A stretch of DNA of 63,428 bases, the filler included, from Planctomycetota bacterium (lineage in GTDB: Bacteria > Planctomycetota > Planctomycetia > JALXBF01): the NCBI GenBank assembly GCA_026991575.1. It is 3 parts of 3 records of this genome, joined end to end, with 100 filler letters (N's around TTAATTAATTAA, not from the genome) between each part and the next. Parts side by side here need not be neighbours in the genome. Positions count along the whole stretch, not along the records: positions 33,184 to 63,428 come from JALXBF010000009.1; 2 more parts are not named here. The stretch is one strand, 5' to 3'. The position numbers and the translations under genes were made by a program. The notes beneath the pieces are model-generated. The model did no database searches and had not been told where the DNA came from. It saw nothing but the letters and a program-made list of their open reading frames with translations. Below are positions 1 to 63,428 of the stretch, one piece after another; the stretch's first letter is position 1; every line of letters starts with the position of its first letter.

Positions 1-7
1 AGGACAT

Positions 8-92
8 GCGGGAGTGGCGGAACTGGTAGACGCGCCAGCTTGAGGGGCTGGTGGGCCTTAGGCCCGTGCAGGTTCGAGTCCTGTCTCCCGCA
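8..92 (+). tRNA. tRNA-Leu (anticodon GAG)
   Basis: Acceptor stem GCGGGAG/CTCCCGC, D-loop TGGCGGAACTGGTAGACGC, anticodon arm CCAGC-TTGAGGG-GCTGG, long variable arm, T-loop GGTTCGAGTCC. CCA is not encoded. Confidence 0.95.
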
Positions 93-636
93 CTCAGTTC
101 CGATTCGCAGCGACCGGCAACTTGCCTTAGACAGCTCCGATGCACCACGTCAGCGGTGGCGCAAAGGCACGGTAGAGCCTACGTCATCACGCGGCAGACC
201 GGCACGTCGACACGGACCGAAGATGGCACGTGGGCCACGGGGATCCCAGCGCTGCTGCCCGATGGACAGCCGACGTACGCATGGAGACCACGAGGCACGG
301 TCGATTCGAACCGAGGCGGTTGAACCCAGCGGCCATGGCCTGTGCCGCGGCGAGCTCGGGCCGTCTGGCCGTGCTCGCATCGGCGGCTTGCCGGGCCTGC
401 CGGGGCGCTCTTGACGGACTGGGTGCCATCAGCCGGAAGACGACCCCTTGGAGAGCATCCCATGGGGGCACCGCGAACCGTGTGGCCCGTTCTGCGGTGG
501 CTGGGGGGGCGAGGGTGTCACGAGCTGCGGTGAGACCGGTCGGGGCCGTCTAACGCGGTGGATGGCGGCGACGCACCTAAGAAAGGAACGCGGGACCCAT
601 GAGCCCCGCGTTCCTGGAACCTGGTCCGTCGCTGGC

Positions 637-921
637 TTATTGCGGCTTTCGGCCGGCGCCAGGATACTGCTGCCCGTAGACGCTCTGCGAGGACTGCTCA
701 AACTGCTTGCGCACCTCGGGGCTAACCTCGCCTGTTTGGTAGAACTGCTGAGCTGCTTGCTGAGCCAGGTCAGCATCCACTCCTGGCGGAGCCGCCTGGG
801 CACCGCTCTTAGCGGCGTCCGCTTCAGGGTTACCGCCTGCCGGTTCCGGGGTGCCGCCGCCGCATCCAAGCGCGAACGCTACAAGCGCGGTCGTCACGAA
901 ACCAAAACACACTCGGCGCAT
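637..921 (-). CDS. small putative lipoprotein
   Basis: GAGGAGG RBS, then MRRVCFG... signal peptide with lipobox ALGC and a low-complexity linker. Confidence 0.7.
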   Translation of the reverse strand: MRRVCFGFVTTALVAFALGCGGGTPEPAGGNPEADAAKSGAQAAPPGVDADLAQQAAQQFYQTGEVSPEVRKQFEQSSQSVYGQQYPGAGRKPQ

Positions 922-1183
922 CGCACTACCTCCTCTGGCCAACGCGTGAACGGTTACGGGGCGGGAACGTCTTGGTCAGTTTAGCGTGCCATGCGCGCCG
1001 AAGGCAAGTCAGCCGCCGCAGCATCTCTACATTGCTTCGCCGTGGCCGCTGGCCAGGTTCACTCCGTGGCCCGTTCATCACCAGCTACGGGGGCGAACCG
1101 TCGAAGCGACTAATCTCGTGGCCCCTGTTGTGCGTACGATGACACGAACCGGGATTCTGACATGGCAACGCGGAGGGCGGAGC

Positions 1184-1810
1184 ATGAGCCGGAGGAAACT
1201 GAGCCAAGCGGTCACGGGCACGCTCGTGGTGCTCTTGGCTGTCACAGTGCTGGTCGGTTGCGGCGGTCAGAACGGTGGTCCACTCGACGAGGCGGGGGGG
1301 AAGCAGGCTGAAACTGCCAAGAGCGGTGGCCAACGTGGTGGTGTCTTTCGGGTGGGGGACCTCCGCTTTCGGGTTCCGGACAGCTGGATCATGGAGGAGC
1401 CTCAGTCGACGTCCTTTGTCCGGCGGCTTGGCCAGTTTCGACTTCCCGGTCCGGACGGGGACGCGGAGTTGACCGTGATCCAGGCAGGGGGGACTGTTGA
1501 GCAGAACCTCGTGCGCTGGTATGGCCAGTTCGGGCTGGAGCGTGGTAAGGCTGAGGGGGCCGAGGAACGTGAGATCGAAGTGGCAGGGTACCGCGCCGTG
1601 TTCGTTGACATCCGGGGAACGTACAGCCCCGGCCCCATGATGCTACGTCCGGGGCAGAAGGCGCGGAATCCGAACTACCGGATGCTGGCGGCAATTGTGG
1701 AGACCCCGGGGCAGCTGACGTTCTTTAAGGCCGTTGGTCCGGAGAGGACGCTGGAGCGACACAAGGAGGCTTTCCTGGAGTTTCTCACCGGGGCCGTCCG
1801 CGGTGAGTAA
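1184..1810 (+). CDS. putative lipoprotein of a conserved planctomycete type
   Basis: GGAGG RBS, signal peptide with LVGC lipobox, motifs GGTVEQNLVRWYGQF and FFKAVGP. Confidence 0.7.
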   Translation: MSRRKLSQAVTGTLVVLLAVTVLVGCGGQNGGPLDEAGGKQAETAKSGGQRGGVFRVGDLRFRVPDSWIMEEPQSTSFVRRLGQFRLPGPDGDAELTVIQAGGTVEQNLVRWYGQFGLERGKAEGAEEREIEVAGYRAVFVDIRGTYSPGPMMLRPGQKARNPNYRMLAAIVETPGQLTFFKAVGPERTLERHKEAFLEFLTGAVRGE

Positions 1811-2084
1811 CTCGGTAACGAAGGGCGCCCCGATAGCGTAGCACCGCACCCTGGTGGCAGACTGCACTACCACTGCCAACGCGCAGCGCCAGCCAAAAAC
1901 GACGGAGAGCAGACCCCAAGCGGCTACGGACGCTGGCGTTCGCAAGCGTCTAGGACCATGACCCGAACGCGCTGGCGGCCACAGTTGTGGGCCGCGTGGC
2001 GGTAGGCAACATCTGCCGACGCAACAGCGGCGTGGCTGCAGCTGTGCCGAGGCGGGTGAGTATCTTCTCCCGGCCCGCGCGAGG

Positions 2085-2315
2085 TTACTGCAGATCCTGG
2101 GTGTCCATCTCGTACTCTTCCGTAACGTCTGGGTCGTTCAGTTCCTCACCTTCCATGGCTTGGCCCAGTGACTCCATGCTCTTGGCTTCGATTTCTTCTT
2201 CGGTCATGTTGGCCGTATCCGGGTTAGGGCCACCGCTTGAGCAACCGACAAGCGTCAGTGCTAGCGTGGCACAGCAAAGGGCAAGTAGGCACCGTAGGCA
2301 GCGCATCGGCGACAT
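2085..2315 (-). CDS. small acidic lipoprotein downstream of the DUF1559 gene
   Basis: Signal peptide with LVGC lipobox and acidic tail. The DUF1559 plus lipoprotein pairing is typical of Planctomycetota. Confidence 0.65.
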   Translation of the reverse strand: MSPMRCLRCLLALCCATLALTLVGCSSGGPNPDTANMTEEEIEAKSMESLGQAMEGEELNDPDVTEEYEMDTQDLQ

Positions 2316-2398
2316 CGTTTGGTCCCTCTCGCTGCAGAGGCAAAGGGGAGCGGGGCGGATGGCCGAATCGGCCATCCACCCCGTGTAGGCCGGTCGCA

Positions 2399-2719
2399 TT
2401 AGTAGCTCAGGGAGTCTTCGTCGATGGGCTCGCGGCCGTCCCGGGTTCCGATGCCGAACCACACTTCCTGATCGATATCCTCGGTGATAAACCGGACGCG
2501 GCCGTCGGCGAACAGCACGTTGACACCGCCCGGATGCAGGCTGCTGGGGGCCATCAGGTGCGTACCTGCACCCCAGGCACCGGCGCGGCAGCTCTTGTGA
2601 TTCGGCCGCTTGGAGAAGCCGATCCCTGTGCCTCGACCGTTATGGGCGAGCCACCAGAGCTCACCTTTGAAGCTCCACTGGGCCAGGGTCGAGTCATCGC
2701 AGACTTTCTCGAACCACTT
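2399..2719 (-). CDS. DUF1559 (prepilin-type, H-X9-DG) protein, C-terminal part, cut by the contig end
   Basis: Manual translation gives ...APSSLHPGGVNVLFADGRVRFITEDID...GTRDGREPI. Absent from the ORF track because it lacks a start codon. Confidence 0.9.
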   Translation of the reverse strand, partial: KWFEKVCDDSTLAQWSFKGELWWLAHNGRGTGIGFSKRPNHKSCRAGAWGAGTHLMAPSSLHPGGVNVLFADGRVRFITEDIDQEVWFGIGTRDGREPIDEDSLSY

Positions 2720-2819
2720 NNNNNNNNNNNNNNNNNNNNNNNNNNNNNNNNNNNNNNNNNNNNTTAATTAATTAANNNNNNNNNNNNNNNNNNNNNNNNN
2801 NNNNNNNNNNNNNNNNNNN
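2720..2819. other. artificial contig linker
   Basis: N runs around TTAATTAATTAA, which has stops in all six frames. Confidence 0.99.
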
Positions 2820-3496
2820 TCGCAAGTTCCGAAATCCTCACCACTTCCCCGTTCGCCAGCACCACATGCCGGTCCCCGCGTGAACGCACCGCAAACGGAC
2901 ACCCCGCCGCCAGCAACGCCCGAAGAATCTCCACCCGGTCAAACCCGCGGTCCATCAGAAACAACGGCTCCTTGCCCGCCGCCGTCAGCCACTCCAGCAC
3001 GCCAAGCACAAACGCGATCATCTCCCGGTTCTCGCTGTCCCGTCGACCCGAATACATCGCCAACAAAGCCAGATCCAACGGCGTCAGACGACCATGCTCC
3101 ACGGCCGTTGCCAGCACCGCCATGTACCCAGCGCGCAGCACGCCCGCGGGATCACTGGGGTCCTTCACGTGACCCAGCTCCTCCGGCGGCGTGGCCCACG
3201 GCTTCGACCAATCTGTCCGGTCGACTGCCACGGATCGGCTCGGGCAGGCATGTCAGCACCTGCGGTCCGCTCCGCTCAGTCACCGGATTTACGTACGACT
3301 CCGGCACGCGATCACTTGCCCACAGACGAAGTAGACGGGAGGCCCGGGCCTCCAGCCGCATCAACTCCCCATTGCTCGACGCACCGTGGGCATGCAACGC
3401 ACGCGTCGCCCGCCCAACATGTCCGTCGCAGGCCACACCATTAGCAACGGGTTGCTTCTCTCCGGCGCCCCAGTTCCGCTTCGGCGTAGACTGCAT
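2820..3496 (-). mobile_element. IS4-like DDE transposase fragment, probably frameshifted, at the contig end
   Basis: ORF from 3231 has AVDRTDWSK...LFLMDRGFD...FAVR. The apparent N-terminal part is in another frame (3152-3496). Confidence 0.7.
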
Positions 3497-3738
3497 CGCA
3501 TCGCGCCCTGCTTCCCATCATGTCTAGCCTGGCCCCCTAGCAGGGACGCGCCCCGTCGAGAACATCCGCGAGAGAAGTGAGTTCCGAACGAGACAGCGGG
3601 ACATGCTGAACCTGGGCAAGCCCCGAATTGCACTCCGTGGCGCGGCACGGCTAGAAAAATCGGGCTCGGTTCGGTATAACTGTCGCGTCGTCAGATGTGG
3701 CCGCAGAGCACGGTACGGGATTCTCGAGAGGAGTCGCG

Positions 3739-5694
<1,956 letters not shown>

Positions 5695-5712
5695 CAGCCG
5701 GAGGGCCGACCG

Positions 5713-6318
5713 ATGGCGGACATCGTCCTCAGCCGCCAGCGGAGCGCGCTGCTGGTAATCGATTTCCAGGAGAAGCTCGCTGCACACATCCAGGCGCGCG
5801 AACGGACCGAGGCGAACATCGCGCGGCTTGTGCGTGCGGCCAGGTTGCTAGGGATCCCTGTCATTGTGACCGAGCAGTATCCACGCGGGCTGGGCCCCAC
5901 CACAGCGGGGCTCCGCCCGCTTCTGCCCGCACCATACGAGAAGCTCGCGTTCGGTTGCTGCAAAGAAGCCAGCGTCGCCGAGGCCCTGGCCGAAGTCGAC
6001 CGTGACCAGTGGGTGCTGGCCGGAATCGAAACGCACGTGTGCGTGCTACAGACGGCCGCCCAACTGGTCCAGCAGAGGAGCGTCTCCGGCGTTTTTGTCG
6101 TCGCCGACGCATGCTCGGCACGCCGGCAGTACGATCACGACGTCGCGCTGGCCCGGTTGCGGCAAGCAGGCATTCAGGTGGTCACGACAGAATCGGTGCT
6201 CTTTGAGTGGTTGGAGCGGGCAGGAACCGAAGAATTCAAACGGATCGCGGCTCTGGTCAAAGCAACCGACTCGGAAGTGCTGGCAGATACCCTGGGGCCC
6301 AGTTCGGCCTCTTCTTAA
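5713..6318 (+). CDS. isochorismatase-like cysteine hydrolase
   Basis: LLVIDFQEKL, TEQYPRGLG and GIETHVCVLQT motifs. Confidence 0.9.
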   Translation: MADIVLSRQRSALLVIDFQEKLAAHIQARERTEANIARLVRAARLLGIPVIVTEQYPRGLGPTTAGLRPLLPAPYEKLAFGCCKEASVAEALAEVDRDQWVLAGIETHVCVLQTAAQLVQQRSVSGVFVVADACSARRQYDHDVALARLRQAGIQVVTTESVLFEWLERAGTEEFKRIAALVKATDSEVLADTLGPSSASS

Positions 6319-6390
6319 AGGGGGCCTCGATTCCGGTGAACACGAGTGCCACTGCTGGCCCCGAACTGCAGCTCAGGAGTAAGTGTCGAC

Positions 6391-7398
6391 ATGGAACGGC
6401 TCAGCGCGTTTGGAGCCTTCCCAGCCCTGCGCATGCGGCGGATGCGAGCAACGCCCCTGTTGCGCGCGCTGGTGCGCGAGACCGAACTATCCGTGCACCA
6501 TCTTGTGCTGCCACTGTTTGTCCGCCCCGGCTCGGGCGTCGTGCAGCCCATCGGCGCCCTGCCCGGTCACGCTCAGCTTTCACCCGACATGGCAGAGAAA
6601 CAGGCCACCGAAGCAGCCGAACTGGGGATTCCTGCCGTGATCCTGTTCGGGATTCCAAGCAGGAAGGACGAGATCGGGTCGGAAAGCTACCTCGAAGACG
6701 GCATCGTGCAACAGGCGATCCGGCGAATCAAACGTGCGCTGGCCGATCGTTTGGTCGTTATCGCGGATGTCTGCTTCTGTGAATACACCAGCCATGGCCA
6801 CTGTGGGGTGCTGACGGACCGCACTGGCCGGATGGACGTGGATAACGACGCCACGCTTCGGTTGCTCGGGCGACAGGCGGTCAGCTTCGCTGACGCTGGT
6901 GCGGACGTCGTTGCGCCCAGCGGCATGATGGACGGAATGGTGCAGGCGATTCGCACGGCGTTGGACGACGCGGGCTTTGGCCACGTGCCCATCCTTAGTT
7001 ATGCCGCCAAATACGCATCGGCGTTCTACGGGCCGTTCCGCGAAGCGGCCGAGTCCGCGCCGCAGTTCGGCGATCGACGCAGCTATCAGATGGATCCTGC
7101 CAACGCGGATGAGGCGGTGCGCGAAGTTGCGTTGGATCTGCAGGAAGGTGCGGACGTGGTCATGGTCAAGCCCGCCCTCGCGTACCTGGATGTCATCCGC
7201 CGGGTGAAACAGGCGTTTGGCGTTCCCGTGGCGGCGTACAACGTCTCGGGCGAGTACGCGATGGTGAAGGCGGCCGCACAGCAGGGCTGGATCGACGAGC
7301 GCAGCGTGGTACTGGAGATTCTCACAAGCATTCGGCGTGCGGGTGCCGACTTCATCCTGACCTACCATGCGTTGGACGTGGCCCGCTGGCTGGCGTGA
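6391..7398 (+). CDS. hemB: porphobilinogen synthase
   Basis: [14 protein letters not shown] zinc site, [25 protein letters not shown]. Confidence 0.97.
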
Positions 7399-7452
7399 CC
7401 CGCACGTTCGGCCGATTGCTGTCGCACGCGTCAGTGCAAGCGGCTGCCGCAC

Positions 7453-7469
7453 TGCCCATCTTTTGTGCA
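7453..7469 (+). promoter_or_regulatory. possible NtrC-like enhancer site for glnA
   Basis: TGCCCATCTTTTGTGCA partly matches TGCACC-N5-GGTGCA, about 120-130 bp upstream of the sigma54 promoter. Confidence 0.45.
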
Positions 7470-7585
7470 CGAATCGCTGACTCGTTGAGCAGCATGGTTG
7501 AGCCAGTTCGCGCGACGCACCAGGATCGCGCGCGTAACCTCATCCTCAGCTGACGGTTGCGTCCCCAACTCCGACCGAACCGATT

Positions 7586-7601
7586 TGGCACGGCGATTGC
7601 A
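7586..7601 (+). promoter_or_regulatory. sigma54 (-24/-12) promoter of glnA
   Basis: TGGCAC-GGCGA-TTGCA is an exact TGGCAC-N5-TTGCA match, in the expected context. Confidence 0.85.
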
Positions 7602-7781
7602 AAAGCGGCAATGCCATACAGGCCTACCCAACGTCGGCCACGCACAAACGGGGTGTCATCCGCCCGGGCACGCATCCGCGTTACCCCCTGTTGGCTTGTG
7701 CAGCCATGGTCGTGGCCTGCTGCTCTCGGTAGAGGTGTGTCTCCATAGTTGTGTTTCGGTTCCACCCGGAGGAGGTAGCCG

Positions 7782-9194
7782 GTGACTCCACGAGAAGTTC
7801 TTGCACTGTGTCGTGAGCGTGACGTGAAGGCCGTGGACCTGCGGTTCATGGACTTCCCGGGATTGTGGCAGCACTTCACGATCCCGATCGAGGCGTTGAC
7901 CGAGGAAACGTTCGAAGAAGGTGTCGGCTTCGACGGATCCAGTATCCGCGGCTGGCAGGCGATCAACGAAAGCGACATGCTGGTCCTGCCCCAGCCGGAC
8001 ACAGCCTTCATCGACCCGTTCACCGAAGTCCCCACCCTGGTGATGATCTGCAACATCCAGGATCCGATCACCAAGGAGGACTACACGCGCGATCCCCGCA
8101 ATGTCGCCCGCAAGGCGGTGAACTACTTACGCAGTACCGGAATCGGCGACGTCGCCTACTTTGGACCCGAGCTGGAGTTCTTCGTCTTCGACGACATCCG
8201 CTATGACGTCGCATCGCACAGTGCCTTTTACGTGGTTGATTCGGTCGAAGGCCAGTGGAACACGGGCCGGGAAGAGAACCCGAACCTCGGCTACAAGCTC
8301 CGCCACAAGGAAGGCTACTTCCCGGTGCCCCCGTCCGACACGCTGCTAAACATCCGCAACGAAATGATGCTCTACCTGATGGAAGCCGGTGTCGATGTCG
8401 AATGCCACCACCACGAGGTGGCCACGGGCGGCCAGTGCGAGATCGACATGAAATACAAGCCCCTGGTCGAAATGGCCGACGCCGTGCTGAAGTACAAGTA
8501 CATCGTCAAGAACGTTGCCCGCAAACACGGGAAGGTTGCCTGTTTCATGCCCAAGCCGCTCTACGGCGACAACGGCTCAGGCATGCACACGCACTTCTCG
8601 ATCTGGAAGGAGGGCAAACCGCTGTTTGCCGGCTCCGGCTATGCCGGTCTCAGCGAAACGGCCCTGTATGCCATTGGCGGCATCCTCAAGCACGCCGGCG
8701 CCTTGCTGGCCTTCTGCGCACCGACCACCAACAGCTACAAGCGACTCGTCCCCGGTTACGAGGCACCGGTGAATCTGGCCTACAGCCAGCGGAACCGGTC
8801 GGCAGCGATCCGGATCCCGGTCTACTCTCCCAGCCCCAAGCAAAAGCGGATCGAGTTCCGTTGTCCGGACAGCTCGTGCAACCCGTACCTGGCATTCTCC
8901 GCCATGCTCATGGCCGCCATCGACGGGATCCAGAACCGGATCGATCCCGGCGAGCCGTTCGACAAGGATCTGTACGATCTGGAGCCGGAAGAGCTGGCAC
9001 GTGTGCCCAAGGCGCCAGGCTCGCTGGAAGAAGCCCTCGACGCTCTGGAAAAGGACCACGAGTTCTTGTTGCGTGGCGATGTGTTCACGCCGGACGTGAT
9101 CAGCACCTGGATCTGGTACAAGCGGACCAGGGAAGCGGACGAGGTCCGGCTGCGGCCGCACCCGTACGAGTTCTTCCTGTACGCGGATATCTAA
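7782..9194 (+). CDS. glnA: glutamine synthetase type I
   Basis: [48 protein letters not shown] before GTG. Confidence 0.98.
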
Positions 9195-9220
9195 GCGATC
9201 ACCGGCTCCATTGTGGTGGG

Positions 9221-9262
9221 GAGAGGAGTGACCTGCCTGCAGGCAGGGCTCCTCTCTTCTTC
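9221..9262 (+). terminator. intrinsic terminator-like hairpin after glnA
   Basis: GAGAGGAG...CCTGCCT-GC-AGGCAGG..CTCCTCTC followed by TTCTT, between convergent genes. Confidence 0.65.
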
Positions 9263-9335
9263 ATGCGCCGGCCGCAATGGAACGTGCCGTCCGTTGCCGG
9301 GCTCAAGCGCCGTCGACGGGCACAGCGCTGCACGA

Positions 9336-10241
9336 TCACCGCGCAATGAGGCTCCCGCCCCAGCCGAGTTTGTCGCGGAGCCGCCGGTAGTACGTCCGGC
9401 CGGGCAGGCGAACCAGCCGGAACCGAACCGGTGCCCGCGTGACGGTCACTTCCGCCCCCTGCTCCAGCTCCGCCACCACCTGTCCATCAACGACCAGATG
9501 GGCGGACGCCGATTGCCCGGACCGCTGCTCGAGCCGCAGCCGGTACACGTGATCGGCTGAATCGACCAGTGGCCGCATCGTGAGGGCGTGCGGGCAGATT
9601 GGCGTGATGACGAACGCGTCCAGATCCTGCCGTAGAATCGGACCGCCTGCGGCCAGACTGTGTGCGGTTGATCCGACCGCCGTGGCCACGATCAGACCGT
9701 CACCGCTGCACGTGGCGACGTGCTCCTGGTCCACGTACAGGTTGACATTGATCATGCGAAAGGGCGGCCCGGTCTGGACCACCACCTCGTTGAGCCCGAG
9801 GCACTCCTGAGCCACGGAGCCATCGGCGCGGACCAGTCGGCAACGGAACATGAGGTGCTCGACGACGTCGTACTGGCCGGCAACGATCTGGCGAAAACAC
9901 GGCTCAAACTCGTCCGGCGAAACCTCCGCCAGAAACCCCAACTTGCCCAGATTCACCCCCAGCACCGGCCGCTGATTCAGTCCCATCTGGCGGGCAGCCC
10001 GGAGAATAGCACCGTCGCCGCCGAGCACCACGGCCAGGTCTGCCGCAACGCCCGACAGGTCCTGCGCTTGCTCCAGATCGAAGACAACGACCTCCGCCAG
10101 TTCTGCAACAACCCGTCGGACATGCTCGGCGGTAGGCCGCAGCGGCAACCGACGACTGTTGCCCAGGATCATCACGCGCAGCCTGCCGCTGCCACGGGCC
10201 GGCTCGGCTCGTCGGTCGGCTTGCGTCTCGGTAGAACTCAT
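9336..10241 (-). CDS. nadK: NAD kinase
   Basis: GGDGA, GKLGFL, LNEVV, DGLIVATAVGSTAHSLAAGGP. Confidence 0.95.
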   Translation of the reverse strand: MSSTETQADRRAEPARGSGRLRVMILGNSRRLPLRPTAEHVRRVVAELAEVVVFDLEQAQDLSGVAADLAVVLGGDGAILRAARQMGLNQRPVLGVNLGKLGFLAEVSPDEFEPCFRQIVAGQYDVVEHLMFRCRLVRADGSVAQECLGLNEVVVQTGPPFRMINVNLYVDQEHVATCSGDGLIVATAVGSTAHSLAAGGPILRQDLDAFVITPICPHALTMRPLVDSADHVYRLRLEQRSGQSASAHLVVDGQVVAELEQGAEVTVTRAPVRFRLVRLPGRTYYRRLRDKLGWGGSLIAR

Positions 10242-12160
10242 CCGGCAATTCGCTCGGTTGACACCGGCGCGCGGCGGCGCCCGACCCGAGCGGCCAATTC
10301 CAGCACCGCCGCTGCAATTCCCTCCGCGTCCAGCCCCAGGTCATGAAGCAGCTCAGCCCGATCACCGTGCTCCACGAAACGGTCGGGCAATCCCAGCCGA
10401 CGTACCGCATGCGTCGGCAGGCCGCGTTCGTTGAGTGCTTCCAGCACCGCGCTTCCGAAACCGCCGCACAGCGTACCCTCCTCGACTGTCACCATAAACG
10501 CGGTCTCACGCACGGCGCGTTCCAGCAGTTCCCGGTCCACTGGCTTGGCAAAGCGAGCGTTCACCACGCCGACACTCAGTCCGTGCTCGGCGACCAGAGC
10601 CGCTGCCTGGACCGCCTGGCGGAGCAGGTTGCCATAGGCAACGATCACTCCGTCACTTCCCCAGCGGATGACCTCTGCCTTTCCCAATTCGATCGGAGCC
10701 ACCTGGCGAGACACCTCATCGGCCGTCTCCTTCGGGTACCGCATCGCGATCGGGCCGTCGTGCGCCAGGGCGAAGTCAAGCATCAGCGGCAGGTCGAGTC
10801 GATCACCTGGAGCCATCAGCACGAAGTTGGGAAATGCCCGCAGGTACGCGATGTCGAAGGCACCGTGGTGGGTTGGGCCGTCCGGTCCAGTCAGACCGGC
10901 GCGGTCCAGGCAGAATACGACGGGCAGGTTCTGCAGGGCCACCTCCTGGAACAACTGATCGTATGCCCGCTGCAGGAACGTGGAATAGATCGCCGCGATC
11001 GGCCGCATGCCGGACTTGGCCAGCCCGGCCGCGCAAGCCACGGCGTGTGCTTCGGTGATCCCTGTGTCGAAGAAACGATCGGGGAAGTCGGATCGGACCT
11101 TCTGCAACTTGTTCCCCTCGCACATCGCGGCTGTCAGCACAACAACCCGCTTGTCGCGTTCCATCGCGCGATAGATCGCCTCGCTGGCCACGTTCGTGTA
11201 CGTCGGAGCCGAACTCTTCTTCAGCGGCACAACCTTGCCCGCCTGCCATTGGAACGGTGCCGGCGTGTGGAACTTGACCGGGTCGCGTTCCGCGGGCGGG
11301 AAGCCGCGGCCCTTCTCGGTGAAGACGTGCAAGATCTTCGGGCCCGGCACTTCCTTGACCATCTCCAGGTACTCGATCAAGGCCGACAGATCGTGGCCGT
11401 CGACCGGTCCGAGGTAGCGCCAGCCGAGCTCTTCGAAGAGCATACCACCGTGCAGGAACGCTTTCATGCCTTCTTTCGCCTGCACAAACGCTCGCTCCAG
11501 TTGGGCGCCGACGACGGGCACCCGAGCCAGAGCCCGCTGAATCTGCTGCTTCACCTCACCGTAGACCCGGTGGGTCCGCGCGCGATCCAAGTAGCGGGCC
11601 AGGGCTCCGACCCGCGGGCAGATGGCCATCTTGTTGTCGTTGAGGATGACCAGAAGATTCTTCTGGAGTTCTCCGGCGTTGTTCAGCGCCTCGAACACAA
11701 TGCCGCTCGGCAACGCACCGTCGCCGATGACCGCGATCGTCCGTGACTTCTTTTGCTGCAGATCGTCGCCGATGCGCAGGCCAAGGGCGCAGGAGACGCT
11801 ACAGCCGGCGTGGCCCGTCATAAACAGGTCATACGGGCTCTCGTGAGGGTTCGGGTATCCCATCAGACCACCGCGGGTGCGGATCGTGTGCATGCGGTGG
11901 TATCGACCGGTGACCATCTTGTGCGGATAGATCTGATGACCGGTGTCCCAGATGAGATGGTCCCGGGGAAAGTCGAACACTCGGTGCAATGCCAGGCACA
12001 GTTCGACAACACCCAGGTTGGAGGCGAAGTGCGCCGCGCGTCGGCTGACGATCGTACACAGTTCGTGCCGGATCTCCGCTGCCAGCTGGCGGAGTTCCTC
12101 CAGGGAAAGCTTCTTGAGGTCGTCCGGCAGAGTGAGTTCGGCGAGCAGCTTGCGGGTCAT
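10238..12160 (-). CDS. dxs: 1-deoxy-D-xylulose-5-phosphate synthase
   Basis: WDTGHQIYPHK, GDGA...LNDN TPP motif, DRAGLTGPDGPTHHG. Confidence 0.97.
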   Translation of the reverse strand: MTRKLLAELTLPDDLKKLSLEELRQLAAEIRHELCTIVSRRAAHFASNLGVVELCLALHRVFDFPRDHLIWDTGHQIYPHKMVTGRYHRMHTIRTRGGLMGYPNPHESPYDLFMTGHAGCSVSCALGLRIGDDLQQKKSRTIAVIGDGALPSGIVFEALNNAGELQKNLLVILNDNKMAICPRVGALARYLDRARTHRVYGEVKQQIQRALARVPVVGAQLERAFVQAKEGMKAFLHGGMLFEELGWRYLGPVDGHDLSALIEYLEMVKEVPGPKILHVFTEKGRGFPPAERDPVKFHTPAPFQWQAGKVVPLKKSSAPTYTNVASEAIYRAMERDKRVVVLTAAMCEGNKLQKVRSDFPDRFFDTGITEAHAVACAAGLAKSGMRPIAAIYSTFLQRAYDQLFQEVALQNLPVVFCLDRAGLTGPDGPTHHGAFDIAYLRAFPNFVLMAPGDRLDLPLMLDFALAHDGPIAMRYPKETADEVSRQVAPIELGKAEVIRWGSDGVIVAYGNLLRQAVQAAALVAEHGLSVGVVNARFAKPVDRELLERAVRETAFMVTVEEGTLCGGFGSAVLEALNERGLPTHAVRRLGLPDRFVEHGDRAELLHDLGLDAEGIAAAVLELAARVGRRRAPVSTERIAG

Positions 12161-13068
12161 CGGTTTCTCTCTGCCACGTACCGTGCCAACTGTTGAAAAA
12201 GGCCGGCGGCCGGGCCCAGCGCTGCCGCCGACCGGCACGCCTCGGCGACGAGCTCTTCGACCCGCCGCCTCGCCTTTTCAATCCCCAGGACGCCTGGAAA
12301 CGACAGCTTCTTTTCGTCCTGGTGCACCGGCTTCCCCAGCCGCTGGGGGTCACCGACGACGTCCAGCAGGTCGTCGGTGATCTGGAACGCCAGGCCGAGC
12401 GATTCGGCGTACCGGTCAAGGACATTACGCTGCGTCGCGTTCGCTCGTGCGGCAATTGCTCCCAGACGCACCGCCGCCCGCAACAACGCGCCTGTCTTGA
12501 GCTCGTGGATCCGTTGCAAGCGTGCCTCCGTAGCCCCGTCCGTGCCGGTTCCCAGCCAGTCCTCCATCTGACCACCGACCATGCCGGCCGGACCAGCGGC
12601 TTGTGCCAGCTCCAGGACGCTCTCCCGCAGCACATCCTGGTCCGGAACGTGGCGGGCCAGCAGCTCGAAGGCATATGTTAGCAGCGCGTCGCCGGCCAGA
12701 ACGGCAGTTGCCTCATCGAATACGACATGAACGGTCGGCCGGCCACGCCGCAGGTCCGCGTTATCCATGGCCGGCAGATCGTCGTGCACGAGCGAGTAGC
12801 AGTGGATCAACTCAACGGCGCAGGCTGCCGGCAGCGCATCCTCAACCCGACCGCCACACGCCTCACAGCTCATCAGCGTCAGCACGGGCCGCAGCCGCTT
12901 CCCCCCTGGAAAAACGGCATGGCGCATCGCGCTGGCCAGCTGTGCGGGAACCTCCGGCGGTCGTGGCATCCACTCATCCAGCGCGCGGTCCACGACCCGG
13001 ACCGCCTGCCGAACGTACTCGTTGAGGTCCGTCGCCAGCAAAGCCTTGCCCTGACTCCCAATGCCCAA
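12157..13068 (-). CDS. ispA: farnesyl/geranylgeranyl diphosphate synthase
   Basis: GKRLRP, SLVHDDLPAMD and FQITDDLLD motifs. Start position uncertain. Confidence 0.93.
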   Translation of the reverse strand: MGIGSQGKALLATDLNEYVRQAVRVVDRALDEWMPRPPEVPAQLASAMRHAVFPGGKRLRPVLTLMSCEACGGRVEDALPAACAVELIHCYSLVHDDLPAMDNADLRRGRPTVHVVFDEATAVLAGDALLTYAFELLARHVPDQDVLRESVLELAQAAGPAGMVGGQMEDWLGTGTDGATEARLQRIHELKTGALLRAAVRLGAIAARANATQRNVLDRYAESLGLAFQITDDLLDVVGDPQRLGKPVHQDEKKLSFPGVLGIEKARRRVEELVAEACRSAAALGPAAGLFQQLARYVAERNR

Positions 13069-13224
13069 AACAACGTCACCTTGTCGGCTGCAAACGCTAT
13101 TGCATCTTAGGCGCAGGCGGATCGAGCGGTCACCAGCCCAGCTGCCAGCGCCAAGCTCTGTTCAGACGCCGCCCGGCCGCGTAACCTTCTTACGAACGCG
13201 GACGTCCACCAACGGAGACCGAGC

Positions 13225-14787
13225 ATGTCTGAGGCCGTTGTCTGGAGCTGGGACCAGGAGCAACAGCCGTTAACGGTCAGCGAGTTGACCGCTCGCATCA
13301 AGGATTTGATCGAAAGCCACTTCAATCGCACCTTCCTGGTCCTCGGCCAGATCTCCAACTACAAGCGCCACAGCTCCGGTCACGCGTACTTCACGCTCAG
13401 AGACCAGAGTGCCGCTATCAGCTGCGTGATGTGGCGGCCCTACGTGCAGGGCCTGCGGTTCAGACCGGAGGATGGCCTGGAGGTGGTCGCCGTCGGCGCA
13501 ATCCGCGTCTACGAACCCCAGGGCCGCTACCAGCTGTACGTGACCGATCTGCGGCCGGTGGGCATTGGCGAACTGGAGCTGCGGCTCCGCCAACTGCACC
13601 GACGCCTGGAACAGCTGGGCTGGTTTGACAGACGGCACAAGAAGCCCTTGCCCCCGTTCCCGGCCCGCATCGGCCTGGTGACTAGCCCCACGGGGGCGGC
13701 TGTCCGCGATCTGATTCGGGTGATCACCGGCCGTTGGCCTGCTGCCGAGCTGGTAGTGGTACCGGTACGAGTGCAGGGTGACGGAGCAGCCGAGGAGATT
13801 GCCGCCGCCATTGACCGGGCCAATCGGATGCGGCTTTGCGATGTCCTCATCGTGGGACGAGGTGGGGGAAGCAAGGAGGACCTGTGGGCGTTTAACGAAG
13901 AGATCGTGGCGCGGGCGATTTTCCAGTCCAGCATTCCGATCGTCAGCGCCGTCGGTCACGAGGTGGACTGGACCATCGCGGACCTGGTAGCCGACCAACG
14001 CGCGGCGACGCCGAGCAACGCCGGCGAGCTCGTTGTGCCCGATCGTGTTGAGGTGCTCGGTCAACTGGAGCATCTGGCACGCCGCTGCGCCAATGCGCTG
14101 CGTAAGAGCCTGGAAACGGCCGCCTCCCGGCTGTACGGCCTGACGCAGCGGCCCGTGCTGCGGGACCCGGTTGAGATGATTCGTACCCGTGAGCAACAGT
14201 GCGACGATCTCGAGGAACGGCTCGTGAACGCCATGGGTTGGCTTCTGTCCCGTGTGAGCGAGCGGCTCGACGCACTGCGCGCTCGGTTGCTCCCATTGAC
14301 CCCCCTGCACTACGTCCGGCAACAGCACGAACGGTGCAACAATTTGGGGACACGCCTTCAGAACGCCGTCCTCTGGTGCGTGCGTCACGCGACCGAGCAG
14401 CTCGGCGGGTTCCAGGCCAGGCTGCTAGCTTTGAACCCATTGCCGCGCATCGGCCAGGAACGCGCAAATGTCGTCGCGCTCTTGGACCGCATGCACCGTG
14501 CGATCACCTGGCGGCTGGACCACTGCCAGGAGCGGCTCGCCCGCGCGTGCAGTGGACTGGAAGCATTGAGCCCGTTGCGGGTGCTGGCGCGCGGCTATAG
14601 CCTGACGACCAAGCTAGACGGCCGCACGGTGATTCGCTCCAGCGAACAGCTTCAGGTGGGCCAGGAGGTGCTAACCCGACTACACCAAGGTAGCATCCGT
14701 TGTGCTGTCACCGCAATTGCGGAGAACCTGCAGGAACTGACCAACGAACAAAGCGACGGGCGGCCCAGCCAGGACAGCGGCACCTGA
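13225..14787 (+). CDS. xseA: exodeoxyribonuclease VII large subunit
   Basis: SGHAYFTL OB fold, GRGGGSKEDLWAFN, SAVGHEVD, LSPLRVLARGYS. Confidence 0.96.
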   Translation: MSEAVVWSWDQEQQPLTVSELTARIKDLIESHFNRTFLVLGQISNYKRHSSGHAYFTLRDQSAAISCVMWRPYVQGLRFRPEDGLEVVAVGAIRVYEPQGRYQLYVTDLRPVGIGELELRLRQLHRRLEQLGWFDRRHKKPLPPFPARIGLVTSPTGAAVRDLIRVITGRWPAAELVVVPVRVQGDGAAEEIAAAIDRANRMRLCDVLIVGRGGGSKEDLWAFNEEIVARAIFQSSIPIVSAVGHEVDWTIADLVADQRAATPSNAGELVVPDRVEVLGQLEHLARRCANALRKSLETAASRLYGLTQRPVLRDPVEMIRTREQQCDDLEERLVNAMGWLLSRVSERLDALRARLLPLTPLHYVRQQHERCNNLGTRLQNAVLWCVRHATEQLGGFQARLLALNPLPRIGQERANVVALLDRMHRAITWRLDHCQERLARACSGLEALSPLRVLARGYSLTTKLDGRTVIRSSEQLQVGQEVLTRLHQGSIRCAVTAIAENLQELTNEQSDGRPSQDSGT

Positions 14788-14813
14788 CGCAGCTCAGTGC
14801 GGATTAGAGAACC

Positions 14814-15242
14814 ATGAGCGAAAACGCGAACCGTTCCGAACAACACGACCCCCTGGACGAGCTCACCTTTGAGGAAGCGTTGCGGCGGATTGAGGAGATC
14901 GTGCAGGAACTGGAGAGCGGCCGGATCGGGCTGGACGACGCGATCGTGCGCTACGAACTGGGCGTACGGCTGATCAAGCATTGTCGCCAGATCCTGACCA
15001 GGGCCGAGCGGCGTGTCCGGCTGCTGGTGGGCGAGGACGAAGAGGGGAACGCAATCCTGACCGAGTTTGCCGAGGAGAGTGTTTCGGCAAGCAGTGCGGA
15101 GGAGTTCGAAGATCCGCCTGCCGAAAGTCCCGCTGAGCCCGCTCGCGGACGTCGCCGCCGCAAGAAACGAACTGCTAAGGCGGAATCAGACAACAGCAGC
15201 CTGTTCGATGAACCGGGCGGCAGTCAGGAGGTGCCCTTCTGA
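14814..15242 (+). CDS. xseB: exodeoxyribonuclease VII small subunit with a long disordered C-terminal tail
   Basis: FEEALRRIEEIVQELESG...YELGVRLIKHC. Confidence 0.92.
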   Translation: MSENANRSEQHDPLDELTFEEALRRIEEIVQELESGRIGLDDAIVRYELGVRLIKHCRQILTRAERRVRLLVGEDEEGNAILTEFAEESVSASSAEEFEDPPAESPAEPARGRRRRKKRTAKAESDNSSLFDEPGGSQEVPF

Positions 15243-15283
15243 TGGCGCGATCCGGCCGAGAGCAGTCAGGAGGGAAGTAGAGC

Positions 15284-17161
15284 GTGAGCGACGCCAAGCG
15301 GGTTAGCTTTGTCGAGGATTTCCGCCGCTTCTTCGTGCGCGGGCTGGTGCTCGTCCTGCCGCCGGTCCTCACGGTCTGGATCCTGCTCCAGGTCTGGCTG
15401 CTGCTGAACACGTACGTGGGTGAGCCGGTCAACACGGCTCTCCGCTATGTTGTGGCCTGGAGTATCGCCGAGGTCTATGACCGGGAGCCGACCGACACGA
15501 CGCGGCCGTTCCGCTATATCGAACCGCTCAAAGTCTGGGTGCCGGCCAACGTGGCCTGGGTGGTGGCAGGGCGCGAGCCCCTGGAGGCGCTGCCTCGGAA
15601 GCCGAGCGAACGAGATCAATTGCTGCAGCGGGCACTGGAATCGGGTGAATTCCCGCTGAGTGTATCGCAGCTCTTCGAGCGGTACATCTATTACCAGTAC
15701 TACGTACCCTTGCACCTTTCCTTCGTGGGCATCCTGGTCGCCCTGGTGGCCGTCTATTTCGCCGGTCGCTTCCTGGCGACCGTCGTGGGTAGCTGGACGT
15801 GGGGACTGACCGAACGAGCCATCCTTGGCGTGCCTCTGGTACGTTCCGTCTACCCGCATGTGAAACAGTTTGTTGAGTTCTTGCTGAGCGAACGATCGCG
15901 CGAGTATAACCGTGTCGTCGCCGTCGAGTACCCTCGCAAGGGCATCTGGTCGCTAGGGTTGGTCACGGGCGACGGCATCGGTGAGCTGGAGCGGGCTACC
16001 GGCCAGGAGTTCGTCACGGTGTTCGTCCCCTACACCCCATGGTCTGTTGCCGGGTACGCCATTGAATTGCCGAAGACGGATGTGGTCGACCTGAACATGA
16101 CCGTCGACGAGGCGATCCGGTTCGTGGTCACAGGGGGTGTGTTGCGCCCTGGCTTCAGCCCGCTGACGGCCACCGTGGAGAAGCGGCGACGCGAAGCGGA
16201 AGTGGTTAGCAGCAGGAGCAAACCGGTGAGAGAAACGCGCGTCTTTCGAGTGGGCACGCGAGCAAGTCTGCTGGCCAAGACCCAGACCGAGTCGGTCCTG
16301 CAAATGCTCCGGCGGCTGTGGCCCGACCAGAAGTTCGAGCTGATCGAAATCACCACAACGGGTGATGTCCATGGTGAGCGGAAGCTGACGGAGATTGGCG
16401 GTGAGGGGGTCTTTGCCAAGGAACTGCAACAAGCCCTGCTGGACGGGCGTATCGATTTTGCTGTGCACAGTTACAAGGACCTGCCAACCGCCCCCGTTCC
16501 CGGACTGGTCGTAGTCGCCGTGCCGCCGAGAGCAACGCCGTGGGACGTGCTCATCTCGCGGCCACGGGGCCTGAACCTGCGCGACCTGCCGGCCGGCGCG
16601 GTCATTGGCACCAGCAGTGTACGTCGCCGTGTCCAGCTGGCGAGGCTGCGGCCGGACCTGAAGTTCGTCGATCTCAGGGGCAACGTCAACACACGGCTGC
16701 GGAAGCTGGCTGAGGGCCGCGACGGTGTAACGGCCGTTGTCCTGGCCTACGCCGGGCTGGCCCGCCTGGGCCTCGTGCACGAGATCAGCCAGGTGTTCCT
16801 CGCACACGAACTGCTACCCGCACCGGCTCAGGGAGCGCTAGCCGTTGAGTGCCGCGCCGACGACAAGGTCGTCCAGCAGTTGCTTGCCCCGCTGGACGAT
16901 CCTGCATCCCGCGCCGCGGTCGAAGCCGAGCGCACACTGCTACGCAGCCTGGGCGGTGGCTGTCATGTGCCGGTCGGAGCGATCGCAACCGTCGCCGGTG
17001 ACAAGCTGATGTTGCGCGGCGGCGTCTTCGCCCCGGACTGTCGAAGCGTCGTGGCCGAACTGGAGGGGCCAGTGCGACCCGCTGAGGAGCTGGGCAGACG
17101 GCTCGCCCAGCGGCTGCTCGAAGAAGGCGCCGCAGAACTGCTCGAACAGTCCGCCCGATAG
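15284..17161 (+). CDS. hemC: DUF502 membrane domain fused to hydroxymethylbilane synthase
   Basis: N-terminal DUF502 features (GLVLVLP...VEYPRKGIWSLG...VFVP). C-terminal HemC motifs GTRASLLA, VHSYKDLP, LRGNVNTRL, GGGCHVP. Confidence 0.9.
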   Translation: MSDAKRVSFVEDFRRFFVRGLVLVLPPVLTVWILLQVWLLLNTYVGEPVNTALRYVVAWSIAEVYDREPTDTTRPFRYIEPLKVWVPANVAWVVAGREPLEALPRKPSERDQLLQRALESGEFPLSVSQLFERYIYYQYYVPLHLSFVGILVALVAVYFAGRFLATVVGSWTWGLTERAILGVPLVRSVYPHVKQFVEFLLSERSREYNRVVAVEYPRKGIWSLGLVTGDGIGELERATGQEFVTVFVPYTPWSVAGYAIELPKTDVVDLNMTVDEAIRFVVTGGVLRPGFSPLTATVEKRRREAEVVSSRSKPVRETRVFRVGTRASLLAKTQTESVLQMLRRLWPDQKFELIEITTTGDVHGERKLTEIGGEGVFAKELQQALLDGRIDFAVHSYKDLPTAPVPGLVVVAVPPRATPWDVLISRPRGLNLRDLPAGAVIGTSSVRRRVQLARLRPDLKFVDLRGNVNTRLRKLAEGRDGVTAVVLAYAGLARLGLVHEISQVFLAHELLPAPAQGALAVECRADDKVVQQLLAPLDDPASRAAVEAERTLLRSLGGGCHVPVGAIATVAGDKLMLRGGVFAPDCRSVVAELEGPVRPAEELGRRLAQRLLEEGAAELLEQSAR

Positions 17162-17242
17162 GCCGCTGCATCCCGGCCGCCCCCCCCATGCGTGCGGCCG
17201 ACCGCGCCTGCCTGCGGCAACAACCGCGTCGGCCACGCGCCG

Positions 17243-18202
17243 CTACCGTTGGTCGTTCTCCTTCGGCTCGTCTTTCTCCTCGGCGACAGCCTCCTTGGCG
17301 TCGGCCTTCTTGGCTGGCGGTCGTGCGCGACTGCGGCGGCTGCGGGCCTTGCCCCTGGCAGCCTTCTTCAGCGCACCGCCCTGAATCTCCTCGGCCGTAA
17401 GTGGATCTCTGCGATACAAGCTGATGGCGGTAATCATCGGCAGCCTGCGGGGTACCTGCTCCAACGAGACGGTGATCTCGGTAGTCTCGGGCTTGACGAA
17501 CGCCACGGCACCGCGCCCGTAGATTCTGAGCGTGATCCGTGGCGACTCCGGTAGCCGCAGCGGAAAGCGGTAGCGGCCGGCAGCAACGACCACGACCGGG
17601 CTAACCGACACGACCCTGCCACGCAACCAGATCGACGCCGGATCCGTCGGAAGCTGACCGGGGGTGATGCGAGCGTTTGGCGCCAGGGGATTGTGTTGGC
17701 CACGCCGCACGGCCGGACGCCCCACGAGAATGGTCAGGCCACCGGTGGCGATCGGGCCGCGTGGCCCTTCCAATTCACCGCTCAGTTCCACAAGAGCCCC
17801 GCGTTTGAGAACCAATGCCGGATCGGCAACCTGCGCAGCGAGCGTGATCCGAGCAGTCGGCACCAGCGGCACGAAAATGGTTTGGTCCACCGGTTGTGCC
17901 GGCTGCTGCTGGTCACCGGGCTGTCCGCCGCCGCCCCCCCCGGTACCCGGAACCCGCGGAGCCAGCACCCCCAATGGCGCCCCGCCGGGCACCTGCTCCG
18001 GCTTGACCTGAAAACCACGTGGCGACACCGCCACCACCTCGCCTCGAATGGAAAAGGTCTGAGGCCTATTGCCCAGCCCTGGTCGACGCGGCCCATAAGG
18101 CGTTACCTGAGCCAGCGCAGCGTCAAGCGACAGAAGCAACGAACAGAGTGCCAAGCATAGCGTCCGGTAGCGGAACATGGTCAACCTCGTCGTGTAGGGC
18201 AT
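17243..18202 (-). CDS. secreted hypothetical protein
   Basis: Signal peptide ending ALA-Q, coding-like composition, basic then acidic tail. Confidence 0.65.
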   Translation of the reverse strand: MPYTTRLTMFRYRTLCLALCSLLLSLDAALAQVTPYGPRRPGLGNRPQTFSIRGEVVAVSPRGFQVKPEQVPGGAPLGVLAPRVPGTGGGGGGQPGDQQQPAQPVDQTIFVPLVPTARITLAAQVADPALVLKRGALVELSGELEGPRGPIATGGLTILVGRPAVRRGQHNPLAPNARITPGQLPTDPASIWLRGRVVSVSPVVVVAAGRYRFPLRLPESPRITLRIYGRGAVAFVKPETTEITVSLEQVPRRLPMITAISLYRRDPLTAEEIQGGALKKAARGKARSRRSRARPPAKKADAKEAVAEEKDEPKENDQR

Positions 18203-18316
18203 CTGCCGTATTCTAGCCGACCTGACGCGACCGTCGTTCTAGCTGGTGCCTAGGATTGCTGAAGTTCCCAGGCGCAATAGCCCAGGCCGCGTGTTGGAGA
18301 GCAAGTGAGGTCATCA

Positions 18317-19108
18317 ATGAGCCACAGCGACTCGCCCCCGTCCAAGGAGTTTCCGTACCGCGTCGCGCTGGTAACCGGTGCGTCAACCGGCATCGGCCGC
18401 GCCGTGGCGCTTGAACTTGCCCGCCGAGGGTGCAACGTCGGATTGATGGCACGCAGAGAGGAGTTGCTACGCGAGGTTGCGCAGGAAGTCGAGCAGCTGC
18501 ACGCGCGCGCAGCGATCGCCGTGGCCGACGTGCGCGACTGGCAACAGGTCAACAGAGGGGTGCGGCACGTTGAAGCGAAACTGGGCCCCATCGACTTACT
18601 GGTCGCAAACGCCGGGGTGGGCGATCCGATTTCCGCCACGAAATTCGATCCGGAACGGGTGCGCATGCTGTACGAGGTGAACGTGCTAGGAGCCGTGCAC
18701 GCCATCGCGGCCGTGCTGCCCGGCATGTTGGAACGGGGCCGGGGCCATCTGGTCGGTGTGAGCAGCCTGGCCGGATACCGTGGCTTTCCTGGAGCAAGCA
18801 CCTACTGCGCCACGAAAGCAGCGCTTCGCGTTCAGCTCGAGGGGCTCCGGGTTGAGTTGCGGCCGCGGGGTATTCATGTCACGTGCATCTGCCCGGGCTT
18901 CATCCGCACGCCGATGACGGCGAAGAACAAGTTCTACATGCCCTTCCTGATGGATGCCGAACCGGCAGCGCGTAGGATCGTTAACGCGATTGTGCGTCGC
19001 CGCCGCGTGTACAACTTTCCGTGGCCCATGGCCGCACTCGTCTGGCTCCTGGCCCATCTGCCCAACTGGCTCTATGACCGGCTGACGCGTCCGTACAAGA
19101 AGTGGTAA
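18317..19108 (+). CDS. short-chain dehydrogenase/reductase
   Basis: TGASTGIG, NAG and YCATK motifs. Confidence 0.93.
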   Translation: MSHSDSPPSKEFPYRVALVTGASTGIGRAVALELARRGCNVGLMARREELLREVAQEVEQLHARAAIAVADVRDWQQVNRGVRHVEAKLGPIDLLVANAGVGDPISATKFDPERVRMLYEVNVLGAVHAIAAVLPGMLERGRGHLVGVSSLAGYRGFPGASTYCATKAALRVQLEGLRVELRPRGIHVTCICPGFIRTPMTAKNKFYMPFLMDAEPAARRIVNAIVRRRRVYNFPWPMAALVWLLAHLPNWLYDRLTRPYKKW

Positions 19109-19192
19109 GACCGTTGTCCATCGCAGGCTCAGCCCGCGGCGTGGCGGCCAGTCGCGCGTCGGCACCGGTGCGCGTAGCATCCGCTGTCCTGA

Positions 19193-20593
19193 TCAGAAAG
19201 GGGGAATGTCAAAGCCGTCCATCTCGACACCGTCCGGCACGGCCTGAGACGGCAGCGGGTGGTAGTTCTCGAAGCGGGTATACTGCTTCAGGAAGCTGAG
19301 CTTCACGGTGCCGGTAGGACCGTTTCGCTGTTTGGCAACGATCACTTCGGCCAGCCCCGGCTCAGCCTCCTGATCGTAGAGCTCCGGCCGGTGCAACAGT
19401 AGCACGACGTCCGCGTCCTGCTCGATCGATCCGCTTTCGCGCAGGTCGGCCAACCTGGGCCGGTGTCCTTCGCGCAGCTCCAGCGAACGGTTCAACTGGC
19501 TGAGAGCGATGACGGGGATTTGCAGGTCTCGTGCCAGCATCTTCAGACGCCGGCTGATTCGGGCAATCTGCTCCTGCCGCGAGTCGCGCAGGTTGTCCGG
19601 CTCAATGAGCTGCAGGTAGTCGATCACGACGAGCCGCAGATCATGTTGGCGTTTCAACCGCCTGGCGGTGGCAGTGATCTGCAGCATGTTCCGGCCCGGC
19701 GTATCGTCGATGAACAACGGGGCGCCCATCATCTGGTCGGCCGCCTGCTGCAAACGGCGGATGTCGTCGCTGCTGATTCGGCCCGAGCGAAGGCGGTGGC
19801 TGTCCATGCGTGCCCGGGAACACAGGAGACGCTCGACCAGTTCGATCCGCGACTGCTCGAGGCTGACGAACAGCACGGCCTTTCCCTCGTCGACCGCAAC
19901 ATGCTCGGCGATGTTCATCGCCAGCGCCGTCTTGCCTACGCTGGGCCGTGCCGCGATGATGATCAGTTCCGAGTTCTGCAGGCCGCTGGTTAGGTCGTCC
20001 AGGTCGAAGAAACCGGTGGGCAGGCCGCTGATGACGTGCTCGCCGCGCCCGGCGCGCTCATCGATCCGGTCGAACGCCAGGGCAAGCACGTCGGAAAGCC
20101 GCTGTGTCTCGCCGACCAGACGGTGCTGAGCGATGTCAAAGATCTTCCGTTCCGCCTCGCTGAGCAGCTCGTCGGGATCGGTACCCGGGTCGTAAGCCTC
20201 CTGGACGATCTCGGTACCGACCTGGATCAGGCGACGGGCGATCGCCTTCTCGCGCACGATCTGAGCGTAGTGCAGGGCATGCGCAGCGGTGGGCACCTTC
20301 GTAAGTAGCTCGGCGAGGTATTCTGTGGTTAGGCCCCCCGTGCCGGGCTCTTGAAGGTAGCCCCGCCGCTGGAGCTCATCACGAACGATGACCGGATCGA
20401 TCGTCTTGCCCGCGTTGTACAGCTCCAGGATCGTTTCGAAGAGCTTACGGTGCGCGTCACGCAGAAAGCAGTCGGGGCTGAGCAGTTGGACCACGTCGTG
20501 CACGCAGTCCTCGTAAAGCATCAGGCTGCCGAGCACACACTGCTCAGCCTCGATGTTCTGGGGGGGCATTCGATCGAGCGGCGCATCCACCAC
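19193..20593 (-). CDS. dnaB: replicative DNA helicase
   Basis: AARPSVGKT Walker A, IDYLQL, LSQLNR, LRESGSIEQDAD. No intein. Confidence 0.98.
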   Translation of the reverse strand: MVDAPLDRMPPQNIEAEQCVLGSLMLYEDCVHDVVQLLSPDCFLRDAHRKLFETILELYNAGKTIDPVIVRDELQRRGYLQEPGTGGLTTEYLAELLTKVPTAAHALHYAQIVREKAIARRLIQVGTEIVQEAYDPGTDPDELLSEAERKIFDIAQHRLVGETQRLSDVLALAFDRIDERAGRGEHVISGLPTGFFDLDDLTSGLQNSELIIIAARPSVGKTALAMNIAEHVAVDEGKAVLFVSLEQSRIELVERLLCSRARMDSHRLRSGRISSDDIRRLQQAADQMMGAPLFIDDTPGRNMLQITATARRLKRQHDLRLVVIDYLQLIEPDNLRDSRQEQIARISRRLKMLARDLQIPVIALSQLNRSLELREGHRPRLADLRESGSIEQDADVVLLLHRPELYDQEAEPGLAEVIVAKQRNGPTGTVKLSFLKQYTRFENYHPLPSQAVPDGVEMDGFDIPPF

Positions 20594-20697
20594 GACGGGG
20601 TACTCCTGAGCGTTGCTAGCTGCGCACTGCGTCGTGCGTACCGGTCAGCAGCACAGCCCTCACGGACACATCGCCACGCCGCCGCACGGTCCGGCCA

Positions 20698-21207
20698 TCA
20701 GCCTTCGATGTCGCCGAGCGGGACGACCCAGAGCGAAATCTCGGCAGCAATGTCTGCCGTCAACTGGATCTTGACGCTGTAGAGCCCCGTCTGCTTGATC
20801 ACTCCCTCCAACTTGACCATGTCCTCGTCGATCTCGATGTCGTGCGCGCGCAACGCCTCGACGATCTCCGACGGCCCGACGGAACCGTACAAATGGCCCA
20901 CCTCGTTGGCAGCCGCCTCGACATGAATCTCCATGTTCTCCAATCGCCGGGCCAGCTCCTCCAGTTGCCGGCGCCGCTGCTCCTCACGACGAGCCAGCTC
21001 CTGCTTGTACTTCTCAACGCGACGCACGTTGTCGGGTGTCGCCGGTGCGGCGAATCCATAAGGCAACAGATAATTGCGTGCGTAACCTGGCCGCACCTCA
21101 ACCAGATCACCGGCCCGCCCCAGATGGGGAACATCCTTGGTCAGCAGCAGCTGGATACCACCGTTTGGGCCTTTCGGTAACGCCGTAGCCGGGCGTCGTC
21201 TGGGCAT
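20698..21207 (-). CDS. rplI: 50S ribosomal protein L9
   Basis: LGRAGDLVEVRPGYARNYLLP, GHLYGSV. Confidence 0.96.
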   Translation of the reverse strand: MPRRRPATALPKGPNGGIQLLLTKDVPHLGRAGDLVEVRPGYARNYLLPYGFAAPATPDNVRRVEKYKQELARREEQRRRQLEELARRLENMEIHVEAAANEVGHLYGSVGPSEIVEALRAHDIEIDEDMVKLEGVIKQTGLYSVKIQLTADIAAEISLWVVPLGDIEG

Positions 21208-21227
21208 CGTCTTCCACCCCTTAATGC

Positions 21228-21674
21228 CTAGAACGGAATGTCGTCCGGTCCAGCCTCGTCCGCGGGCGGAGGCGGAGGCACGTCGTAGACGGCCGGTTCT
21301 TCGGCCAGCTCCTGAACGCCGCGAGCCTCCTGGTCACCCGCCTGACCACCGAAACCGTCCAGGAAACGGACCTGGCGAGCAACGACCCGATACGTCGTCC
21401 GATTGTTCCCTTCGCGGTCCTGCCAGGTTTCCATGCGGAGCTGCCCTTCCACCAGCACAAGTCGGCCCTTGCGCAGGTAGCGGGTCACCACCTCAGCCTG
21501 GTTGCCCCAAACAACCACGTCGATGAACAACGTGTCCGTCTGAAGCTGGCCGTTGCGGTCACGCCGCCGCTCGCCGACGGCAAGCCGCATCGTGGTGACC
21601 GCCGCGCCACTAGGCGTGTAGCGCAGTTCCAAATCCCTGGTCAGCCGGCCGATGAGAATGATGCGGTTGTACAT
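21228..21674 (-). CDS. ssb: single-stranded DNA-binding protein
   Basis: NRIILIGRLTRDLELRYT and C-terminal DDIPF. Confidence 0.96.
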   Translation of the reverse strand: MYNRIILIGRLTRDLELRYTPSGAAVTTMRLAVGERRRDRNGQLQTDTLFIDVVVWGNQAEVVTRYLRKGRLVLVEGQLRMETWQDREGNNRTTYRVVARQVRFLDGFGGQAGDQEARGVQELAEEPAVYDVPPPPPADEAGPDDIPF

Positions 21675-21786
21675 CACAGAAACCTCCCGCCGGGGGCCCC
21701 GATCCGGCCCTCTGCATCTGCCCGACGCATTATGGGCCGAAATCGGCCCGAGGTACAGTCCCCCAGGCAGGCAATCGGCGTCGCGG

Positions 21787-22245
21787 CTAGGCGCCGCCAG
21801 TCTCCTCCGCAGTCGCAGGCTCCGCCTCCGACTGCTCAGGCTGGCCGACCGCTCCCTCACCACCGCTTCCGACCGAACCGGCGCCCTCGGCCCCCTCCTC
21901 CGTCACGCCCGTGTATGCCTGAGCCTGCGCGATCAGGGGCTCGACCAGCTTCGGATGGATCTTCAGGATCAATTGGCGCAGGATCTCCGGAGTCAACCGG
22001 CAGTCATGTTCGATCTTGGCGATGTTGGCCGGTTCGGTGCGGAAGTAGGTCAGGTAGTACATGCCCTTCCGCTGCTTCTTGATCGGATAGGCCAGTCGCC
22101 GCTCCTCCCACTGCCGGCTAACGAGAATCTCGCAGTCGTACCGCTCAAGGATCCGGTGCACGATCTCTGCGGCAGCATCCCAGTTGCTATGCAACTTGCT
22201 GCTGTCCAGCAGGAACATGCCCTCGTAGACGTTCTTGCTCACCAC
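21787..22245 (-). CDS. rpsF: 30S ribosomal protein S6
   Basis: YEGMFLLD...WEERRLAYPIKK. Confidence 0.95.
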   Translation of the reverse strand: MVSKNVYEGMFLLDSSKLHSNWDAAAEIVHRILERYDCEILVSRQWEERRLAYPIKKQRKGMYYLTYFRTEPANIAKIEHDCRLTPEILRQLILKIHPKLVEPLIAQAQAYTGVTEEGAEGAGSVGSGGEGAVGQPEQSEAEPATAEETGGA

Positions 22246-22284
22246 CTAGCCTCCAAAACCGTGGACCTCACCAGACGAACCGGC

Positions 22285-22890
22285 CTACTGGGCAGGACCG
22301 TCTCGGTTGTGCGTGCTGGGGTGTGCATTGTATCGGGCCATGGCCCGGTCGATGCCTTCGCGGAGCCAGCATTCCGCGCAGTCAGCCGCCCGCTCTACCA
22401 TCGCACCGACCGCCGCTTGCTCCTCGGGCAGAAAGCGCGCGAGGACAAAATCGGTCGCCGATACCGCAGTGGGCCGTGGCCCGATACCCAGCCGCAGTCG
22501 GGCAAACCGATCCGTGCCCAGCTGCGCGATGACGTCGCGCAAGCCGCGCTGGCCACCATCACTGCCTTTCGGTCGCAGGCGAATCGTGCCGAGCGGCAGG
22601 TTCAGGTCATCACAGACGACAAGCAGATCGTGCTGCGGATCGAGCCCGTACCAACGGACTGCCTCGGCCACGGCTAGCCCCGAACGGTTCATGTAGGTTT
22701 CGGGCCAGAGCAGCAGCACGGTCCCGAACTCAGGCCAGGCAACCTCTGCCAGCCGCCCGTGAAAGCGCTCTCGGGCCGACGCTACCTGCCATCGCCGCGC
22801 CAGAACGTCCAGGACGTCGAAGCCCAGGTTGTGCCGTGTCCCCCGGTAGCGCCGCCCGGGATTGCCTAGGCCGACGATCAGTTTCCGCAT
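22285..22890 (-). CDS. pth: peptidyl-tRNA hydrolase
   Basis: LIVGLGNPG, TRHNLGF, PETYMNRSG. Confidence 0.95.
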   Translation of the reverse strand: MRKLIVGLGNPGRRYRGTRHNLGFDVLDVLARRWQVASARERFHGRLAEVAWPEFGTVLLLWPETYMNRSGLAVAEAVRWYGLDPQHDLLVVCDDLNLPLGTIRLRPKGSDGGQRGLRDVIAQLGTDRFARLRLGIGPRPTAVSATDFVLARFLPEEQAAVGAMVERAADCAECWLREGIDRAMARYNAHPSTHNRDGPAQ

Positions 22891-22947
22891 GGCAAGCACC
22901 ACCGGTGGCTACCAATCGAAGCGGGCAGCTGGCCGAACCCTCGCCTC

Positions 22948-23592
22948 CTACTCTTCCTCTGTCTGCTCCTTCTTGCCCTTTTCGATCACTTCGGGCTCAC
23001 TGGGAGCGGCCTCAGCCGCAGCCTCCTCCTCTTCCTCGGCCGGCTCCGGTCGGGTCACCAGCGCGATGACCACGTCCGGCTCGGTCACGAGCGTCACCCC
23101 TTCCGGCAGTGGAATGTCCGACGCGTAGAGCACATCGTCCAGGTCCAGGTGGGAAACATCGACGCGGAGCTGCTCGGGGATCTCCGTCGCCAGGCACTCG
23201 ATTTCCACCTCATGCGTTGCGTGCTCAAGCACGCCACCTGCTTCGACGCCTTTCGGCACGCCGCGCAGCACCACGGGCACCTCGACCGTCACCCGTTGGC
23301 CGGCAACCACGCGGTGGAAATCCACATGGATGACTTCGCGACCAAAGATGTCCTTCTGGACGTCACGGACCAGGCTTGTGATCGGCTGCTCGCCCAGCCC
23401 AACTAGCGACACGAGCCGATCGTGCTGGCGTGCCACCCGCTCGATCTCCCTGGCAGGAATCTGAACCATAATCGGCTCGCTGTCGCCGCCGTAAACGATG
23501 CCGGGCACCCAGCCCTGGCGGCGCAGCCGACGGACTGCCCACTTGCCCTTCACCGAACGCGGTGCTACTTCGATCTTGATTGCTTCTGCCAT
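22948..23592 (-). CDS. rplY: 50S ribosomal protein L25/Ctc
   Basis: RRLRRQGWVPGIVYG, HVDF, GVEAGGVL. Confidence 0.95.
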   Translation of the reverse strand: MAEAIKIEVAPRSVKGKWAVRRLRRQGWVPGIVYGGDSEPIMVQIPAREIERVARQHDRLVSLVGLGEQPITSLVRDVQKDIFGREVIHVDFHRVVAGQRVTVEVPVVLRGVPKGVEAGGVLEHATHEVEIECLATEIPEQLRVDVSHLDLDDVLYASDIPLPEGVTLVTEPDVVIALVTRPEPAEEEEEAAAEAAPSEPEVIEKGKKEQTEEE

Positions 23593-23769
23593 CTTGCCTC
23601 TCGCTCCACCGTGCCTGGCTCAGCGTTCTGGCCCTGTCGTGGCAACTGGTTCGGCTGCCCGAACCACTAGCAAGCCCGAAAAAAAGCGAACCGCTCCAGT
23701 TGTCACAGCACGGAGCGGCCGGACCGAGTGTAACCGGGTCAGCAGTGGCCCACGCCCGGCAACCGTCAG

Positions 23770-23985
23770 CTAGAGGATGCGGAGCATCTGCTGCTGACGC
23801 TTCTTGAGCTGCTTGAGCATCTTCTTCCGCTGGCGCAGCCGGGCACGACGCTTTAGCTCGCTGGGCTTCTGGTAGTATGCCCGGCGGCGGATCTCTCGCG
23901 GCAGCCCGGCCCGCTCACACAACCGGCGAAAACGCTTAACTGCCTGTTGCAACGATTCACCAGGCCGCAGTTTTATCTTGACCAC
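23770..23985 (-). CDS. rpsU: 30S ribosomal protein S21
   Basis: ESLQQAVKRFRR...YYQKPS. Confidence 0.92.
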   Translation of the reverse strand: MVKIKLRPGESLQQAVKRFRRLCERAGLPREIRRRAYYQKPSELKRRARLRQRKKMLKQLKKRQQQMLRIL

Positions 23986-24045
23986 ACGTGCCTCCCGTTT
24001 CTCGGTCCTCCGCTCACAACGGTACCAACCGATGGCAGCTCGAAG

Positions 24046-24267
24046 CTACTTGTACCGCCAGATAATCCGTCCCCGGTTCGGGTCATACGGCGTGATCTCT
24101 ACGACGACCCGATCGCCCGGGACAATACGGATGAAGTTCTTGCGCATCTTGCCCGACACGTGGGCAAGGATGACCCGGCCCCCTTCGATCTCAACCCGGA
24201 ACTGGGTATTTGCCAGGGCCTGGACCACGCGCCCTTCTACTGTGATTGCCTCTTCCTTTTTCGCCAC
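24046..24267 (-). CDS. infA: translation initiation factor IF-1
   Basis: [20 protein letters not shown]...[12 protein letters not shown] start at 24267. Confidence 0.96.
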
Positions 24268-24446
24268 GACTACACTCTCGCTGTCCCGCAACCCCCTGAG
24301 GCAACGACCGAGAGACGCTCCGGCACTGGGTGCGTTCCGGAAGCAGACCGGTCGGTGCGGCAATCAGGGTGAGTTGACGTTCCGGCGGGAACGCACCAGC
24401 ACGGTCGCCGGTGCCGTTAGCATTCTTGCGCCCGGCCGTGCCAAAA

Positions 24447-24920
24447 TCAACCGTCCCCCCGTTCAGCAGATGCGCGGACGGCCACGGTCACCTGCTGCCG
24501 CCCACCCGAGGGCGGGCCCGCTTCGTCACGCACGGGCTGTTCGCTACGGCTTTCGAGCCGAGCAACCGGCTGGTTCCGCTCGTCCACGTGGACGATTACC
24601 GGCTGCCAAGCGGCCAATTCCTCGGCCGTCGCTTCTACGCTGACGTACGAGAGGACGATGATCAGGTCGCCAGGTTGCGCCAGCCGGGCCGCCGCGCCGT
24701 TGAGCTCCACGGCGCCCGTGCCCGCCTGGCCTTCGATCACGTACGTATCGAAGCGGGCACCGTTGTTGATATTCAGCACGCTGACGCGCTCGAATGGCAC
24801 CAGGTCCGCCGCCTGCATCAGCAGCGGATCCAGCGTGATCGACCCGTCGTAGTTGAGGTTGGTTCGGGTGACCACGGCACGGTGGATTTTCGACTTTAGC
24901 ATCGAGCGCCGTAGCCGCAT
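24447..24920 (-). CDS. panD: aspartate 1-decarboxylase
   Basis: KSKIHRA, YDGSIT cleavage site, LNGAAARL. Confidence 0.95.
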   Translation of the reverse strand: MRLRRSMLKSKIHRAVVTRTNLNYDGSITLDPLLMQAADLVPFERVSVLNINNGARFDTYVIEGQAGTGAVELNGAAARLAQPGDLIIVLSYVSVEATAEELAAWQPVIVHVDERNQPVARLESRSEQPVRDEAGPPSGGRQQVTVAVRASAERGDG

Positions 24921-25059
24921 GGAGCACTCCTGAACCGATCGCTCACCCGCCCGCTCTGAGGTTTTTCTACGCCGCGGTGCCTGAACGGTCAATCCAGGTC
25001 GCGCGGCGCCGTGCTGCTGTCGCGGCCGGCGCCGACCACGGAGGGAGAAGACCTCGGGT

Positions 25060-25875
25060 TCAGGAGAACTCCGGACGCCGCTTCTTCAGCTGGGCCTGCA
25101 ACCGCTGCATGATCGCCGAGTGCATCTGGCTAACGCGGCTCTCGGACAACTGCAGCGTCGCGCCGATTTCTTTCATAGTGAGCTCTTCGTAGTAGTACAG
25201 GATCAGGATGAGCCGTTCGTTGCGGTTGAGGCCCTTGGTAACCAGCCGCATCAGATCCTTGCGCTGCAGCTTCTTGGTCGGATCCTCGCCCTTCTTGTCC
25301 TCCAGGATATCGATCTCGCGGACGTCCTTGTAGTTGTCCGTTTCGTACCACTTCTTATCGAGGCTGACCAGGTTCGCTGCCGAGCCCTCTTGGGCCATCT
25401 TGTAGTAGGCTGCCAGGTCCAGGCCCAGGTGGGCGGCCATTTCCTCGTCGGTCGGTGGCCTACCCAAGCGTGCCTCCAGCGTTCGGCGTGCTTCGGCCAG
25501 TCGGCTTGCTTTATGCCGTACCAACCGCGGCACCCAGTCCATGTTGCGCAGTTCGTCGAGGATGGCGCCCCGGATACGGGGCACACAGTACGTCTCGAAT
25601 TTCACGCCGCGGCTCAGGTCGAACGACTGAATCGCATCCATCAACCCGAACACGCCGGCGGAAATGAGGTCGTCCAGATCGACCCCTTCGGGCAACCGGG
25701 TCAGGATGCGCTCCGCGCAGTACCGCACCAGCGGCAGGTAATGCTCAATGAGCCGGTTGCGCAGCTCCGTGGTTGGGTTTTCCTTGTACTCACGCCAAAG
25801 CTGGTCGAGCTGATCCTTGGTCAACCTCATCGAGGCCCCCCGTCCCTGTTTGGGCGTCTCCTCCGTCGCAGCCAT
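25060..25875 (-). CDS. fliA: FliA/WhiG-family RNA polymerase sigma factor
   Basis: DDLISAGVFGLMDAI, RIRGAILDELR.MDWVPR, LSESRVSQMH. Confidence 0.92.
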   Translation of the reverse strand: MAATEETPKQGRGASMRLTKDQLDQLWREYKENPTTELRNRLIEHYLPLVRYCAERILTRLPEGVDLDDLISAGVFGLMDAIQSFDLSRGVKFETYCVPRIRGAILDELRNMDWVPRLVRHKASRLAEARRTLEARLGRPPTDEEMAAHLGLDLAAYYKMAQEGSAANLVSLDKKWYETDNYKDVREIDILEDKKGEDPTKKLQRKDLMRLVTKGLNRNERLILILYYYEELTMKEIGATLQLSESRVSQMHSAIMQRLQAQLKKRRPEFS

Positions 25876-26084
25876 GGTCGAGTCCGTCCTCCCACACACG
25901 AAAAACAGCCCGCAGCCCTGCTGAGCGGACCCGCGGCCGACCGCCAGACCGCCGGGCATAGCACCACCCTTCTAGCGCCATCGGCAGCCATGCTTTAGCC
26001 TCTGTCCCCGTTCTCACGCAGCGCGGCTGCACGATCGCGCCAACCGTCATCACCGGCCCGGCCCGCCGCCGGCAGCAAACTCGC

Positions 26085-26387
26085 TCAGGCAACCAGGTCC
26101 TTAGGTAAGTCGAATGCGATCCGTCCTTCCCGGCTGAGTCGCGACAGGACGTCGATCAGTCGCAGACGTGCCACGCGCACGGTGTCCAATGCCGGTGTGG
26201 GCATCGACCGCAGCGCTTCGACCAGCGAGCGGCTCTCCGCTGCGGGCAGCGTGCGCAGGATCTGGTTCAGGACCTGGCGCTCCATACCCCAGAGTGCAGG
26301 CAGGACGATCTGCCTGCCCGCGGCCTGGAAAACCGCCAGCAGGTCATTGCGCGACAAACGTGTCAGGTCCTCTATCCCGACCGTCAC
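26085..26387 (-). CDS. FliG C-terminal-domain-like small protein
   Basis: Helical pattern (IEDLTRLSRNDL...ALWG...QILRTLP...GRI) resembles FliG-C. Adjacent to fliA. Confidence 0.55.
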   Translation of the reverse strand: MTVGIEDLTRLSRNDLLAVFQAAGRQIVLPALWGMERQVLNQILRTLPAAESRSLVEALRSMPTPALDTVRVARLRLIDVLSRLSREGRIAFDLPKDLVA

Positions 26388-26428
26388 AACGAAAACCTCC
26401 GTCGCTTCTAGCCCTGGTTCAACCGCGC

Positions 26429-28783
26429 TCAGAGGTAGTGATCCAGAGCCCGAGCCACCCAGACCGTCTGCCCCCGACGCAGCTCGGAGGCCGCGTCCGC
26501 CGGCTCTGGACCAACCTGGCCAATCAATCGCAGACAGTGCTCGGCCTTGGCCCGCTGGCCTAACTTCCAGTAGCAGTTGGCCCGCTCCAGAAGCAGCTCG
26601 ACACGCAGCGCCGCGGACGCCTCCACGGCCTCCAACGCCGCCAGCGCCTCGCCGTAGCGGCCCATCGCGTAGTGGGCCCGTGCCAGCGCCAGCGCCGCCT
26701 GCGCCCGCAGCCCCGAATCGAGCTGATCCGCCTGGTCGTTCAGGAGCCGATCTAGCACGACACGCAGTTCTTCATACAGCTCCGCGCGCCGCGCGCTGTA
26801 CAGGCCACGCGCACGACTGCCTGTTCCCGCCCCGAGCCCCGGTCTCGCGTGACAGAACATCTCATAGAGCGCCATGCCGTAGAGGAAGTCCCGGCACGCC
26901 GCCAGCTCCCCCCCCTGAACGCTCCCCACATCGTCGGCCAGCAAAGCTACCGCCTCCGATGCAGCTCCGCGCGCAAGCCGCACGCCCGCAAGCGCCAGGC
27001 GGGTACGCTCCAGCAGCGGCCGGTCTTCGGTGGCCAGCGACGGCCCCTCTTGTAGGTTCCTCCGCAACAGCGACTCGGCCCGAGCAAGCTTGCCGGCCCC
27101 CAGTAGCGCCAAGGCAAGCTGAAGGCGCGTCCAAACGCGAACGGAACTGTCGGTGACCCGGTCCTCAATCAGACGCTGTAGCTCCTCGAGGTCGTGTAGC
27201 CGCCCCGCCCGGCGCAGCCAAAGCACTAACTCGGCAAGCTCGCCCGGTCCGAGCTCTTCCGGGTCCACCGCAGACAAGACCGTTTCCGCCGCCCGGTCAT
27301 ATCGCCCCGTGGCCACCGAAAGCCGAGCCGACTCCAGGATGCACCGGCGGCGAGTAGCGGGTTCTAGATCTGACGTCAGCATGCCGAGCCGATTGGCAAG
27401 ACGTTCGGTCACTCCTCGGGGACAGCCTGCCTCACGCGCCACTTCAGCCAATCGGATGTAGATTCCGGCGGCCGCGGCAGGTGGCAGGATTGGATCGGCC
27501 GCTGCCGCGACGGCGTCGAACAGGTCTGGTCGGTCCTCTTCGATGCACCGCCGCAGCAAGGTCTCGCCCAATGACATCACTTCGCGCCGCAGTCTCCCTG
27601 CGGTTTTCTGCCGACAGAGCACCGCATACCAGCGCGCCAGTTGGGCAAGCTGAGCGTGGTTGCCGGCTAAGGCCTGCTTGAGAATCTGGAGCCAGACACG
27701 GGCTGTATGCCGCCCCGGTGCCGTTCTGGCCATCAGTCCGGCTGCCTGACTCACCTGGCCATCGCGTGCCAGTAGCTCCGCCAGCCGATGGCGCGCCGCG
27801 CCCCGTACACGCTCGGGCACCGAGCGGCCGTAGGCCAGCTGGCGTAGGGCACGGCGAGCGGACGGGCCAGCTGAGACGAGCAGCGCGTACTCCGCATCGG
27901 CAATGAGCGGAAGCCAACGGCGGGTCTGTTGCGACGCGGCGCCGAGCTCCGACCACCAATCCACCCCGTGGAGCCGACGTGCCAGCTGACCGCGGCGCCG
28001 CCACAGGCGTGCGCCGGTAGCCGCCTGCTCCGTACCGGCTGCCAGCGCCATCAGGACGGTCTCGTAGGCTTGCTGCCAGAGCTCCAGCTCGCAGAGTGCA
28101 GAAACCAAGAGCTCCTGCTCTGCAGGCAGGAGCTGCTCGACGGGAAACTCGGCAAGCACGGCAACGAGCCGATCGAACCGCCTCTGCCGTGCGAGGATCT
28201 GGGCATAGAGCAGCCTCAGGTCCGGCCGCTCCGCTGGGCTGAAGCCGGTGTCGAATGCGGCGTCCAAGCAGGCAAGCGCTCGGTCAAGCCGTTGGCTGTC
28301 CGCCCGCTGGGCTAACACGAGCGCGGCGGCAGCGTAGACGGCCGGCGGTATCCGGTCGGCGTCCCGATAGCTGTTCAGCGCCTGCTGAACCAGTCGATTG
28401 GCCCGTTGGAACTGGGCGGCTTCCAGCAGAGCAGCGACGCGCTGATCGAGCTGGCGGTAGCGTTGGAACCGCGCCGAGCGGAGGCTGCAGGTTAGCGCCA
28501 TTGCAACCGCCGCTATGGCAGACGCGGCGAGCGCCACAGCAAGTTGTCGCCTCGGGGCAGAACTCACCCTTCCGCTCCGCGGACGTGATCGTGGACCGAC
28601 CGGCTCGCGCGGCGCAAACTGCACCGGTACCGGTCCAATCCCTTCTTTGTCATAGATCGACGCTTTGCCTGGCCAAAACTTAGTGACGTGTCCTGTGACG
28701 GCGGGATTGAACGGCTTCGCGCGCGAGATGTCAAGGGCAGGCTGAGCCGCAGTGACCGATCTTGCGATCGGCGCGCAAAGCAC
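26429..28783 (-). CDS. membrane-anchored TPR-like helical repeat protein
   Basis: One hydrophobic segment, Ala/Leu-rich helical repeats, TPR-like end (LARAHYAMGRYGEAL). Start uncertain. Confidence 0.65.
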   Translation of the reverse strand: MLCAPIARSVTAAQPALDISRAKPFNPAVTGHVTKFWPGKASIYDKEGIGPVPVQFAPREPVGPRSRPRSGRVSSAPRRQLAVALAASAIAAVAMALTCSLRSARFQRYRQLDQRVAALLEAAQFQRANRLVQQALNSYRDADRIPPAVYAAAALVLAQRADSQRLDRALACLDAAFDTGFSPAERPDLRLLYAQILARQRRFDRLVAVLAEFPVEQLLPAEQELLVSALCELELWQQAYETVLMALAAGTEQAATGARLWRRRGQLARRLHGVDWWSELGAASQQTRRWLPLIADAEYALLVSAGPSARRALRQLAYGRSVPERVRGAARHRLAELLARDGQVSQAAGLMARTAPGRHTARVWLQILKQALAGNHAQLAQLARWYAVLCRQKTAGRLRREVMSLGETLLRRCIEEDRPDLFDAVAAAADPILPPAAAAGIYIRLAEVAREAGCPRGVTERLANRLGMLTSDLEPATRRRCILESARLSVATGRYDRAAETVLSAVDPEELGPGELAELVLWLRRAGRLHDLEELQRLIEDRVTDSSVRVWTRLQLALALLGAGKLARAESLLRRNLQEGPSLATEDRPLLERTRLALAGVRLARGAASEAVALLADDVGSVQGGELAACRDFLYGMALYEMFCHARPGLGAGTGSRARGLYSARRAELYEELRVVLDRLLNDQADQLDSGLRAQAALALARAHYAMGRYGEALAALEAVEASAALRVELLLERANCYWKLGQRAKAEHCLRLIGQVGPEPADAASELRRGQTVWVARALDHYL

Positions 28784-28841
28784 CCCCCGGCCGGTGCGCC
28801 GGGGGGAGTATCCGGAGGTCCAGGTAGTTCAGGAGGAGTGC

Positions 28842-29366
28842 TTAGCCGGCGGGTGTCAGGATCAACAGCCCGTCGCGGCGGGCGTTGTCCGGCTTGGCCG
28901 GGGCGGCCGGCTTGGGCGCAGGTGCCGGGGCCGGAGCTGGTGCCGGTTCGGCCTTCTCCCCGGCGTCCCCGCAGCTGCTGCAACCACGCCGGAACAGGCC
29001 ATGCAGCTTGCACCGCAACCCACTCAGCCCGCAGTGCCCACAAGGCAGCGACAGCTTGGGCATGCAGCAGGGGCGGAGCGACTTGATCTTGTCAATCATG
29101 TGTGTCAGCGGGTTGCCGCAGCAAGCATCGACACGGAAGCAGGGCAGCGACGGTAGTGTGATCGATGGCAGGGGGATCTCGAGCGACAGCTTCTTGCAGC
29201 AACCCCGGTGGAACACCTTGTGCAGCAGCCCGTGGGAGCCGCAGCATCCCGCCTCAGCTGCCGCACCCTCTTTGGCCTCCAGCTTCTTGCCACCCTCACC
29301 GGCGACCGCCGTGCTACAGTAGAAAGCAACAGCGGCAAGACCGAGCAACGTAAAGATCCGCTTCAT
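28842..29366 (-). CDS. secreted Cys-rich hypothetical protein
   Basis: AGGAG RBS, signal peptide, many CC/CxxC clusters and a PA linker, in the planctomycete style. Confidence 0.75.
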   Translation of the reverse strand: MKRIFTLLGLAAVAFYCSTAVAGEGGKKLEAKEGAAAEAGCCGSHGLLHKVFHRGCCKKLSLEIPLPSITLPSLPCFRVDACCGNPLTHMIDKIKSLRPCCMPKLSLPCGHCGLSGLRCKLHGLFRRGCSSCGDAGEKAEPAPAPAPAPAPKPAAPAKPDNARRDGLLILTPAG

Positions 29367-29543
29367 TGGGACACATCTCCTTCTTGATTCTGCCACTGGT
29401 ACCAGGCAACGGCCCGGCTAGCAGAGGAGGAGTCAAGTGGCCGGGCCCAAAACCGTAGCGCCGGGCCATCCGCAGCCCGGGCAGCTAGACTCACCACGGC
29501 TTGGAGCCAGGCGCACGCCTGTGTGAGCTCCTGGCTACAGTCT

Positions 29544-29571
29544 CTATCGGCACGTCCTGAACCGTTCTAAA
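29544..29571 (-). promoter_or_regulatory. possible sigma28 (FliA) promoter
   Basis: Minus strand reads TTTAGA...GCCGATAG, close to TAAA-N15-GCCGATAA, pointing toward the genes that lead to fliA. Confidence 0.4.
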
Positions 29572-29915
29572 CGACCGACAACCCGCCCGTGCCCCGTCGG
29601 GTCCGATGATTTCGCTCCGTACGGGTGGGTTAATCTGGCTAAAGTGGGATGTTTCGGAAATTGCCGCCTTTTCCCTCCCTGCACTCTCTCACGGCGCCAG
29701 GCCACGCGCCCACCCGACCAGCCTGGCCGATCCCCGCCGGCTCTCCGCCACCCCTCCCCGCGCGCCAGCCGCTCCTGCTCTGGTCAGAAAGCTCGTGCGG
29801 TCTTCCCTGACGCCTCCAGCTCCCCTCGGCGGGTCCCTCATGGCATCATCGTCCCGGTGAGTGGCCGTGGAGACTCGGCCCGCAGCCGACGCGGAACCGC
29901 GCCCTGTTGCGACCG

Positions 29916-31150
29916 TTACAGCTCAAAGTTGGCAACCTGCGGCGGCCGGACAGCCGTGTTGCCGTTCGAGTCAGTCCCGGCGGCACGAGGACCGTCGTAG
30001 CGATCGGTCCCCGGTCCTCCGTCGGCCACCAGCTCAGCCAAAAAGTCCGCACTGGCTCCGAACACGCCCGCTTGGCCGATCAGCAGTTCGTCGTCCCCCT
30101 CATCCAACGACACGGTCACGCGGTCCTCGAATCGCGACCGCCGCGGTCGGCTCACGCGACGTTCGATCTGAACCTGGTCGCTGCCGCCACCGGCTGCAAC
30201 GGCCAGCTCCGCCAGGGCACGCGTGTCATCGATTGTCAGTTCGTCGTCGTCTTCGCCCAGTGCCAGCAACGAGCGGCCGTGGAGCGTGACGCGGTCGAAG
30301 AGGATCCGGTCCGAACCGCCGAAGGTAAGCAGCTCCAGTTGTGATGCGAGCACGGTATCGATCAGTCGAATCATGTCGGCGCCGTCCGCCATCCGCAGCT
30401 GCACCGGACCAAGCAGCCGAGCAGTCGCAACGGCCAGTTCACTGGCACCACCACCAAGCTGCACGGTTACCGGGTCCGGGCGCGCACCACCCCCTCGCCG
30501 CTGGTGCACACGCGTGAGCACCAGGCGGTCCGGCTGCCGATCCCGCCGCGGTTCGACCAATTCCAACCCGCCACGTACGACCGTGTTACTTACCAGCGTG
30601 CAGTCGGGACCCAGGCCGGGATCTATCGACAACGTCCCGGCAACAGATACGTCAGCCACCGACACGAAATCAGCGCCGGTACCCAAGCTGATCGTCGCAG
30701 GCGGAAGCGCCGACCGTTGCCCGGTTGCAGCCGATACGATGAGCACGTCCGCTCCCCCGCCCAGAGCAACGCGGACCCTGCTGACCGGTTGGTTGATCTG
30801 CACCTGCCGGGCACGCCCACCGACGGTGGTGCCGTTGCCCTGGACGACTAGTGTGCCGTTGGGTTGAACGGTTATGACGACGAAGTTGTCGGCGGAGTCA
30901 CCTCGAACGATCAGCTCCCCACCGACCACCGACACGCGAACCGCGCCGGATCCTCGCGTTGGGCCGACCTCAATGAGGTGATCCTCCACTTCACCGTCCG
31001 GCGCCGGCCGGTCTGGTGTCGGGATGCCGTAGCGGGTCACACGGAAGCGGCTCACCAGTGAGCCGGTCGCGGGTAACGTTACGGGCACGCGCCAGAGCAG
31101 CACATTCGTGCCCGTGCGCAAGCGGACTTTGTTGGCAAGTCTTTCCAAGT
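29916..31150 (-). pseudogene. GEVED-domain surface protein, apparently truncated at the 5' end
   Basis: Only the distal part of GEVED is present (G.N.L.WRVP...RFRV...DGEVEDH), followed by G.G.D beta-repeats. The upstream in-frame sequence does not look coding. Confidence 0.55.
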
Positions 31151-31889
31151 TGGATCCTATCGCTGACGTGTGCGCCAGCAGCAACCTTGGCCTGCCGAGG
31201 CGGGGAGCGGGTACACGCGAGACACTGCTCATCGGTATGCTAGCGTGTAGACGGGGCGTGCTCCGTACGCGCGGGTACCGAAGGGGACACTCTCGCAGCG
31301 TGAGCGACACCGGCGCACCACAGCCCCCTTCGTGCACCCGGAGTCCGCACGCACCCCTTGTGCAGCTAATGCGTACCTGGTCGGTGAGTAGGTGCGTTCC
31401 CGAAGTTGCCCCCGTCACGGACGCCCTGGCATGTACCCCCGCGACGGTGGATCGTCACGAAGGATGTACCGGCAGAACGCCCAGAACGATCGCTCGGGAT
31501 CCTCGCCCAGGTACCCCTTCTTCCGGGGCTCCGACATCACGACGGCCTTGTGCTCGGCCGCGAACCGCCACAATTCGGCGCAATAGGCATCCGAAAACCT
31601 CCGCTCGTCTCTTGGCATTGGTTGTCTTCGTGCTCTTGGCTGCTTTTTCCTGCACCTAGTGGCACGGAAGCGTCTTTTGTGAAAGGTGTCTCCTGGCGAC
31701 AAACTCCAGACCGATGGGTGCGTTGCTGGCTTCGTCGGTCAGGTTGTAATGGCGATGGCTGTCGCGCCGACGGGATTCGGAGGTGACCAGATCGGCGTAG
31801 TTGCCTGCCAGTCTGCCGCAAGGCCCAGCGGCGGTTGAGGCAGCAAGGGGGCTCACCCGGCTGGAGAAGCCGGCACCGCGCTCTCTGCT

Positions 31890-33083
31890 CTATGCGTCGT
31901 CCATCGCCGCTGAACCATCCGATCGTTTCAAGGTCTGTGTCAACCAGGCTAACGCCTGGTCACGATTCTGGATCTGACCGTCCAACTGTGCTGCTCGAAT
32001 CGCGCGCAGCATCTCGCCGATCTGCGGTCCGCGGGGCACGCCGAGCTGGATCAATTCATCACCTCTCACCAGGGGTGGCGGACTGAGCTGGTCGTCGGGG
32101 GTGTCCTGGTACTGCCTTGCCGCGAGCTGCCATTGCTGGCGGAACCAGGCACCAAGCTCTTCGGCTTCACACCAGCCCAGCGCCAAGAGGGCCGCGGCGA
32201 GCGAGTCGGCCAGCAGCGGCTTCCACTCGTGCGGCGCGCGACGCGAGAACTCCAGGATCACGCGGTAATTCATCGTCAACCACTCGACGGCATCGCGCAG
32301 GTCGTTGGACATGCGCAGCCGTGCCGCCAGAGCTCGAATCACCGTGCGTCTTTTCCACCTGAGCAGCCGCTCCATCGGAATCGCCTCCTCAGGCGGCTCG
32401 GCCAACAGGTGGAACGACGCCGCGAACGCCAGGGCCAGCGGCAGCTCGGAACTCGGCTCAGGCAATCCGAGGCGATGCCCGGCGGCCTGTCGTTTCTCGG
32501 CCAACGCAACAGCTTGCCGCCAGCCCTCGTCCAACCGCGCACACACCGCGAGCGTGTGCTGCCACAGATCCGTGCATCGTGCGTGCAACGGATCGTCGGT
32601 TCCGCTCTTGCCGCGCAGCTCATCCAACTCCGGCAGCAGCGGTCGCAACAATCCGACTTCCGCCAGCATCGCCAGGGCACGGGCGCGGCTAGGGTGCTGC
32701 AGCAATAGCTGCAGTTCGCGCAGGATCCGCTCCGCGCTGACCTGCGTGATCTGCTCGGCCATTTCGCGGACGGCTGCCAGCGTCGCCGGCTCGATCTGGA
32801 AGGCGAAGCGGGCGGCGAACCGCACCGTGCGAATCAACCGCAGTTTGTCCTCCGTAAACCGCTCCCGCGGATCCCCGATTGCGCGGAGGATTCCGCGTTT
32901 CAGGTCCTCACGTCCGCCGACGAAGTCGTACAGCCGGCATGCCAGCGGGTCGTAGAACATGCCATTGATCGTGAAATCGCGGCGCAGCGCGTCCTGCTGC
33001 ATGGAGCAGTATTCGATCCGGTCCGGATGCCTACCGTCCGAATACGGCCCTTCGCGCCGGAACGTAGCCACCTGGACCTCCCC
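31890..33083 (-). CDS. CCA-adding enzyme / poly(A) polymerase family, 5' partial
   Basis: VATFR, DALRRDFTINGM, EDKLRLIRTVRFAA, G.P.GP.IG. Confidence 0.92.
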   Translation of the reverse strand, partial: GEVQVATFRREGPYSDGRHPDRIEYCSMQQDALRRDFTINGMFYDPLACRLYDFVGGREDLKRGILRAIGDPRERFTEDKLRLIRTVRFAARFAFQIEPATLAAVREMAEQITQVSAERILRELQLLLQHPSRARALAMLAEVGLLRPLLPELDELRGKSGTDDPLHARCTDLWQHTLAVCARLDEGWRQAVALAEKRQAAGHRLGLPEPSSELPLALAFAASFHLLAEPPEEAIPMERLLRWKRRTVIRALAARLRMSNDLRDAVEWLTMNYRVILEFSRRAPHEWKPLLADSLAAALLALGWCEAEELGAWFRQQWQLAARQYQDTPDDQLSPPPLVRGDELIQLGVPRGPQIGEMLRAIRAAQLDGQIQNRDQALAWLTQTLKRSDGSAAMDDA

Positions 33084-33183
33084 NNNNNNNNNNNNNNNNN
33101 NNNNNNNNNNNNNNNNNNNNNNNNNNNTTAATTAATTAANNNNNNNNNNNNNNNNNNNNNNNNNNNNNNNNNNNNNNNNNNNN
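33084..33183. other. artificial contig linker
   Basis: N runs around TTAATTAATTAA. Confidence 0.99.
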
Positions 33184-33310
33184 GCAGTGACTTGCCTTGC
33201 ACCCACTCTATCCAGCCAGGATCCTTGTGTGTGATGGTGCGGTAGTAGCTGCTGTCGAGAGTTTGCAGTGTGTCGGTCGCGTCGTAGTACTTGACTGACT
33301 CGACCGACAC
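33184..33310 (+). repeat. 127-bp terminal direct repeat, copy 1 (assembly overlap)
   Basis: Identical to 63302-63428. Confidence 0.98.
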
Positions 33311-33538
33311 CAGTGGAGACCACGGCAACACAAGCCTATCGGCTGGCCAGCTAGCACGTGTGTGGCGATAGGTGTTTACGGCTAGGCCGCGTATCGTCGC
33401 CTGCTCCAGGTGGTCGACAGCAGCCCTAATGAGCGCAGCGAGGTACGCATCGTCGGCAGTGTGCACCAGGCGCAGGTGCTCTCGGAGGTCACCCACGTTT
33501 ACCGGCGCGTTTCCGCGAGCGATCAGAGCGTCGGGCAC
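33184..33538 (-). CDS. head-tail connector (HK97 gp6-like), 5' part, continuing across the circular junction
   Basis: REHLRL...DDAYLAALIRAA. Joined to 63301-63096 it gives 187 codons. Confidence 0.9.
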
Positions 33539-33722
33539 GTGTTACCCTCGCCGCTGTATCGTAGTCGTCGTCTGTCGCTGACTCTGGCCCGGCCGTGGGG
33601 GCAGGCTCACAAATGCCTGCCCCCATCCAGGCCTCTGCCAGGCGGTCGTCCAGCTCCGCGACGTCTCCCGGTCCGTACGACCAGTCAGCACTCGCAATCG
33701 AAGTAAGAAAGCGGACTTTCAT
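33489..33722 (-). CDS. small protein after the capsid gene
   Basis: ATG overlaps the capsid stop (TAATG). MKVRFL...GDVAELDD..A..W...G pattern is common at this position. Confidence 0.7.
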   Translation of the reverse strand: MKVRFLTSIASADWSYGPGDVAELDDRLAEAWMGAGICEPAPTAGPESATDDDYDTAARVTRARRSDRSRKRAGKRG

Positions 33723-34957
33723 TACGACGCCGAGTTCTGGTAGCACTTAGCGGCCTGGGTATCGACCACCGCACCGTCAGCGCGCTGGAATGCAACGAAC
33801 GCAACCTGGAAGTACTCCAGATAGCGTTCCTCAGACCGGCGCAGCTGGATACCGTTAACCAGGCGTGCAGTGTAAGCAGCCTTGAAGTCGCCGAAGATGA
33901 TCGACTTCTCGGACGCTGCCATGTCTGGCATGTCTGGGTTGATCACATACGGGAAGCCAAGCAGCGTTCCGCTTCCAGTCGCGATATCGGGTACCCAGAG
34001 CGGACGCCCATTACCGTCCTTGAGCTTCTTGACCGCAGCCCAGGTATTAGCGTTGAACATCCACCTTGCATTCGGATGATAAGCCTGGTCCACCGAGGCA
34101 ATAAGGTCGACCAGGTCCTCATAAGTCACGCTGGTCGTCTGACCGGTGGCCCCTTGCTTTCCTACAGGAGCGCCGGTCTGTAATCCTTCTGGCTCATTGC
34201 TGCCAGTGCCGGTCGTCAGGTACTGGTTCAGAATCCTGCCAACACGCTGGCCGAGAATGTTCCCTAGGTAGCTTGCAAGGTCGATTGCAGAATCCTGCAA
34301 TAGCTGCAAGGATGCAGGAACGAGCTTACTAGAGAAGAGGTACCCTTTCAGCTCCTTCTGCCCGAACGTCGGGTCCTGTTGCGTGGTAGCAGATCCCTCA
34401 GCAACCAGCTCACCCTTTACGCTGGTCTCATCCAGCGTCGGAATTCCGAAGGGCTCGCCGCTAGAAGTCCGAAGAACGGTAACGTAGGGCAGGATCTGGT
34501 TATACCGCGACATCGCCGTCTCGATCGCGCTGGCGATGCGCTTCGGAACCAGATACCCGCCTGACGCTCCGGTGCCGGTGCCTAGTGCACGCAGCTCACG
34601 CAGCGCACGTGCTTCTTCCGGCTCCAGGGCCTGAGCGCCAAAGCGGACCCACTTCTCGAACGCGCGCTCTGCCAGGTCATCACCATCAGCAGCGTCTTCA
34701 TCAGCCGGTTCGTCGAGCCGGCTGGTGACGATCACACTCTCGTTGGTTTCCCGCTGCACGTCCAGATGACGTTCGAGCAAATTAATACGCTCCGTCAGGC
34801 CGTCGATATCAGACATAATGCGGTGGTACTTCTCTCGTTCCTCTGCGGTAAGGTTGCGGTCTTCTACTATTGCAGCCTTGAGTAAGGCGTCGGCCTCTTT
34901 TGCCAAGGCCTGACGGCGTTCTCTGAGCTCGTTGAGCGCGGTCACCGTGGTTGCCAT
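33722..34957 (-). CDS. major capsid protein, HK97 fold
   Basis: Coiled-coil delta domain, GGYLVP, LKDGNGRPLW, LLGFP, FGDF. GGAGGTG RBS. Confidence 0.95.
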   Translation of the reverse strand: MATTVTALNELRERRQALAKEADALLKAAIVEDRNLTAEEREKYHRIMSDIDGLTERINLLERHLDVQRETNESVIVTSRLDEPADEDAADGDDLAERAFEKWVRFGAQALEPEEARALRELRALGTGTGASGGYLVPKRIASAIETAMSRYNQILPYVTVLRTSSGEPFGIPTLDETSVKGELVAEGSATTQQDPTFGQKELKGYLFSSKLVPASLQLLQDSAIDLASYLGNILGQRVGRILNQYLTTGTGSNEPEGLQTGAPVGKQGATGQTTSVTYEDLVDLIASVDQAYHPNARWMFNANTWAAVKKLKDGNGRPLWVPDIATGSGTLLGFPYVINPDMPDMAASEKSIIFGDFKAAYTARLVNGIQLRRSEERYLEYFQVAFVAFQRADGAVVDTQAAKCYQNSAS

Positions 34958-35094
34958 GAGTTCACCTCCAAAAAGCGAACCGCCGCAGCGCACAACAGCC
35001 GCGGCACAACACTACCATGCGTCGCGGCTCCTGCACGCTGCGGCGGTTTGGCATAGTCGCTGCCCTTACACCCGCGTTGCAGTGGCCATCGCTT

Positions 35095-36048
35095 TCATGA
35101 TAAGAACAGCTTACGACGCAAGTCAAGCCTGAGGATGAACGGAGTCAAGTCCACCGAACGCAGCTTGAACTCGGGTGGGTCCATTTCGAACTGACGGTAG
35201 TGGCGTGCCAGGTGTGCGTACACCCGACGCTTATCAGCATCTGGAATAGCCACACCGCCCCTGGCTCCGAGCAGCGCTTGCATTGCTGCAATGACACCTC
35301 TCCGGTGCGTCACCAATTTGCCATCCACCACGTCATGGTGTGGCAGCTTATAGCTCCCGAACTGGTCAGGTGCGTCCGCGTCATACCATGCGAACGCGCG
35401 ACGGTACTTCACCCAGTCAATCTCACCATCCGCCTTCGTTGCCCATCTCCTGACCCGTTGCACAGCCGCGTCGGCGTCCCAGCTTGTGGCATTGAAAGCG
35501 GGCGTTCCTTCGTAAGGCACCACCGCCCTCAACTCGCTTTCAAAATAGCTTGCAAGGGACACAGATGTTGCCTTATACGCAGGGAACGTCACAACCGAAA
35601 CGTCATATAAGTCGACGTCCAGAAGCTCACGCAGTGGTGTATCGTCGTCTTCGGCTTGGGCCCACCTGTCACGCCGGACTCGGAAACCAAACGAGGCCCC
35701 CGTCACGTCACCCCGACGCAACAACTCAGCTACGTCGCGTGCGTACTGCGTGTCCGGGAGGGAAACGCGAAACCACAAGCCACGCTCATCCGAGCGAAGC
35801 TCGAGATTACCCGCTGACCGCCTGCCCAGCACGTAATTCGGGTCGTGGTTCCAGAGAGCGACTACGTCCGTGTCGCCGGCCAAGGCCCGATCGAAGGCCC
35901 CCCGGCGGATCACCTCTCGAAATGAACCGCCGATAGAGGTCTCGCTGTCGTAGACGGCTGCGTAGCCTTCCACTACCGCGGCATCGCCGCCCGACCGCAG
36001 CGAAAGCATACCGGACGGAACACACCTGCGTTCCAGCTCAATCGTCAT
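35095..36048 (-). CDS. HK97-type prohead protease with an extra C-terminal domain
   Basis: GYAAVY, FREVIRRGAF, LWNHD, SFGF, DVSVVTFPAY, followed by about 140 further residues. Confidence 0.93.
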   Translation of the reverse strand: MTIELERRCVPSGMLSLRSGGDAAVVEGYAAVYDSETSIGGSFREVIRRGAFDRALAGDTDVVALWNHDPNYVLGRRSAGNLELRSDERGLWFRVSLPDTQYARDVAELLRRGDVTGASFGFRVRRDRWAQAEDDDTPLRELLDVDLYDVSVVTFPAYKATSVSLASYFESELRAVVPYEGTPAFNATSWDADAAVQRVRRWATKADGEIDWVKYRRAFAWYDADAPDQFGSYKLPHHDVVDGKLVTHRRGVIAAMQALLGARGGVAIPDADKRRVYAHLARHYRQFEMDPPEFKLRSVDLTPFILRLDLRRKLFLS

Positions 36049-37615
36049 CGTCCCGTCCCCCAGGGCACATTGCCCGAAGCATTCTGTAGACGCGGTCCTC
36101 ATGTTCCTGCCACCATGCACCCAGTGCTTCGCGATCACGTGGCATCTCTTCTAGGAGTGACTGTGCAGTTGACTTTGCATCTTGCAGTTTGGCGCCGAGC
36201 TCTGAGATGCTAAGTGCCAGCTTATCTCCAGCGCGAGTGATTCCATCGAGCTTTCCTGTCTTCGTTGCAGCAAGAGTCGCCTGGCGGAACTTGGCCACCG
36301 CGTGGCGACATAGCCGCGAGATGACACGTGCCATCTCGCGGCTGTCGCCACTAGCGGGCGGAGGAGCGGCTTGCTGCTTTGTCTCACCCTGCCCCTGTTG
36401 CTCAGCTGGTGCCATGTTCAGCGGCACCAGATAGGTGTCTCCCCCATCAATCGGGTTCAGGTTCTCCAACCGACGGATATCGTTAGCACTAAGCCAGCCC
36501 CATTGACGCCCGACAGCGTATGCGCGGTACCGGCTCTCGATGTCACCGCGAAGCAAACCGTCCAGGGAAAACTCCGCGAAATACCGCGATTCGCGCGTCA
36601 GGCTGAACAGCTTCGTGTTCAGCTCACTCTCCCATCGAACGCACCATGGCCTGATGGTATGTACGACGAATTCGATCGATTGCTGCTCGACATTGGAGTA
36701 AGTGGCCCTTTCAAGGTGGGCAAGTAAGTGTGGAGGCACCCTGTATAAGCGTGCTATTTCCTCAACTTGAAACTTACGCGTCTCGATGAATTGTGCGTCG
36801 TCCGGCGGGATGGTAAGTGGCTTATACGTCAGGCCGTCTTCCAGGATTGCCGTCTTAAATGCCCCCCGGGGGCCGCCATAAATCTGCTGCCAGGACACAC
36901 GAAGACGCTCGCGTGCCTCAGGTGACAGCCGACCGGGAAACTCAAGCACGCCACCTGGCAGCGCCCCCTGGCCGAAGAACTTCGCTCCGTACTGCTCAGC
37001 GACGAGAGCAATGCCAACAGCGTTCCGCGCCACGCGAATCGGAGAGTAACCCACCAGGCCATCGTAACCAAGTCCGACCACATGCAGCACCTCGTCCTGG
37101 TGGTACCGTCGGACTACCTCAGTTCCGCCCGGGCGCGGCAGCCGGAACGTGTACCACTTGACCCACGCACCAGCCTCCCGGTCCCACCGCAGCTCCACTT
37201 CCTCGAACTGATGAGGAAGCACTGGCACGATCTGTGTTACCCGGCCGGACCCATCGCGCTCAACAATCGCGAAGCCGTTGCCGTAAAGCAACACGTGCGA
37301 TGTCAGCAGTTCACGGAATTGGAACGATGTATAAGCAGGGTGTGGCCGGTCATGCAAAAGCCTGTATAAGCGGTGCTCACGCGCAGGGCGCTTCGCACCG
37401 TCAGGCATGCGCTCATACACACGAAGCGGGATCGACGCGATCGTCTCTGCTATCACACGCACGGCTGCGAAAACGGCCGTGCACCGGATTGCCGCCTCCG
37501 GTGAAACGGCAATGCCAGCGTCAGATACAGCTGATACGTCGTCGACCAGGTCCTGGTACGTAAACGACCGGGCCTGCGTCAGCCACCTTGTAACACGCCT
37601 TAGCAGTCCGGTCAT
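36038..37615 (-). CDS. portal protein, HK97 family
   Basis: AVFAAVRVIAETIASIP, LLYGNGF, DAQFIETRKF, TYSNVEQQ. Confidence 0.96.
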   Translation of the reverse strand: MTGLLRRVTRWLTQARSFTYQDLVDDVSAVSDAGIAVSPEAAIRCTAVFAAVRVIAETIASIPLRVYERMPDGAKRPAREHRLYRLLHDRPHPAYTSFQFRELLTSHVLLYGNGFAIVERDGSGRVTQIVPVLPHQFEEVELRWDREAGAWVKWYTFRLPRPGGTEVVRRYHQDEVLHVVGLGYDGLVGYSPIRVARNAVGIALVAEQYGAKFFGQGALPGGVLEFPGRLSPEARERLRVSWQQIYGGPRGAFKTAILEDGLTYKPLTIPPDDAQFIETRKFQVEEIARLYRVPPHLLAHLERATYSNVEQQSIEFVVHTIRPWCVRWESELNTKLFSLTRESRYFAEFSLDGLLRGDIESRYRAYAVGRQWGWLSANDIRRLENLNPIDGGDTYLVPLNMAPAEQQGQGETKQQAAPPPASGDSREMARVISRLCRHAVAKFRQATLAATKTGKLDGITRAGDKLALSISELGAKLQDAKSTAQSLLEEMPRDREALGAWWQEHEDRVYRMLRAMCPGGRDDDD

Positions 37616-37625
37616 CTGTTCTCCA

Positions 37626-39182
37626 TCAGATAACCAACAGCCCCCTGTCCTCGTACACAGAGCTTCCACCGCCACCACGGTCGCGTAGCATGGCCCGTCC
37701 TAAGGCCATGACACACGCTACAATCCCGTCGATCTTCTCACGTGACCGACGTTTCGACGGCTTGATGTTACCGGCCGGGTCACTCTCTGCAACGCAGTGT
37801 TGCACAGCCCACCGAGTCACTGGGTCGCCCTCGTGCCTTATATGTCCACCAAGTATAAGCCTTTCAAGTTCCTTACTCGGCCCTGACATCGACAGAAAAC
37901 CCTGTCCAAACGACACAACATCGAGCCCGTCGTCAACCAACTGTCCAGCCAGCTGGAGCCCCTGGAAGTATCGATCCAGGGCCAGTTCTACGATGCGATA
38001 CTCGCGAGCGAACTCTAACACGTCGGCCCGCACGCGGTCGTAGTCGACGCAGTTGCCCGGAGTCAGCCTTAGCCATCCTTCCGCAGCCCATTGGTCGTAC
38101 GGCACCCTGTCCGTCTTTGCACGCTGGTACACCGTCTCGGCAGGACACCAGTAAATCCACCGCGCCGTGTATCCGCCGCACTCCTCCGGGAAGAGGAGAC
38201 ACAGGGCAGTAAGGTCACGCACTGCGGAAAGGTCGAGGCCTGCGTAACACTCCCGGCCGCGGTACTCGGACCAGTCGATGTCCCGCCGGCACGCATCCCA
38301 ATCTGACAGGTTTAGCCATGTCGCATAGTGCTGCGACCGCCACACGTTCAGGTGGAGCTGGCGGAACGCCTCCGTAGCAGCCGGAGATCTACGCGCCGCC
38401 CTGGCTGCGGCCTCCAGATACTCGCGCGTTACCGTGTGCCCGTAGCTTGGGTTGGCTTTCCTCCATGCACGCGGCTTATCCCAGTCTTCTCCGTCGTACT
38501 TATACAGCACTGGGTAAAACCTCTCATCCCTGATGGCTCCACTTGCAACCCCTTCTGCGTACCTGTGCATCTCCCATGCAACGTTACCGTCCTCAGCAAC
38601 ACCGGCCGTGGTAATAGCCACGACCAAAGGCTGGCGGCGTGCACCAGTACCAGTAGTCAGCACATCCCACAGCTCGCGACCCTGGTGCGCGTGGACCTCG
38701 TCGATGACGGCTCCATGCACGTTCAGGCCGTGCTTCGTGGACGCATCACTTGAGAGCACTTTCCACCGATTTCTGCGCCGTGGAAAGTGGATCTCGCGCC
38801 GGTAGATCATCGAGTGGTCGGCCAGCGCTGGAGCTTGTTCTACCATCGCACGCGCTGCTTCGAAGACGATCGCAGCCTGCTCACGATCAGCCGCCGCCGA
38901 GTAAATCTCTGCACCGTCTTCGTCGTCAGCGTAAAGCAGGTATAAGGCTATCGCAGCCGCCAGTGTCGTCTTTCCGTTTTTGCGTGGCACCTCGATCCAC
39001 ACGGTGCGATAGCGGCGCAGGCCGTGTTCGTCGACCCATCCAAACACGTCGGAAATGATGCGCCGCTGCCAGGGCAACAACTTCAGAGGTTGCCCTGCCC
39101 ACGGTCCAATGTGCTGCCGCAAGCGCGATATGAATTGCAGGGCACGCTTGGCCTTCGACTTATCGAAATGCCACCGCGCCAT
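37626..39182 (-). CDS. terL: terminase large subunit
   Basis: PRKNGKT Walker A, IDEVH Walker B, ITTAG, GLDLS, KIDGIVA. Confidence 0.97.
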   Translation of the reverse strand: MARWHFDKSKAKRALQFISRLRQHIGPWAGQPLKLLPWQRRIISDVFGWVDEHGLRRYRTVWIEVPRKNGKTTLAAAIALYLLYADDEDGAEIYSAAADREQAAIVFEAARAMVEQAPALADHSMIYRREIHFPRRRNRWKVLSSDASTKHGLNVHGAVIDEVHAHQGRELWDVLTTGTGARRQPLVVAITTAGVAEDGNVAWEMHRYAEGVASGAIRDERFYPVLYKYDGEDWDKPRAWRKANPSYGHTVTREYLEAAARAARRSPAATEAFRQLHLNVWRSQHYATWLNLSDWDACRRDIDWSEYRGRECYAGLDLSAVRDLTALCLLFPEECGGYTARWIYWCPAETVYQRAKTDRVPYDQWAAEGWLRLTPGNCVDYDRVRADVLEFAREYRIVELALDRYFQGLQLAGQLVDDGLDVVSFGQGFLSMSGPSKELERLILGGHIRHEGDPVTRWAVQHCVAESDPAGNIKPSKRRSREKIDGIVACVMALGRAMLRDRGGGGSSVYEDRGLLVI

Positions 39183-39619
39183 CAGGCCCCCCTCAAGAAC
39201 GCTTCAATCGGGTCACTTTCCGTCGGAGATGCAACCTTTCCTTTCGGCCTTTCCTTCCCGACCACTCTTAGCGCTCTTAGTTGCTGCATCAGACATGCCA
39301 TGAGCTTAGCATAGCTCGTTGCACACTTGCCGTACTCCTGGTCGGATGGAGACAGTGACTGAAGGCTGTCACGGATCCTTATAAGCTCTCCAAATAACGT
39401 GACAGCCTCATCTACCAGGTAGCGATGTGCTGGATGAAAGTTGTCATCGGCGACAACGTAGTCACGAAGCCGCTCCCAGAACGCACGCTGCAGCGGCGTG
39501 ATGCCGCGTGGCGGCAGCCAGCCGCCGGCTTCCGCACGCTCCCGCCGCCTGGCGACCTCGTCTGCCTTTACCCCTTGCGGCTTCGCCTTTCGCCCAGATC
39601 TCCCCTTTTTCCCAGCCAA
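39182..39619 (-). CDS. terS: terminase small subunit
   Basis: Position before terL, GGAGG then a TTG start, MAGKKGRSGRK N-terminus, DPIEAFL end. Confidence 0.75.
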   Translation of the reverse strand: MAGKKGRSGRKAKPQGVKADEVARRRERAEAGGWLPPRGITPLQRAFWERLRDYVVADDNFHPAHRYLVDEAVTLFGELIRIRDSLQSLSPSDQEYGKCATSYAKLMACLMQQLRALRVVGKERPKGKVASPTESDPIEAFLRGA

Positions 39620-39719
39620 TGCGGCCCTCCCGACCTTCCTGGGGCCGCAAAATCGCGAAAAGGCCCCCGGCTCGGTCTGCGTTCTCGCGTGCCCGCTCTG
39701 ACTCACCCCCTACCCTTTG

Positions 39720-40028
39720 CTATCTTACCTCCGACCTTACAACTCCACGTATAAGTTCGCTGGTCAACTGAGCGTTCGCACTAGTCAACCGCACCTCACA
39801 CCACATAGGGCCATCCTCTGAGAGGTCACCCGGTGCCATCGTCACGTAGCATCGGCCAGCCTTGGCATCCTCGACAGCCATCTGTTTCTCTTGCACTGCC
39901 CCGGACCCAATGCGCCAACGAAACACTGGAGTCCAGCCGGTTAGGTCTACTGGCTGTCCAGTCTGGTCCGTCACGGTAACGCTGATCTTTGTGCCGTGGT
40001 CTGTGCGAACCAGCTGCAGCGTGGTCAC
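39720..40028 (-). CDS. BppU-N-like Ig-fold structural protein
   Basis: VTDQTGQPVDLTGW...DAKAGRC...GDL..G...EV pattern. Confidence 0.6.
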   Translation of the reverse strand: MTTLQLVRTDHGTKISVTVTDQTGQPVDLTGWTPVFRWRIGSGAVQEKQMAVEDAKAGRCYVTMAPGDLSEDGPMWCEVRLTSANAQLTSELIRGVVRSEVR

Positions 40029-40183
40029 AGCGTCTGATCCCGTCTAACAACAGCAACAATACCGTCAGATCCTGCGCCGACCGCCTGGCCATCTGACCTG
40101 ACTACAACTGTAATCGTCACCCCTGTCTCTGGCGTTGCGAGCTTTCTGCTGTAACCCCAGCATGGGATAAGCCACCAGATCAT
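40025..40183 (-). CDS. 52-aa hypothetical protein (below the ORF-track cutoff)
   Basis: MIWWLIPCWG..., with ATGA and GTGA overlaps to both neighbours. Confidence 0.6.
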   Translation of the reverse strand: MIWWLIPCWGYSRKLATPETGVTITVVVRSDGQAVGAGSDGIVAVVRRDQTL

Positions 40184-41346
40184 TCTACTTTCACCACAGG
40201 CTCAGCATTGGCGTCCGTTTGCAACGTCTTTGACACGTGGACCGTTGCTCCGTCGGTGCGATAAATCGTCCAGCTGGTGCCAGACCGCTCTGACTCGAGC
40301 ATCGCTAGCACGACAGTGCACAGGCTGTGTTCCGGAGCGCTTGCTTCGACAGACGACACGCCGCGTTTCAAGGTTGCGTCTGCAATCGCATCGTGCTCCG
40401 TTGCTGCCAGCTGGTAGCCTGTCTTGTCGTTGTTCGTCGCTACCGTTACCTGCTCACTCGCTGCATCAAAGGTGCTCCTAGTCGACACGGCCACGTCGAG
40501 ATAATCGTCAGCGTCCTTTAGCGCTGCACCTGTGGTGCCAGGTGCTGGAGTCGCCGGCAGGACCTGGCCCATATCGATCTGTACGGGTTCTGTGAGGCCG
40601 CGGGTGGCGTAGGCCCACACATCGGCTGCGGTAGCTCTGGAAGAGACCGACACATCGAGCAGCGCGCCGAACGAACCGGCGGCTGTGTGGTCAGCTTGCA
40701 ATTCGTCCCACACTGCGTCTGCAATGCTGCCTTTCTCAGCAGACGTGAGAGTGTAACCAGTCTTATCGTTGTTGGTGCCGACTATTACATGGTCGGTTGC
40801 TGGGTTGAAAGTGCTTCTGGAACTTACTGTTGCATCAAGGTAGTCGTCTGCATCACGCAGGGCCTGGCCCGTTGTTCCTGCGACGGGCGTTGTCGGAAGT
40901 GGCTGTTCCATGTCGATGGTAACTGGATTTGCAACGTTATCCACCGTGCCGCCCGTAATCGTCCGCGTCGCGACCGCCCACACGTCGGCGGCCGAGTGGC
41001 TGGAGCGGCTCGCGACGTTCGTGTCGAGGTTCGACAGGCCGAGGTTGACTGAGCTGTACGGGTCGTAGGCAACGACCCAGTACACCACGTTCACGGGGTC
41101 GGCACCGGTGGCGGTGATCTTCACAGCGAGAGGCCCGAGCGTGTCCACATCGGCGGCTGCGAACGTGTAAACGTACCAGCCGCTTCCAAGCTCGCTTACT
41201 GTTCCACCTCCGTTGGCGAATGCAGCGCCGTTTTTGCTGATCTGCACGCTCGGCGTGAGCCCGGTCTTCGGGGTGACGTGGTCGGTGCTGTCGTACATCA
41301 CGAACAGCAGCTTCTTGGTCGTGTCGTTTTGCTTGACAATTCGCAT
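40180..41346 (-). CDS. putative virion fibre/structural protein with an internal duplication
   Basis: Thr/Ala/Asp-rich, with two copies of AADVWA.ATR...DADDYLD...RSTF...TNNDKTGY. Confidence 0.7.
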   Translation of the reverse strand: MRIVKQNDTTKKLLFVMYDSTDHVTPKTGLTPSVQISKNGAAFANGGGTVSELGSGWYVYTFAAADVDTLGPLAVKITATGADPVNVVYWVVAYDPYSSVNLGLSNLDTNVASRSSHSAADVWAVATRTITGGTVDNVANPVTIDMEQPLPTTPVAGTTGQALRDADDYLDATVSSRSTFNPATDHVIVGTNNDKTGYTLTSAEKGSIADAVWDELQADHTAAGSFGALLDVSVSSRATAADVWAYATRGLTEPVQIDMGQVLPATPAPGTTGAALKDADDYLDVAVSTRSTFDAASEQVTVATNNDKTGYQLAATEHDAIADATLKRGVSSVEASAPEHSLCTVVLAMLESERSGTSWTIYRTDGATVHVSKTLQTDANAEPVVKVE

Positions 41347-41349
41347 GGC

Positions 41350-42717
41350 TCACATCCCCGCGAAGACGCGAGCGAGGGGGACACCTGATGCGCCACCACC
41401 GCCAGAGCCCGCCTGGCTCTCCACGGCGCCGATGTCTGGGTAGCTCGTCGTGTTCGGCAGGCCGGGCCACGTTTGTGGGATACCTATATCGCCGAACACC
41501 TGCTTGCCGAAATCGTTCAAGGAATAGTCACCATTGGCCCGGTCAACAAAGATTTCCTTCGAGCTGTCCGGCGAATACACCGGGTCAATCATGTTCACGA
41601 CACCATTGGTGGCGCCGGCAGTGTTGGCATGGAACCCGACTTTCTCGATGATCGGGTTGAACAAACCTTCACTGCTGTTCCGGTTAATACCGTAGCCACC
41701 GCAGTGGGCAATGAGCACGTTCTTGAGGAGTACCCGATCCGCACCACGCCAGTACTCGTTCACGTCGGCGAACACGCCATCATTGGTGCTCTCAACGATG
41801 AGCGAGTCGATGACGTGGATGGATCCACTCTTGTTGATGAAGAGCCCGTTGGTGCAGCCGCGAAAGATGCAACCGGCAATCGTCACGACGTTATGGTTTG
41901 CACCGGAGAAGCCATAGGTGCAATCGCGGATGTGGCAGCCAAAGACTAACCCAAAAACGGTATCATTTGACTGAGTGTACAGCGCGTAATCACAGTCGTA
42001 GATCTCACACTGTTCAACGATGATCTTCGTCGACCGCTCCCACTGCACGCCTGTCTGGAAACCATGGATCACGCAATTCTTCACCCATATGTCATCCCAG
42101 TACCCATAGAAGCAACGTCCGATTCTTCCGGGCACCGGACCAACGAGCTCAAGATTCTCCAGACGAATGCGGCCTTTTATCCAGTTACCACTCGCTGCAC
42201 GAACCACGGGGCGCCCGCCAACCCCGATAATGACGGGCCATTCGTGGCGGTCCGGTTCGAGACCACTGCCGCTACCGGACGTGCTGTCTAGCTGCCAGTC
42301 CGCTGAGTGCTCGTACTCAATTCCGGTGTACTCAAGCTCGATCCGCCACGGACCATACGGGTCCTTGAAGAGTTGCAGTGACCCATCTATCGTGGCACGC
42401 TTGCCGCCAATCGCCCACGTCTTGCCTGATAGATTCGCCGGGAACGGCGTCTGGCTGTGGACTGTAATCGTTTTCGCAGCGTTATCTTTGCCAACGATCT
42501 GAGCGTACTCACGCCCGCCTGTCCCGCTGACCCAGATCACATGGCTGCCATCAGTCGCCACATTGGTCAAATCTGGGTTGTCCGCGCTCAGATCAACAGT
42601 AAGCCCGTCAGAGCTAGTCGAGGCACTTGAGCCAAATATGGCTGGATCCGGCCCAGCACCACTAGCTTGCGTGTCGCTCCCGGTCTGGTTGTTGAGCCGC
42701 ACTACAGGCCACGCCAT
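41350..42717 (-). CDS. parallel beta-helix (pectin lyase-like) tailspike or receptor-binding protein
   Basis: Repeated NC.I / C.I.DC..G rungs and a PDIGAVE end motif. Confidence 0.75.
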   Translation of the reverse strand: MAWPVVRLNNQTGSDTQASGAGPDPAIFGSSASTSSDGLTVDLSADNPDLTNVATDGSHVIWVSGTGGREYAQIVGKDNAAKTITVHSQTPFPANLSGKTWAIGGKRATIDGSLQLFKDPYGPWRIELEYTGIEYEHSADWQLDSTSGSGSGLEPDRHEWPVIIGVGGRPVVRAASGNWIKGRIRLENLELVGPVPGRIGRCFYGYWDDIWVKNCVIHGFQTGVQWERSTKIIVEQCEIYDCDYALYTQSNDTVFGLVFGCHIRDCTYGFSGANHNVVTIAGCIFRGCTNGLFINKSGSIHVIDSLIVESTNDGVFADVNEYWRGADRVLLKNVLIAHCGGYGINRNSSEGLFNPIIEKVGFHANTAGATNGVVNMIDPVYSPDSSKEIFVDRANGDYSLNDFGKQVFGDIGIPQTWPGLPNTTSYPDIGAVESQAGSGGGGASGVPLARVFAGM

Positions 42718-42721
42718 CCAG

Positions 42722-43069
42722 CTACAGCTCCACGCTCATCCGAGGCGTCGGGTTCACTGCGACGCGCAGTGCGTTCTCGTAGTGTGCCTTGCCATTGCTT
42801 GCGACGCTGTCGAGCGCAGCCACCAATGCCTGCAGCGCCTCGATGATTCGGTTCACATCGGCGCCGGTGATCTGCTGCCTTCCGTCCGCAGGCGAGCCGT
42901 CGGCCACCACGTACGTGGCGTCGTCTGGGAACAGCGACGCCATGTCCTTGGCCTGCCACTCAGCCAAGATGGCTGCGGCAGCGGCTCGGCCACGGCAGAG
43001 AATGTCCGCGGCCACGCGGATGCGTTCGTTGGAGAACCGGACTGCGTTGGGTTGGTCAATTTGGGGCAT
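42722..43069 (-). CDS. hypothetical phage protein
   Basis: GAGG RBS, tight operon spacing. Confidence 0.7.
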   Translation of the reverse strand: MPQIDQPNAVRFSNERIRVAADILCRGRAAAAAILAEWQAKDMASLFPDDATYVVADGSPADGRQQITGADVNRIIEALQALVAALDSVASNGKAHYENALRVAVNPTPRMSVEL

Positions 43070-43087
43070 GGCTTACCTCTGTGTCTT

Positions 43088-43627
43088 TTACTCCACTGGC
43101 CAGCAGTACCAACCTTCTCGCTTACGCCGAGCAAACACGTCCGCCTTTACCAGGCCCTGGAAGGCCTCGTCCAGCATATCGTAGAATGCTTCTGGCTTTG
43201 CAGAGTGCAGCCTAGCGTGCGGCTGTCCGTGAAAGCAGCTCCTTCCAAAGCTTACACCAGCCGGCCGAATGAACTTTCCTTTCCAGAACCAGAGCACGTA
43301 CTCGTGATTGCGCTTCACGCTGCCGAACAGCGGGAAGGCGTTACGCTTGCACCACACTAGCCTGCAGTGGAAACGCAACCTTTCTCTCAGAAAGCTTTCG
43401 ACCTGCCACATGTTCCTGTCAATGCACCACACGAAGATGTGAGCCGAGCAAGCTAAGGCTGGTATTAGCACACGATCAAAGAACGCAAAGACAGCGTCCA
43501 TTGGCCAGGTGTGGTACGACGGGCCAGTCTTGCCTACTTGATGTTTCTTTCGCCTGACGAACGGGCACTGCCATGGTGGGTCGACGACCATGATCTGGAC
43601 CTTATCGCCAGGCCTGAACGCAGCCAC
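43088..43627 (-). CDS. MT-A70-family N6-adenine methyltransferase
   Basis: DPPW, FVWC, VWCK, HEYVL, HSAKP and FARR...GW motifs. Confidence 0.88.
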   Translation of the reverse strand: MAAFRPGDKVQIMVVDPPWQCPFVRRKKHQVGKTGPSYHTWPMDAVFAFFDRVLIPALACSAHIFVWCIDRNMWQVESFLRERLRFHCRLVWCKRNAFPLFGSVKRNHEYVLWFWKGKFIRPAGVSFGRSCFHGQPHARLHSAKPEAFYDMLDEAFQGLVKADVFARRKREGWYCWPVE

Positions 43628-43636
43628 AGCGACAGC

Positions 43637-43867
43637 TCACTGTTGCCTTGTGCCGTTGTTGAAAGCGTTGATTGCACCGAGTTCGTGTGCAAGCAGCCTT
43701 ACTGTTTCGCGTAGTTCATGAACAGCCTCAGTGTGCGCGCGCATGCACGACTCGACACGTTCCACAAGCGCTGCCCATTGCTTCGACACGTACCAGGCAA
43801 ACCAGATGCACATTGCTGCTGGGAATCCAACAGAACCGACCAATTGACCAATGGTCAGGGGGTCCAT
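43637..43867 (-). CDS. putative holin (YvrJ/BhlA-like)
   Basis: One TM segment (VGFPAAMCIWFAWY) followed by a coiled coil. Confidence 0.6.
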   Translation of the reverse strand: MDPLTIGQLVGSVGFPAAMCIWFAWYVSKQWAALVERVESCMRAHTEAVHELRETVRLLAHELGAINAFNNGTRQQ

Positions 43868-44292
43868 TCCTTTGCTAGCCCCTTTTCGAGCAGCATCTTT
43901 CCAACGTCATTGCCGTTCAGAAACACACGCGCTAAGACTCGCCCAAACGAATCTCTGCCGTGGACTTCAAGCGTGACCCGCTGCCATTGGACATGTTGCT
44001 CCGCCCATCGACGTGCTGCCTCAGCTAGCTGCTGCTGTAGCTCGTCATGTGACGAGAGCTCCGGAGTATCGACACCGTAGAGGCGGATGTGCTCTTCGCG
44101 AAGTGATACCCCAAGGGGTAAATCAACCTGGCCAACGTAGGTGTCCCCGTCGATGACTCGAGTGATTACTGCTGTGACGCACTGCCCTGTCTCCTGCGGA
44201 TCCTCGCGAATTGCTGCCAGCTCCACCGCGCACACCACCACAGCTGCCGTCAGCCATGCTGCGCAGTGATGCGCGAGGAGCTTACTTGCCAT
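43855..44292 (-). CDS. thermonuclease (SNase family) with an N-terminal hydrophobic segment
   Basis: VIDGDT, IRLYGVDTPE, DSFGRVLA, LLEKGLA. Confidence 0.92.
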   Translation of the reverse strand: MASKLLAHHCAAWLTAAVVVCAVELAAIREDPQETGQCVTAVITRVIDGDTYVGQVDLPLGVSLREEHIRLYGVDTPELSSHDELQQQLAEAARRWAEQHVQWQRVTLEVHGRDSFGRVLARVFLNGNDVGKMLLEKGLAKEWTP

Positions 44293-44794
44293 GGTCAGTT
44301 ACCTCGTACCTCACCTGTCCTTTCTCGTCGACCCACCACCGGACGCGCAGTTTAAGCGGCTGGCTTTCGACTTTCACCGCGCCGCTATTATGCGGGTGCG
44401 CAGCTTCTGTTACAGGCTCCGTAGGCGTGGTATTTTTACTCCACGCCAACACTCCAGCCGCGACTGCAGCAGCCGCCGCAAGCAACGCCACCAACCATGG
44501 CAGCACAGGTGGCGGTTGGATGTTTGCGCGCGTGTAATGGTCGGCGACGACGAGGTCGCCCATCTCACTGACTGCTCGCTGCGTCACCGGCTGCCCGTCG
44601 AACAGCACCCTGTCGTACCACGCTGCCTGGCGTGCGTTTTCCATCGCCTGCATCTCTGCCCATCCCTGGACCGTCAGTGCCTGCTGCAGCGTGTCCAGGC
44701 GGTTGCGCTGCTTGAGCACCTGCTCCGCTGCTTCCTGCTTTGGCGTCTGGAGGGGGTGGCCCAAGTACTTCCTGATAGCGCGCCACAAGCTCAT
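44282..44794 (-). CDS. single-pass membrane protein
   Basis: Coiled coil followed by a TM segment (WLVALLAAAAAVAAGVLAW). Confidence 0.7.
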   Translation of the reverse strand: MSLWRAIRKYLGHPLQTPKQEAAEQVLKQRNRLDTLQQALTVQGWAEMQAMENARQAAWYDRVLFDGQPVTQRAVSEMGDLVVADHYTRANIQPPPVLPWLVALLAAAAAVAAGVLAWSKNTTPTEPVTEAAHPHNSGAVKVESQPLKLRVRWWVDEKGQVRYEVTDHGK

Positions 44795-44879
44795 CGCGTG
44801 TACCCCCCACCAGTACCTGTCGCTGAAGCAACATACGCCACAGGTGCCGCCTGACGAGCTCCAGTACTGTCACGCGTCA

Positions 44880-45110
44880 CTAGCTCTTCGGAACGACGGT
44901 CGGTACGCCGCCCATTCCACCAGGTAGCTGAGCGCGTGCCTGGCCGCCACCGGATTCGGCGATGATGCGGTGCGTGATTCCCTCTCGCTGCGTCATCACG
45001 CCGTCCAGGTGGACAATCTTCGACCGCTCCATCAGGAACGCGTGGCTCTGGGCCTGCGAAAGGGCAACCAGCTCCAAGCCTTTGCGGACGTCTTCACCGA
45101 TCTCGGCCAT
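44880..45110 (-). CDS. small hypothetical protein
   Basis: Strong GGAGGTG RBS before ATG 45110. Confidence 0.7.
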   Translation of the reverse strand: MAEIGEDVRKGLELVALSQAQSHAFLMERSKIVHLDGVMTQREGITHRIIAESGGGQARAQLPGGMGGVPTVVPKS

Positions 45111-45369
45111 GGTCACCTCCACTTATCTCTGGCACCACGTTGATTGTAACGTCACCTCTAAGTGACTTTCTCAATGTTTCCCACGACTGCCTCAGGGCCA
45201 TTACTTCGCGCCTTAGCGCTGCCACTTCTCGCTCTAAGACATCAAGCCGCTTCTTGTCAGCACCCCCTGGCTTATCCCTGTCCAGGGGGCGCCAGGGCGC
45301 GTCGGGTGGTGCGTTGTCGCCACGGTTTTTCGAAATACCCCCGCCACGCGGAGGGTTCGTGGCGGGGGG

Positions 45370-45936
45370 TCAGGTGGGAGGCCCAATGGGTGCCGCCGCT
45401 GTAACGCTACCGCTAACTCCCCAGGCTACGCCGAGTATTTCACCTCCCGGGCCAATGACCGCAGCGCCGCTATCACCGTGACGAATCCGCCCGCGCAGCC
45501 AGAACAGGCGGAGGCAGGTGCGTTCGACCAGTCGGCCCGCATACCGGGCGGGGGTATCCGGTACCCCCACCCGGTATAGCACAGCGACGTCCACTCGCTG
45601 GCCGGCTGCGGGCCGGCACACGCGGAGGCGTCGAAAGTTGTGGGGAGGCGCCACATGGAGGTACGCGTAGTCTGCCTGCCAGTCAGATGAGCACAGCGTA
45701 GCCCTGGCGATGCAGTGCCTGTGCGCCACCACGAGAGACCTGGCACCTCTCACGACGTGGGCTGCAGTCAGGACGTGATGTGAGTCGACGAAGTATCCGG
45801 TACCTACGCTTAGCCCCCTACCGTAGTCAGCGCGCACCACACAAATACGGGCCGGGTCAACGGAGGCCAGGGCCGCTGCTGCCGATGCCGCGCAGAGGAG
45901 GAGGACGCACACCGATGAGACTGCGAGACGAGTCAT
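45370..45936 (-). CDS. secreted trypsin-like serine protease (may read through to 45094)
   Basis: Signal peptide and catalytic triad motifs TAAHV, DYA and GDSG. ATGA overlap with the upstream gene. Confidence 0.9.
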   Translation of the reverse strand: MTRLAVSSVCVLLLCAASAAAALASVDPARICVVRADYGRGLSVGTGYFVDSHHVLTAAHVVRGARSLVVAHRHCIARATLCSSDWQADYAYLHVAPPHNFRRLRVCRPAAGQRVDVAVLYRVGVPDTPARYAGRLVERTCLRLFWLRGRIRHGDSGAAVIGPGGEILGVAWGVSGSVTAAAPIGPPT

Positions 45937-46520
45937 GCAGCGGCCCATCGAATGGCCTCCTGAGTTTGCTGTCGCTTCAGGTAACCGACCGCATCGTGGC
46001 ACGTCCATACGTGCCAGTTGCGGTGCGCTGCTTTCAGCCTGCCTGATTTTACTGGCGGGTGGCTGATAAGGTCCAGTACTCCCCAGACGTTCGCCCACCT
46101 TGCAACGGTTGACGGCCTTGCAATTGGAGGCAGGGATAGCGGCACGAGTCCGCGTTCTGCGTAGACAAGAGGCGACCCAAGCGTAACCATCCTGTGAGTG
46201 CGCCTTGCAAAGTACTTGCATGCCTTATACGCGATCACTGTCCCGAGGCTGTGCGAGATGATAAGGCTTGGCGCTTTTTCGTCGCAGAGATTTGCAAGGC
46301 GCTGTGCGTCCACCGATGCAACGATGTGTCCCAGGTCTTCCAGCCACGTCGTGACGCGCTGCCACAACCTCCGCGGCTTGGCGGAACAATCCCAGGTGTA
46401 CGGCGTCACGGTAGCTCGGTGCCCAATGGCTAAGGTGATGTGTCTCAACCATGGGATCCACCAGCCATACGGTCTGGTTGTCCCCATTCCGTGAACCAGC
46501 ACAACGTGCACCGCGCACAC
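45933..46520 (-). CDS. alpha/beta hydrolase
   Basis: VLVHG, SHSLG nucleophile elbow, VTLGSP, candidate Asp (DLI) and His (CHD). Confidence 0.85.
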   Translation of the reverse strand: MCAVHVVLVHGMGTTRPYGWWIPWLRHITLAIGHRATVTPYTWDCSAKPRRLWQRVTTWLEDLGHIVASVDAQRLANLCDEKAPSLIISHSLGTVIAYKACKYFARRTHRMVTLGSPLVYAERGLVPLSLPPIARPSTVARWANVWGVLDLISHPPVKSGRLKAAHRNWHVWTCHDAVGYLKRQQTQEAIRWAAA

Positions 46521-46589
46521 CCCTTGGTGAGACCGTGGTTATGCCACACGAGTATAGGGGACGCGCGGTGCATCTGGCAACGTGGCAGG

Positions 46590-46898
46590 CTACTTCTGGA
46601 GCAGGTAAGCAAAGAGATCGAGGTCCACCACAACTAGCGGCTGTTTTCTGTCTGCCCAAAGCACGAGCATGTCCACATCTCCAGTGGTTAGCCACCTATG
46701 CAACTGTTTCCAGCCGTCTTTTCTTGCTTTTAGTTCTACGCACAGGCGTGCTTTCTCTGACTCGACGACAACGTCACACTTTGCGGTGTTAGCTGCGCCA
46801 CTCAGTGGCACTCGGGACGCTCGAAGGCCGAAGCGCTTCAGCAGACGCACCAGCTCCTGCTCACGGCGGCGCCCCTTTTCTCGCTCTCTCTTGCCCAC
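46590..46898 (-). CDS. Hjc-type Holliday junction resolvase (PD-D/ExK)
   Basis: KGRRREQEL, RVPLSGA, CDVV, VELK. Confidence 0.85.
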   Translation of the reverse strand: MGKREREKGRRREQELVRLLKRFGLRASRVPLSGAANTAKCDVVVESEKARLCVELKARKDGWKQLHRWLTTGDVDMLVLWADRKQPLVVVDLDLFAYLLQK

Positions 46899-46969
46899 GC
46901 ATCAACCTCCGTGGATATGTCACCACGCTTTACAAAGTGGCCCAGGATCGCGTTCGGCCGCCAGGCGGC

Positions 46970-47245
46970 TTACGAGTCGCCAGTGGAAGAATCGTCGCAA
47001 TCCGGGCGAATTTGTAACGCAGCAGGGTCGTCTGCGACGGCTATGACGTTCTCAAGACGCACGCACAGCCGCTCGCCCTCTGGGGTCAACACGAGGACGA
47101 AGTGTTTCGTCCTCGGCAGCGTGCTCCACTTGCCGCTGTGCCATCCAGGGTACAGCCTACTGTACACCAGTAGCACTTGGCCGATACGTTGTTTGTCTGC
47201 GTCGCGGAACTTCACCCATTTTCCCTTGGCAACTCGTGATAACAT
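46970..47245 (-). CDS. hypothetical protein
   Basis: GAGGA RBS, operon position. Confidence 0.6.
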   Translation of the reverse strand: MLSRVAKGKWVKFRDADKQRIGQVLLVYSRLYPGWHSGKWSTLPRTKHFVLVLTPEGERLCVRLENVIAVADDPAALQIRPDCDDSSTGDS

Positions 47246-47260
47246 GGGTCATCCTCTGGA

Positions 47261-47785
47261 CTAATACCGGATATTACTTTGACCGCTTATGCACATCAGG
47301 TGTGCTTGCTCGGATAGCTCCAGCTCTAGTACTTTACCCCCGCGCGCCGACGCTATCTCGCGCCATTCTGCGAGGTGTTCGCTGGTCGGCTCGAGTCCGC
47401 GAAGGTGGCACCACCAGTGAAAGCGGCAGTATGTGGGGCCACTGCCACCAACGGTGGGGGAACAAACGCCTGGCATTTGGCAGCGTCCCCACGAGCAGCG
47501 ATCGTACTCAGTGCAGCGGCGTGGTACCGGCTCACCTCGTGCCGCAGCGTACTCGCGTGCCATCCTGGCGACAGCCGCTGGATGTTGGTCCGTGCGCAGT
47601 CTGAGCCGGTCCGCACGTCGGTATAGTTCGTCGGACGCCCTGAGAGCATCTTCGAGCTCGATGGCTGCGAACAGCGCAGTGAGCCGGTCCGTGAGCGCAT
47701 CACCCCCCTCGCGAGCGTATTTGCGAAACGGTGGGAACAGCGTCGAGTGGTGCTCGATCCACTGAGCAGTCTCGCGGCGGTTCAT
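47261..47785 (-). CDS. putative helicase-loader-like protein with a Cys/His cluster
   Basis: Coupled by ATGA to the replication initiator. Helical N-terminus and C..C...C.FH cluster. Function inferred from position. Confidence 0.5.
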   Translation of the reverse strand: MNRRETAQWIEHHSTLFPPFRKYAREGGDALTDRLTALFAAIELEDALRASDELYRRADRLRLRTDQHPAAVARMAREYAAARGEPVPRRCTEYDRCSWGRCQMPGVCSPTVGGSGPTYCRFHWWCHLRGLEPTSEHLAEWREIASARGGKVLELELSEQAHLMCISGQSNIRY

Positions 47786-48768
47786 GTCGACCTCCCATTC
47801 GCGTCGCAGGTGCGCAGCTCTCCGTTCCCGCCCCCCTTGGACACCCAGCGCGCAAGCATCTCGCGCAGTTCGTCCATCTCGCTCTTTGCCTTCGGGGGAG
47901 GCTTCCGAACCAGGTGTATGTGCTTGGCCACGCACTCCGGCGTGACGACGATCTCCCAGCCCAGCCGCTCCAGCAGCTCTGGAAACTGACGCACCTCGGT
48001 GGCCGTGTATGGCGGGTTGGCAGCAAGCAATTCGCTGGCCACTCGGTGGTAGCGCTTCCAGGACCTGGCAGAGTCGTCCAGGGGCGCGACGTCACGCAGC
48101 GCCTTGACGAGCTCGCTGCGCTGCCGGATCGCCTCCGGGGATTCTGGGGGCTCGCTGCGCGGTTTCTGGGTGGGAGAGTTTTTTGCAGGCGCGCGAGGCG
48201 CCTCGCCGCGAAGCGGCGACGCGGCGCAAGCCGCGTCCGAGCGTCCTGCATCCTGCATCCTGCAGGATGCAGGAAGCGCACGTAGTGCGCTTTCTCTTCT
48301 CCTCTCCTCTCCTCTCCTCTCCTCTAGGGCGTTACGGTAACGTTTCGGTAACGTTACGGTAACGTTACGGTAACGCGGATGTAACGTTACATCAGCGTTA
48401 CACGCCTGTTCCGTAACTCCTTTGCGTGCCTTTGCCTTACGCTCTCTGTGTCGACGAACTCGCTCCCGATTTCGAGAATTTTGCCCCATGTGGCGCGCAA
48501 AGTTCGGAATCCGAATAAATCGCTTTTTGATCGAAATCCATCCAACTTTTTCCACCGCGCGCCAGAACTCAGGCGGCGTTTTGAACAGGGCGCAGAGGGT
48601 GTCCAAGTCAACCCCGCGCAGCGTCCCGTCGTCTGTCTGCGAATCGCACCAGCACCAGAACCTGACTAGCGTGCCTAGCACGTGGTCTGGGTGCAGACCC
48701 GTTGCAGCGGCGATTTTCACGATCTCTGGCTTACTTGGTGTTGTTGTATCCACCTTGATCCAGGGCAT
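47782..48768 (-). CDS. phage replication initiator (lambda O-like organisation)
   Basis: MPWIKV...KPE..., wHTH-like N-domain, RERVRRHRE helix, internal iteron array. Confidence 0.8.
   Translation of the reverse strand: MPWIKVDTTTPSKPEIVKIAAATGLHPDHVLGTLVRFWCWCDSQTDDGTLRGVDLDTLCALFKTPPEFWRAVEKVGWISIKKRFIRIPNFARHMGQNSRNRERVRRHRERKAKARKGVTEQACNADVTLHPRYRNVTVTLPKRYRNALEERRGEERRRESALRALPASCRMQDAGRSDAACAASPLRGEAPRAPAKNSPTQKPRSEPPESPEAIRQRSELVKALRDVAPLDDSARSWKRYHRVASELLAANPPYTATEVRQFPELLERLGWEIVVTPECVAKHIHLVRKPPPKAKSEMDELREMLARWVSKGGGNGELRTCDANGRST
48244..48406. repeat. iteron-like 11-bp tandem array with a CCTCT run and TCCTGCA repeats (probable origin)
   Basis: CGTTACGGTAA at 48330, 48352 and 48363, CGTTTCGGTAA at 48341, degenerate copies to about 48406. 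Confidence 0.8.
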
Positions 48769-48955
48769 GGCGTCCTCCCCTTTCTCTGCGGTACAGTTCC
48801 AGTGACTGTGGGTCTACCAACCATCCGAGCCGCGTGCGACAGCCGCGTAGGCGGCCAGCCTCGAGCAGGGCTCGGACCCACTGCACACTGCACTCTAGCT
48901 CTCGTGCGGTCTGGCCAGCGGTAAGCCAGCACTCCAGCTCGCGCAATTCGACCAT
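48731..48955 (-). CDS. excisionase-like HTH protein
   Basis: WLTAGQTARELECSVQWVRALLEAGRL...GWLV. GGAGG RBS. Confidence 0.8.
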   Translation of the reverse strand: MVELRELECWLTAGQTARELECSVQWVRALLEAGRLRGCRTRLGWLVDPQSLELYRRERGGRHALDQGGYNNTK

Positions 48956-49020
48956 GGCACGACCTCCGACAGTTGCTGCTCCACTCAGCCGGCACCCGCC
49001 CGCCGGGTGCCGGGCGACCC

Positions 49021-49050
49021 ATTGTACCGCGCGTCCAGGCGGCGCCGCAA
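49021..49050 (-). promoter_or_regulatory. sigma70-type promoter of the replication/late leftward operon
   Basis: TTGCGG-N18-TACAAT on the minus strand. Confidence 0.55.
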
Positions 49051-49057
49051 CAGGTGG

Positions 49058-49086
49058 TTGACACGCCGGGTGCCGTGCGGTAGAAT
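49058..49086 (+). promoter_or_regulatory. near-consensus sigma70 promoter
   Basis: TTGACA-N17-TAGAAT. Confidence 0.85.
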
Positions 49087-49191
49087 CGCGGCGCCATCTG
49101 CCCAGCGGCTTGGTACTCCGGGTGTCCGGGGGGCCACTAGCAGGGGGGGCACGATGTGCCCCCCTTTGGCCTCTATTTGCGGGGGAGCACC

Positions 49192-49440
49192 ATGCGCAAC
49201 GCGCACTCAGATGCTGTTGCCGCAGCGGCCACAACCCGTCAGCAGCCGGTTGAGCGATTGCTCAGCGTGACGGAGGTTGCCGTAGTACTCGGGATTAGTG
49301 AGCTAATGGTGCGCCACTACATCCGAGACGGAGAGCTACCCGTCGTACGTGTCTCCGAACGCTGTCTTCGTGTGCGCCCTGACGACCTCCGGGACTTCAT
49401 CGATCGCAGGGTAGACCGGCAGGGCAAGGACAGCGACTAG
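49192..49440 (+). CDS. excisionase-like HTH protein
   Basis: LLSVTEVAVVLGISELMVRHYIRDGELP...RVRPDDLRDFI. Confidence 0.85.
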   Translation: MRNAHSDAVAAAATTRQQPVERLLSVTEVAVVLGISELMVRHYIRDGELPVVRVSERCLRVRPDDLRDFIDRRVDRQGKDSD

Positions 49441-49482
49441 CCAACTACACGTAGCCTCGTCGCTGCCCGAGCGAGGTGGCCA

Positions 49483-49770
49483 ATGGACCGTGAGCGCATA
49501 GAACGCGTCGCGATTGCGACCGAGGCACTCGCACGTCTTATACTCGCCGAGGTTGGTAAACCACCAGCCGAATGGGTCGAGCACCTTCGCGAAGCGTGGC
49601 GCGGCTTGACCGGTGCGTGCGCTGTCGGAGCCTCTGGCGACAGTGGTTGGCTTACCTTGCTAGCTCGGAGCATACTCGTTCTTGCTGCGCAACCTGGTGG
49701 CGTCCAGGTCCTTGGACGTCAGTGGTACGTACGCGGCGGGACCCTTATAGTCAGGAGGCTGCCAGAGTGA
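49483..49770 (+). CDS. hypothetical protein
   Basis: GAGGTG RBS, GTGA overlap with the next gene. Confidence 0.65.
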   Translation: MDRERIERVAIATEALARLILAEVGKPPAEWVEHLREAWRGLTGACAVGASGDSGWLTLLARSILVLAAQPGGVQVLGRQWYVRGGTLIVRRLPE

Positions 49771-49976
49771 AAGGTCTGATAAGCAACCCACTATGGCTAC
49801 GGTGGAGCTTTCGCTTGCGCATACCGCCGCACGAACTCGTTGACATGTGGCGGCAATACCGGCGATACCACAGCCACAGAGTTCGGCTGTGTGACTTTCT
49901 CGCTGATCAGGACAGAGCACGTCGCATCATGGATGCTGTTGTTGAATCTCTCGAGAGAAAGGGGTACCTGCGATGA
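49767..49976 (+). CDS. hypothetical protein
   Basis: GGAGG RBS and GTG start, overlaps both neighbours by 4 nt. Confidence 0.6.
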   Translation: MKGLISNPLWLRWSFRLRIPPHELVDMWRQYRRYHSHRVRLCDFLADQDRARRIMDAVVESLERKGYLR

Positions 49977-50752
49977 CCTTGCCAGCGCGCCAGAATGAAT
50001 CTGGTGACATTGCCCCATCCGAACCTGCTGCTGGTGATGTGGGGACCAGCTTTGCCACGGCCAAACAGGTCGCTGAGCTCATCCGCGACGTGATCCGGCA
50101 GCAGAAACTAGCGGTGCGGATCCAGGGGCGGGACTACGTCCGCTGCGAGGGGTGGACAGCACTCGGGGCGCTCATGGGGTTGATGCCGCGCGAAGTCGAA
50201 GTCCGGCGTACTGAAACCCCCCAGGGGTACGAGGCTGTCGTGGAGGTCGTGCGCGTGGCTGACGGACGTGTTCTATCCAGAGCGTCCGCCATCTGCGCGC
50301 GCGATGAACCTCAGTGGAGGGACCGGCCGGAGTATGCGGTGCGGTCGATGGCTGTCACCAGGGCAACCAGCAAGGCGTTCCGCTTGGTGTACTCCTGGGT
50401 AATGGCCCTTGCTGGATATGAACCGACGCCGGCAGAGGAGATGGTAGATGTCGTCACGGTGCAGCCTGCCGCGAACAGCAAGGATGATAGCGACATGGGT
50501 AAACGGAGAGGTAAGAAGCCAACGCCTCAAAAGCAGTTGGCTGACGAAATTGTAAGAGTCGTGGAAAAGGCCTACCCAGAGGTGAAGGGCGACAAGAAGA
50601 AACTTCAGGAGTTGTGCAGGGGGCTTGCAAAGATTTACTGTGGCACGCCGGACGTTCGCACGCTGAGCGACGCCCGCGCTAAGGAGGTACTTGAGAACGT
50701 TCGTGACCTTTCACCTGACGCAGTACGATTGCACTTGGAGGTGCCGTTTTGA
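49973..50752 (+). CDS. single-strand annealing recombinase-like protein (RecT/Rad52 superfamily)
   Basis: YVRCEGW, SMAVTRATSKAFR, GYEPTPAEEM, and an SSB-like EVPF tail. Confidence 0.65.
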   Translation: MTLPARQNESGDIAPSEPAAGDVGTSFATAKQVAELIRDVIRQQKLAVRIQGRDYVRCEGWTALGALMGLMPREVEVRRTETPQGYEAVVEVVRVADGRVLSRASAICARDEPQWRDRPEYAVRSMAVTRATSKAFRLVYSWVMALAGYEPTPAEEMVDVVTVQPAANSKDDSDMGKRRGKKPTPQKQLADEIVRVVEKAYPEVKGDKKKLQELCRGLAKIYCGTPDVRTLSDARAKEVLENVRDLSPDAVRLHLEVPF

Positions 50753-51105
50753 TGGGACGTGGACCCCTGGTCAAGATGGTTGCGTCAAGCCTCACTAACG
50801 AGATATCAATGAAGATAGCTCAGAGATGCGATCTGCTCGCAGAAGAGCACGGCATGGATGAGCATGAGGCATGTTTATTTGCACAGGCTGTTGCTACCAC
50901 TCTCGTGTCGAAGCTTGTTTGCCTTATCGCACTTGGCTGGCACGAGATCATCGACGGCACTGAAAAGCCTGACCTAAGCGTATTATCCTGGGACGTGGTA
51001 GGAGCACTGCACGAGGTGTTAGGCCGTCACCTGGGCAGCGAGTATGCCGATAGTGTTTCGTACCACCCGTGCACGCGTGATACCGGACCAGATGTGGCTA
51101 GCTAG
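50749..51105 (+). CDS. hypothetical protein
   Basis: GGAGGTG RBS, coupled to the upstream stop. Confidence 0.6.
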   Translation: MMGRGPLVKMVASSLTNEISMKIAQRCDLLAEEHGMDEHEACLFAQAVATTLVSKLVCLIALGWHEIIDGTEKPDLSVLSWDVVGALHEVLGRHLGSEYADSVSYHPCTRDTGPDVAS

Positions 51106-51121
51106 CCATGTGTTACAGAAA

Positions 51122-51157
51122 TGGCGTGCTGCATGCGTCCGTGCGGCAGCACGCCAC
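51122..51157. terminator. hairpin between convergent operons
   Basis: TGGCGTGCTGC...GCAGCACGCCA, without a clear U tract. Confidence 0.55.
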
Positions 51158-51165
51158 TGGCTAGA

Positions 51166-51591
51166 CTAGAGTGATCGCCCCTCTGGTATATTGCCTGACT
51201 TAAGCTGATCAATGGCCCGTCGGATGTGCTCAGGCGCTTCCGACTCCAGCCTGCGTCTTAGGTTACCGGCTGGTCGGTAGCGCCAAGCATAGTAGCAGCG
51301 GTATAAGGTGCACAGAACGATTTCCTCGTCCTTCACCAGCGCGTACCAGTCCCATCCTAGTCCTTCGCGCCAGGAAGGATCTTCAACCAGGTCCTGCTCC
51401 CAACCTAGCAGCCAGATTTGCACGCCGTGGCGAGGCTCGATCCACGTCCAGATTAGGCCGGAGCCGCCGGTCGGAGCGTGAGGTACCTCTACCGGATGAG
51501 AAAGGTAATCTGCGAGGTCGTCTGGCACGCGCGGTAGTTCCCAATCGGCTATCCTGATGCACTGCTGCGGGTATAAGGCGGTGTTACTCAC
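51166..51591 (-). CDS. Trp-rich hypothetical protein
   Basis: Last gene of a tightly coupled operon, GGAG RBS. Confidence 0.65.
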   Translation of the reverse strand: MSNTALYPQQCIRIADWELPRVPDDLADYLSHPVEVPHAPTGGSGLIWTWIEPRHGVQIWLLGWEQDLVEDPSWREGLGWDWYALVKDEEIVLCTLYRCYYAWRYRPAGNLRRRLESEAPEHIRRAIDQLKSGNIPEGRSL

Positions 51592-51964
51592 GGCTTACAT
51601 CTCCGAGTCGCACGTCGTCACTGTACTCAACTACGACACGCTCGATCCGCCGAAACCTTTCGAACCGGTAAATCCGTCCGTGCTGGATGACGTGGGCGCC
51701 GTCTTCCTTATACTCGTCGACCAGCTCCATCTGTGCCCACAGGGGGCGCAGCCCACGCTGACACAGCACGGCGATAACACTGAGGGGGGCAACTACGACT
51801 AGGTCGTCGCAGCCGGATCGCCGAAAGCGTTCGACCAGGTCATCTGCAGACGCGAACGGACGCGGGTCGTGGATAATCTCGACCGGTTCGCCGGCCAGCT
51901 TTTCGAGTGCCGCTTCCTGCGCCGGCAGGTGTGGGTGACGCGACATCCAGTAGACTCTTATCAT
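51584..51964 (-). CDS. hypothetical protein, Csx15/Csx16/Csx20-like (candidate ring nuclease)
   Basis: GGAGG RBS. Pattern SRH...AQ...L..L.G, D..VVVAP...LCQRG.RPLWA and F.RFRR, recognised by eye only. Confidence 0.5.
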   Translation of the reverse strand: MIRVYWMSRHPHLPAQEAALEKLAGEPVEIIHDPRPFASADDLVERFRRSGCDDLVVVAPLSVIAVLCQRGLRPLWAQMELVDEYKEDGAHVIQHGRIYRFERFRRIERVVVEYSDDVRLGDVSRE

Positions 51965-52197
51965 GGGCGCACCTCCTCCGCAAGTGGTGGAAACCAGTGC
52001 CATCCTTCGGGCCACACCTGGAACTGGTGGCCGTCCGGCGTTTCATAACACGTCAGGTCTCTAGCTGCTTTCCATCGCACCGTGCCGCGGGGGAGTTGCA
52101 ACACAAGCTCCCCGCCCCTAATACTGGCTGGAAAGACGCTTAGCAAAGCGTCCACCTGGAGTATGTGTGAGTCGAGCAGTGGCAACCTCAGAGTCAT
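51961..52197 (-). CDS. hypothetical protein
   Basis: AGGAG RBS, ATGA overlaps on both sides. Confidence 0.65.
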   Translation of the reverse strand: MTLRLPLLDSHILQVDALLSVFPASIRGGELVLQLPRGTVRWKAARDLTCYETPDGHQFQVWPEGWHWFPPLAEEVRP

Positions 52198-53249
52198 GCC
52201 AGCTCCTCCTGCAATCTGATCAGGAACTGCCTGAATTCGTCGCAGCTTAGTACAACGTTGCAAAGTTTGATCGCATCGCCAACGCGGCCCTCTGCAGCAA
52301 GATCAACTGCGTGGCGGACCGTGTCCTCGGTAATGTCCGGCCGGAATTGCTGTGCTACGGATGTGACCACGTGGTACTGATGGTTATCTCTGATGTTCTG
52401 TGCCAGGCACATTAGCACGGACACAAGGTCGCTATCCCTTGAGATAACAGCCAACATGCGCCGAACTAACATCGCTGTCTCCTTCCAGCGTTGGTCGGCC
52501 AACTTCTCGAGCGCATCGGCTATCGCGTCCTCGTCACCGTCTGATATCGGGCCGATCAGGGAGGTGTTAATCCAGCTGTCTGCGCAGATGAGTGCCCTCT
52601 GCTCCGCAGGTGCTCTAGCTACGACCTGGGCCACGTCGCGCGGCGTGCGGACGGCGCAGCGGCATAGCGCGCCCCATGGGTCGGGCCATATCGGCCGGCC
52701 ACACTGCAGGCAAAAGTCGACTGGCATCGGCTCGACAACCCAGCATGTGGACCAGCGCACGAGCCGGTGCGCTGATACGCCCAGGGCGTCGGCGACCGCA
52801 TCGACGAAAGGCTCTGGGTCTAATACGGGGAGCTGGGCCATGCAGACGTCGTCTCGCGAAAACTCCACCGTGTCCAGCTGGCAGTGCTGCCGTGTACGCA
52901 CGGTGGCCCCGGCTACCAGCACCTCGTACGCAGTGGACTGTGGTAGATCAGTGCCAGCCGGCAGGAACACCACCGATACTGGCGTGTAGTACCACGAGCG
53001 GCCGGCCGGAAAGGAGATCAGCGGCAGACATGGCGGGGGGGCCTGGAGACGCAGCTGGTGCCACGTCCTCTCGACCCTAGATGCGTATTCTGAGGCACCC
53101 CTGGAAGTGCTGAGAACATGAATCCAGGGAGCCTCGACGGGGGGGATAAAAAGCAGCTCAGGGTTAGGACTCGACTGCAAGAACCGGTAGGCGCGGCGGA
53201 ATGCCGCTAGGTGCACGTCTGTGTAAGTGTGTGTGTGCAGCTTGCTCAT
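52194..53249 (-). CDS. hypothetical protein with a zinc ribbon (CLQC...CRC)
   Basis: 351 aa, GAGGAG RBS, ATGA overlap with the HTH gene. Confidence 0.7.
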   Translation of the reverse strand: MSKLHTHTYTDVHLAAFRRAYRFLQSSPNPELLFIPPVEAPWIHVLSTSRGASEYASRVERTWHQLRLQAPPPCLPLISFPAGRSWYYTPVSVVFLPAGTDLPQSTAYEVLVAGATVRTRQHCQLDTVEFSRDDVCMAQLPVLDPEPFVDAVADALGVSAHRLVRWSTCWVVEPMPVDFCLQCGRPIWPDPWGALCRCAVRTPRDVAQVVARAPAEQRALICADSWINTSLIGPISDGDEDAIADALEKLADQRWKETAMLVRRMLAVISRDSDLVSVLMCLAQNIRDNHQYHVVTSVAQQFRPDITEDTVRHAVDLAAEGRVGDAIKLCNVVLSCDEFRQFLIRLQEELA

Positions 53250-53470
53250 GGCTCCTCCTCTGCTGCATTGTGTTCTCGTTCTACGTGTCTAACGCTTTCC
53301 CCGCCCAGGTTCTGACGGAGCAACCTGAGCAGGGCCTGTGTCGCGGCGTTCGGCGTGGCGCGGCCGTGCAGCCAGCGCCACAGCGTGGTTCGGTGCACCC
53401 CGATGATTTTGGCCAGTTGGCCCCCACCGTGGGAGGCCACTAGCCGTCTCAGGTCGTCTCGCCAGCTCAT
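53246..53470 (-). CDS. XRE/Cro-like HTH regulator
   Basis: QLAKIIGVHRTTLWRWLHG..TP. GGAGGTG RBS. Confidence 0.85.
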   Translation of the reverse strand: MSWRDDLRRLVASHGGGQLAKIIGVHRTTLWRWLHGRATPNAATQALLRLLRQNLGGESVRHVEREHNAAEEEP

Positions 53471-53503
53471 CGTTCACCTCCGGTCCTACGGTTGGTTGCG
53501 GGC

Positions 53504-53519
53504 TGCAACATCCGTGCCA
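53504..53519 (-). promoter_or_regulatory. sigma54 promoter, leftward
   Basis: Minus strand reads TGGCAC-GGATG-TTGCA, an exact consensus match. Confidence 0.8.
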
Positions 53520-53603
53520 AAGTGGAAATACGGCTGCATCGCTGCCGCCAATAGTACAGACAGCGGTACGCTTCTCTTTGCGTTGGCGCGTGCGATACCG
53601 CAC

Positions 53604-53645
53604 AGTGTTGCAGAATGCAACAACAGTGTTGCATTCTGCAACACT
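53604..53645. promoter_or_regulatory. tandem palindromic binding sites (enhancer or operator)
   Basis: TGTTGCA-gaa-TGCAACA acag TGTTGCA-ttc-TGCAACA. The whole element is a perfect 19-bp inverted repeat with a 4-nt spacer. Confidence 0.85.
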
Positions 53646-53718
53646 CTGTCGTGATCCACGAAGCCGGGCGCTTTTCATAAGTCGCGCCGCGGACACATGT
53701 TGCGGATTTTGGTGTTTG

Positions 53719-53734
53719 TGGCACGCGGTTTGCA
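53719..53734 (+). promoter_or_regulatory. sigma54 promoter, rightward
   Basis: TGGCAC-GCGGT-TTGCA, an exact consensus match. Confidence 0.8.
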
Positions 53735-53828
53735 ATAGCATATGGGCGACGCGAAGCGATGCAGTGCCCAGGCGGACCAAGGCCAGCCGCCGAGGCCGAA
53801 GTGGGTGGCCCAGTGAGGAGGACGAGCG

Positions 53829-54386
53829 ATGCGCGAGTACGCTGTTTTCCGCCACGACGAGCTGCACGGTACCCGCTGGTACGGGTACTACGAGGCCGCG
53901 ACCCCGGAGGAGGCCGTCCGTAAGGCCCTGGCCGACGGAGACGGCCTGCCGGAGCACCTCTGGGACACCGCCTGGGCCGCCGGCCACGTGGCCGGCTACT
54001 CCGAGCCCGACCAGGAGCTGCTGGAGCGCTGCTGGACCGACGATCCAGGTGCGCACTGGGTACTCGTGGACGGTACCAGTTACGTGGCGCTGGAGACTAG
54101 GGTCACGGTCCTACTGGACGCCCGCCGAGACCTCTACGAGGCGGGCAAGTGCACGTGCGACGAGTGTGTAGCTGCCTTCGCGCGTGCTTACGAGGCGGCG
54201 GCTCGCCGTCTCGAGGAAGAGCGCGGGCTCGAGATTCGGGTGGTCCATGGACGTTACGACGGACTACCCCCAACCGGCTACCAGCCCAGCGAATTTGAGC
54301 GCTGGGTCTGGCAGGAGCTGCACTACGCTGTAGATGACGTCGAGTGCCCTGGTTGCGACGACCCGGACTGTCCAGACGCAGTTTAG
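53829..54386 (+). CDS. acidic hypothetical protein with Cys clusters
   Basis: GAGGAGG RBS, CTCDEC and CPGCDDPDC clusters. Confidence 0.75.
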   Translation: MREYAVFRHDELHGTRWYGYYEAATPEEAVRKALADGDGLPEHLWDTAWAAGHVAGYSEPDQELLERCWTDDPGAHWVLVDGTSYVALETRVTVLLDARRDLYEAGKCTCDECVAAFARAYEAAARRLEEERGLEIRVVHGRYDGLPPTGYQPSEFERWVWQELHYAVDDVECPGCDDPDCPDAV

Positions 54387-54397
54387 GGGGGAGTCTG

Positions 54398-54658
54398 ATG
54401 CGCCGATGTCCAATTGCAGAGTACTACCTCGATTACGCCACCGACGAGTACTTGGCCGGCAGGCGCCCTGAGACGCCAGCCACGTGGCTGGATGGTGTCA
54501 GGGCCAAGAGGTGGACGTTCAGATACAGGTTCACCATGCGACGATGGCTAGCCGATGCGCTAGCCGAGGGGGTAATAGTGCCCGTCGAATCGAAAGGTGG
54601 TCGCACTGCGTACGTGTGGGCGTCCGCAGTGGACAGAAAGGACGAGGAAGACTCATAG
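54398..54658 (+). CDS. hypothetical protein
   Basis: GGGAG RBS, followed by a terminator. Confidence 0.65.
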   Translation: MRRCPIAEYYLDYATDEYLAGRRPETPATWLDGVRAKRWTFRYRFTMRRWLADALAEGVIVPVESKGGRTAYVWASAVDRKDEEDS

Positions 54659-54685
54659 GACGTAGCGCTGGGATCCTCCTCACTG

Positions 54686-54721
54686 GCCCCCGCCCGGAGA
54701 CACCGCCGGGCGGGGGTTTTT
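54686..54721 (+). terminator. intrinsic terminator
   Basis: CCCCCGCCCGG...CCGGGCGGGGG followed by TTTTT. Confidence 0.85.
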
Positions 54722-54731
54722 CGTGCGCGCA

Positions 54732-55016
54732 TCAGCCCCCCCTGGCCGTGATCCGAGAGTGGCACGAGTGGCATAGAGCCTGCAGGTTCTCGAGCGTGTT
54801 CTCCCCGCCCTCTCTGAGCGGAACCCTGTGATGTACGTCCTTGGCTGGCGCCCCGCACAGCTCGCAGAACGGTCGCTGAGCTAACACGACAGCACGCAGT
54901 CTCCACCACCTACGGCCGTACCCCCTGCGATGGGCGCTTGGACGCTGGGGGGCGCCGCGATGCTGCTTACGCGCTGGTACCCGGGGGGGTTTGTGCTGTC
55001 GCGGCAGCTTCGCCAT
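54732..55016 (-). CDS. HNH endonuclease (HK97 gp74-like)
   Basis: RRGYGRRW, CELC, VHHRVP, NLQALCHSCH. Confidence 0.92.
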   Translation of the reverse strand: MAKLPRQHKPPRVPARKQHRGAPQRPSAHRRGYGRRWWRLRAVVLAQRPFCELCGAPAKDVHHRVPLREGGENTLENLQALCHSCHSRITARGG

Positions 55017-56178
55017 CGGCAGGCTCCACAGGGTTGATCAGAGACCCGATCACGCGAGCAAACTCACTGTTGTTGCGCCGCATAAGCCTTTCAGCTGACT
55101 GACGCGACACGTCGCACGCGACGTCGTATCGCGCGTCGATTGTTCGGAGCGCAGCGGCCATGTCCTCAACAGAGTGTGGGGGGGCAGTAAATGCGCTAAG
55201 CTCCATGCAGTCAGACACGATACTTGGGATGCCCTGCAATGCAGCCTCTATAGCGACGTAGCCGAAGCTCTCTTCGAGAGAAACCTGCATAACAGCGTCA
55301 AGCTCAGTCCGAATGCGCCTTACAAACCTGTGCCATGGCATTGCAGGCCACGTTTCTACTCGTACGCCGCGTGCGCTAAGGTACCTTGCCACGTGAGCAC
55401 ACGACTCCAGCACCACTGGTACGTGTCCAGCCGCTGCAACAGCGAGGCACTGTCGCAGCATGTTTTTGACAACCGCGCTTCGGCACAGAACGCCGACTTT
55501 CATCGGCGTTTGCTTGTTCCACTTCTCACGCGCGCGCAACCCTGGAATCGGGTTTGGTATGTGAAGCCACCCCATGCAATCCGCAATTCTGGCACTCGGT
55601 GTCGCACAAACAGAGTGCTCCTCGTACGCAGCAAGGCGATTCATAAGCGACGCGTTCGTTGCAATGTCGGCAAGGCAGCTGTGTATAAGCGTCACTACGA
55701 CGATGCCACGATTGGAAAGGTCCCTAACGGTGTCTGCGCCTAGAACGGCTGCGTGGTTTACTACAACGCGTGGCATGCATAGCGTCAGCACGGGGTCTAG
55801 ATCGGATAGGCGTCGCACGCCCTGGACATACCGAGCACGGACTCCAGCCCGGGCCACGACAGCACATGCGGTAGGCCCGTATCTGTGCGCCCAGTGGCTT
55901 CCGCTAGTTGCTGGCAGAACAAACAGCACGTCGCATGGCCCAGGCTTTGGCCACACGTAAGCGCGGCCAACACGCCGCTGGCTTCGGATGACACGACGCG
56001 CCCCCTCTGCCCTGGCGTAGTCTGGGCATTCCGCGCAGCAGCGTATGCCGGGGACAGGTTTGGCAAGCGTGCAAGAGCCGTGGATGTCGCACTGAAAGAC
56101 TTTCAGCCGAACGCGCCCTTTGCACGACCCACATTGAGCGAAACCTATCAGATCTCCGAGGTAAACACAATCCGTCAC
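54967..56178 (-). CDS. GT-B (GT4-like) glycosyltransferase with an N-terminal Cys-rich domain
   Basis: KNM and ESFGYVAIEAALQGIP (E-X7-E) motifs. N-terminal CGSC...CDIHGSC...CCAEC. Confidence 0.8.
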   Translation of the reverse strand: MTDCVYLGDLIGFAQCGSCKGRVRLKVFQCDIHGSCTLAKPVPGIRCCAECPDYARAEGARRVIRSQRRVGRAYVWPKPGPCDVLFVLPATSGSHWAHRYGPTACAVVARAGVRARYVQGVRRLSDLDPVLTLCMPRVVVNHAAVLGADTVRDLSNRGIVVVTLIHSCLADIATNASLMNRLAAYEEHSVCATPSARIADCMGWLHIPNPIPGLRAREKWNKQTPMKVGVLCRSAVVKNMLRQCLAVAAAGHVPVVLESCAHVARYLSARGVRVETWPAMPWHRFVRRIRTELDAVMQVSLEESFGYVAIEAALQGIPSIVSDCMELSAFTAPPHSVEDMAAALRTIDARYDVACDVSRQSAERLMRRNNSEFARVIGSLINPVEPADGEAAATAQTPPGTSA

Positions 56179-57686
56179 GTTATAGCTCCCCCACTGCTGC
56201 CCTCGATCCAGCAAGCAAGCGGTGGACCAAGCCGAGCATTGGCGTGGTGGCGGAAGTACACACGCCCTTCGTCACCTGTGATGGGTGACGTCGTCGGAAC
56301 CGGCCCCCCTTGATACTCAAGCATCAGGCGCGGTATGAACAACACGGCGATTGCATTTTTGTTTTGGTTTGCTGGCTTCCACTGCAGTGCTGCAGTATCA
56401 GTTGTCGACCACTCAATGTAAGAGTTTGGTGGTGTTCGTCCGTTCCACCATTGGCTTGGCCCGAACGTGGTCAGTCGGTAGTAATCCCAGTCCGTGCGAA
56501 GAGAGTCAACGAACCGCTTATGCCACTTCGCCGGGAGGTCGATCTCGTTGCTAGGTATGTACGCTGCGAGAAGGATTACATCGATGTCTTGCGTCATTTG
56601 TGACGGGATTTCTGATGCTGCCTCAACATACGTGTCAACCGATGCTTGAAACAGCCTTGACCTCTCGTGACACTTGCCGTACCAAACCGACTCGAACCCC
56701 CAGCAGCGGCACGACACAGGGGCTCCGTCGTGGCATTGGTTGGTAAGCACCCCAAAACCGTCTTCGTCGAGCTGGTAGCATGTCCGTGGCGTCCATGTTT
56801 CACCAATCAGTGGGTTTTGAAACTCAACATGCCACGGTCCTGGATACCTGAACGTTTCTTCTTTCAGCCAGCGTTTGGCAAAGCGCACGACGATCTTTCT
56901 GGCACCAAAGTCCCAAAGGGAATTGCCAGCGCCAACGTACCACGCCGTTCCAATCGCGCCCATTCCGAAGTTGATAGAAGCATTTGTGAAAATGTGGCAA
57001 AACTCGAAGTTAAAGCGTTCGCGAAAGTCATCCCAACGCCACGCGCCCCAGAAATGGTAGTAGATGTCTGGAAAGGTGCCTGCAAAGCTGGTCCAGTAAG
57101 CATCAGCTGGGTAACCGATGTCAGAGATTCCTGCAGGCAGGTCTAGATCGACGTCTGCGACGCCGATGACGTAGTACTTAACACGATCGACATACCGCTT
57201 ACCAGTCCCGTTCTTGATCGTGTAACCTGCGACTGCGTACCGAATCGGGTTGATGTTACCGCTTACGCAGTCTTCAGACAGTGGTGGGAAACCGAAGAGA
57301 GCACCTGAAGACAGACATGCACCACAAGGAAGCTCTGAGTATGCGAGGCGGCTCATGCCCCACTGTGCATCACCGCGCCCGCCAGGTACGACTTCGAGGT
57401 ACTGCTCGGAACCTGGCGGGCCAAACCACTCAGAATAGGCCGCATTCGCGTTCTGCGAAGCAGTACTCCACCACTCTGCGAGGTATGTAACGTCGTCGTA
57501 GCCAAGAATCTTGCCTTTTTCGTCGTAGTCCCCAAAGCAAGGGTGTTTGCAGTCGCCCTCGAATGGATTGGGACCACCCTTGCAATATCTCGCGACACAT
57601 TTCGCAGCACGAAAGTTTGCAACGAACGACACGATCTGTGGTGGTGGTTTCCTGCAGCAGCTGTCACACGGCCCATACCTGCCCAT
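56175..57686 (-). CDS. putative tail-tip/structural protein, aromatic- and Cys-rich
   Basis: Lies in the tail operon, MGRYGPCDSCC N-terminus, translationally coupled. Confidence 0.65.
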   Translation of the reverse strand: MGRYGPCDSCCRKPPPQIVSFVANFRAAKCVARYCKGGPNPFEGDCKHPCFGDYDEKGKILGYDDVTYLAEWWSTASQNANAAYSEWFGPPGSEQYLEVVPGGRGDAQWGMSRLAYSELPCGACLSSGALFGFPPLSEDCVSGNINPIRYAVAGYTIKNGTGKRYVDRVKYYVIGVADVDLDLPAGISDIGYPADAYWTSFAGTFPDIYYHFWGAWRWDDFRERFNFEFCHIFTNASINFGMGAIGTAWYVGAGNSLWDFGARKIVVRFAKRWLKEETFRYPGPWHVEFQNPLIGETWTPRTCYQLDEDGFGVLTNQCHDGAPVSCRCWGFESVWYGKCHERSRLFQASVDTYVEAASEIPSQMTQDIDVILLAAYIPSNEIDLPAKWHKRFVDSLRTDWDYYRLTTFGPSQWWNGRTPPNSYIEWSTTDTAALQWKPANQNKNAIAVLFIPRLMLEYQGGPVPTTSPITGDEGRVYFRHHANARLGPPLACWIEGSSGGAIT

Positions 57687-58027
57687 CAGCACTCCGCAGC
57701 TATCGGAAAGTAAATGGCATTCCCCTGGTCATCCCTGTGGCTTGGTGCTAACACCACACGTTTTCCGTTTGCTATGTCCCAGCCAAGATGATCTACTACC
57801 TTGACGATGCTACCGACGGCTGTCACGCTTCCTCCTTGCGTGTCTAGAACCTCAGCGTCGACAGGTGTGGTCGCATAGGCCGAAAGGTCAGCCTTGAGCT
57901 GCGCAAGGATCAGCGTATCTGCAAATGACCTGGCAGCTCCTTGCCCACTCTCGCCGCCTGTCTTGAGTACCCTGACGACTGCCTTTGCAATCGACTTAGC
58001 TGACTCCTTGTCGAAGACAACCGCCAT
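57686..58027 (-). CDS. putative minor tail protein
   Basis: GGAGG RBS, tail operon position. Confidence 0.65.
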   Translation of the reverse strand: MAVVFDKESAKSIAKAVVRVLKTGGESGQGAARSFADTLILAQLKADLSAYATTPVDAEVLDTQGGSVTAVGSIVKVVDHLGWDIANGKRVVLAPSHRDDQGNAIYFPIAAEC

Positions 58028-58028
58028 A

Positions 58029-58415
58029 TCACGCCTCCAGGACGAACGCCCATACCTTACACGGGGCATTGTTAGAACGCAGCGCAAGCGAAGCACCGGG
58101 CTCTGCCCTGAAGATGCACACCTCGAGCGGGTTCAGCCTCGCGAACGTGTAGACGGTGCCGCCTCCAGCGTCGTAGCCTACTTCGACGTAGTTCGTGCTG
58201 TCCAGGTTTTTCAGGGCTACCACCCCCTGGTTAGAAGCAGCTATGTCGCCCAGCGGCAGGGCTGTCCAGGCCGTATTGGAAACCTCCAAGACTGTCTCGG
58301 TACGCTTGTCGCCGGCCTGGGTGATATCCAGCTTCGTAACTGCACGATCAGGAAAGACGCCGTAAGTGCCGTTTTTTGAGTGCTCAACCTGAAGCAGAAT
58401 GCTGATATCAGGCAT
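58029..58415 (-). CDS. putative minor structural protein (beta-rich)
   Basis: GAGG RBS, KNLDSTNYVEVG, tail operon position. Confidence 0.65.
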   Translation of the reverse strand: MPDISILLQVEHSKNGTYGVFPDRAVTKLDITQAGDKRTETVLEVSNTAWTALPLGDIAASNQGVVALKNLDSTNYVEVGYDAGGGTVYTFARLNPLEVCIFRAEPGASLALRSNNAPCKVWAFVLEA

Positions 58416-58424
58416 CGTTGTACC

Positions 58425-59294
58425 TCACAGTAAACCTAGCCCGCTGAATGGCAATCTGCGGTATACCCGGAAGACACGCCACACTGTTGCGCTAGGCGGC
58501 GCGTTATCGGGCAGGGCATCGCCCGACCCGTTTAGGCGCACATCGTGCTGTACCGGCTTTCCGTGTGCATCGACAATTGGCACTTTCGAGCCGCCTGAGA
58601 GCCTGTAGCGACCCTGGTCCACGACGATCACGTCCCATCCTTCAGGCTGAGGGTCCCCCGGAGCTATGTTAAGGCCGGACGGCGTAGGCCGGCCTTCCAT
58701 TTCAACCTCCACCTCCCACCACTCATAGCCCTTGTCTTCGTCCCGCCGCTTTTGCGCGGAGATCCGCATGATCTTGAGCTCACCTGGCGCAAAGCCAAGG
58801 AAGCCGTCGCTGTTAACTGCGTCCTTATACTGCAGAGCAAGTGGAAAGTTGAAGTACAGAAAGTTGCGCCGAATCACAATGGACGGCCTTGAATCGTCGA
58901 TCTCTACCGGATCGCTGAAAGGATCGCCGGCCGAGTTGGAAATCGGCTTACCGGTAATGTCGTAAGCAATCGCGCGCGTCGATCTAGAAAATGTGATCGA
59001 CACTTCCGGCGGTTTCAGGGCAGGATGGTCATACAGCTGCTTGCCAGCATCCGTCGAGTATCGCGCCTCGACTTCCCATAGCTCTGGTTCCCCCTCAATC
59101 TGGCGAACGGATAGCTCTGCAAGCAGTGCACCGCGGTAGTCAGGGTGAGCAGTTCCAGGTCTCGGTATGCCAGGGGCCTGTTCGATCTGAGAAATAGACG
59201 TGCCTGCAGCTGCCTTGACCCGCCAGCGGCGGGTTAGCTCAACACCCTCGTTCGAGCGTTCCAGTGTGCGTGCGAGGATCTCGTATACTTCCAT
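58425..59294 (-). CDS. putative distal tail/hub protein
   Basis: Directly follows the tape measure gene. HP.Y and NSAGDPF motifs. Confidence 0.65.
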   Translation of the reverse strand: MEVYEILARTLERSNEGVELTRRWRVKAAAGTSISQIEQAPGIPRPGTAHPDYRGALLAELSVRQIEGEPELWEVEARYSTDAGKQLYDHPALKPPEVSITFSRSTRAIAYDITGKPISNSAGDPFSDPVEIDDSRPSIVIRRNFLYFNFPLALQYKDAVNSDGFLGFAPGELKIMRISAQKRRDEDKGYEWWEVEVEMEGRPTPSGLNIAPGDPQPEGWDVIVVDQGRYRLSGGSKVPIVDAHGKPVQHDVRLNGSGDALPDNAPPSATVWRVFRVYRRLPFSGLGLL

Positions 59295-59309
59295 CGAACC
59301 ACCTGGCGC

Positions 59310-60884
59310 TTACACAGGGATGCTCATCACGTCCAGCTTTATGGTCTGCCTGTCAGAGGCAAGTATCTCAGCGATACGCTTGATCCCGTCTGCCATTTCG
59401 TTGGTGTTCTTGGCGATCTGGACCTGCACCTGCTCTCGCCGCTTGCCGAACGCTGCACGCACGGCTTCAGCAGTGCCAAGCATTGCCGTCTTGGCCAGCC
59501 GCTGTGGCAGGCTCAGCATCTCCCGCTGGACCTTCTCTGCACCGGACTCTTTAGCTTTCTTCTCTCCCTTCGATGTTTCCTTTGCTGCCTGTTGCTGAAC
59601 CTCCTTTACGGCTTTCGCGGGATCGACCTTTTTGAGTTGCGCTGCTTCGATCTTGGCAGCTTCGACTCCCTTTAGTCGCTGCGCGTGCAGCTCAGCCAGC
59701 TGTTGTGTAAGCTCCCCCAGCCTTTCCCGAAGTTGGCCTACGGCCTCTGACTCCACAAACTCAGGTAGCTGCAGCTTCTCTGTCTGAGCCTTGAAACCTT
59801 CCAGTAGTGGGGTAAGCTGGATGTCGATTGCGTCCTTACCAAGCGACGTGACGTAATCCCAGATCTCCGAGAAGATCTCGCGCACGTTCTTGGCGAGGTT
59901 GAGAAAGATCGTGATCACCGCGTTTGCAACGTCCTTGAAAATCGTGCGCCAATTGCGGCCAACCCACAGTAGGGTGTCGACAATCGCCTGGCCAAGCCAC
60001 TTGATGCGGTCCCACATTGCGAGAAGCTGCATGGCTGCTGACGTCTTGATGATTTCCCAGGTCAACCGCCAGTTCTCGATCAGTGTGCCAGTCCACTGCA
60101 CCACGCTGGTAAACCACCGAACCACGGCGGTGAGGTCGAACGCCTTTGCGATGCCTTGGCCGATTGTGGTTAGCAGCTGGGCCATGTTGTCCTTGAATGT
60201 GGACCACACGCCAGCGAGCGTTTGGGACTGCTTTTCCATTGCACCGGCAAAACGCTCCTGCATACCAACCAGGATTGCATTGATGCCGGTGGCTGCATCG
60301 ATGGCCCCCTGTTGGGCCATCTTCATCGCAGTCGGTATGTCAACACCAATTGCCTTGGCCAGCATTTCCCATGCCGGGATGCCAAGCTCGGCAAGTTGCA
60401 ACATTTCCTCAGCGGAAACCTTACCCTTAGCGCGCATCTGGCCAAGGGCTCTTATAACACGCTCGATCTCAGCCTGACCACCACCAAGGGCTGCGACTGC
60501 ATCGCCAACGGCACGTATCATTGGCATGACGTCCTTGGCCGCGAACCCGAAGGCCAGCATCTGACGCGCCGAAGCCGCGAGCCCCTCGAACTGGAATGGT
60601 GTCGTTGCGGCGAATGCGCGCAAGTCCTCGATCATCTTGCGTGCTGCGTCAGCAGACCCCAGGAGTGTCTCAAAGGCTACGGTAGTCTGCTCAAGGTCGG
60701 CTGCGAGCTGGATCGAGCGAGACACTGCTTCGAACGCTTCGCGAACCCCAAGAAGAGCCCCCCCGAGAATTGCCATCCGCTTGACGAAGCCGCGTACCTG
60801 CGCACCGGCCCTGTTCAGCGCGCGCTCAAACTGGATCGTGTTTGCGGTCAGGACCGCGCTGAACGTGCCTATCTTGGTCGCCAT
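59310..60884 (-). CDS. tape measure protein
   Basis: FETLLGSA..A, FAATTPF, GKVSAEEMLQLAE.GIP, T..G.WST.KDN. Confidence 0.92.
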   Translation of the reverse strand: MATKIGTFSAVLTANTIQFERALNRAGAQVRGFVKRMAILGGALLGVREAFEAVSRSIQLAADLEQTTVAFETLLGSADAARKMIEDLRAFAATTPFQFEGLAASARQMLAFGFAAKDVMPMIRAVGDAVAALGGGQAEIERVIRALGQMRAKGKVSAEEMLQLAELGIPAWEMLAKAIGVDIPTAMKMAQQGAIDAATGINAILVGMQERFAGAMEKQSQTLAGVWSTFKDNMAQLLTTIGQGIAKAFDLTAVVRWFTSVVQWTGTLIENWRLTWEIIKTSAAMQLLAMWDRIKWLGQAIVDTLLWVGRNWRTIFKDVANAVITIFLNLAKNVREIFSEIWDYVTSLGKDAIDIQLTPLLEGFKAQTEKLQLPEFVESEAVGQLRERLGELTQQLAELHAQRLKGVEAAKIEAAQLKKVDPAKAVKEVQQQAAKETSKGEKKAKESGAEKVQREMLSLPQRLAKTAMLGTAEAVRAAFGKRREQVQVQIAKNTNEMADGIKRIAEILASDRQTIKLDVMSIPV

Positions 60885-61186
60885 AGGTCCTCACCAGCAG
60901 ATCCAACAGGGCTATCGCGTCCTGCACCGTCTGCGACCTTACTTTCCATCCACGCGGCAGAAAGTCAGTCAGCTTATACCTTCGGCTCGAGTGCGTGTTA
61001 GCGATAACCGTCGCTATAAGAGCAGCGCGCAACCAGTCGTCCCATGGCTCGAGCTCGTAGTAAGCCATCCATGCAAGGTACTCTCCATATCCAATGGAGC
61101 ATTCGAGCTCACGCACACCGCGTCGCAACAGTGACGCCAGCCTGAACCGCATCCGGTATTCTGCGTCGGTCAGGAGCCTTTTTTTT
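60826..61186 (-). CDS. tail assembly chaperone, -1 frameshift extension (gpT-like)
   Basis: The -1 frame from the A8 run reads KKRLLTDAEYRMRFRLA...WMAYYELEPW. Confidence 0.8.
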
Positions 61187-61517
61187 CCTCGTCGATCCCC
61201 CCGTCCAGCAGACCGGACACGGAAAGAATCGCGTTGCTGATTCGGATTAGCGCTGACGCCCCAGCTCTTGCCAGGTGTGCTTCGTCGCCTGGCTGAAACA
61301 CTGGGTTTCCACCTTCATCAACAACCGCCATGCGCACGATGCGGGCACGCATGTCCAGGGGCACCTCGCCACCCTTTATCTCTCGGCCTAGGGCGTCAAC
61401 CTCGGCAATCGTCAGCTCTCTGACGTAGACGTACCCACCCCACTCAGGCACATCCACACGCTCGGTGCGTAGCCTGCGGCTCAGGATTGCGTCACGCGTC
61501 AGCGGCTCTAGGCCCAT
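61170..61517 (-). CDS. tail assembly chaperone (gpG-like)
   Basis: LTRDAIL...VDVPEWGGYVYVRELT...VVDEGGNPVF...EEKK. Confidence 0.85.
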   Translation of the reverse strand: MGLEPLTRDAILSRRLRTERVDVPEWGGYVYVRELTIAEVDALGREIKGGEVPLDMRARIVRMAVVDEGGNPVFQPGDEAHLARAGASALIRISNAILSVSGLLDGGIDEEKKGS

Positions 61518-61885
61518 GTCGGTTTACCCGTTAGCTTCCAGCGCAGGGTCATGGTCACTCGGTCGTCAAGTGGGCATCCGACCGACACTTCGGTCAGGAT
61601 GGCTTCGCAGGAGAAGGATGGCCCGGATGTACCGCCATCAGGCACAGGAAACGTGATGGTAAGGGTACCTTTCTGTCCGGGTAGAGGACCGGCACCGTTC
61701 ATTAGCACCTCTGTTTCCACCTCGCCAGGGTCCTTAGCGCCGGCGAGGAACTCTCTATAACCGTCCGTTGAGCCCTGGTGGGTGACGTCTACTGCGTTCG
61801 CCGAAAGCCCAGAGACGTCCACCGACACTAGCTCACCAGTAAAGCCAGGACCGCTAACCGTTGCGCCAAGACCAACCATCGCCAT
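61508..61885 (-). CDS. major tail tube protein
   Basis: VDVTH..S.DGYREFLAG.KDPGE, ending LTGKPTW. Confidence 0.85.
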   Translation of the reverse strand: MAMVGLGATVSGPGFTGELVSVDVSGLSANAVDVTHQGSTDGYREFLAGAKDPGEVETEVLMNGAGPLPGQKGTLTITFPVPDGGTSGPSFSCEAILTEVSVGCPLDDRVTMTLRWKLTGKPTWA

Positions 61886-61887
61886 GG

Positions 61888-62295
61888 CTAATCCTCCACA
61901 TACCAGGTGCGAGCAGTTACCGACGCTGAGTAAAGAGCGACGTCGCTTCCGTCCGGCACCTGGACTTCGATGGCTGGGCCGTCCACGACGATAGCGACGG
62001 CCTTGCCAAGCACGATGTGCCGGCCAGCTAAGCAACGCCTAACGGCTGCTGCTACTTGCATCGCCTCGCTGTAGCTATAGCTCCACACCGTAACCTGGCA
62101 GGTAGCCTGGACTAGCCCTGTCCGCCCCCCCTGATACTGCACGTCGTCGGTATCGATCCGCTCACAGACAAGACACGGCAGTGCCACGTCCGGTGGCGCG
62201 GGCACGGCGTAGACACGGTCGCGGACGTGGTACACCACGTCAGCGTTGGTGCGCAGCAACTCCAGCAAGTACTCCTCGGCACTACGCACGAGCAC
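61888..62295 (-). CDS. tail terminator (DUF3168-like)
   Basis: RVY...P....P..V..RI, QVTVWS.SY.EA..VA.AVR..L, plus gene position. Confidence 0.8.
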   Translation of the reverse strand: MLVRSAEEYLLELLRTNADVVYHVRDRVYAVPAPPDVALPCLVCERIDTDDVQYQGGRTGLVQATCQVTVWSYSYSEAMQVAAAVRRCLAGRHIVLGKAVAIVVDGPAIEVQVPDGSDVALYSASVTARTWYVED

Positions 62296-62770
62296 GCCGC
62301 ACCTCCTGCTTCATCCCAGCGATGAGTTCGCGAGTGAAGATAGCCTTATATGTTCCCATCATCGCTCTTATAGTAGGGTTCAGGAACGGCTGCGGACGCT
62401 GCCCCATTTTCGATCCGCGCTCGACCAGGTGCGCGTACCGCGTGGGCACGCGTACTCCACGTTTTCCCTTGCCCTTTGGGTCAGGCCGTGTGTAGCCTTT
62501 CTTGGGCCCGATAATACCGGTTACAATTCCTCCCTTGGCCTTGTGCGTGACCCTAACAACAAGGCTTATCGATCCCCTTAGGGCACCAGTTTCCTTCGGA
62601 GCAGCACGCTTTACAGCCTTTCGAAGCGGCCGTCCTGCCTTCGTGATCGCCTTGCGAAGCACGCGGTTTCTCACGCCGCGCTTCCACTTCGCAAGGATGC
62701 GCAGGAACCGCTCGACGCCCTCGATCTCAAACCGCTGCGTAACACCTGGATTCTTCTTGCGGCTCCCCAT
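62282..62770 (-). CDS. HK97 gp10-like tail completion protein
   Basis: APKETGALRGSI, YAHLVERG, QPFLNP. Confidence 0.85.
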   Translation of the reverse strand: MGSRKKNPGVTQRFEIEGVERFLRILAKWKRGVRNRVLRKAITKAGRPLRKAVKRAAPKETGALRGSISLVVRVTHKAKGGIVTGIIGPKKGYTRPDPKGKGKRGVRVPTRYAHLVERGSKMGQRPQPFLNPTIRAMMGTYKAIFTRELIAGMKQEVRRARA

Positions 62771-63096
62771 TAGCTCGGCTCTGTCTCATGCGCTAAGATC
62801 TCGACGCTCCTGTTCCGCGCGTCGACGTTGATGACACGGCTGATATCCAGTACCTTTCCTCGCCACTCAATGCGCCAGCCGCTGTCGATGTCGCCCTGGT
62901 ACCGCATCCACACGCGATAGACCGTGGTGCGACTGTGCAGATCGCCCCCCTGCACGTACTCGCGTGCCCGGATGGGGGCAACATGGGCGCGGTCGTCGCG
63001 CACGTACTGGTACGTCACGCGGGCCTGGCCGACAGCGTCCCGCGTGCGGACCGGGCGGTACAGCTTTATTACCTCTCGCAGGCGACCGGATTCCAT
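62770..63096 (-). CDS. head-tail adaptor (head closure)
   Basis: GRLRE.I, D.VG, MRY..DI..GWRI. Confidence 0.88.
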   Translation of the reverse strand: MESGRLREVIKLYRPVRTRDAVGQARVTYQYVRDDRAHVAPIRAREYVQGGDLHSRTTVYRVWMRYQGDIDSGWRIEWRGKVLDISRVINVDARNRSVEILAHETEPS

Positions 63097-63428
63097 CAGA
63101 CGAACTCGTACACGCGATACGCACGAACGACAGCGTCTACCGCAGCCGGAGTCTCGTAGAGCTGGCGCTCACCGACGGCCTCGCGGTGCTCGTACCAGTG
63201 CGCCGCTAGCGCCAGCACAGCCTGTCGCAGATCCCACGGGCACGCGCTGTAGCCAGCCTTATACTCCACTTGCACAGCGTCGCTGCGCCTGTACAAGGCC
63301 GGCAGTGACTTGCCTTGCACCCACTCTATCCAGCCAGGATCCTTGTGTGTGATGGTGCGGTAGTAGCTGCTGTCGAGAGTTTGCAGTGTGTCGGTCGCGT
63401 CGTAGTACTTGACTGACTCGACCGACAC
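63096..63428 (-). CDS. head-tail connector, 3' part
   Basis: V.VEYKAGY..CP.DLRQAVL.LAAHWYEHRE. Confidence 0.9.
   Translation of the reverse strand: MSVESVKYYDATDTLQTLDSSYYRTITHKDPGWIEWVQGKSLPALYRRSDAVQVEYKAGYSACPWDLRQAVLALAAHWYEHREAVGERQLYETPAAVDAVVRAYRVYEFV
63302..63428 (+). repeat. 127-bp terminal direct repeat, copy 2
   Basis: Identical to 33184-33310. Confidence 0.98.

Follow-up and report, generated by a model that had tools for sequence, protein, structure and literature searches.

P0001, a divergent Csx20-like protein encoded in an early operon of a tailed phage

Judged by its sequence, P0001 is a divergent Csx20-like small alpha/beta protein. Its gene lies in an early operon of a tailed phage, with translational coupling, and the protein is a member of a large, conserved family without a name in any library. 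Whether a cell survives type III CRISPR signalling or dies of it is decided by ring nucleases, and viral copies of these enzymes are anti-CRISPRs. P0001 is plausibly a cyclic oligoadenylate (cOA) binder or a ring nuclease serving as an anti-defence gene; its ligand, its catalysis, its pocket residues and its anti-CRISPR role are what we infer, whereas the gene, its conservation, its remote homology to Csx20, the class of its fold and a supported prediction of a homodimer are what the analysis shows.

The gene, its operon and the phage genome

The window (the whole stretch of DNA that was analysed, 63,428 nucleotides) consists of three contigs joined by N spacers, with P0001 on the third, C9. 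Searches with Pfam and PHROGs identified capsid, prohead protease, portal, TerL, tape measure, tail, connector and replication initiator genes on this contig, whose ends share a 127-bp terminal direct overlap. The features of the contig and of the operon are as follows:

33184..63428, no strand: contig C9, the circularly assembled 30,245-bp tailed-phage genome that carries P0001
53246..53470, minus strand: 74-aa helix-turn-helix (Cro/Aca-like) gene, head of the minus-strand operon
52194..53249, minus strand: 351-aa ORF, second gene of the operon (ORF list)
51961..52263, minus strand: upstream 100-aa ORF, the TGA stop of which overlaps the P0001 ATG as ATGA (ORF list and sequence)
51970..51979, minus strand: Shine-Dalgarno-like GGAGGAGGTG, five bases 5' of the ATG at 51964 (read from the sequence)
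51584..51964, minus strand: target gene P0001, 126 codons and a stop (translation)
51166..51591, minus strand: downstream 141-aa ORF, the GTG start of which overlaps the 3' end of P0001 by 8 bases

Translation of 51584-51964 on the minus strand yields a protein that starts with MIRVYWMSRH, continues through PAQEAALEKLAGEPVEII and DDLVVVAPLSVIAVLCQRGLRPLWA and ends in YRFERFRRI, exactly the 126-residue product with an SRH start and a YRFERFRRI terminus given in the preliminary description. The protein has a mass of 14 kDa. Its ribosome-binding site is strong, and we take the ATG at 51964 as the right start because the family alignment begins at the same residue and the Shine-Dalgarno site precedes it. 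A GTG at 52015, which would give a longer ORF, was considered as the start and ruled out by this same site and by the N-terminus common to the family. The ATGA overlap between the stop of the 100-aa ORF and the start of P0001 indicates translational coupling.

The other genes of the operon gave few leads. The 74-aa gene has weak Pfam matches to HTH_31 and HTH_3 (E 0.0015-0.006), and the best library match of the 351-aa ORF was no better than E 0.02, with a nameless neighbour as its top hit in the ESM Atlas (score 0.77) and nothing useful beyond it. Neither the 100-aa ORF nor the 141-aa ORF matched anything in Pfam, PHROGs or PADLOC. Between 50900 and 54100, two sigma-70 promoters and two terminators were predicted where 0.8 and 1.5 would be expected, and none of them is usefully placed.

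The 46 ORFs scanned between 33722 and 63428 are phage genes and none matched a Cas family, so that the earlier statement that no cas genes lie nearby is true for the contig. No tRNA was found on C9. BLAST comparison of C9 with the rest of the metagenome-assembled genome (MAG) found no DNA in common, and hence no att site or integrated copy.

The preliminary description had suggested seeking a type III CRISPR system in the host bin. The MAG binned with the phage encodes a Cas10/Cmr2 whose GGDD motif is intact and a CARF-HEPN Csx1 that carries a fused Csx20-like domain, and it has four CRISPR arrays with 47 spacers. None of these spacers matched C9 over more than 14 bases, and in composition C9 is the contig that stands apart from the bin, with a tetranucleotide r of 0.897 (median 0.992) and a GC content of 59.7% against 64.2%. 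It is therefore by binning alone that phage and host are linked.

Relationship to Csx20 and to other known families

Relatives of P0001 are numerous. A word-indexed search retrieved 64 proteins at E<=1e-3 and an exhaustive search retrieved 375 representatives of clusters at 50% identity at the same threshold, 172 of them at E<=1e-10. Fourteen positions are invariant in a 44-sequence family alignment (W6, S8, H10, Q16, L20, R46, V56, V58, A59, P60, V63, L75, F101 and R106), and R9 is mostly conserved. Tandem duplications of 218-305 aa make up 26 of the best 150 representatives. No model of Pfam, NCBIfam, PHROGs or PADLOC matched P0001 at E<=10, and a search of PDB sequences with the family profile gave chance matches only (E 0.43 and 1.1). 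The 26 nearest clusters in the ESM Atlas are nameless, the three shown being 44-65% viral; the sole named neighbour family was PF27247 (Csx20), with a score of 0.78 that serves as a lead only.

Csx20 (the MJ1673 family, NF040559 / PF27247), found as a stand-alone protein in type III CRISPR loci, is a ring nuclease that turns cA4 into linear products. Its fold is CARF-like: helices flank a sheet of five strands, and the C-terminal hairpin is long. A likeness of P0001 to Csx20 had been noted in the preliminary description, and profile comparison with hhalign bears it out as remote homology. The family alignment of 79 more diverse sequences matched an alignment of 20 Csx20 proteins at 95.5% (E 1.6e-8, 106 columns), the match spanning residues 1-108 of the P0001 family and 1-126 of Csx20, and the narrower 44-sequence alignment matched the same 20 proteins at 89.2% (E 2.2e-6). 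Controls stayed far from these values, with E 0.036 for reversed profiles and E 0.028 for the best of 30 column shuffles, and the score of the real profile was 52.7 against 17.9 for the best shuffle. Reciprocal weak HMMER matches between the family and Csx20 also exceed the genome-wide background. Indeed, the family HMM gave 14-24 bits in the 12 best rows of a 25-sequence Csx20 set, compared to 10.8 bits for the best non-self match among the 60,050 six-frame ORFs of the host genome.

P0001 is of similar size to the aligned Csx20 proteins (126 aa against 117-159 aa) and its AF2 model has the same order of secondary-structure elements as that of a real Csx20, in which strand 1, helix 1 and strand 2 also carry the same residue numbers. 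Both families have in common H10, Q16, L20, G25, a D-x-V-V strand, an RGL-PL stretch and an F-R-R end. On the other hand, several signs suggest that P0001 is not a simple copy of Csx20. Thirteen columns are invariant in the 20-sequence Csx20 alignment (E19, L20, W40, W60, Q73, G74, G77, T98, E104, E109, F117, H119 and F122), and of these the P0001 family retains L20 and F122 alone, with F117 replaced by another aromatic residue or kept as one; of the near-invariant positions, H10 and Q16 are retained. The invariant QGExG loop of Csx20 is replaced by an equally invariant APLS, which with W6, S8 and R46 is the family's own. The insert of about 15 residues that holds W40 and W60 in Csx20 is missing, T98, R100, E104, E109 and H119 are absent, and the C-terminal hairpin is shorter.

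P0001 also lies below the Csx20 HMM cut-off (70 bits in the curated NF040559), with no NF040559, PF27247 or PADLOC match at E<=10, and NF040559 touched 1 of the 44 family members, at E 0.08. Over the whole genome NF040559 matched only the host Csx1 fusion and not P0001. Used as a query in the word-indexed search, the Csx20-like domain of that fusion returned no matches, and hhalign of the family against this domain as a single sequence gave E 0.088. Moreover, Csx20 genes are expected in or beside type III CRISPR-Cas loci, whereas the stretches scanned around 22 family loci contained no cas gene besides Csx3 or Csx3-AAA in four. On these comparisons the P0001 family is a new sister family of Csx20, and a distant relative of it.

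Hoikkala et al. (bioRxiv 10.1101/2024.09.24.614671) present Csx20 and Csx16 as proven cA4 ring nucleases with copies in phage genomes, and phage csx20 has elsewhere been proposed as a counter-defence gene (NAR 2026, PMC13551039). P0001 may likewise be a counter-defence gene. A tblastn search of 50,697 deposited phage records and 72,556 plasmids found no match to it, which places the phage Csx20 and Csx16 copies counted by Hoikkala et al. outside the P0001 family.

The likeness to Csx16 proposed in the preliminary description is statistically marginal. For Csx15, also named there, the library searches at E<=10 gave no hit. By eye, the proteins share an N-terminal strand followed by S-R-H, and the D-x-V-I-G-T-L-P...A..VC.RG stretch of Csx16 resembles DDLVVVAPLSVIAVLCQRG of P0001, so that the common motifs are SRH and V.G.LP....A..C.RG. 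The program hhalign aligned these same stretches, but the match was not significant (E 0.0065, 5.8%, 58 columns, with only 6 Csx16 sequences); it fell to E 0.065-0.093 against a single Csx16 protein and, for scale, Csx20 against Csx16 gave E 0.057. The C-terminal half of Csx16 does not align with that of P0001, no Csx16 HMM matched, and the metagenome scan returned no Csx16 relatives. Csx16 (PF09652 Cas_VVA1548 / TIGR02620) is cA4-specific.

Three further groups were compared. Crn1 and other CARF proteins (Sso2081, the Cam1 CARF) resemble P0001 in their Rossmann-like alpha/beta sandwich, in a dimer (predicted for P0001) and in having conserved residues in the loops of strands 1 and 3, with no match at the sequence level. 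The viral ring-nuclease anti-CRISPR AcrIII-1 / Crn2 (DUF1874) is alike in the proposed role, that of a small viral protein removing cA4, but belongs to a different fold family; no DUF1874 match was found for P0001 in Pfam at E<=10, in line with the earlier description of P0001 as distinct from AcrIII-1. Csx3 / Crn3 and Csx3-AAA are genomic neighbours of the family and not homologues of P0001.

Predicted fold, dimer and mode of action

The AF2 model of P0001 (pLDDT 94.3) contains the N-terminal beta strand described earlier, at residues 2-7. A CARF-like Rossmann fold had also been expected for the protein: a Rossmann-like fold is what was predicted, but CARF was not singled out by Foldseek or VIA-align searches of the PDB. 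Among 50 PDB structure neighbours, CARF or SAVED proteins accounted for none with P0001 and for 20 with the model of a real Csx20, and the neighbours of P0001 were generic Rossmann-like folds. The top Foldseek match was cA4-bound Cam1 (E 6.5e-3, with a TM score of only 0.28), and the VIA-align top 50 held no CARF protein. As no match stands out in these searches, we rejected them as grounds for claiming either a CARF fold or a novel fold. In BFVD the best match was the nameless viral protein A0A120L048 (E 6.6e-6), followed by three more nameless ones at about 2e-3.

The dimer prediction proposed as a check for P0001 came out in favour of a homodimer, with a score of 0.55 against 0.00 for the best control. 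Of proteins solved as pairs, 20 of 30 reach this mark, and of those solved as single chains, 1 of 23. At least 85% of the contacts agree between dimer runs, the partner pLDDT is at least 86, and the predicted interface includes loops 60-62 and 71-75. Together with the natural tandem duplications of its relatives, this prediction supports P0001 being homodimeric.

Proteins of the CARF superfamily have a Rossmann-like core with ligand loops after strands 1 and 4, and are dimeric, with the ligand on the two-fold axis. The conserved loops of P0001 follow strands 1 and 3, and the conserved polar residues S8, H10, Q16, R46, S62 and R106 lie at the C-terminal ends of these strands, a place at which ligands are bound in Rossmann-like and CARF proteins. 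Our working model, which we hold tentatively and at somewhat less than an even chance, is that P0001 is a homodimeric, Rossmann-like, CARF-related sister of Csx20, of about 115 residues, that binds or cleaves host cOA as an anti-CRISPR. The protein would be expressed early from the HTH-headed operon of the phage, and the dimer would bind a cyclic oligoadenylate made by the Cas10 of a host type III CRISPR system, cA4 being our first guess. The loops that follow strand 1 (S8-R9-H10) and strand 3 (A59-P60-L61-S62) would form its pocket. Once bound, the signal would be cleaved by the dimer in a metal-free reaction, or merely sequestered, and CARF effectors such as a host-type Csx1 would thereby be kept switched off.

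The loss of most Csx20-invariant residues weakens the idea of a viral cOA-degrading or sponge protein put forward in the preliminary description. The change of QGExG to APLS and the loss of the Csx20-invariant H119, T98, E104 and E109 would also fit a pure sponge that binds cOA and lacks ring-nuclease activity, like some Csx15 proteins; non-enzymatic Csx15 sponges have been described (Biochem J 2026 / bioRxiv 10.64898/2026.01.21.700848). We consider this quite improbable for P0001, as the invariant S8 and H10 and the mostly conserved R9 form a plausible metal-independent catalytic set. It is also unlikely, if less so, that P0001 shares only an ancient fold-level ancestry with Csx20 and has a role unrelated to cyclic nucleotides, for instance as a small protein with a regulatory, scaffolding or replication-associated task in the early region of the phage. 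Against such a role stand the end-to-end match to the Csx20 profile, the placement of the conserved polar residues at positions typical of Rossmann and CARF ligand sites, and the repeated co-location of family genes with Csx3/Csx3-AAA and HD hydrolase genes.

Genomic neighbourhoods of the relatives

In 10 of the 22 related loci, the family gene clusters with genes for a MoxR ATPase, a VWA protein and/or a conserved protein of 505-890 aa. A bpMoxR and/or a VWA gene adjoins it in nine loci (L015, L020, L021, L023, L024, L025, L027, L031 and L032), and the 505-890-aa protein is found in seven (L020, L021, L023, L024, L026, L027 and L031), with 27-49% identity between loci and nothing found for it in Pfam at E<=0.5 or in a PDB sequence search. 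Csx3 or Csx3-AAA adjoins the family gene in four (L020, L021, L027 and L031), and HD hydrolase genes recur beside it along with these. The genes of the cluster are on the same strand and tightly packed, and several lineages are represented among the loci, whose GC ranges from 38 to 67%. Genes for DNA Pol I, EF-P, CTP synthase and ArgRS lie nearby, and such housekeeping neighbours favour chromosomal islands over prophages.

That cellular relatives lie in MoxR-VWA clusters of genomes in which Cas10 was not detected further weakens the proposal of a viral cOA-degrading or sponge protein. These observations are compatible with another reading, possible though on the unlikely side, in which the family serves as an accessory subunit in a cellular system that does without Cas10. 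This system would be made of MoxR, VWA and the large protein, frequently joined by Csx3-AAA and an HD phosphohydrolase, and the phage copy would mimic or jam it rather than type III CRISPR. The ligand would then be a different one, such as RNA or oligonucleotides ending in a 2',3'-cyclic phosphate, or a signal of the large protein. Cas10 was above the cut-off of neither of two models in any of five cluster-bearing genomes, all of them small MAGs of which the completeness is not established. Furthermore, ternary conflict systems of the MoxR-vWA kind in which Csx3 is an effector domain have been described (eLife 2020, PMC7159879). The phage itself fits this reading less well, as none of the 46 ORFs scanned on C9 codes for MoxR or VWA, and the cluster is absent from 12 of the 22 loci, including 5 of 6 viral contigs. 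Csx3 is itself a cA4 ring-nuclease family (Crn3), so that a cluster with Csx3 as a partner may still handle cOA.

More speculatively, and with a low probability in our judgement, the family could be the subunit that handles the signal, as sensor or off-switch, in a so far undescribed system of defence or conflict that works independently of Cas10 and is composed of the MoxR ATPase, the VWA protein, the 505-890-aa protein, Csx3-AAA, the HD hydrolase and the Csx20-like protein. Such a system would range over Patescibacteria and other small-genome lineages, and phages would have captured its small subunit as a stand-alone counter-defence gene.

Extrinsic ring-nuclease families so far number eight in the count given in bioRxiv 10.64898/2026.01.21.700848, and the P0001 family is the sister of one of these, with its putative binding loop remodelled. 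Should P0001 bind or cut cOA, viral counter-defence would gain a widespread family to which present surveys based on HMMs are blind. Otherwise, the conserved partnership of its relatives with Csx3-AAA, HD, MoxR and VWA proteins where Cas10 is not detectable would point to a CARF-like use outside CRISPR. And if the family is a signal-handling subunit, CARF-like relatives of ring nucleases would work outside CRISPR in lineages thought to be CRISPR-poor.

The target gene and the phage that carries it

Translation of window positions 51584-51964 on the minus strand agrees, motif for motif, with the 126-aa protein that the preliminary description had put forward as a candidate phage ring nuclease (hereafter, the target). 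The sequence GGAGGAGGTG lies at 51970-51979, five bases upstream of the target ATG, which is overlapped by the stop of an upstream 100-aa ORF (ATGA), while the last 8 bases of the target overlap the start of a downstream 141-aa ORF. The minus-strand run looks like one early operon opposite a divergent plus-strand gene. Except for the HTH gene, the operon neighbours gave no match in Pfam, PHROGs or PADLOC.

Features of the phage contig, with the minus-strand run in order
53246-53470, minus strand: HTH gene
minus strand: 351-aa ORF
minus strand: 100-aa ORF
51584-51964, minus strand: target (126 aa)
minus strand: 141-aa ORF
33.7-39.2 kb: HK97-type capsid, prohead protease, portal and large terminase (Pfam/PHROGs)
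59-63.4 kb: head-tail connector, tail completion, tail chaperones and tape measure
elsewhere on the contig: replication initiator, MT-A70 methylase, SNase, Hjc-like resolvase and HNH genes

The window consists of three contigs of one assembly (C7, 1-2719; C8, 2820-33083; C9, 33184-63428), joined at 2720-2819 and 33084-33183 by runs of N around TTAATTAATTAA spacers, so features are not to be read across these joints. The target gene sits on C9 (30,245 bp), which was assembled as a circle because of a 127-bp terminal direct overlap and represents the genome, complete or nearly so, of a tailed phage. No tRNA was found on it. Next to its replication module, at 45370-46520 on the minus strand, overlapping ORFs match Trypsin_2 (trypsin-like peptidase) and alpha/beta-hydrolase, a combination unusual in a small siphophage.

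A family related to Csx20

The target has no match at E<=10 in Pfam, NCBIfam, PHROGs or PADLOC, and tblastn of 50,697 deposited phage records and 72,556 plasmids returned none either. A word-indexed search recovered 64 matching proteins and an exhaustive search 375 cluster representatives (E<=1e-3); 26 of the best 150 representatives are tandem duplications of 218-305 aa, some with a degenerate second copy. Fourteen residues are invariant in a 44-sequence alignment (W6, S8, H10, Q16, L20, R46, V56, V58, A59, P60, V63, L75, F101, R106). In an alignment with 79 more distant members P60 is still invariant, and W6, S8, Q16, L20, P74, F101 and R106 are kept in at least 90%. Our literature searches on Csx20/Csx16/Csx15, ring nucleases, anti-CRISPR and MoxR/VWA/Csx3 brought up no account of this family. 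Among the ESM Atlas neighbours of the target the first 26 clusters are unnamed, the three nearest being 44-65% viral, and the only named one is the Csx20 family PF27247 (0.78, rated by the tool as a lead only). In BFVD, the target model matches an unnamed viral UniProt protein (A0A120L048, 144 aa; Foldseek E 6.6e-6, TM 0.66) and, at about 2e-3, three further proteins of 128-133 aa; these may be cultured-phage relatives of the target family or of Csx20/Csx16.

For comparison with bona fide Csx20, NF040559 was run against 401 genomes from the window's phylum, which yielded a locus (L003) whose Csx20 scores 121.8 bits and adjoins cas1. Together with 23 relatives, all carrying PF27247 and several named Csx20 by NCBI, it furnished 24 proteins, of which 20 were aligned. 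Profile comparison of the target family with this alignment (hhalign) gave 89.2% and E 2.2e-6, rising to 95.5% and E 1.6e-8 when the family was represented by a more diverse set of 79 sequences, over 106 collinear columns from residue 1 to 108. Reversed profiles, in a local run of the 79-sequence comparison, reached only E 0.036, and shuffling the columns of the Csx20 alignment 30 times never bettered E 0.028 (score 17.9, against 52.7 for the real one). With the target-family HMM, Csx20 proteins reach 14-24 bits (best 12 of 25); its best non-self match in the host genome, translated in six frames to 60,050 ORFs, is 10.8 bits. Of the likenesses initially proposed, that to Csx20 is, at the level of sequence profiles, real homology, whereas that to Csx16 is suggestive but not significant: against a six-sequence Csx16 profile (one copy from the window's phylum and five annotated plasmid copies) the family gave E 0.0065 and 5.8%, on a scale where Csx20 against Csx16 gives E 0.057. 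The S-R-H and V-x-G/A-x-L/P...C-x-R-G stretches that target and Csx16 share by eye are the same ones that hhalign aligned.

The Csx20 positions kept by the target, in the profile alignment made with the 79-sequence set, are H10, Q16 and L20, the FG glycine that follows helix 1, the D-x-V-V strand, RGL-PL and the closing F-R-R. The target lacks the Csx20 insert bearing W40 and W60, has APLS in place of the invariant QGExG loop, and is without T98, R100, E104, E109 and H119.

Predicted fold and dimer

The AF2 model of the target (pLDDT 94.3, pTM 0.82) comprises strand 2-7, helix 14-24, strand 28-33, helix 40-50, strand 54-57, helix 61-69 and strands 75-82, 91-94 and 97-106. The Csx20 model (pLDDT 93.0) has the same element order, with strand 1, helix 1 and strand 2 at equal residue numbers, but also an additional helix, and its C-terminal strands are far longer. 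A CARF-like fold had been anticipated, and the best Foldseek match in the PDB is indeed the cA4-bound CARF domain of Cam1; however, the match is weak (E 6.5e-3, TM 0.28) and CARF does not stand out in the PDB searches. The target is hence structurally more generic than Csx20, which argues against simple Csx20 membership.

Homodimer prediction gave 0.55 (runs 0.53-0.61) against 0.00 for the best control. Among proteins of solved structure, 20 of 30 pairs and 1 of 23 single chains attain this mark, counts that are only rough for the target because its prediction used a custom alignment. The runs have at least 85% of contacts in common (pLDDT at least 86), with an interface formed by antiparallel pairing of 104-115 plus residues 60-62 and 71-75. 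Prediction and natural tandem fusions together make a dimer the likely unit.

Host bin, neighbourhoods and proposed function

The MAG with which the phage is binned (4.96 Mb, 97.8% complete) has the type III CRISPR system that the preliminary description proposed looking for. It encodes Cas10/Cmr2 with an intact YAGGDD (178.6 bits; contig C183, L006/L008), a 529-aa CARF-HEPN Csx1 (TIGR02221 E 1.4e-16; contig C45, L001 1459-3048, minus strand) and four CRISPR arrays with a common 37-nt repeat and 47 spacers (contigs C47, C96, C182 and C187). The C-terminal 125 residues of Csx1 match Csx20 weakly (25.2 bits), which would make it a possible self-limiting effector/ring-nuclease fusion; a word-indexed search found no near-length relatives. 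Mean GC is 45% for the spacers and 64% for the genome, and one spacer, at offset 30684 of C96, matches contig C37 of this MAG over 22 bases with 1 mismatch. Phage and host are linked only by binning: none of the 47 spacers matches C9 beyond 14 bases, C9 and the rest of the bin have no DNA in common, and C9 is the compositional outlier among 45 similar-size contigs (tetranucleotide r 0.897, where the median is 0.992; GC 59.7% against 64.2%).

Scans of IMG/VR and of species-representative genomes yielded 6 viral contigs and 16 loci, the latter in Patescibacteria-group MAGs, Chloroflexota, two gammaproteobacterial MAGs and three archaeal MAGs; as one narrow peptide pattern lies behind both scans, the 22 loci are samples. 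Pfam was run on 141 neighbours lying up to about 2.6 kb away and on another 107, and PHROGs on 120 neighbours. Except for Csx3, no cas genes were found among these neighbours, and a conserved same-strand cluster recurs beside the family gene.

Components of the cluster, by locus
bpMoxR ATPase and/or VWA protein: 9 of 22 loci (L015, L020, L021, L023, L024, L025, L027, L031, L032)
505-890-aa protein of unassigned function, 27-49% identity between loci: 7 loci (L020, L021, L023, L024, L026, L027, L031)
Csx3 or the AAA half of Csx3-AAA: L020, L021, L027, and L031 by BLAST likeness (PADLOC PDLC01045, E 3e-62 for L021)
HD_4/phrog_990 hydrolase: L020, L021

Either of the first two components is present at 10 of the 22 loci. 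The VWA protein (~570 aa) is 48-61% identical between loci, and the 505-890-aa protein has no Pfam, PADLOC or PDB sequence match. The cluster occurs in small-genome MAGs, with housekeeping genes within 5-8 kb. In five cluster-bearing genomes, perhaps incomplete, no Cas10 exceeded the cut-off (TIGR02577, TIGR02578; one 33-bit partial match). MoxR-vWA ternary conflict systems count Csx3 among their effector domains, according to Kaur et al. (eLife 2020, PMC7159879). A Cas10-independent role tied to this MoxR-VWA/Csx3-AAA cluster is a serious rival explanation, somewhat less likely than the anti-CRISPR reading given below. On viral contigs the family gene stands mostly alone amid unassigned genes, near integrase, RecT/exonuclease or terminase/portal genes. 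One of them, the 67% GC contig L015 (IMGVR_UViG_3300038379_000133), also encodes an integrase, a reverse transcriptase, MoxR, a VWA-like protein, a ChlI-like Mg-chelatase ATPase and an SNF2 helicase.

Recent reports cover Crn4 (Chi et al., PMC12830947), Csx15 (Chi et al., 10.64898/2026.01.21.700848) and phage csx20 in Aca-regulated operons, where counter-defence is proposed (NAR 2026, PMC13551039). In HMM score, invariant residues and CRISPR context the target falls outside Csx20, and the description that fits it best is a new sister family of Csx20, for which a ring-nuclease or sponge anti-CRISPR mechanism is, tentatively, the single most likely reading.

Follow-up and report, generated by a model that had tools for sequence, protein, structure and literature searches.

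A predicted divergent sigma-54 switch in a planctomycete-associated phage and its likeness to host small RNA enhancers

Sigma-54 promoters remain silent until they are opened by a signal-activated ATPase. The enhancers of the NtrC-glnAp2 system consist of tandem dyads at about -110/-140 with the site motif TGCACC-N5-GGTGCA and are accompanied by low-affinity "governor" sites. For the LuxO-Qrr circuit of Vibrio, the accessible sections of the literature give the LuxO consensus TTGCA-N3-TGCAA (PMC3352281; ChIP-seq sites in Table 1 of PMC10328515). The use of sigma-54 by phages is termed rare in the available text of PMC5053324, which names Pseudomonas phage YuA as the example and, citing Ceyssens 2008, describes its development as strictly dependent on the sigma-54 of the host. 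A sigma-54-like YuA promoter, P015, is reported from ONT-cappable-seq in the accessible part of PMC10914365. Another paper, PMC7693777, was set aside as a precedent, since it concerns a phage protein that is weakly like sigma-54 and not a promoter. The current study deals with a 360-bp region, referred to as the switch, that separates two divergent gene blocks of an uncultured phage. What is new here is that the phage enhancer has a counterpart in one particular regulon of the associated host genome, i.e., a set of small RNA (sRNA) genes; no phage enhancer traceable to a named host regulon was found in the literature searched.

The phage and its predicted divergent promoters

The window, i.e., the whole stretch of 63,428 nucleotides that was analyzed, consists of three contigs with N spacers between them (C7 at 1-2719, C8 at 2820-33083, and C9 at 33184-63428). 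The ends of C9 are identical over 127 bp, and because of this terminal overlap, the contig is regarded as the complete circular genome of a siphovirus-like phage (30,245 bp including the overlap), with genes for capsid, protease, portal, TerL, tape measure, tail, and connector proteins. Neither a tyrosine integrase nor a CI-like repressor with a peptidase domain was found on it. The GC content of C9 is 0.597, compared with 0.642 for the assembly; the identity of its TerL to that of any GenBank phage does not exceed 47.7%, and no DNA match to the switch region was found. Binning and the enhancer match described below suggest the planctomycete as the host. Neither a CRISPR spacer nor any other connection at the DNA level between the phage and the binned genome was found, and the sole DNA-identity match is a stretch of 709 bp at 65% on contig C2. 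Among sequencing runs, the switch stretch was found in a single DNA run (X1, possibly the source metagenome) and in no RNA run.

Two promoters of the sigma-54 type face outward from the switch. The leftward promoter P_L occupies 53504-53519 on the minus strand (TGGCACGGATGTTGCA, reading from 53519 to 53504), with a predicted start near 53493 that is derived from the GC of the -12 element, and the rightward promoter P_R occupies 53719-53734 on the plus strand (TGGCACGCGGTTTGCA), with a predicted start near 53745. Both match TGGCACG-N4-TTGCA at 12 of 12 core positions and have their GG and GC doublets 10 nt apart within the longer consensus YTGGCACG-N4-TTGCW, of which P_L additionally has the preceding T. 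Start codons with ribosome binding sites follow 33 nt past the P_L box and 94 nt past the P_R box. The sequence-only reading from which this analysis started had described these two perfect boxes, strong ribosome binding sites of the genes downstream of them, and tandem TGTTGCA-N3-TGCAACA dyads 21 bp apart; all of them are present, the ribosome binding sites as GGAGGTG at 53481-53475 on the minus strand and GAGGAGG at 53815-53821 on the plus strand, and the dyads 1 bp away from the position that it had implied.

Boxes of the type TGGCAC-N5-TTGCW occur three times in the window (P_L, P_R, and a box before glnA at 7586), compared with 0.07 in shuffled windows, none of which reached three in 100 shuffles. 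The 4.96-Mb assembly contains 24 such boxes, and two of them are located on the phage within 216 bp of each other, where the 22 off-phage boxes would predict about 0.13 on 30 kb. The glnA box had been presented as a host promoter in the same window; it does have the consensus, but the phage is a separate contig and glnA therefore lies on a different molecule, whose assignment to the host rests on binning. P_L and P_R are predicted to be used by sigma-54 and to start transcription at the positions given above.

A simple consensus scan of 53200-54000 found no sigma-70-like promoter, a result that is weak because planctomycete promoter consensus sequences are poorly known. This weakness would favor the view that the boxes are not used by sigma-54 but are sites of some phage factor or remnants of a repeat family, with the genes transcribed from unrecognized planctomycete promoters. 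Arrays of sigma-54-like boxes in other viral contigs (10 in L101, 6 in L102/L103, and 6 in L104) point in the same direction, since many of those in L101 and L102/L103 form convergent pairs, TGGCAC-N5-TTGCA-N2-TGCAA-N5-GTGCCA, that cannot all be promoters. We nevertheless consider this view highly improbable: the phage has just two boxes, which are divergent and located 33-94 nt before start codons with strong ribosome binding sites; one of them, P_R, is identical to the promoter of a host sRNA gene on C103 at 21 of 25 bases including the flanks; and rpoN is present in the binned genome. Divergent pairs of perfect boxes were found in four further viral contigs, three of which are independent.

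The first leftward gene (53246-53470, minus strand; ATG at 53470) encodes a 74-aa protein with a helix-turn-helix (HTH) of the Cro/C1 (XRE) type. Its Pfam matches to HTH_31 and HTH_3 are weak and below the cut-off, its AF2 model (pLDDT 73.8) has five helices, and the top Foldseek matches are HigA, P22 c2, 434 Cro, and the controller protein C.EcoT38IS (E 0.4-2). Its distant relatives belong to Cro/XRE-type HTH families in 9 of the 12 cases scanned. The Pfam and Foldseek scores are all weak, and the protein is referred to as a putative Cro-like XRE regulator. The idea that it might be a stand-alone Fis-type DNA-binding domain of an enhancer-binding protein (bEBP) was rejected, as fold and relatives point to XRE/Cro; the E value of 0.02 obtained by BLASTP comes from a tiny set, the 16 host bEBPs. 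In the host genome, tblastn revealed no relative of the 74-aa protein (best E 0.29).

The leftward block continues on the minus strand from 53249 to 51166 with a 351-aa ORFan (52194-53249), a 143-aa ORF (51584-52015), and a 141-aa ORF (51166-51591). The rightward block (53829-54658, plus strand) comprises a gene for a Cys-rich 185-aa protein (53829-54386; ATG at 53829), in which no HTH or peptidase family was found opposite the 74-aa gene, and a gene for a 104-aa protein (54344-54658) with a weak, sub-threshold match to the Exc family. No relatives of the 351- and 185-aa proteins were found in viral contigs, the 351- and 74-aa proteins matched only themselves among 5.8 billion proteins, and a comparison of the 185- and 351-aa proteins with a protein atlas gave no lead (scores 0.77-0.78). 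The Cro-like gene is the first on the strand headed by P_L, which also carries the genes for replication, packaging, head, and tail. The genes controlled by the two promoters stand at the front of the early region, and it is not evident that they are "accessory," as had been supposed.

The tandem dyads and their possible binding partners

Between the promoters lie two perfect dyads of the form TGTTGCA-N3-TGCAACA, 21 bp apart. Measured from the dyad center to the T of TGGCAC, dyad 1 (53606-53622; TGTTGCAGAATGCAACA, TGTTGCA-GAA-TGCAACA) is 95 bp from P_L and 105 bp from P_R, and dyad 2 (53627-53643; TGTTGCATTCTGCAACA, TGTTGCA-TTC-TGCAACA) is 116 bp from P_L and 84 bp from P_R. The centers at -84/-105 relative to P_R and at -95/-116 relative to P_L correspond to whole numbers of helical turns, and the layout is that of a bEBP enhancer, with tandem dyads on one face of the DNA about 80-150 bp upstream. 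A weaker dyad 3 (53494-53510; GGTTGCGGGCTGCAACA) agrees with the motif at 12 of 14 positions, overlaps the -12 box of P_L, and spans about -17 to -1. At up to two mismatches, the window thus contains three dyads compared with 0.15 expected (background P of 2.5e-6 per position). Dyad 3 and the Cro-like protein as a rival or additional dyad binder were absent from the sequence-only reading.

Dyads 1 and 2 together form a larger inverted repeat with 22-nt arms (53601-53648), which as single-stranded DNA would fold into a 19-bp hairpin (-23.7 kcal/mol; z -7.15). Its palindromic nature also accounts for the sub-threshold look-alikes of microRNA hairpins, which were the only Rfam matches of the switch. 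The hairpin would be in line with a role of the 42-bp perfect inverted repeat as structural DNA, e.g., a replication origin, iterons, or a cruciform or recombination site, whose position between the promoters is incidental. The tandem dyad moreover recurs once in genome contigs, in a non-coding region before a reverse-transcriptase gene with unrelated flanks (L002), and once in metagenome contigs, in an iteron-like array near a replication-like gene on unrelated low-GC DNA (L100); in viral contigs there were zero matches. Such a structural role is, however, hardly to be expected here, as there are just two copies and a degenerate one, the repeat is about 5 kb away from the phage replication initiator gene (47782-48768), and the matching host enhancers would be left unexplained. 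No match to the switch was found in the only other genome of the family of the binned genome. In a set of 63 loci (L005-L067; 40 viral loci retrieved via a 259-aa protein and 23 genome loci via the HTH protein), TGGCAY-N5-TTGCW was not found, and these loci are too distant for a test of conservation.

A phage protein would be the main rival of a host activator as the binder of the dyads. All three could be operators for the 74-aa Cro-like protein, of which two dimers would bind the perfect tandem dyads and one dyad 3, resulting in autorepression, possibly by a loop; if the sigma-54 promoters are used at all, their activation would then come from a host bEBP at other sites or in solution. The gene directly adjoins the dyads, its product has the XRE/Cro fold, and the top structural matches include HigA bound to operator DNA. 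XRE proteins typically bind palindromes of 14-18 bp, and 17-bp dyads with a separation of 4 bp represent a typical operator geometry. Dyad 3, which covers -17 to -1 of the gene's own promoter, resembles a classic autorepression operator, and the perfect copies of the dyad are exclusive to the phage. On the other hand, perfect dyads 84-116 bp upstream have the placement of an enhancer and not of an operator, no sigma-70-like promoter overlaps them, and this explanation does not account for the dyad pairs of like spacing and distance at the host sRNA genes, in a genome that has no relative of the 74-aa protein. We therefore regard it as improbable that the dyads serve the Cro-like protein instead of a host activator. 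In a possible mixed form, the Cro-like protein would compete with the host bEBP for the dyads and close both promoters after an early burst.

Counterparts in the binned planctomycete genome

The binned genome encodes a single rpoN (on C36; E 1.9e-61) and 16 full bEBPs, and perfect sigma-54 boxes precede glnA and other genes, so that the consensus appears to be in use in this genome. On C9, neither a GAFTGA motif nor a Sigma54_activat domain (PF00158) was found, which agrees with the earlier claim that the phage has no activator. Three paralogous sRNA genes of the binned genome (on C103, C113, and C138) each have a perfect sigma-54 box and two upstream dyads, which match the phage motif with 2-4 mismatches of 14 and are exactly 21 bp apart. 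They are centered at -106/-85, -128/-107, and -140/-119, respectively, and the first of these pairs is located at distances similar to those of the phage dyads from P_R (-105/-84). Genome-wide, dyads with up to four mismatches each and 21 bp apart occur in five places, i.e., on the phage, at the three sRNA genes, and at one other site (background P of a dyad at up to four mismatches, 2.25e-4 per position); the three sRNA loci are paralogues and hence count as about one independent case. At up to one mismatch, no further copy of the dyad exists anywhere in the assembly. With the pairs at the sRNA genes at the same spacing and similar distances, and with rpoN and 16 bEBPs in the genome, the supposition of the sequence-only reading that a host bEBP acts on the phage promoters is strengthened. 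In the sister genus (G001), five sRNA copies are preceded by the same 21-bp tandem layout, but the half-site differs (CGATACA), so that it is the binned genome that the phage matches.

The host sRNAs themselves seem to represent an undescribed, sigma-54-dependent family with a C-rich anti-Shine-Dalgarno loop. They had no Rfam match at E<=1, and their core pattern gave zero exact matches in genomes of other species. For the gene on C103, whose promoter resembles P_R, the length of the transcript is in keeping with a start 12 nt past the GC. No bEBP gene adjoins an sRNA gene in the binned genome or in G001, none is located on the sRNA contigs, and none of the host bEBPs reaches an NCBIfam equivalog cut-off. 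Among 13 bEBP pairs of the binned genome (G000) and G001, the recognition helices are changed in four (L083/L116, L079/L112, L077/L114, and L075/L106), which are left as candidates, none being singled out.

Overall, we consider it reasonably probable that both phage promoters are under the control of a host NtrC-type activator, which acts via an idealized copy of the host sRNA enhancer. P_L and P_R, firing outward, would both depend on one common enhancer (dyads 1 and 2), a perfected copy of the tandem dyads before the host sigma-54-dependent sRNA genes. A host NtrC-family bEBP, activated by its own signal, would bind these dyads, oligomerize, and by DNA looping reach and open the closed complex at either promoter. 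Early transcription in both directions would thereby be coupled to the signal by which the host also induces the sRNAs, while dyad 3 over the -12/+1 region of P_L probably damps this promoter when the dyad-binding protein is abundant. A host bEBP is the probable dyad-binding protein, and since the phage enhancer resembles a perfected host sRNA enhancer, the phage probably waits for a host signaling protein.

A further-reaching interpretation, which we put forward tentatively and think rather doubtful, is that the phage eavesdrops on host signaling by enhancer mimicry, with the level of the activated bEBP setting both firing and direction. Little activator would switch both promoters on, and at high levels the dyad over P_L would be filled and the rightward block alone would run. 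The tandem perfect dyads, which would represent a strengthened version of the enhancer found at a multi-copy, Qrr-like sRNA family, might also titrate the activator off the host sRNA genes. For the decision between lysis and waiting, the phage would then read a host two-component signal directly and need neither a receptor nor an activator of its own.

With early blocks behind sigma-54 promoters and no activator of its own, the phage would hand the start of infection or the choice of its program to host signaling. The match with the host sRNA enhancers offers a testable candidate regulon and a route to the responsible activator, and it is a reason to examine the sRNA family. In addition, it links an uncultured phage to an uncultured planctomycete through regulation, with no alignment needed.

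Relation to described regulatory systems

The divergent region shares several properties with the CI/Cro region of phage lambda: it heads the early genes, its first gene is Cro-like (weak scores), and it has three graded 17-bp dyads. In contrast to lambda, the promoters are of the -24/-12 and not the -35/-10 type (given a sigma-70 scan that is weak for this phylum), the two best dyads are located about 100 bp upstream of the promoters and not on them, and no CI-like peptidase-domain repressor or integrase was found on the phage. Transcription through the sigma-54 of the host would be a trait in common with YuA as it is described in the accessible text (PMC5053324, PMC10914365), so that the earlier statement that no such phage circuit is known was too strong. 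The two phages are unrelated, however, and those parts of the YuA literature describe no enhancer, activator, or divergent layout.

The NtrC-glnAp2 system is similar in that two dyads on the same face are located about 100-140 bp upstream of the start and that an extra weak site nearer to the promoter could limit the output. The phage differs in its motif, in the use of one enhancer in common by two outward promoters, and in the placement of the weak site on a -12 element. In the binding site, the phage resembles LuxO-Qrr: the inner 13 bp of its dyads agree with the published core at 10 of 10 specified bases, and the host sRNA dyads match this core in part. Paralogous sRNA genes with sigma-54 promoters and upstream sites for an NtrC-family protein characterize that circuit, and the host examined here has an analogous set. 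Yet this host is a planctomycete and not a Vibrio species, its best protein scores 381 bits compared with the 800-bit cut-off of the LuxO equivalog, its sRNAs match neither Qrr nor any other Rfam family, and the phage enhancer serves two divergent protein-coding operons. The system of host and phage may therefore work like the LuxO-Qrr circuit without being a member of it.

The putative divergent promoter region and its place on the phage contig

The assembly comprises 191 contigs, and the window joins C7, C8 and C9 with N spacers and thus represents more than one molecule. The phage contig C9 (window positions 33184-63428; 30,245 bp) has identical ends of 127 bp and is therefore a circular assembly and not an integrated prophage; its GC content is 0.597 versus 0.642 for the entire assembly. 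Its gene products include an HK97-type capsid, a protease, a portal, TerL, a tape measure, and tail and connector proteins, as well as a replication initiator, a methylase and an HNH nuclease; a tyrosine integrase was sought on C9 and not found. TerL shares at most 47.7% identity with GenBank phages, among which no DNA match to the switch region was found. The glnA promoter that had been named as the host's does lie in the window, but on C8 and hence on another molecule than the phage; since glnA and its promoter are located on C8, "host" denotes the genome that shares a bin with the phage contig (G000). The phage shares DNA similarity with the rest of the assembly at a single place, 65% over 709 bp around an SNase-like nuclease gene (window 43648-44344, i.e., C9:10465-11161, and C2:26811-27504 of G000), and contig C2, which carries a tyrosine integrase, may be a related prophage remnant.

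Both outward-facing boxes and both perfect dyads described in the sequence-only reading are present: the leftward box P_L (TGGCACGGATGTTGCA, 53519-53504), the rightward box P_R (TGGCACGCGGTTTGCA, 53719-53734) and, between them, dyad 1 (TGTTGCAGAATGCAACA, 53606-53622) and dyad 2 (TGTTGCATTCTGCAACA, 53627-53643), which are 21 bp apart. The GAA and TTC spacers of the perfect dyads are complementary, so that the two combine into a larger inverted repeat whose arms are 22 nt long. A third dyad, which had escaped the first reading, matches at 12 of 14 positions and overlaps the leftward -12 box (GGTTGCGGGCTGCAACA, 53494-53510). The observation is real and beyond chance: the window contains three matches to TGGCAC-N5-TTGCW, the third box lying upstream of glnA at 7586, versus 0.07 expected (three were reached in 0 of 100 shuffles), and three to the dyad at up to two mismatches, versus 0.15 expected. 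Strong ribosome-binding sites were likewise seen on both sides; GGAGGTG precedes the ATG at 53470, 33 nt from P_L, and GAGGAGG the ATG at 53829, 94 nt from P_R. The 84-nt rightward leader contains a 24-codon open reading frame (53742-53816, plus strand) that starts at the predicted transcription start. Directly upstream of the rightward -24 box is a hairpin that resembles a terminator and has a T-rich tail (53687-53705, plus strand), possibly a chance occurrence (one seen versus 0.6 expected).

Nearly all phage genes are carried by the minus strand, and P_L is placed at the front of that direction; the first gene of P_L encodes a 74-amino-acid helix-turn-helix protein, and the rightward block consists of two small genes only. 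The controlled genes are therefore best described as an early or regulatory region, and their earlier designation as accessory genes was not borne out. A second divergent junction of the phage (49156-49440, plus strand; 48731-49234, minus strand) carries HTH_17-type genes on both strands; the two ORF calls share 78 nt and one is probably wrong, and a sigma-54 box is absent there.

Predicted sigma-54 promoters and the probable source of the activator

One rpoN gene and 16 full genes for AAA+ sigma-54 activators (bEBPs) are present in the assembly. Perfect boxes are scarce, with 24 across 4.96 Mb, and the phage has two of these; according to our arithmetic the 22 off-phage boxes predict about 0.13 per 30 kb; a divergent pair within 216 bp is far less probable still. 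Boxes of G000 precede glnA, dnaK, grpE, an hsp20 gene and others, which indicates that this genome makes use of the -24/-12 consensus. Perfect boxes located 70 to 111 nt before the dnaK, grpE-like and hsp20-like genes (C105:94833, C119:3827 and C183:61527, all minus strand) suggest that heat shock genes of this planctomycete may be sigma-54 dependent. A simple consensus scan of 53200-54000, whose value in this phylum is limited, detected no sigma-70 sites.

None of the 26 genome matches to Sigma54_activat (six frames) is located on the phage contig, nor was a GAFTGA motif found there, in agreement with the earlier claim that the phage lacks an activator. If functional, the promoters must therefore rely on an activator supplied by the host, and early transcription of the phage would depend on it. 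We consider it fairly probable that the region works as a sigma-54 switch in both directions, turned on by a host activator of the NtrC family via an idealised copy of a host small RNA (sRNA) enhancer. The activator would act on both P_L and P_R through the common dyad pair, and dyad 3 is proposed to damp P_L.

The putative host enhancer, a candidate small RNA family and possible occupants of the dyads

The assembly was searched for the phage dyad upstream of host sigma-54 boxes. Elsewhere in the assembly no copy exists at one mismatch or fewer, so the perfect host copy that the sequence-only reading had proposed to look for is lacking, but one of eight host sites with two mismatches (TATCGCATTTTGCAACA on contig C103) has a perfect box about 100 bp downstream (chance about 0.007 by our arithmetic). 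This locus has paralogues on C113 and C138; the genes adjoining one host locus encode DUF1559 and BBP7 domains, which are typical of planctomycetes. Each copy is preceded by two dyads of the phage motif with 2 to 4 mismatches in 14 positions, at a spacing of exactly 21 bp. Measured from the dyad centres to the T of TGGCAC, the upstream distances are 106/85, 128/107 and 140/119 bp, compared with 105/84 bp (P_R) and 116/95 bp (P_L) in the phage. At a background probability of 2.25e-4 per position for a site with up to four mismatches, two such sites 21 bp apart occur genome-wide at only five places: on the phage, at each of the three sRNA genes and at a further site on C78. Because the three loci are paralogues, they amount to roughly one statistical case, but the retention of the dyads amid diverged flanks argues for their function. 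The P_R and C103 promoters are identical at 21 of 25 bases, flanks included, and as the two loci have no wider homology, the likeness is limited to functional elements. The sister genus genome G001 retains the 21-bp tandem layout with the half-site CGATACA instead of TGCAACA; the phage carries the variant of its bin genome, which supports the host assignment and a single cognate DNA-binding protein. The proposal that the phage promoters are under a host bEBP is thereby strengthened.

The three G000 loci (L068:3001-3112, plus; L069:2094-2201, minus; L070:2993-3140, plus) each combine a perfect box with a predicted conserved non-coding transcript of about 75 to 110 nt and a terminator hairpin followed by a T-run; five copies are found in G001 (L088, L096, L097 and two in L099). 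The copies have in common the conserved 5' sequence GCGGAACCCAGCGACAGCGACCCC and a terminator stem of 13 bp whose pairing is kept through two-sided changes in six pairs. The loop, CCCCCUC, is rich in C and might base-pair with Shine-Dalgarno sequences. No Rfam family matched, and judged from these features the copies represent an undescribed family of putatively sigma-54-dependent small RNAs. On C12 of G000 (about 5400-5830, minus strand), a perfect box with TGCAAC-GCT-GTTGCA about 190 bp upstream is followed by about 190 nt of non-coding sequence that includes a C-rich run as well as a strong terminator hairpin with a T-run; the locus may encode another sigma-54-dependent RNA, controlled by the same activator or a relative of it.

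Either the host activator or a Cro-like competitor may occupy the phage dyads. Proteins of the Cro/XRE type bind palindromes of this size, and the 74-amino-acid phage protein, which is probably of the Cro/C1 (XRE) type, may take the place of the activator on the dyads or compete with it there. It has weak Pfam matches to HTH_31 and HTH_3, Cro/XRE families were found in 9 of 12 scanned distant relatives, and its single-sequence model (pLDDT 73.8, five helices) resembles operator-bound HigA, P22 c2, 434 Cro and a restriction-modification controller protein (E values of 0.4 to 2, TM scores of 0.5 to 0.6); moreover, the weak dyad 3 over the promoter of its own gene resembles an autorepression site. 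Against a role as sole binder, the same dyad pair precedes the sRNA genes of G000, which has no relative of this protein, the perfect dyads occupy an enhancer and not an operator position, and a sigma-54 promoter would still require an ATPase activator.

Related arrangements and known systems

Divergent perfect box pairs 185 to 215 bp apart were found at four loci in viral contigs, three of them independent, versus about 0.01 expected by our estimate, so that such pairs recur in viruses. These loci also hold arrays, of 10, 6 and 6 perfect boxes (L101:1210-1730; L102:1430-1750, with L103 nearly identical; L104:690-1860). In L101 and L102/L103 many boxes form 34-bp convergent-pair palindromes, TGGCAC-N5-TTGCA-N2-TGCAA-N5-GTGCCA, every 50 bp or so, and L104 has three tandem boxes. 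Not all convergent pairs are ordinary promoters, and box-like phage sequences may thus sometimes have another use; promoter clusters, a sigma-54 sink and sites for another protein are candidates. Two tandem copies of TGTTGCA-N3-TGCAACA also occur in two unrelated settings, a repeat-rich non-coding region ahead of a retron-like reverse transcriptase gene with a YIDD motif (genome contig L002:2960-3120) and an iteron-like array adjoining a replication-like gene (low-GC metagenome contig L100:340-470).

The inner 13 bp of the phage dyads correspond to TTGCA-N3-TGCAA, which PMC3352281 and PMC10328515 give as the LuxO consensus and, from ChIP-seq, as the LuxO sites at qrr1-4 of Vibrio cholerae. In its several sRNA paralogues with sigma-54 promoters and in its tandem sites for an activator of the NtrC type, the G000 arrangement resembles LuxO-Qrr but does not belong to it: the best G000 protein scores 381 bits versus the 800-bit LuxO equivalog cut-off, and the RNAs, which have no Rfam family, are not Qrr. 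Phage use of sigma-54 has a reported precedent in Pseudomonas phage YuA (PMC5053324 and PMC10914365). The individual parts are textbook, but no published phage with a host-matched enhancer common to two early promoters was found in the literature searched.
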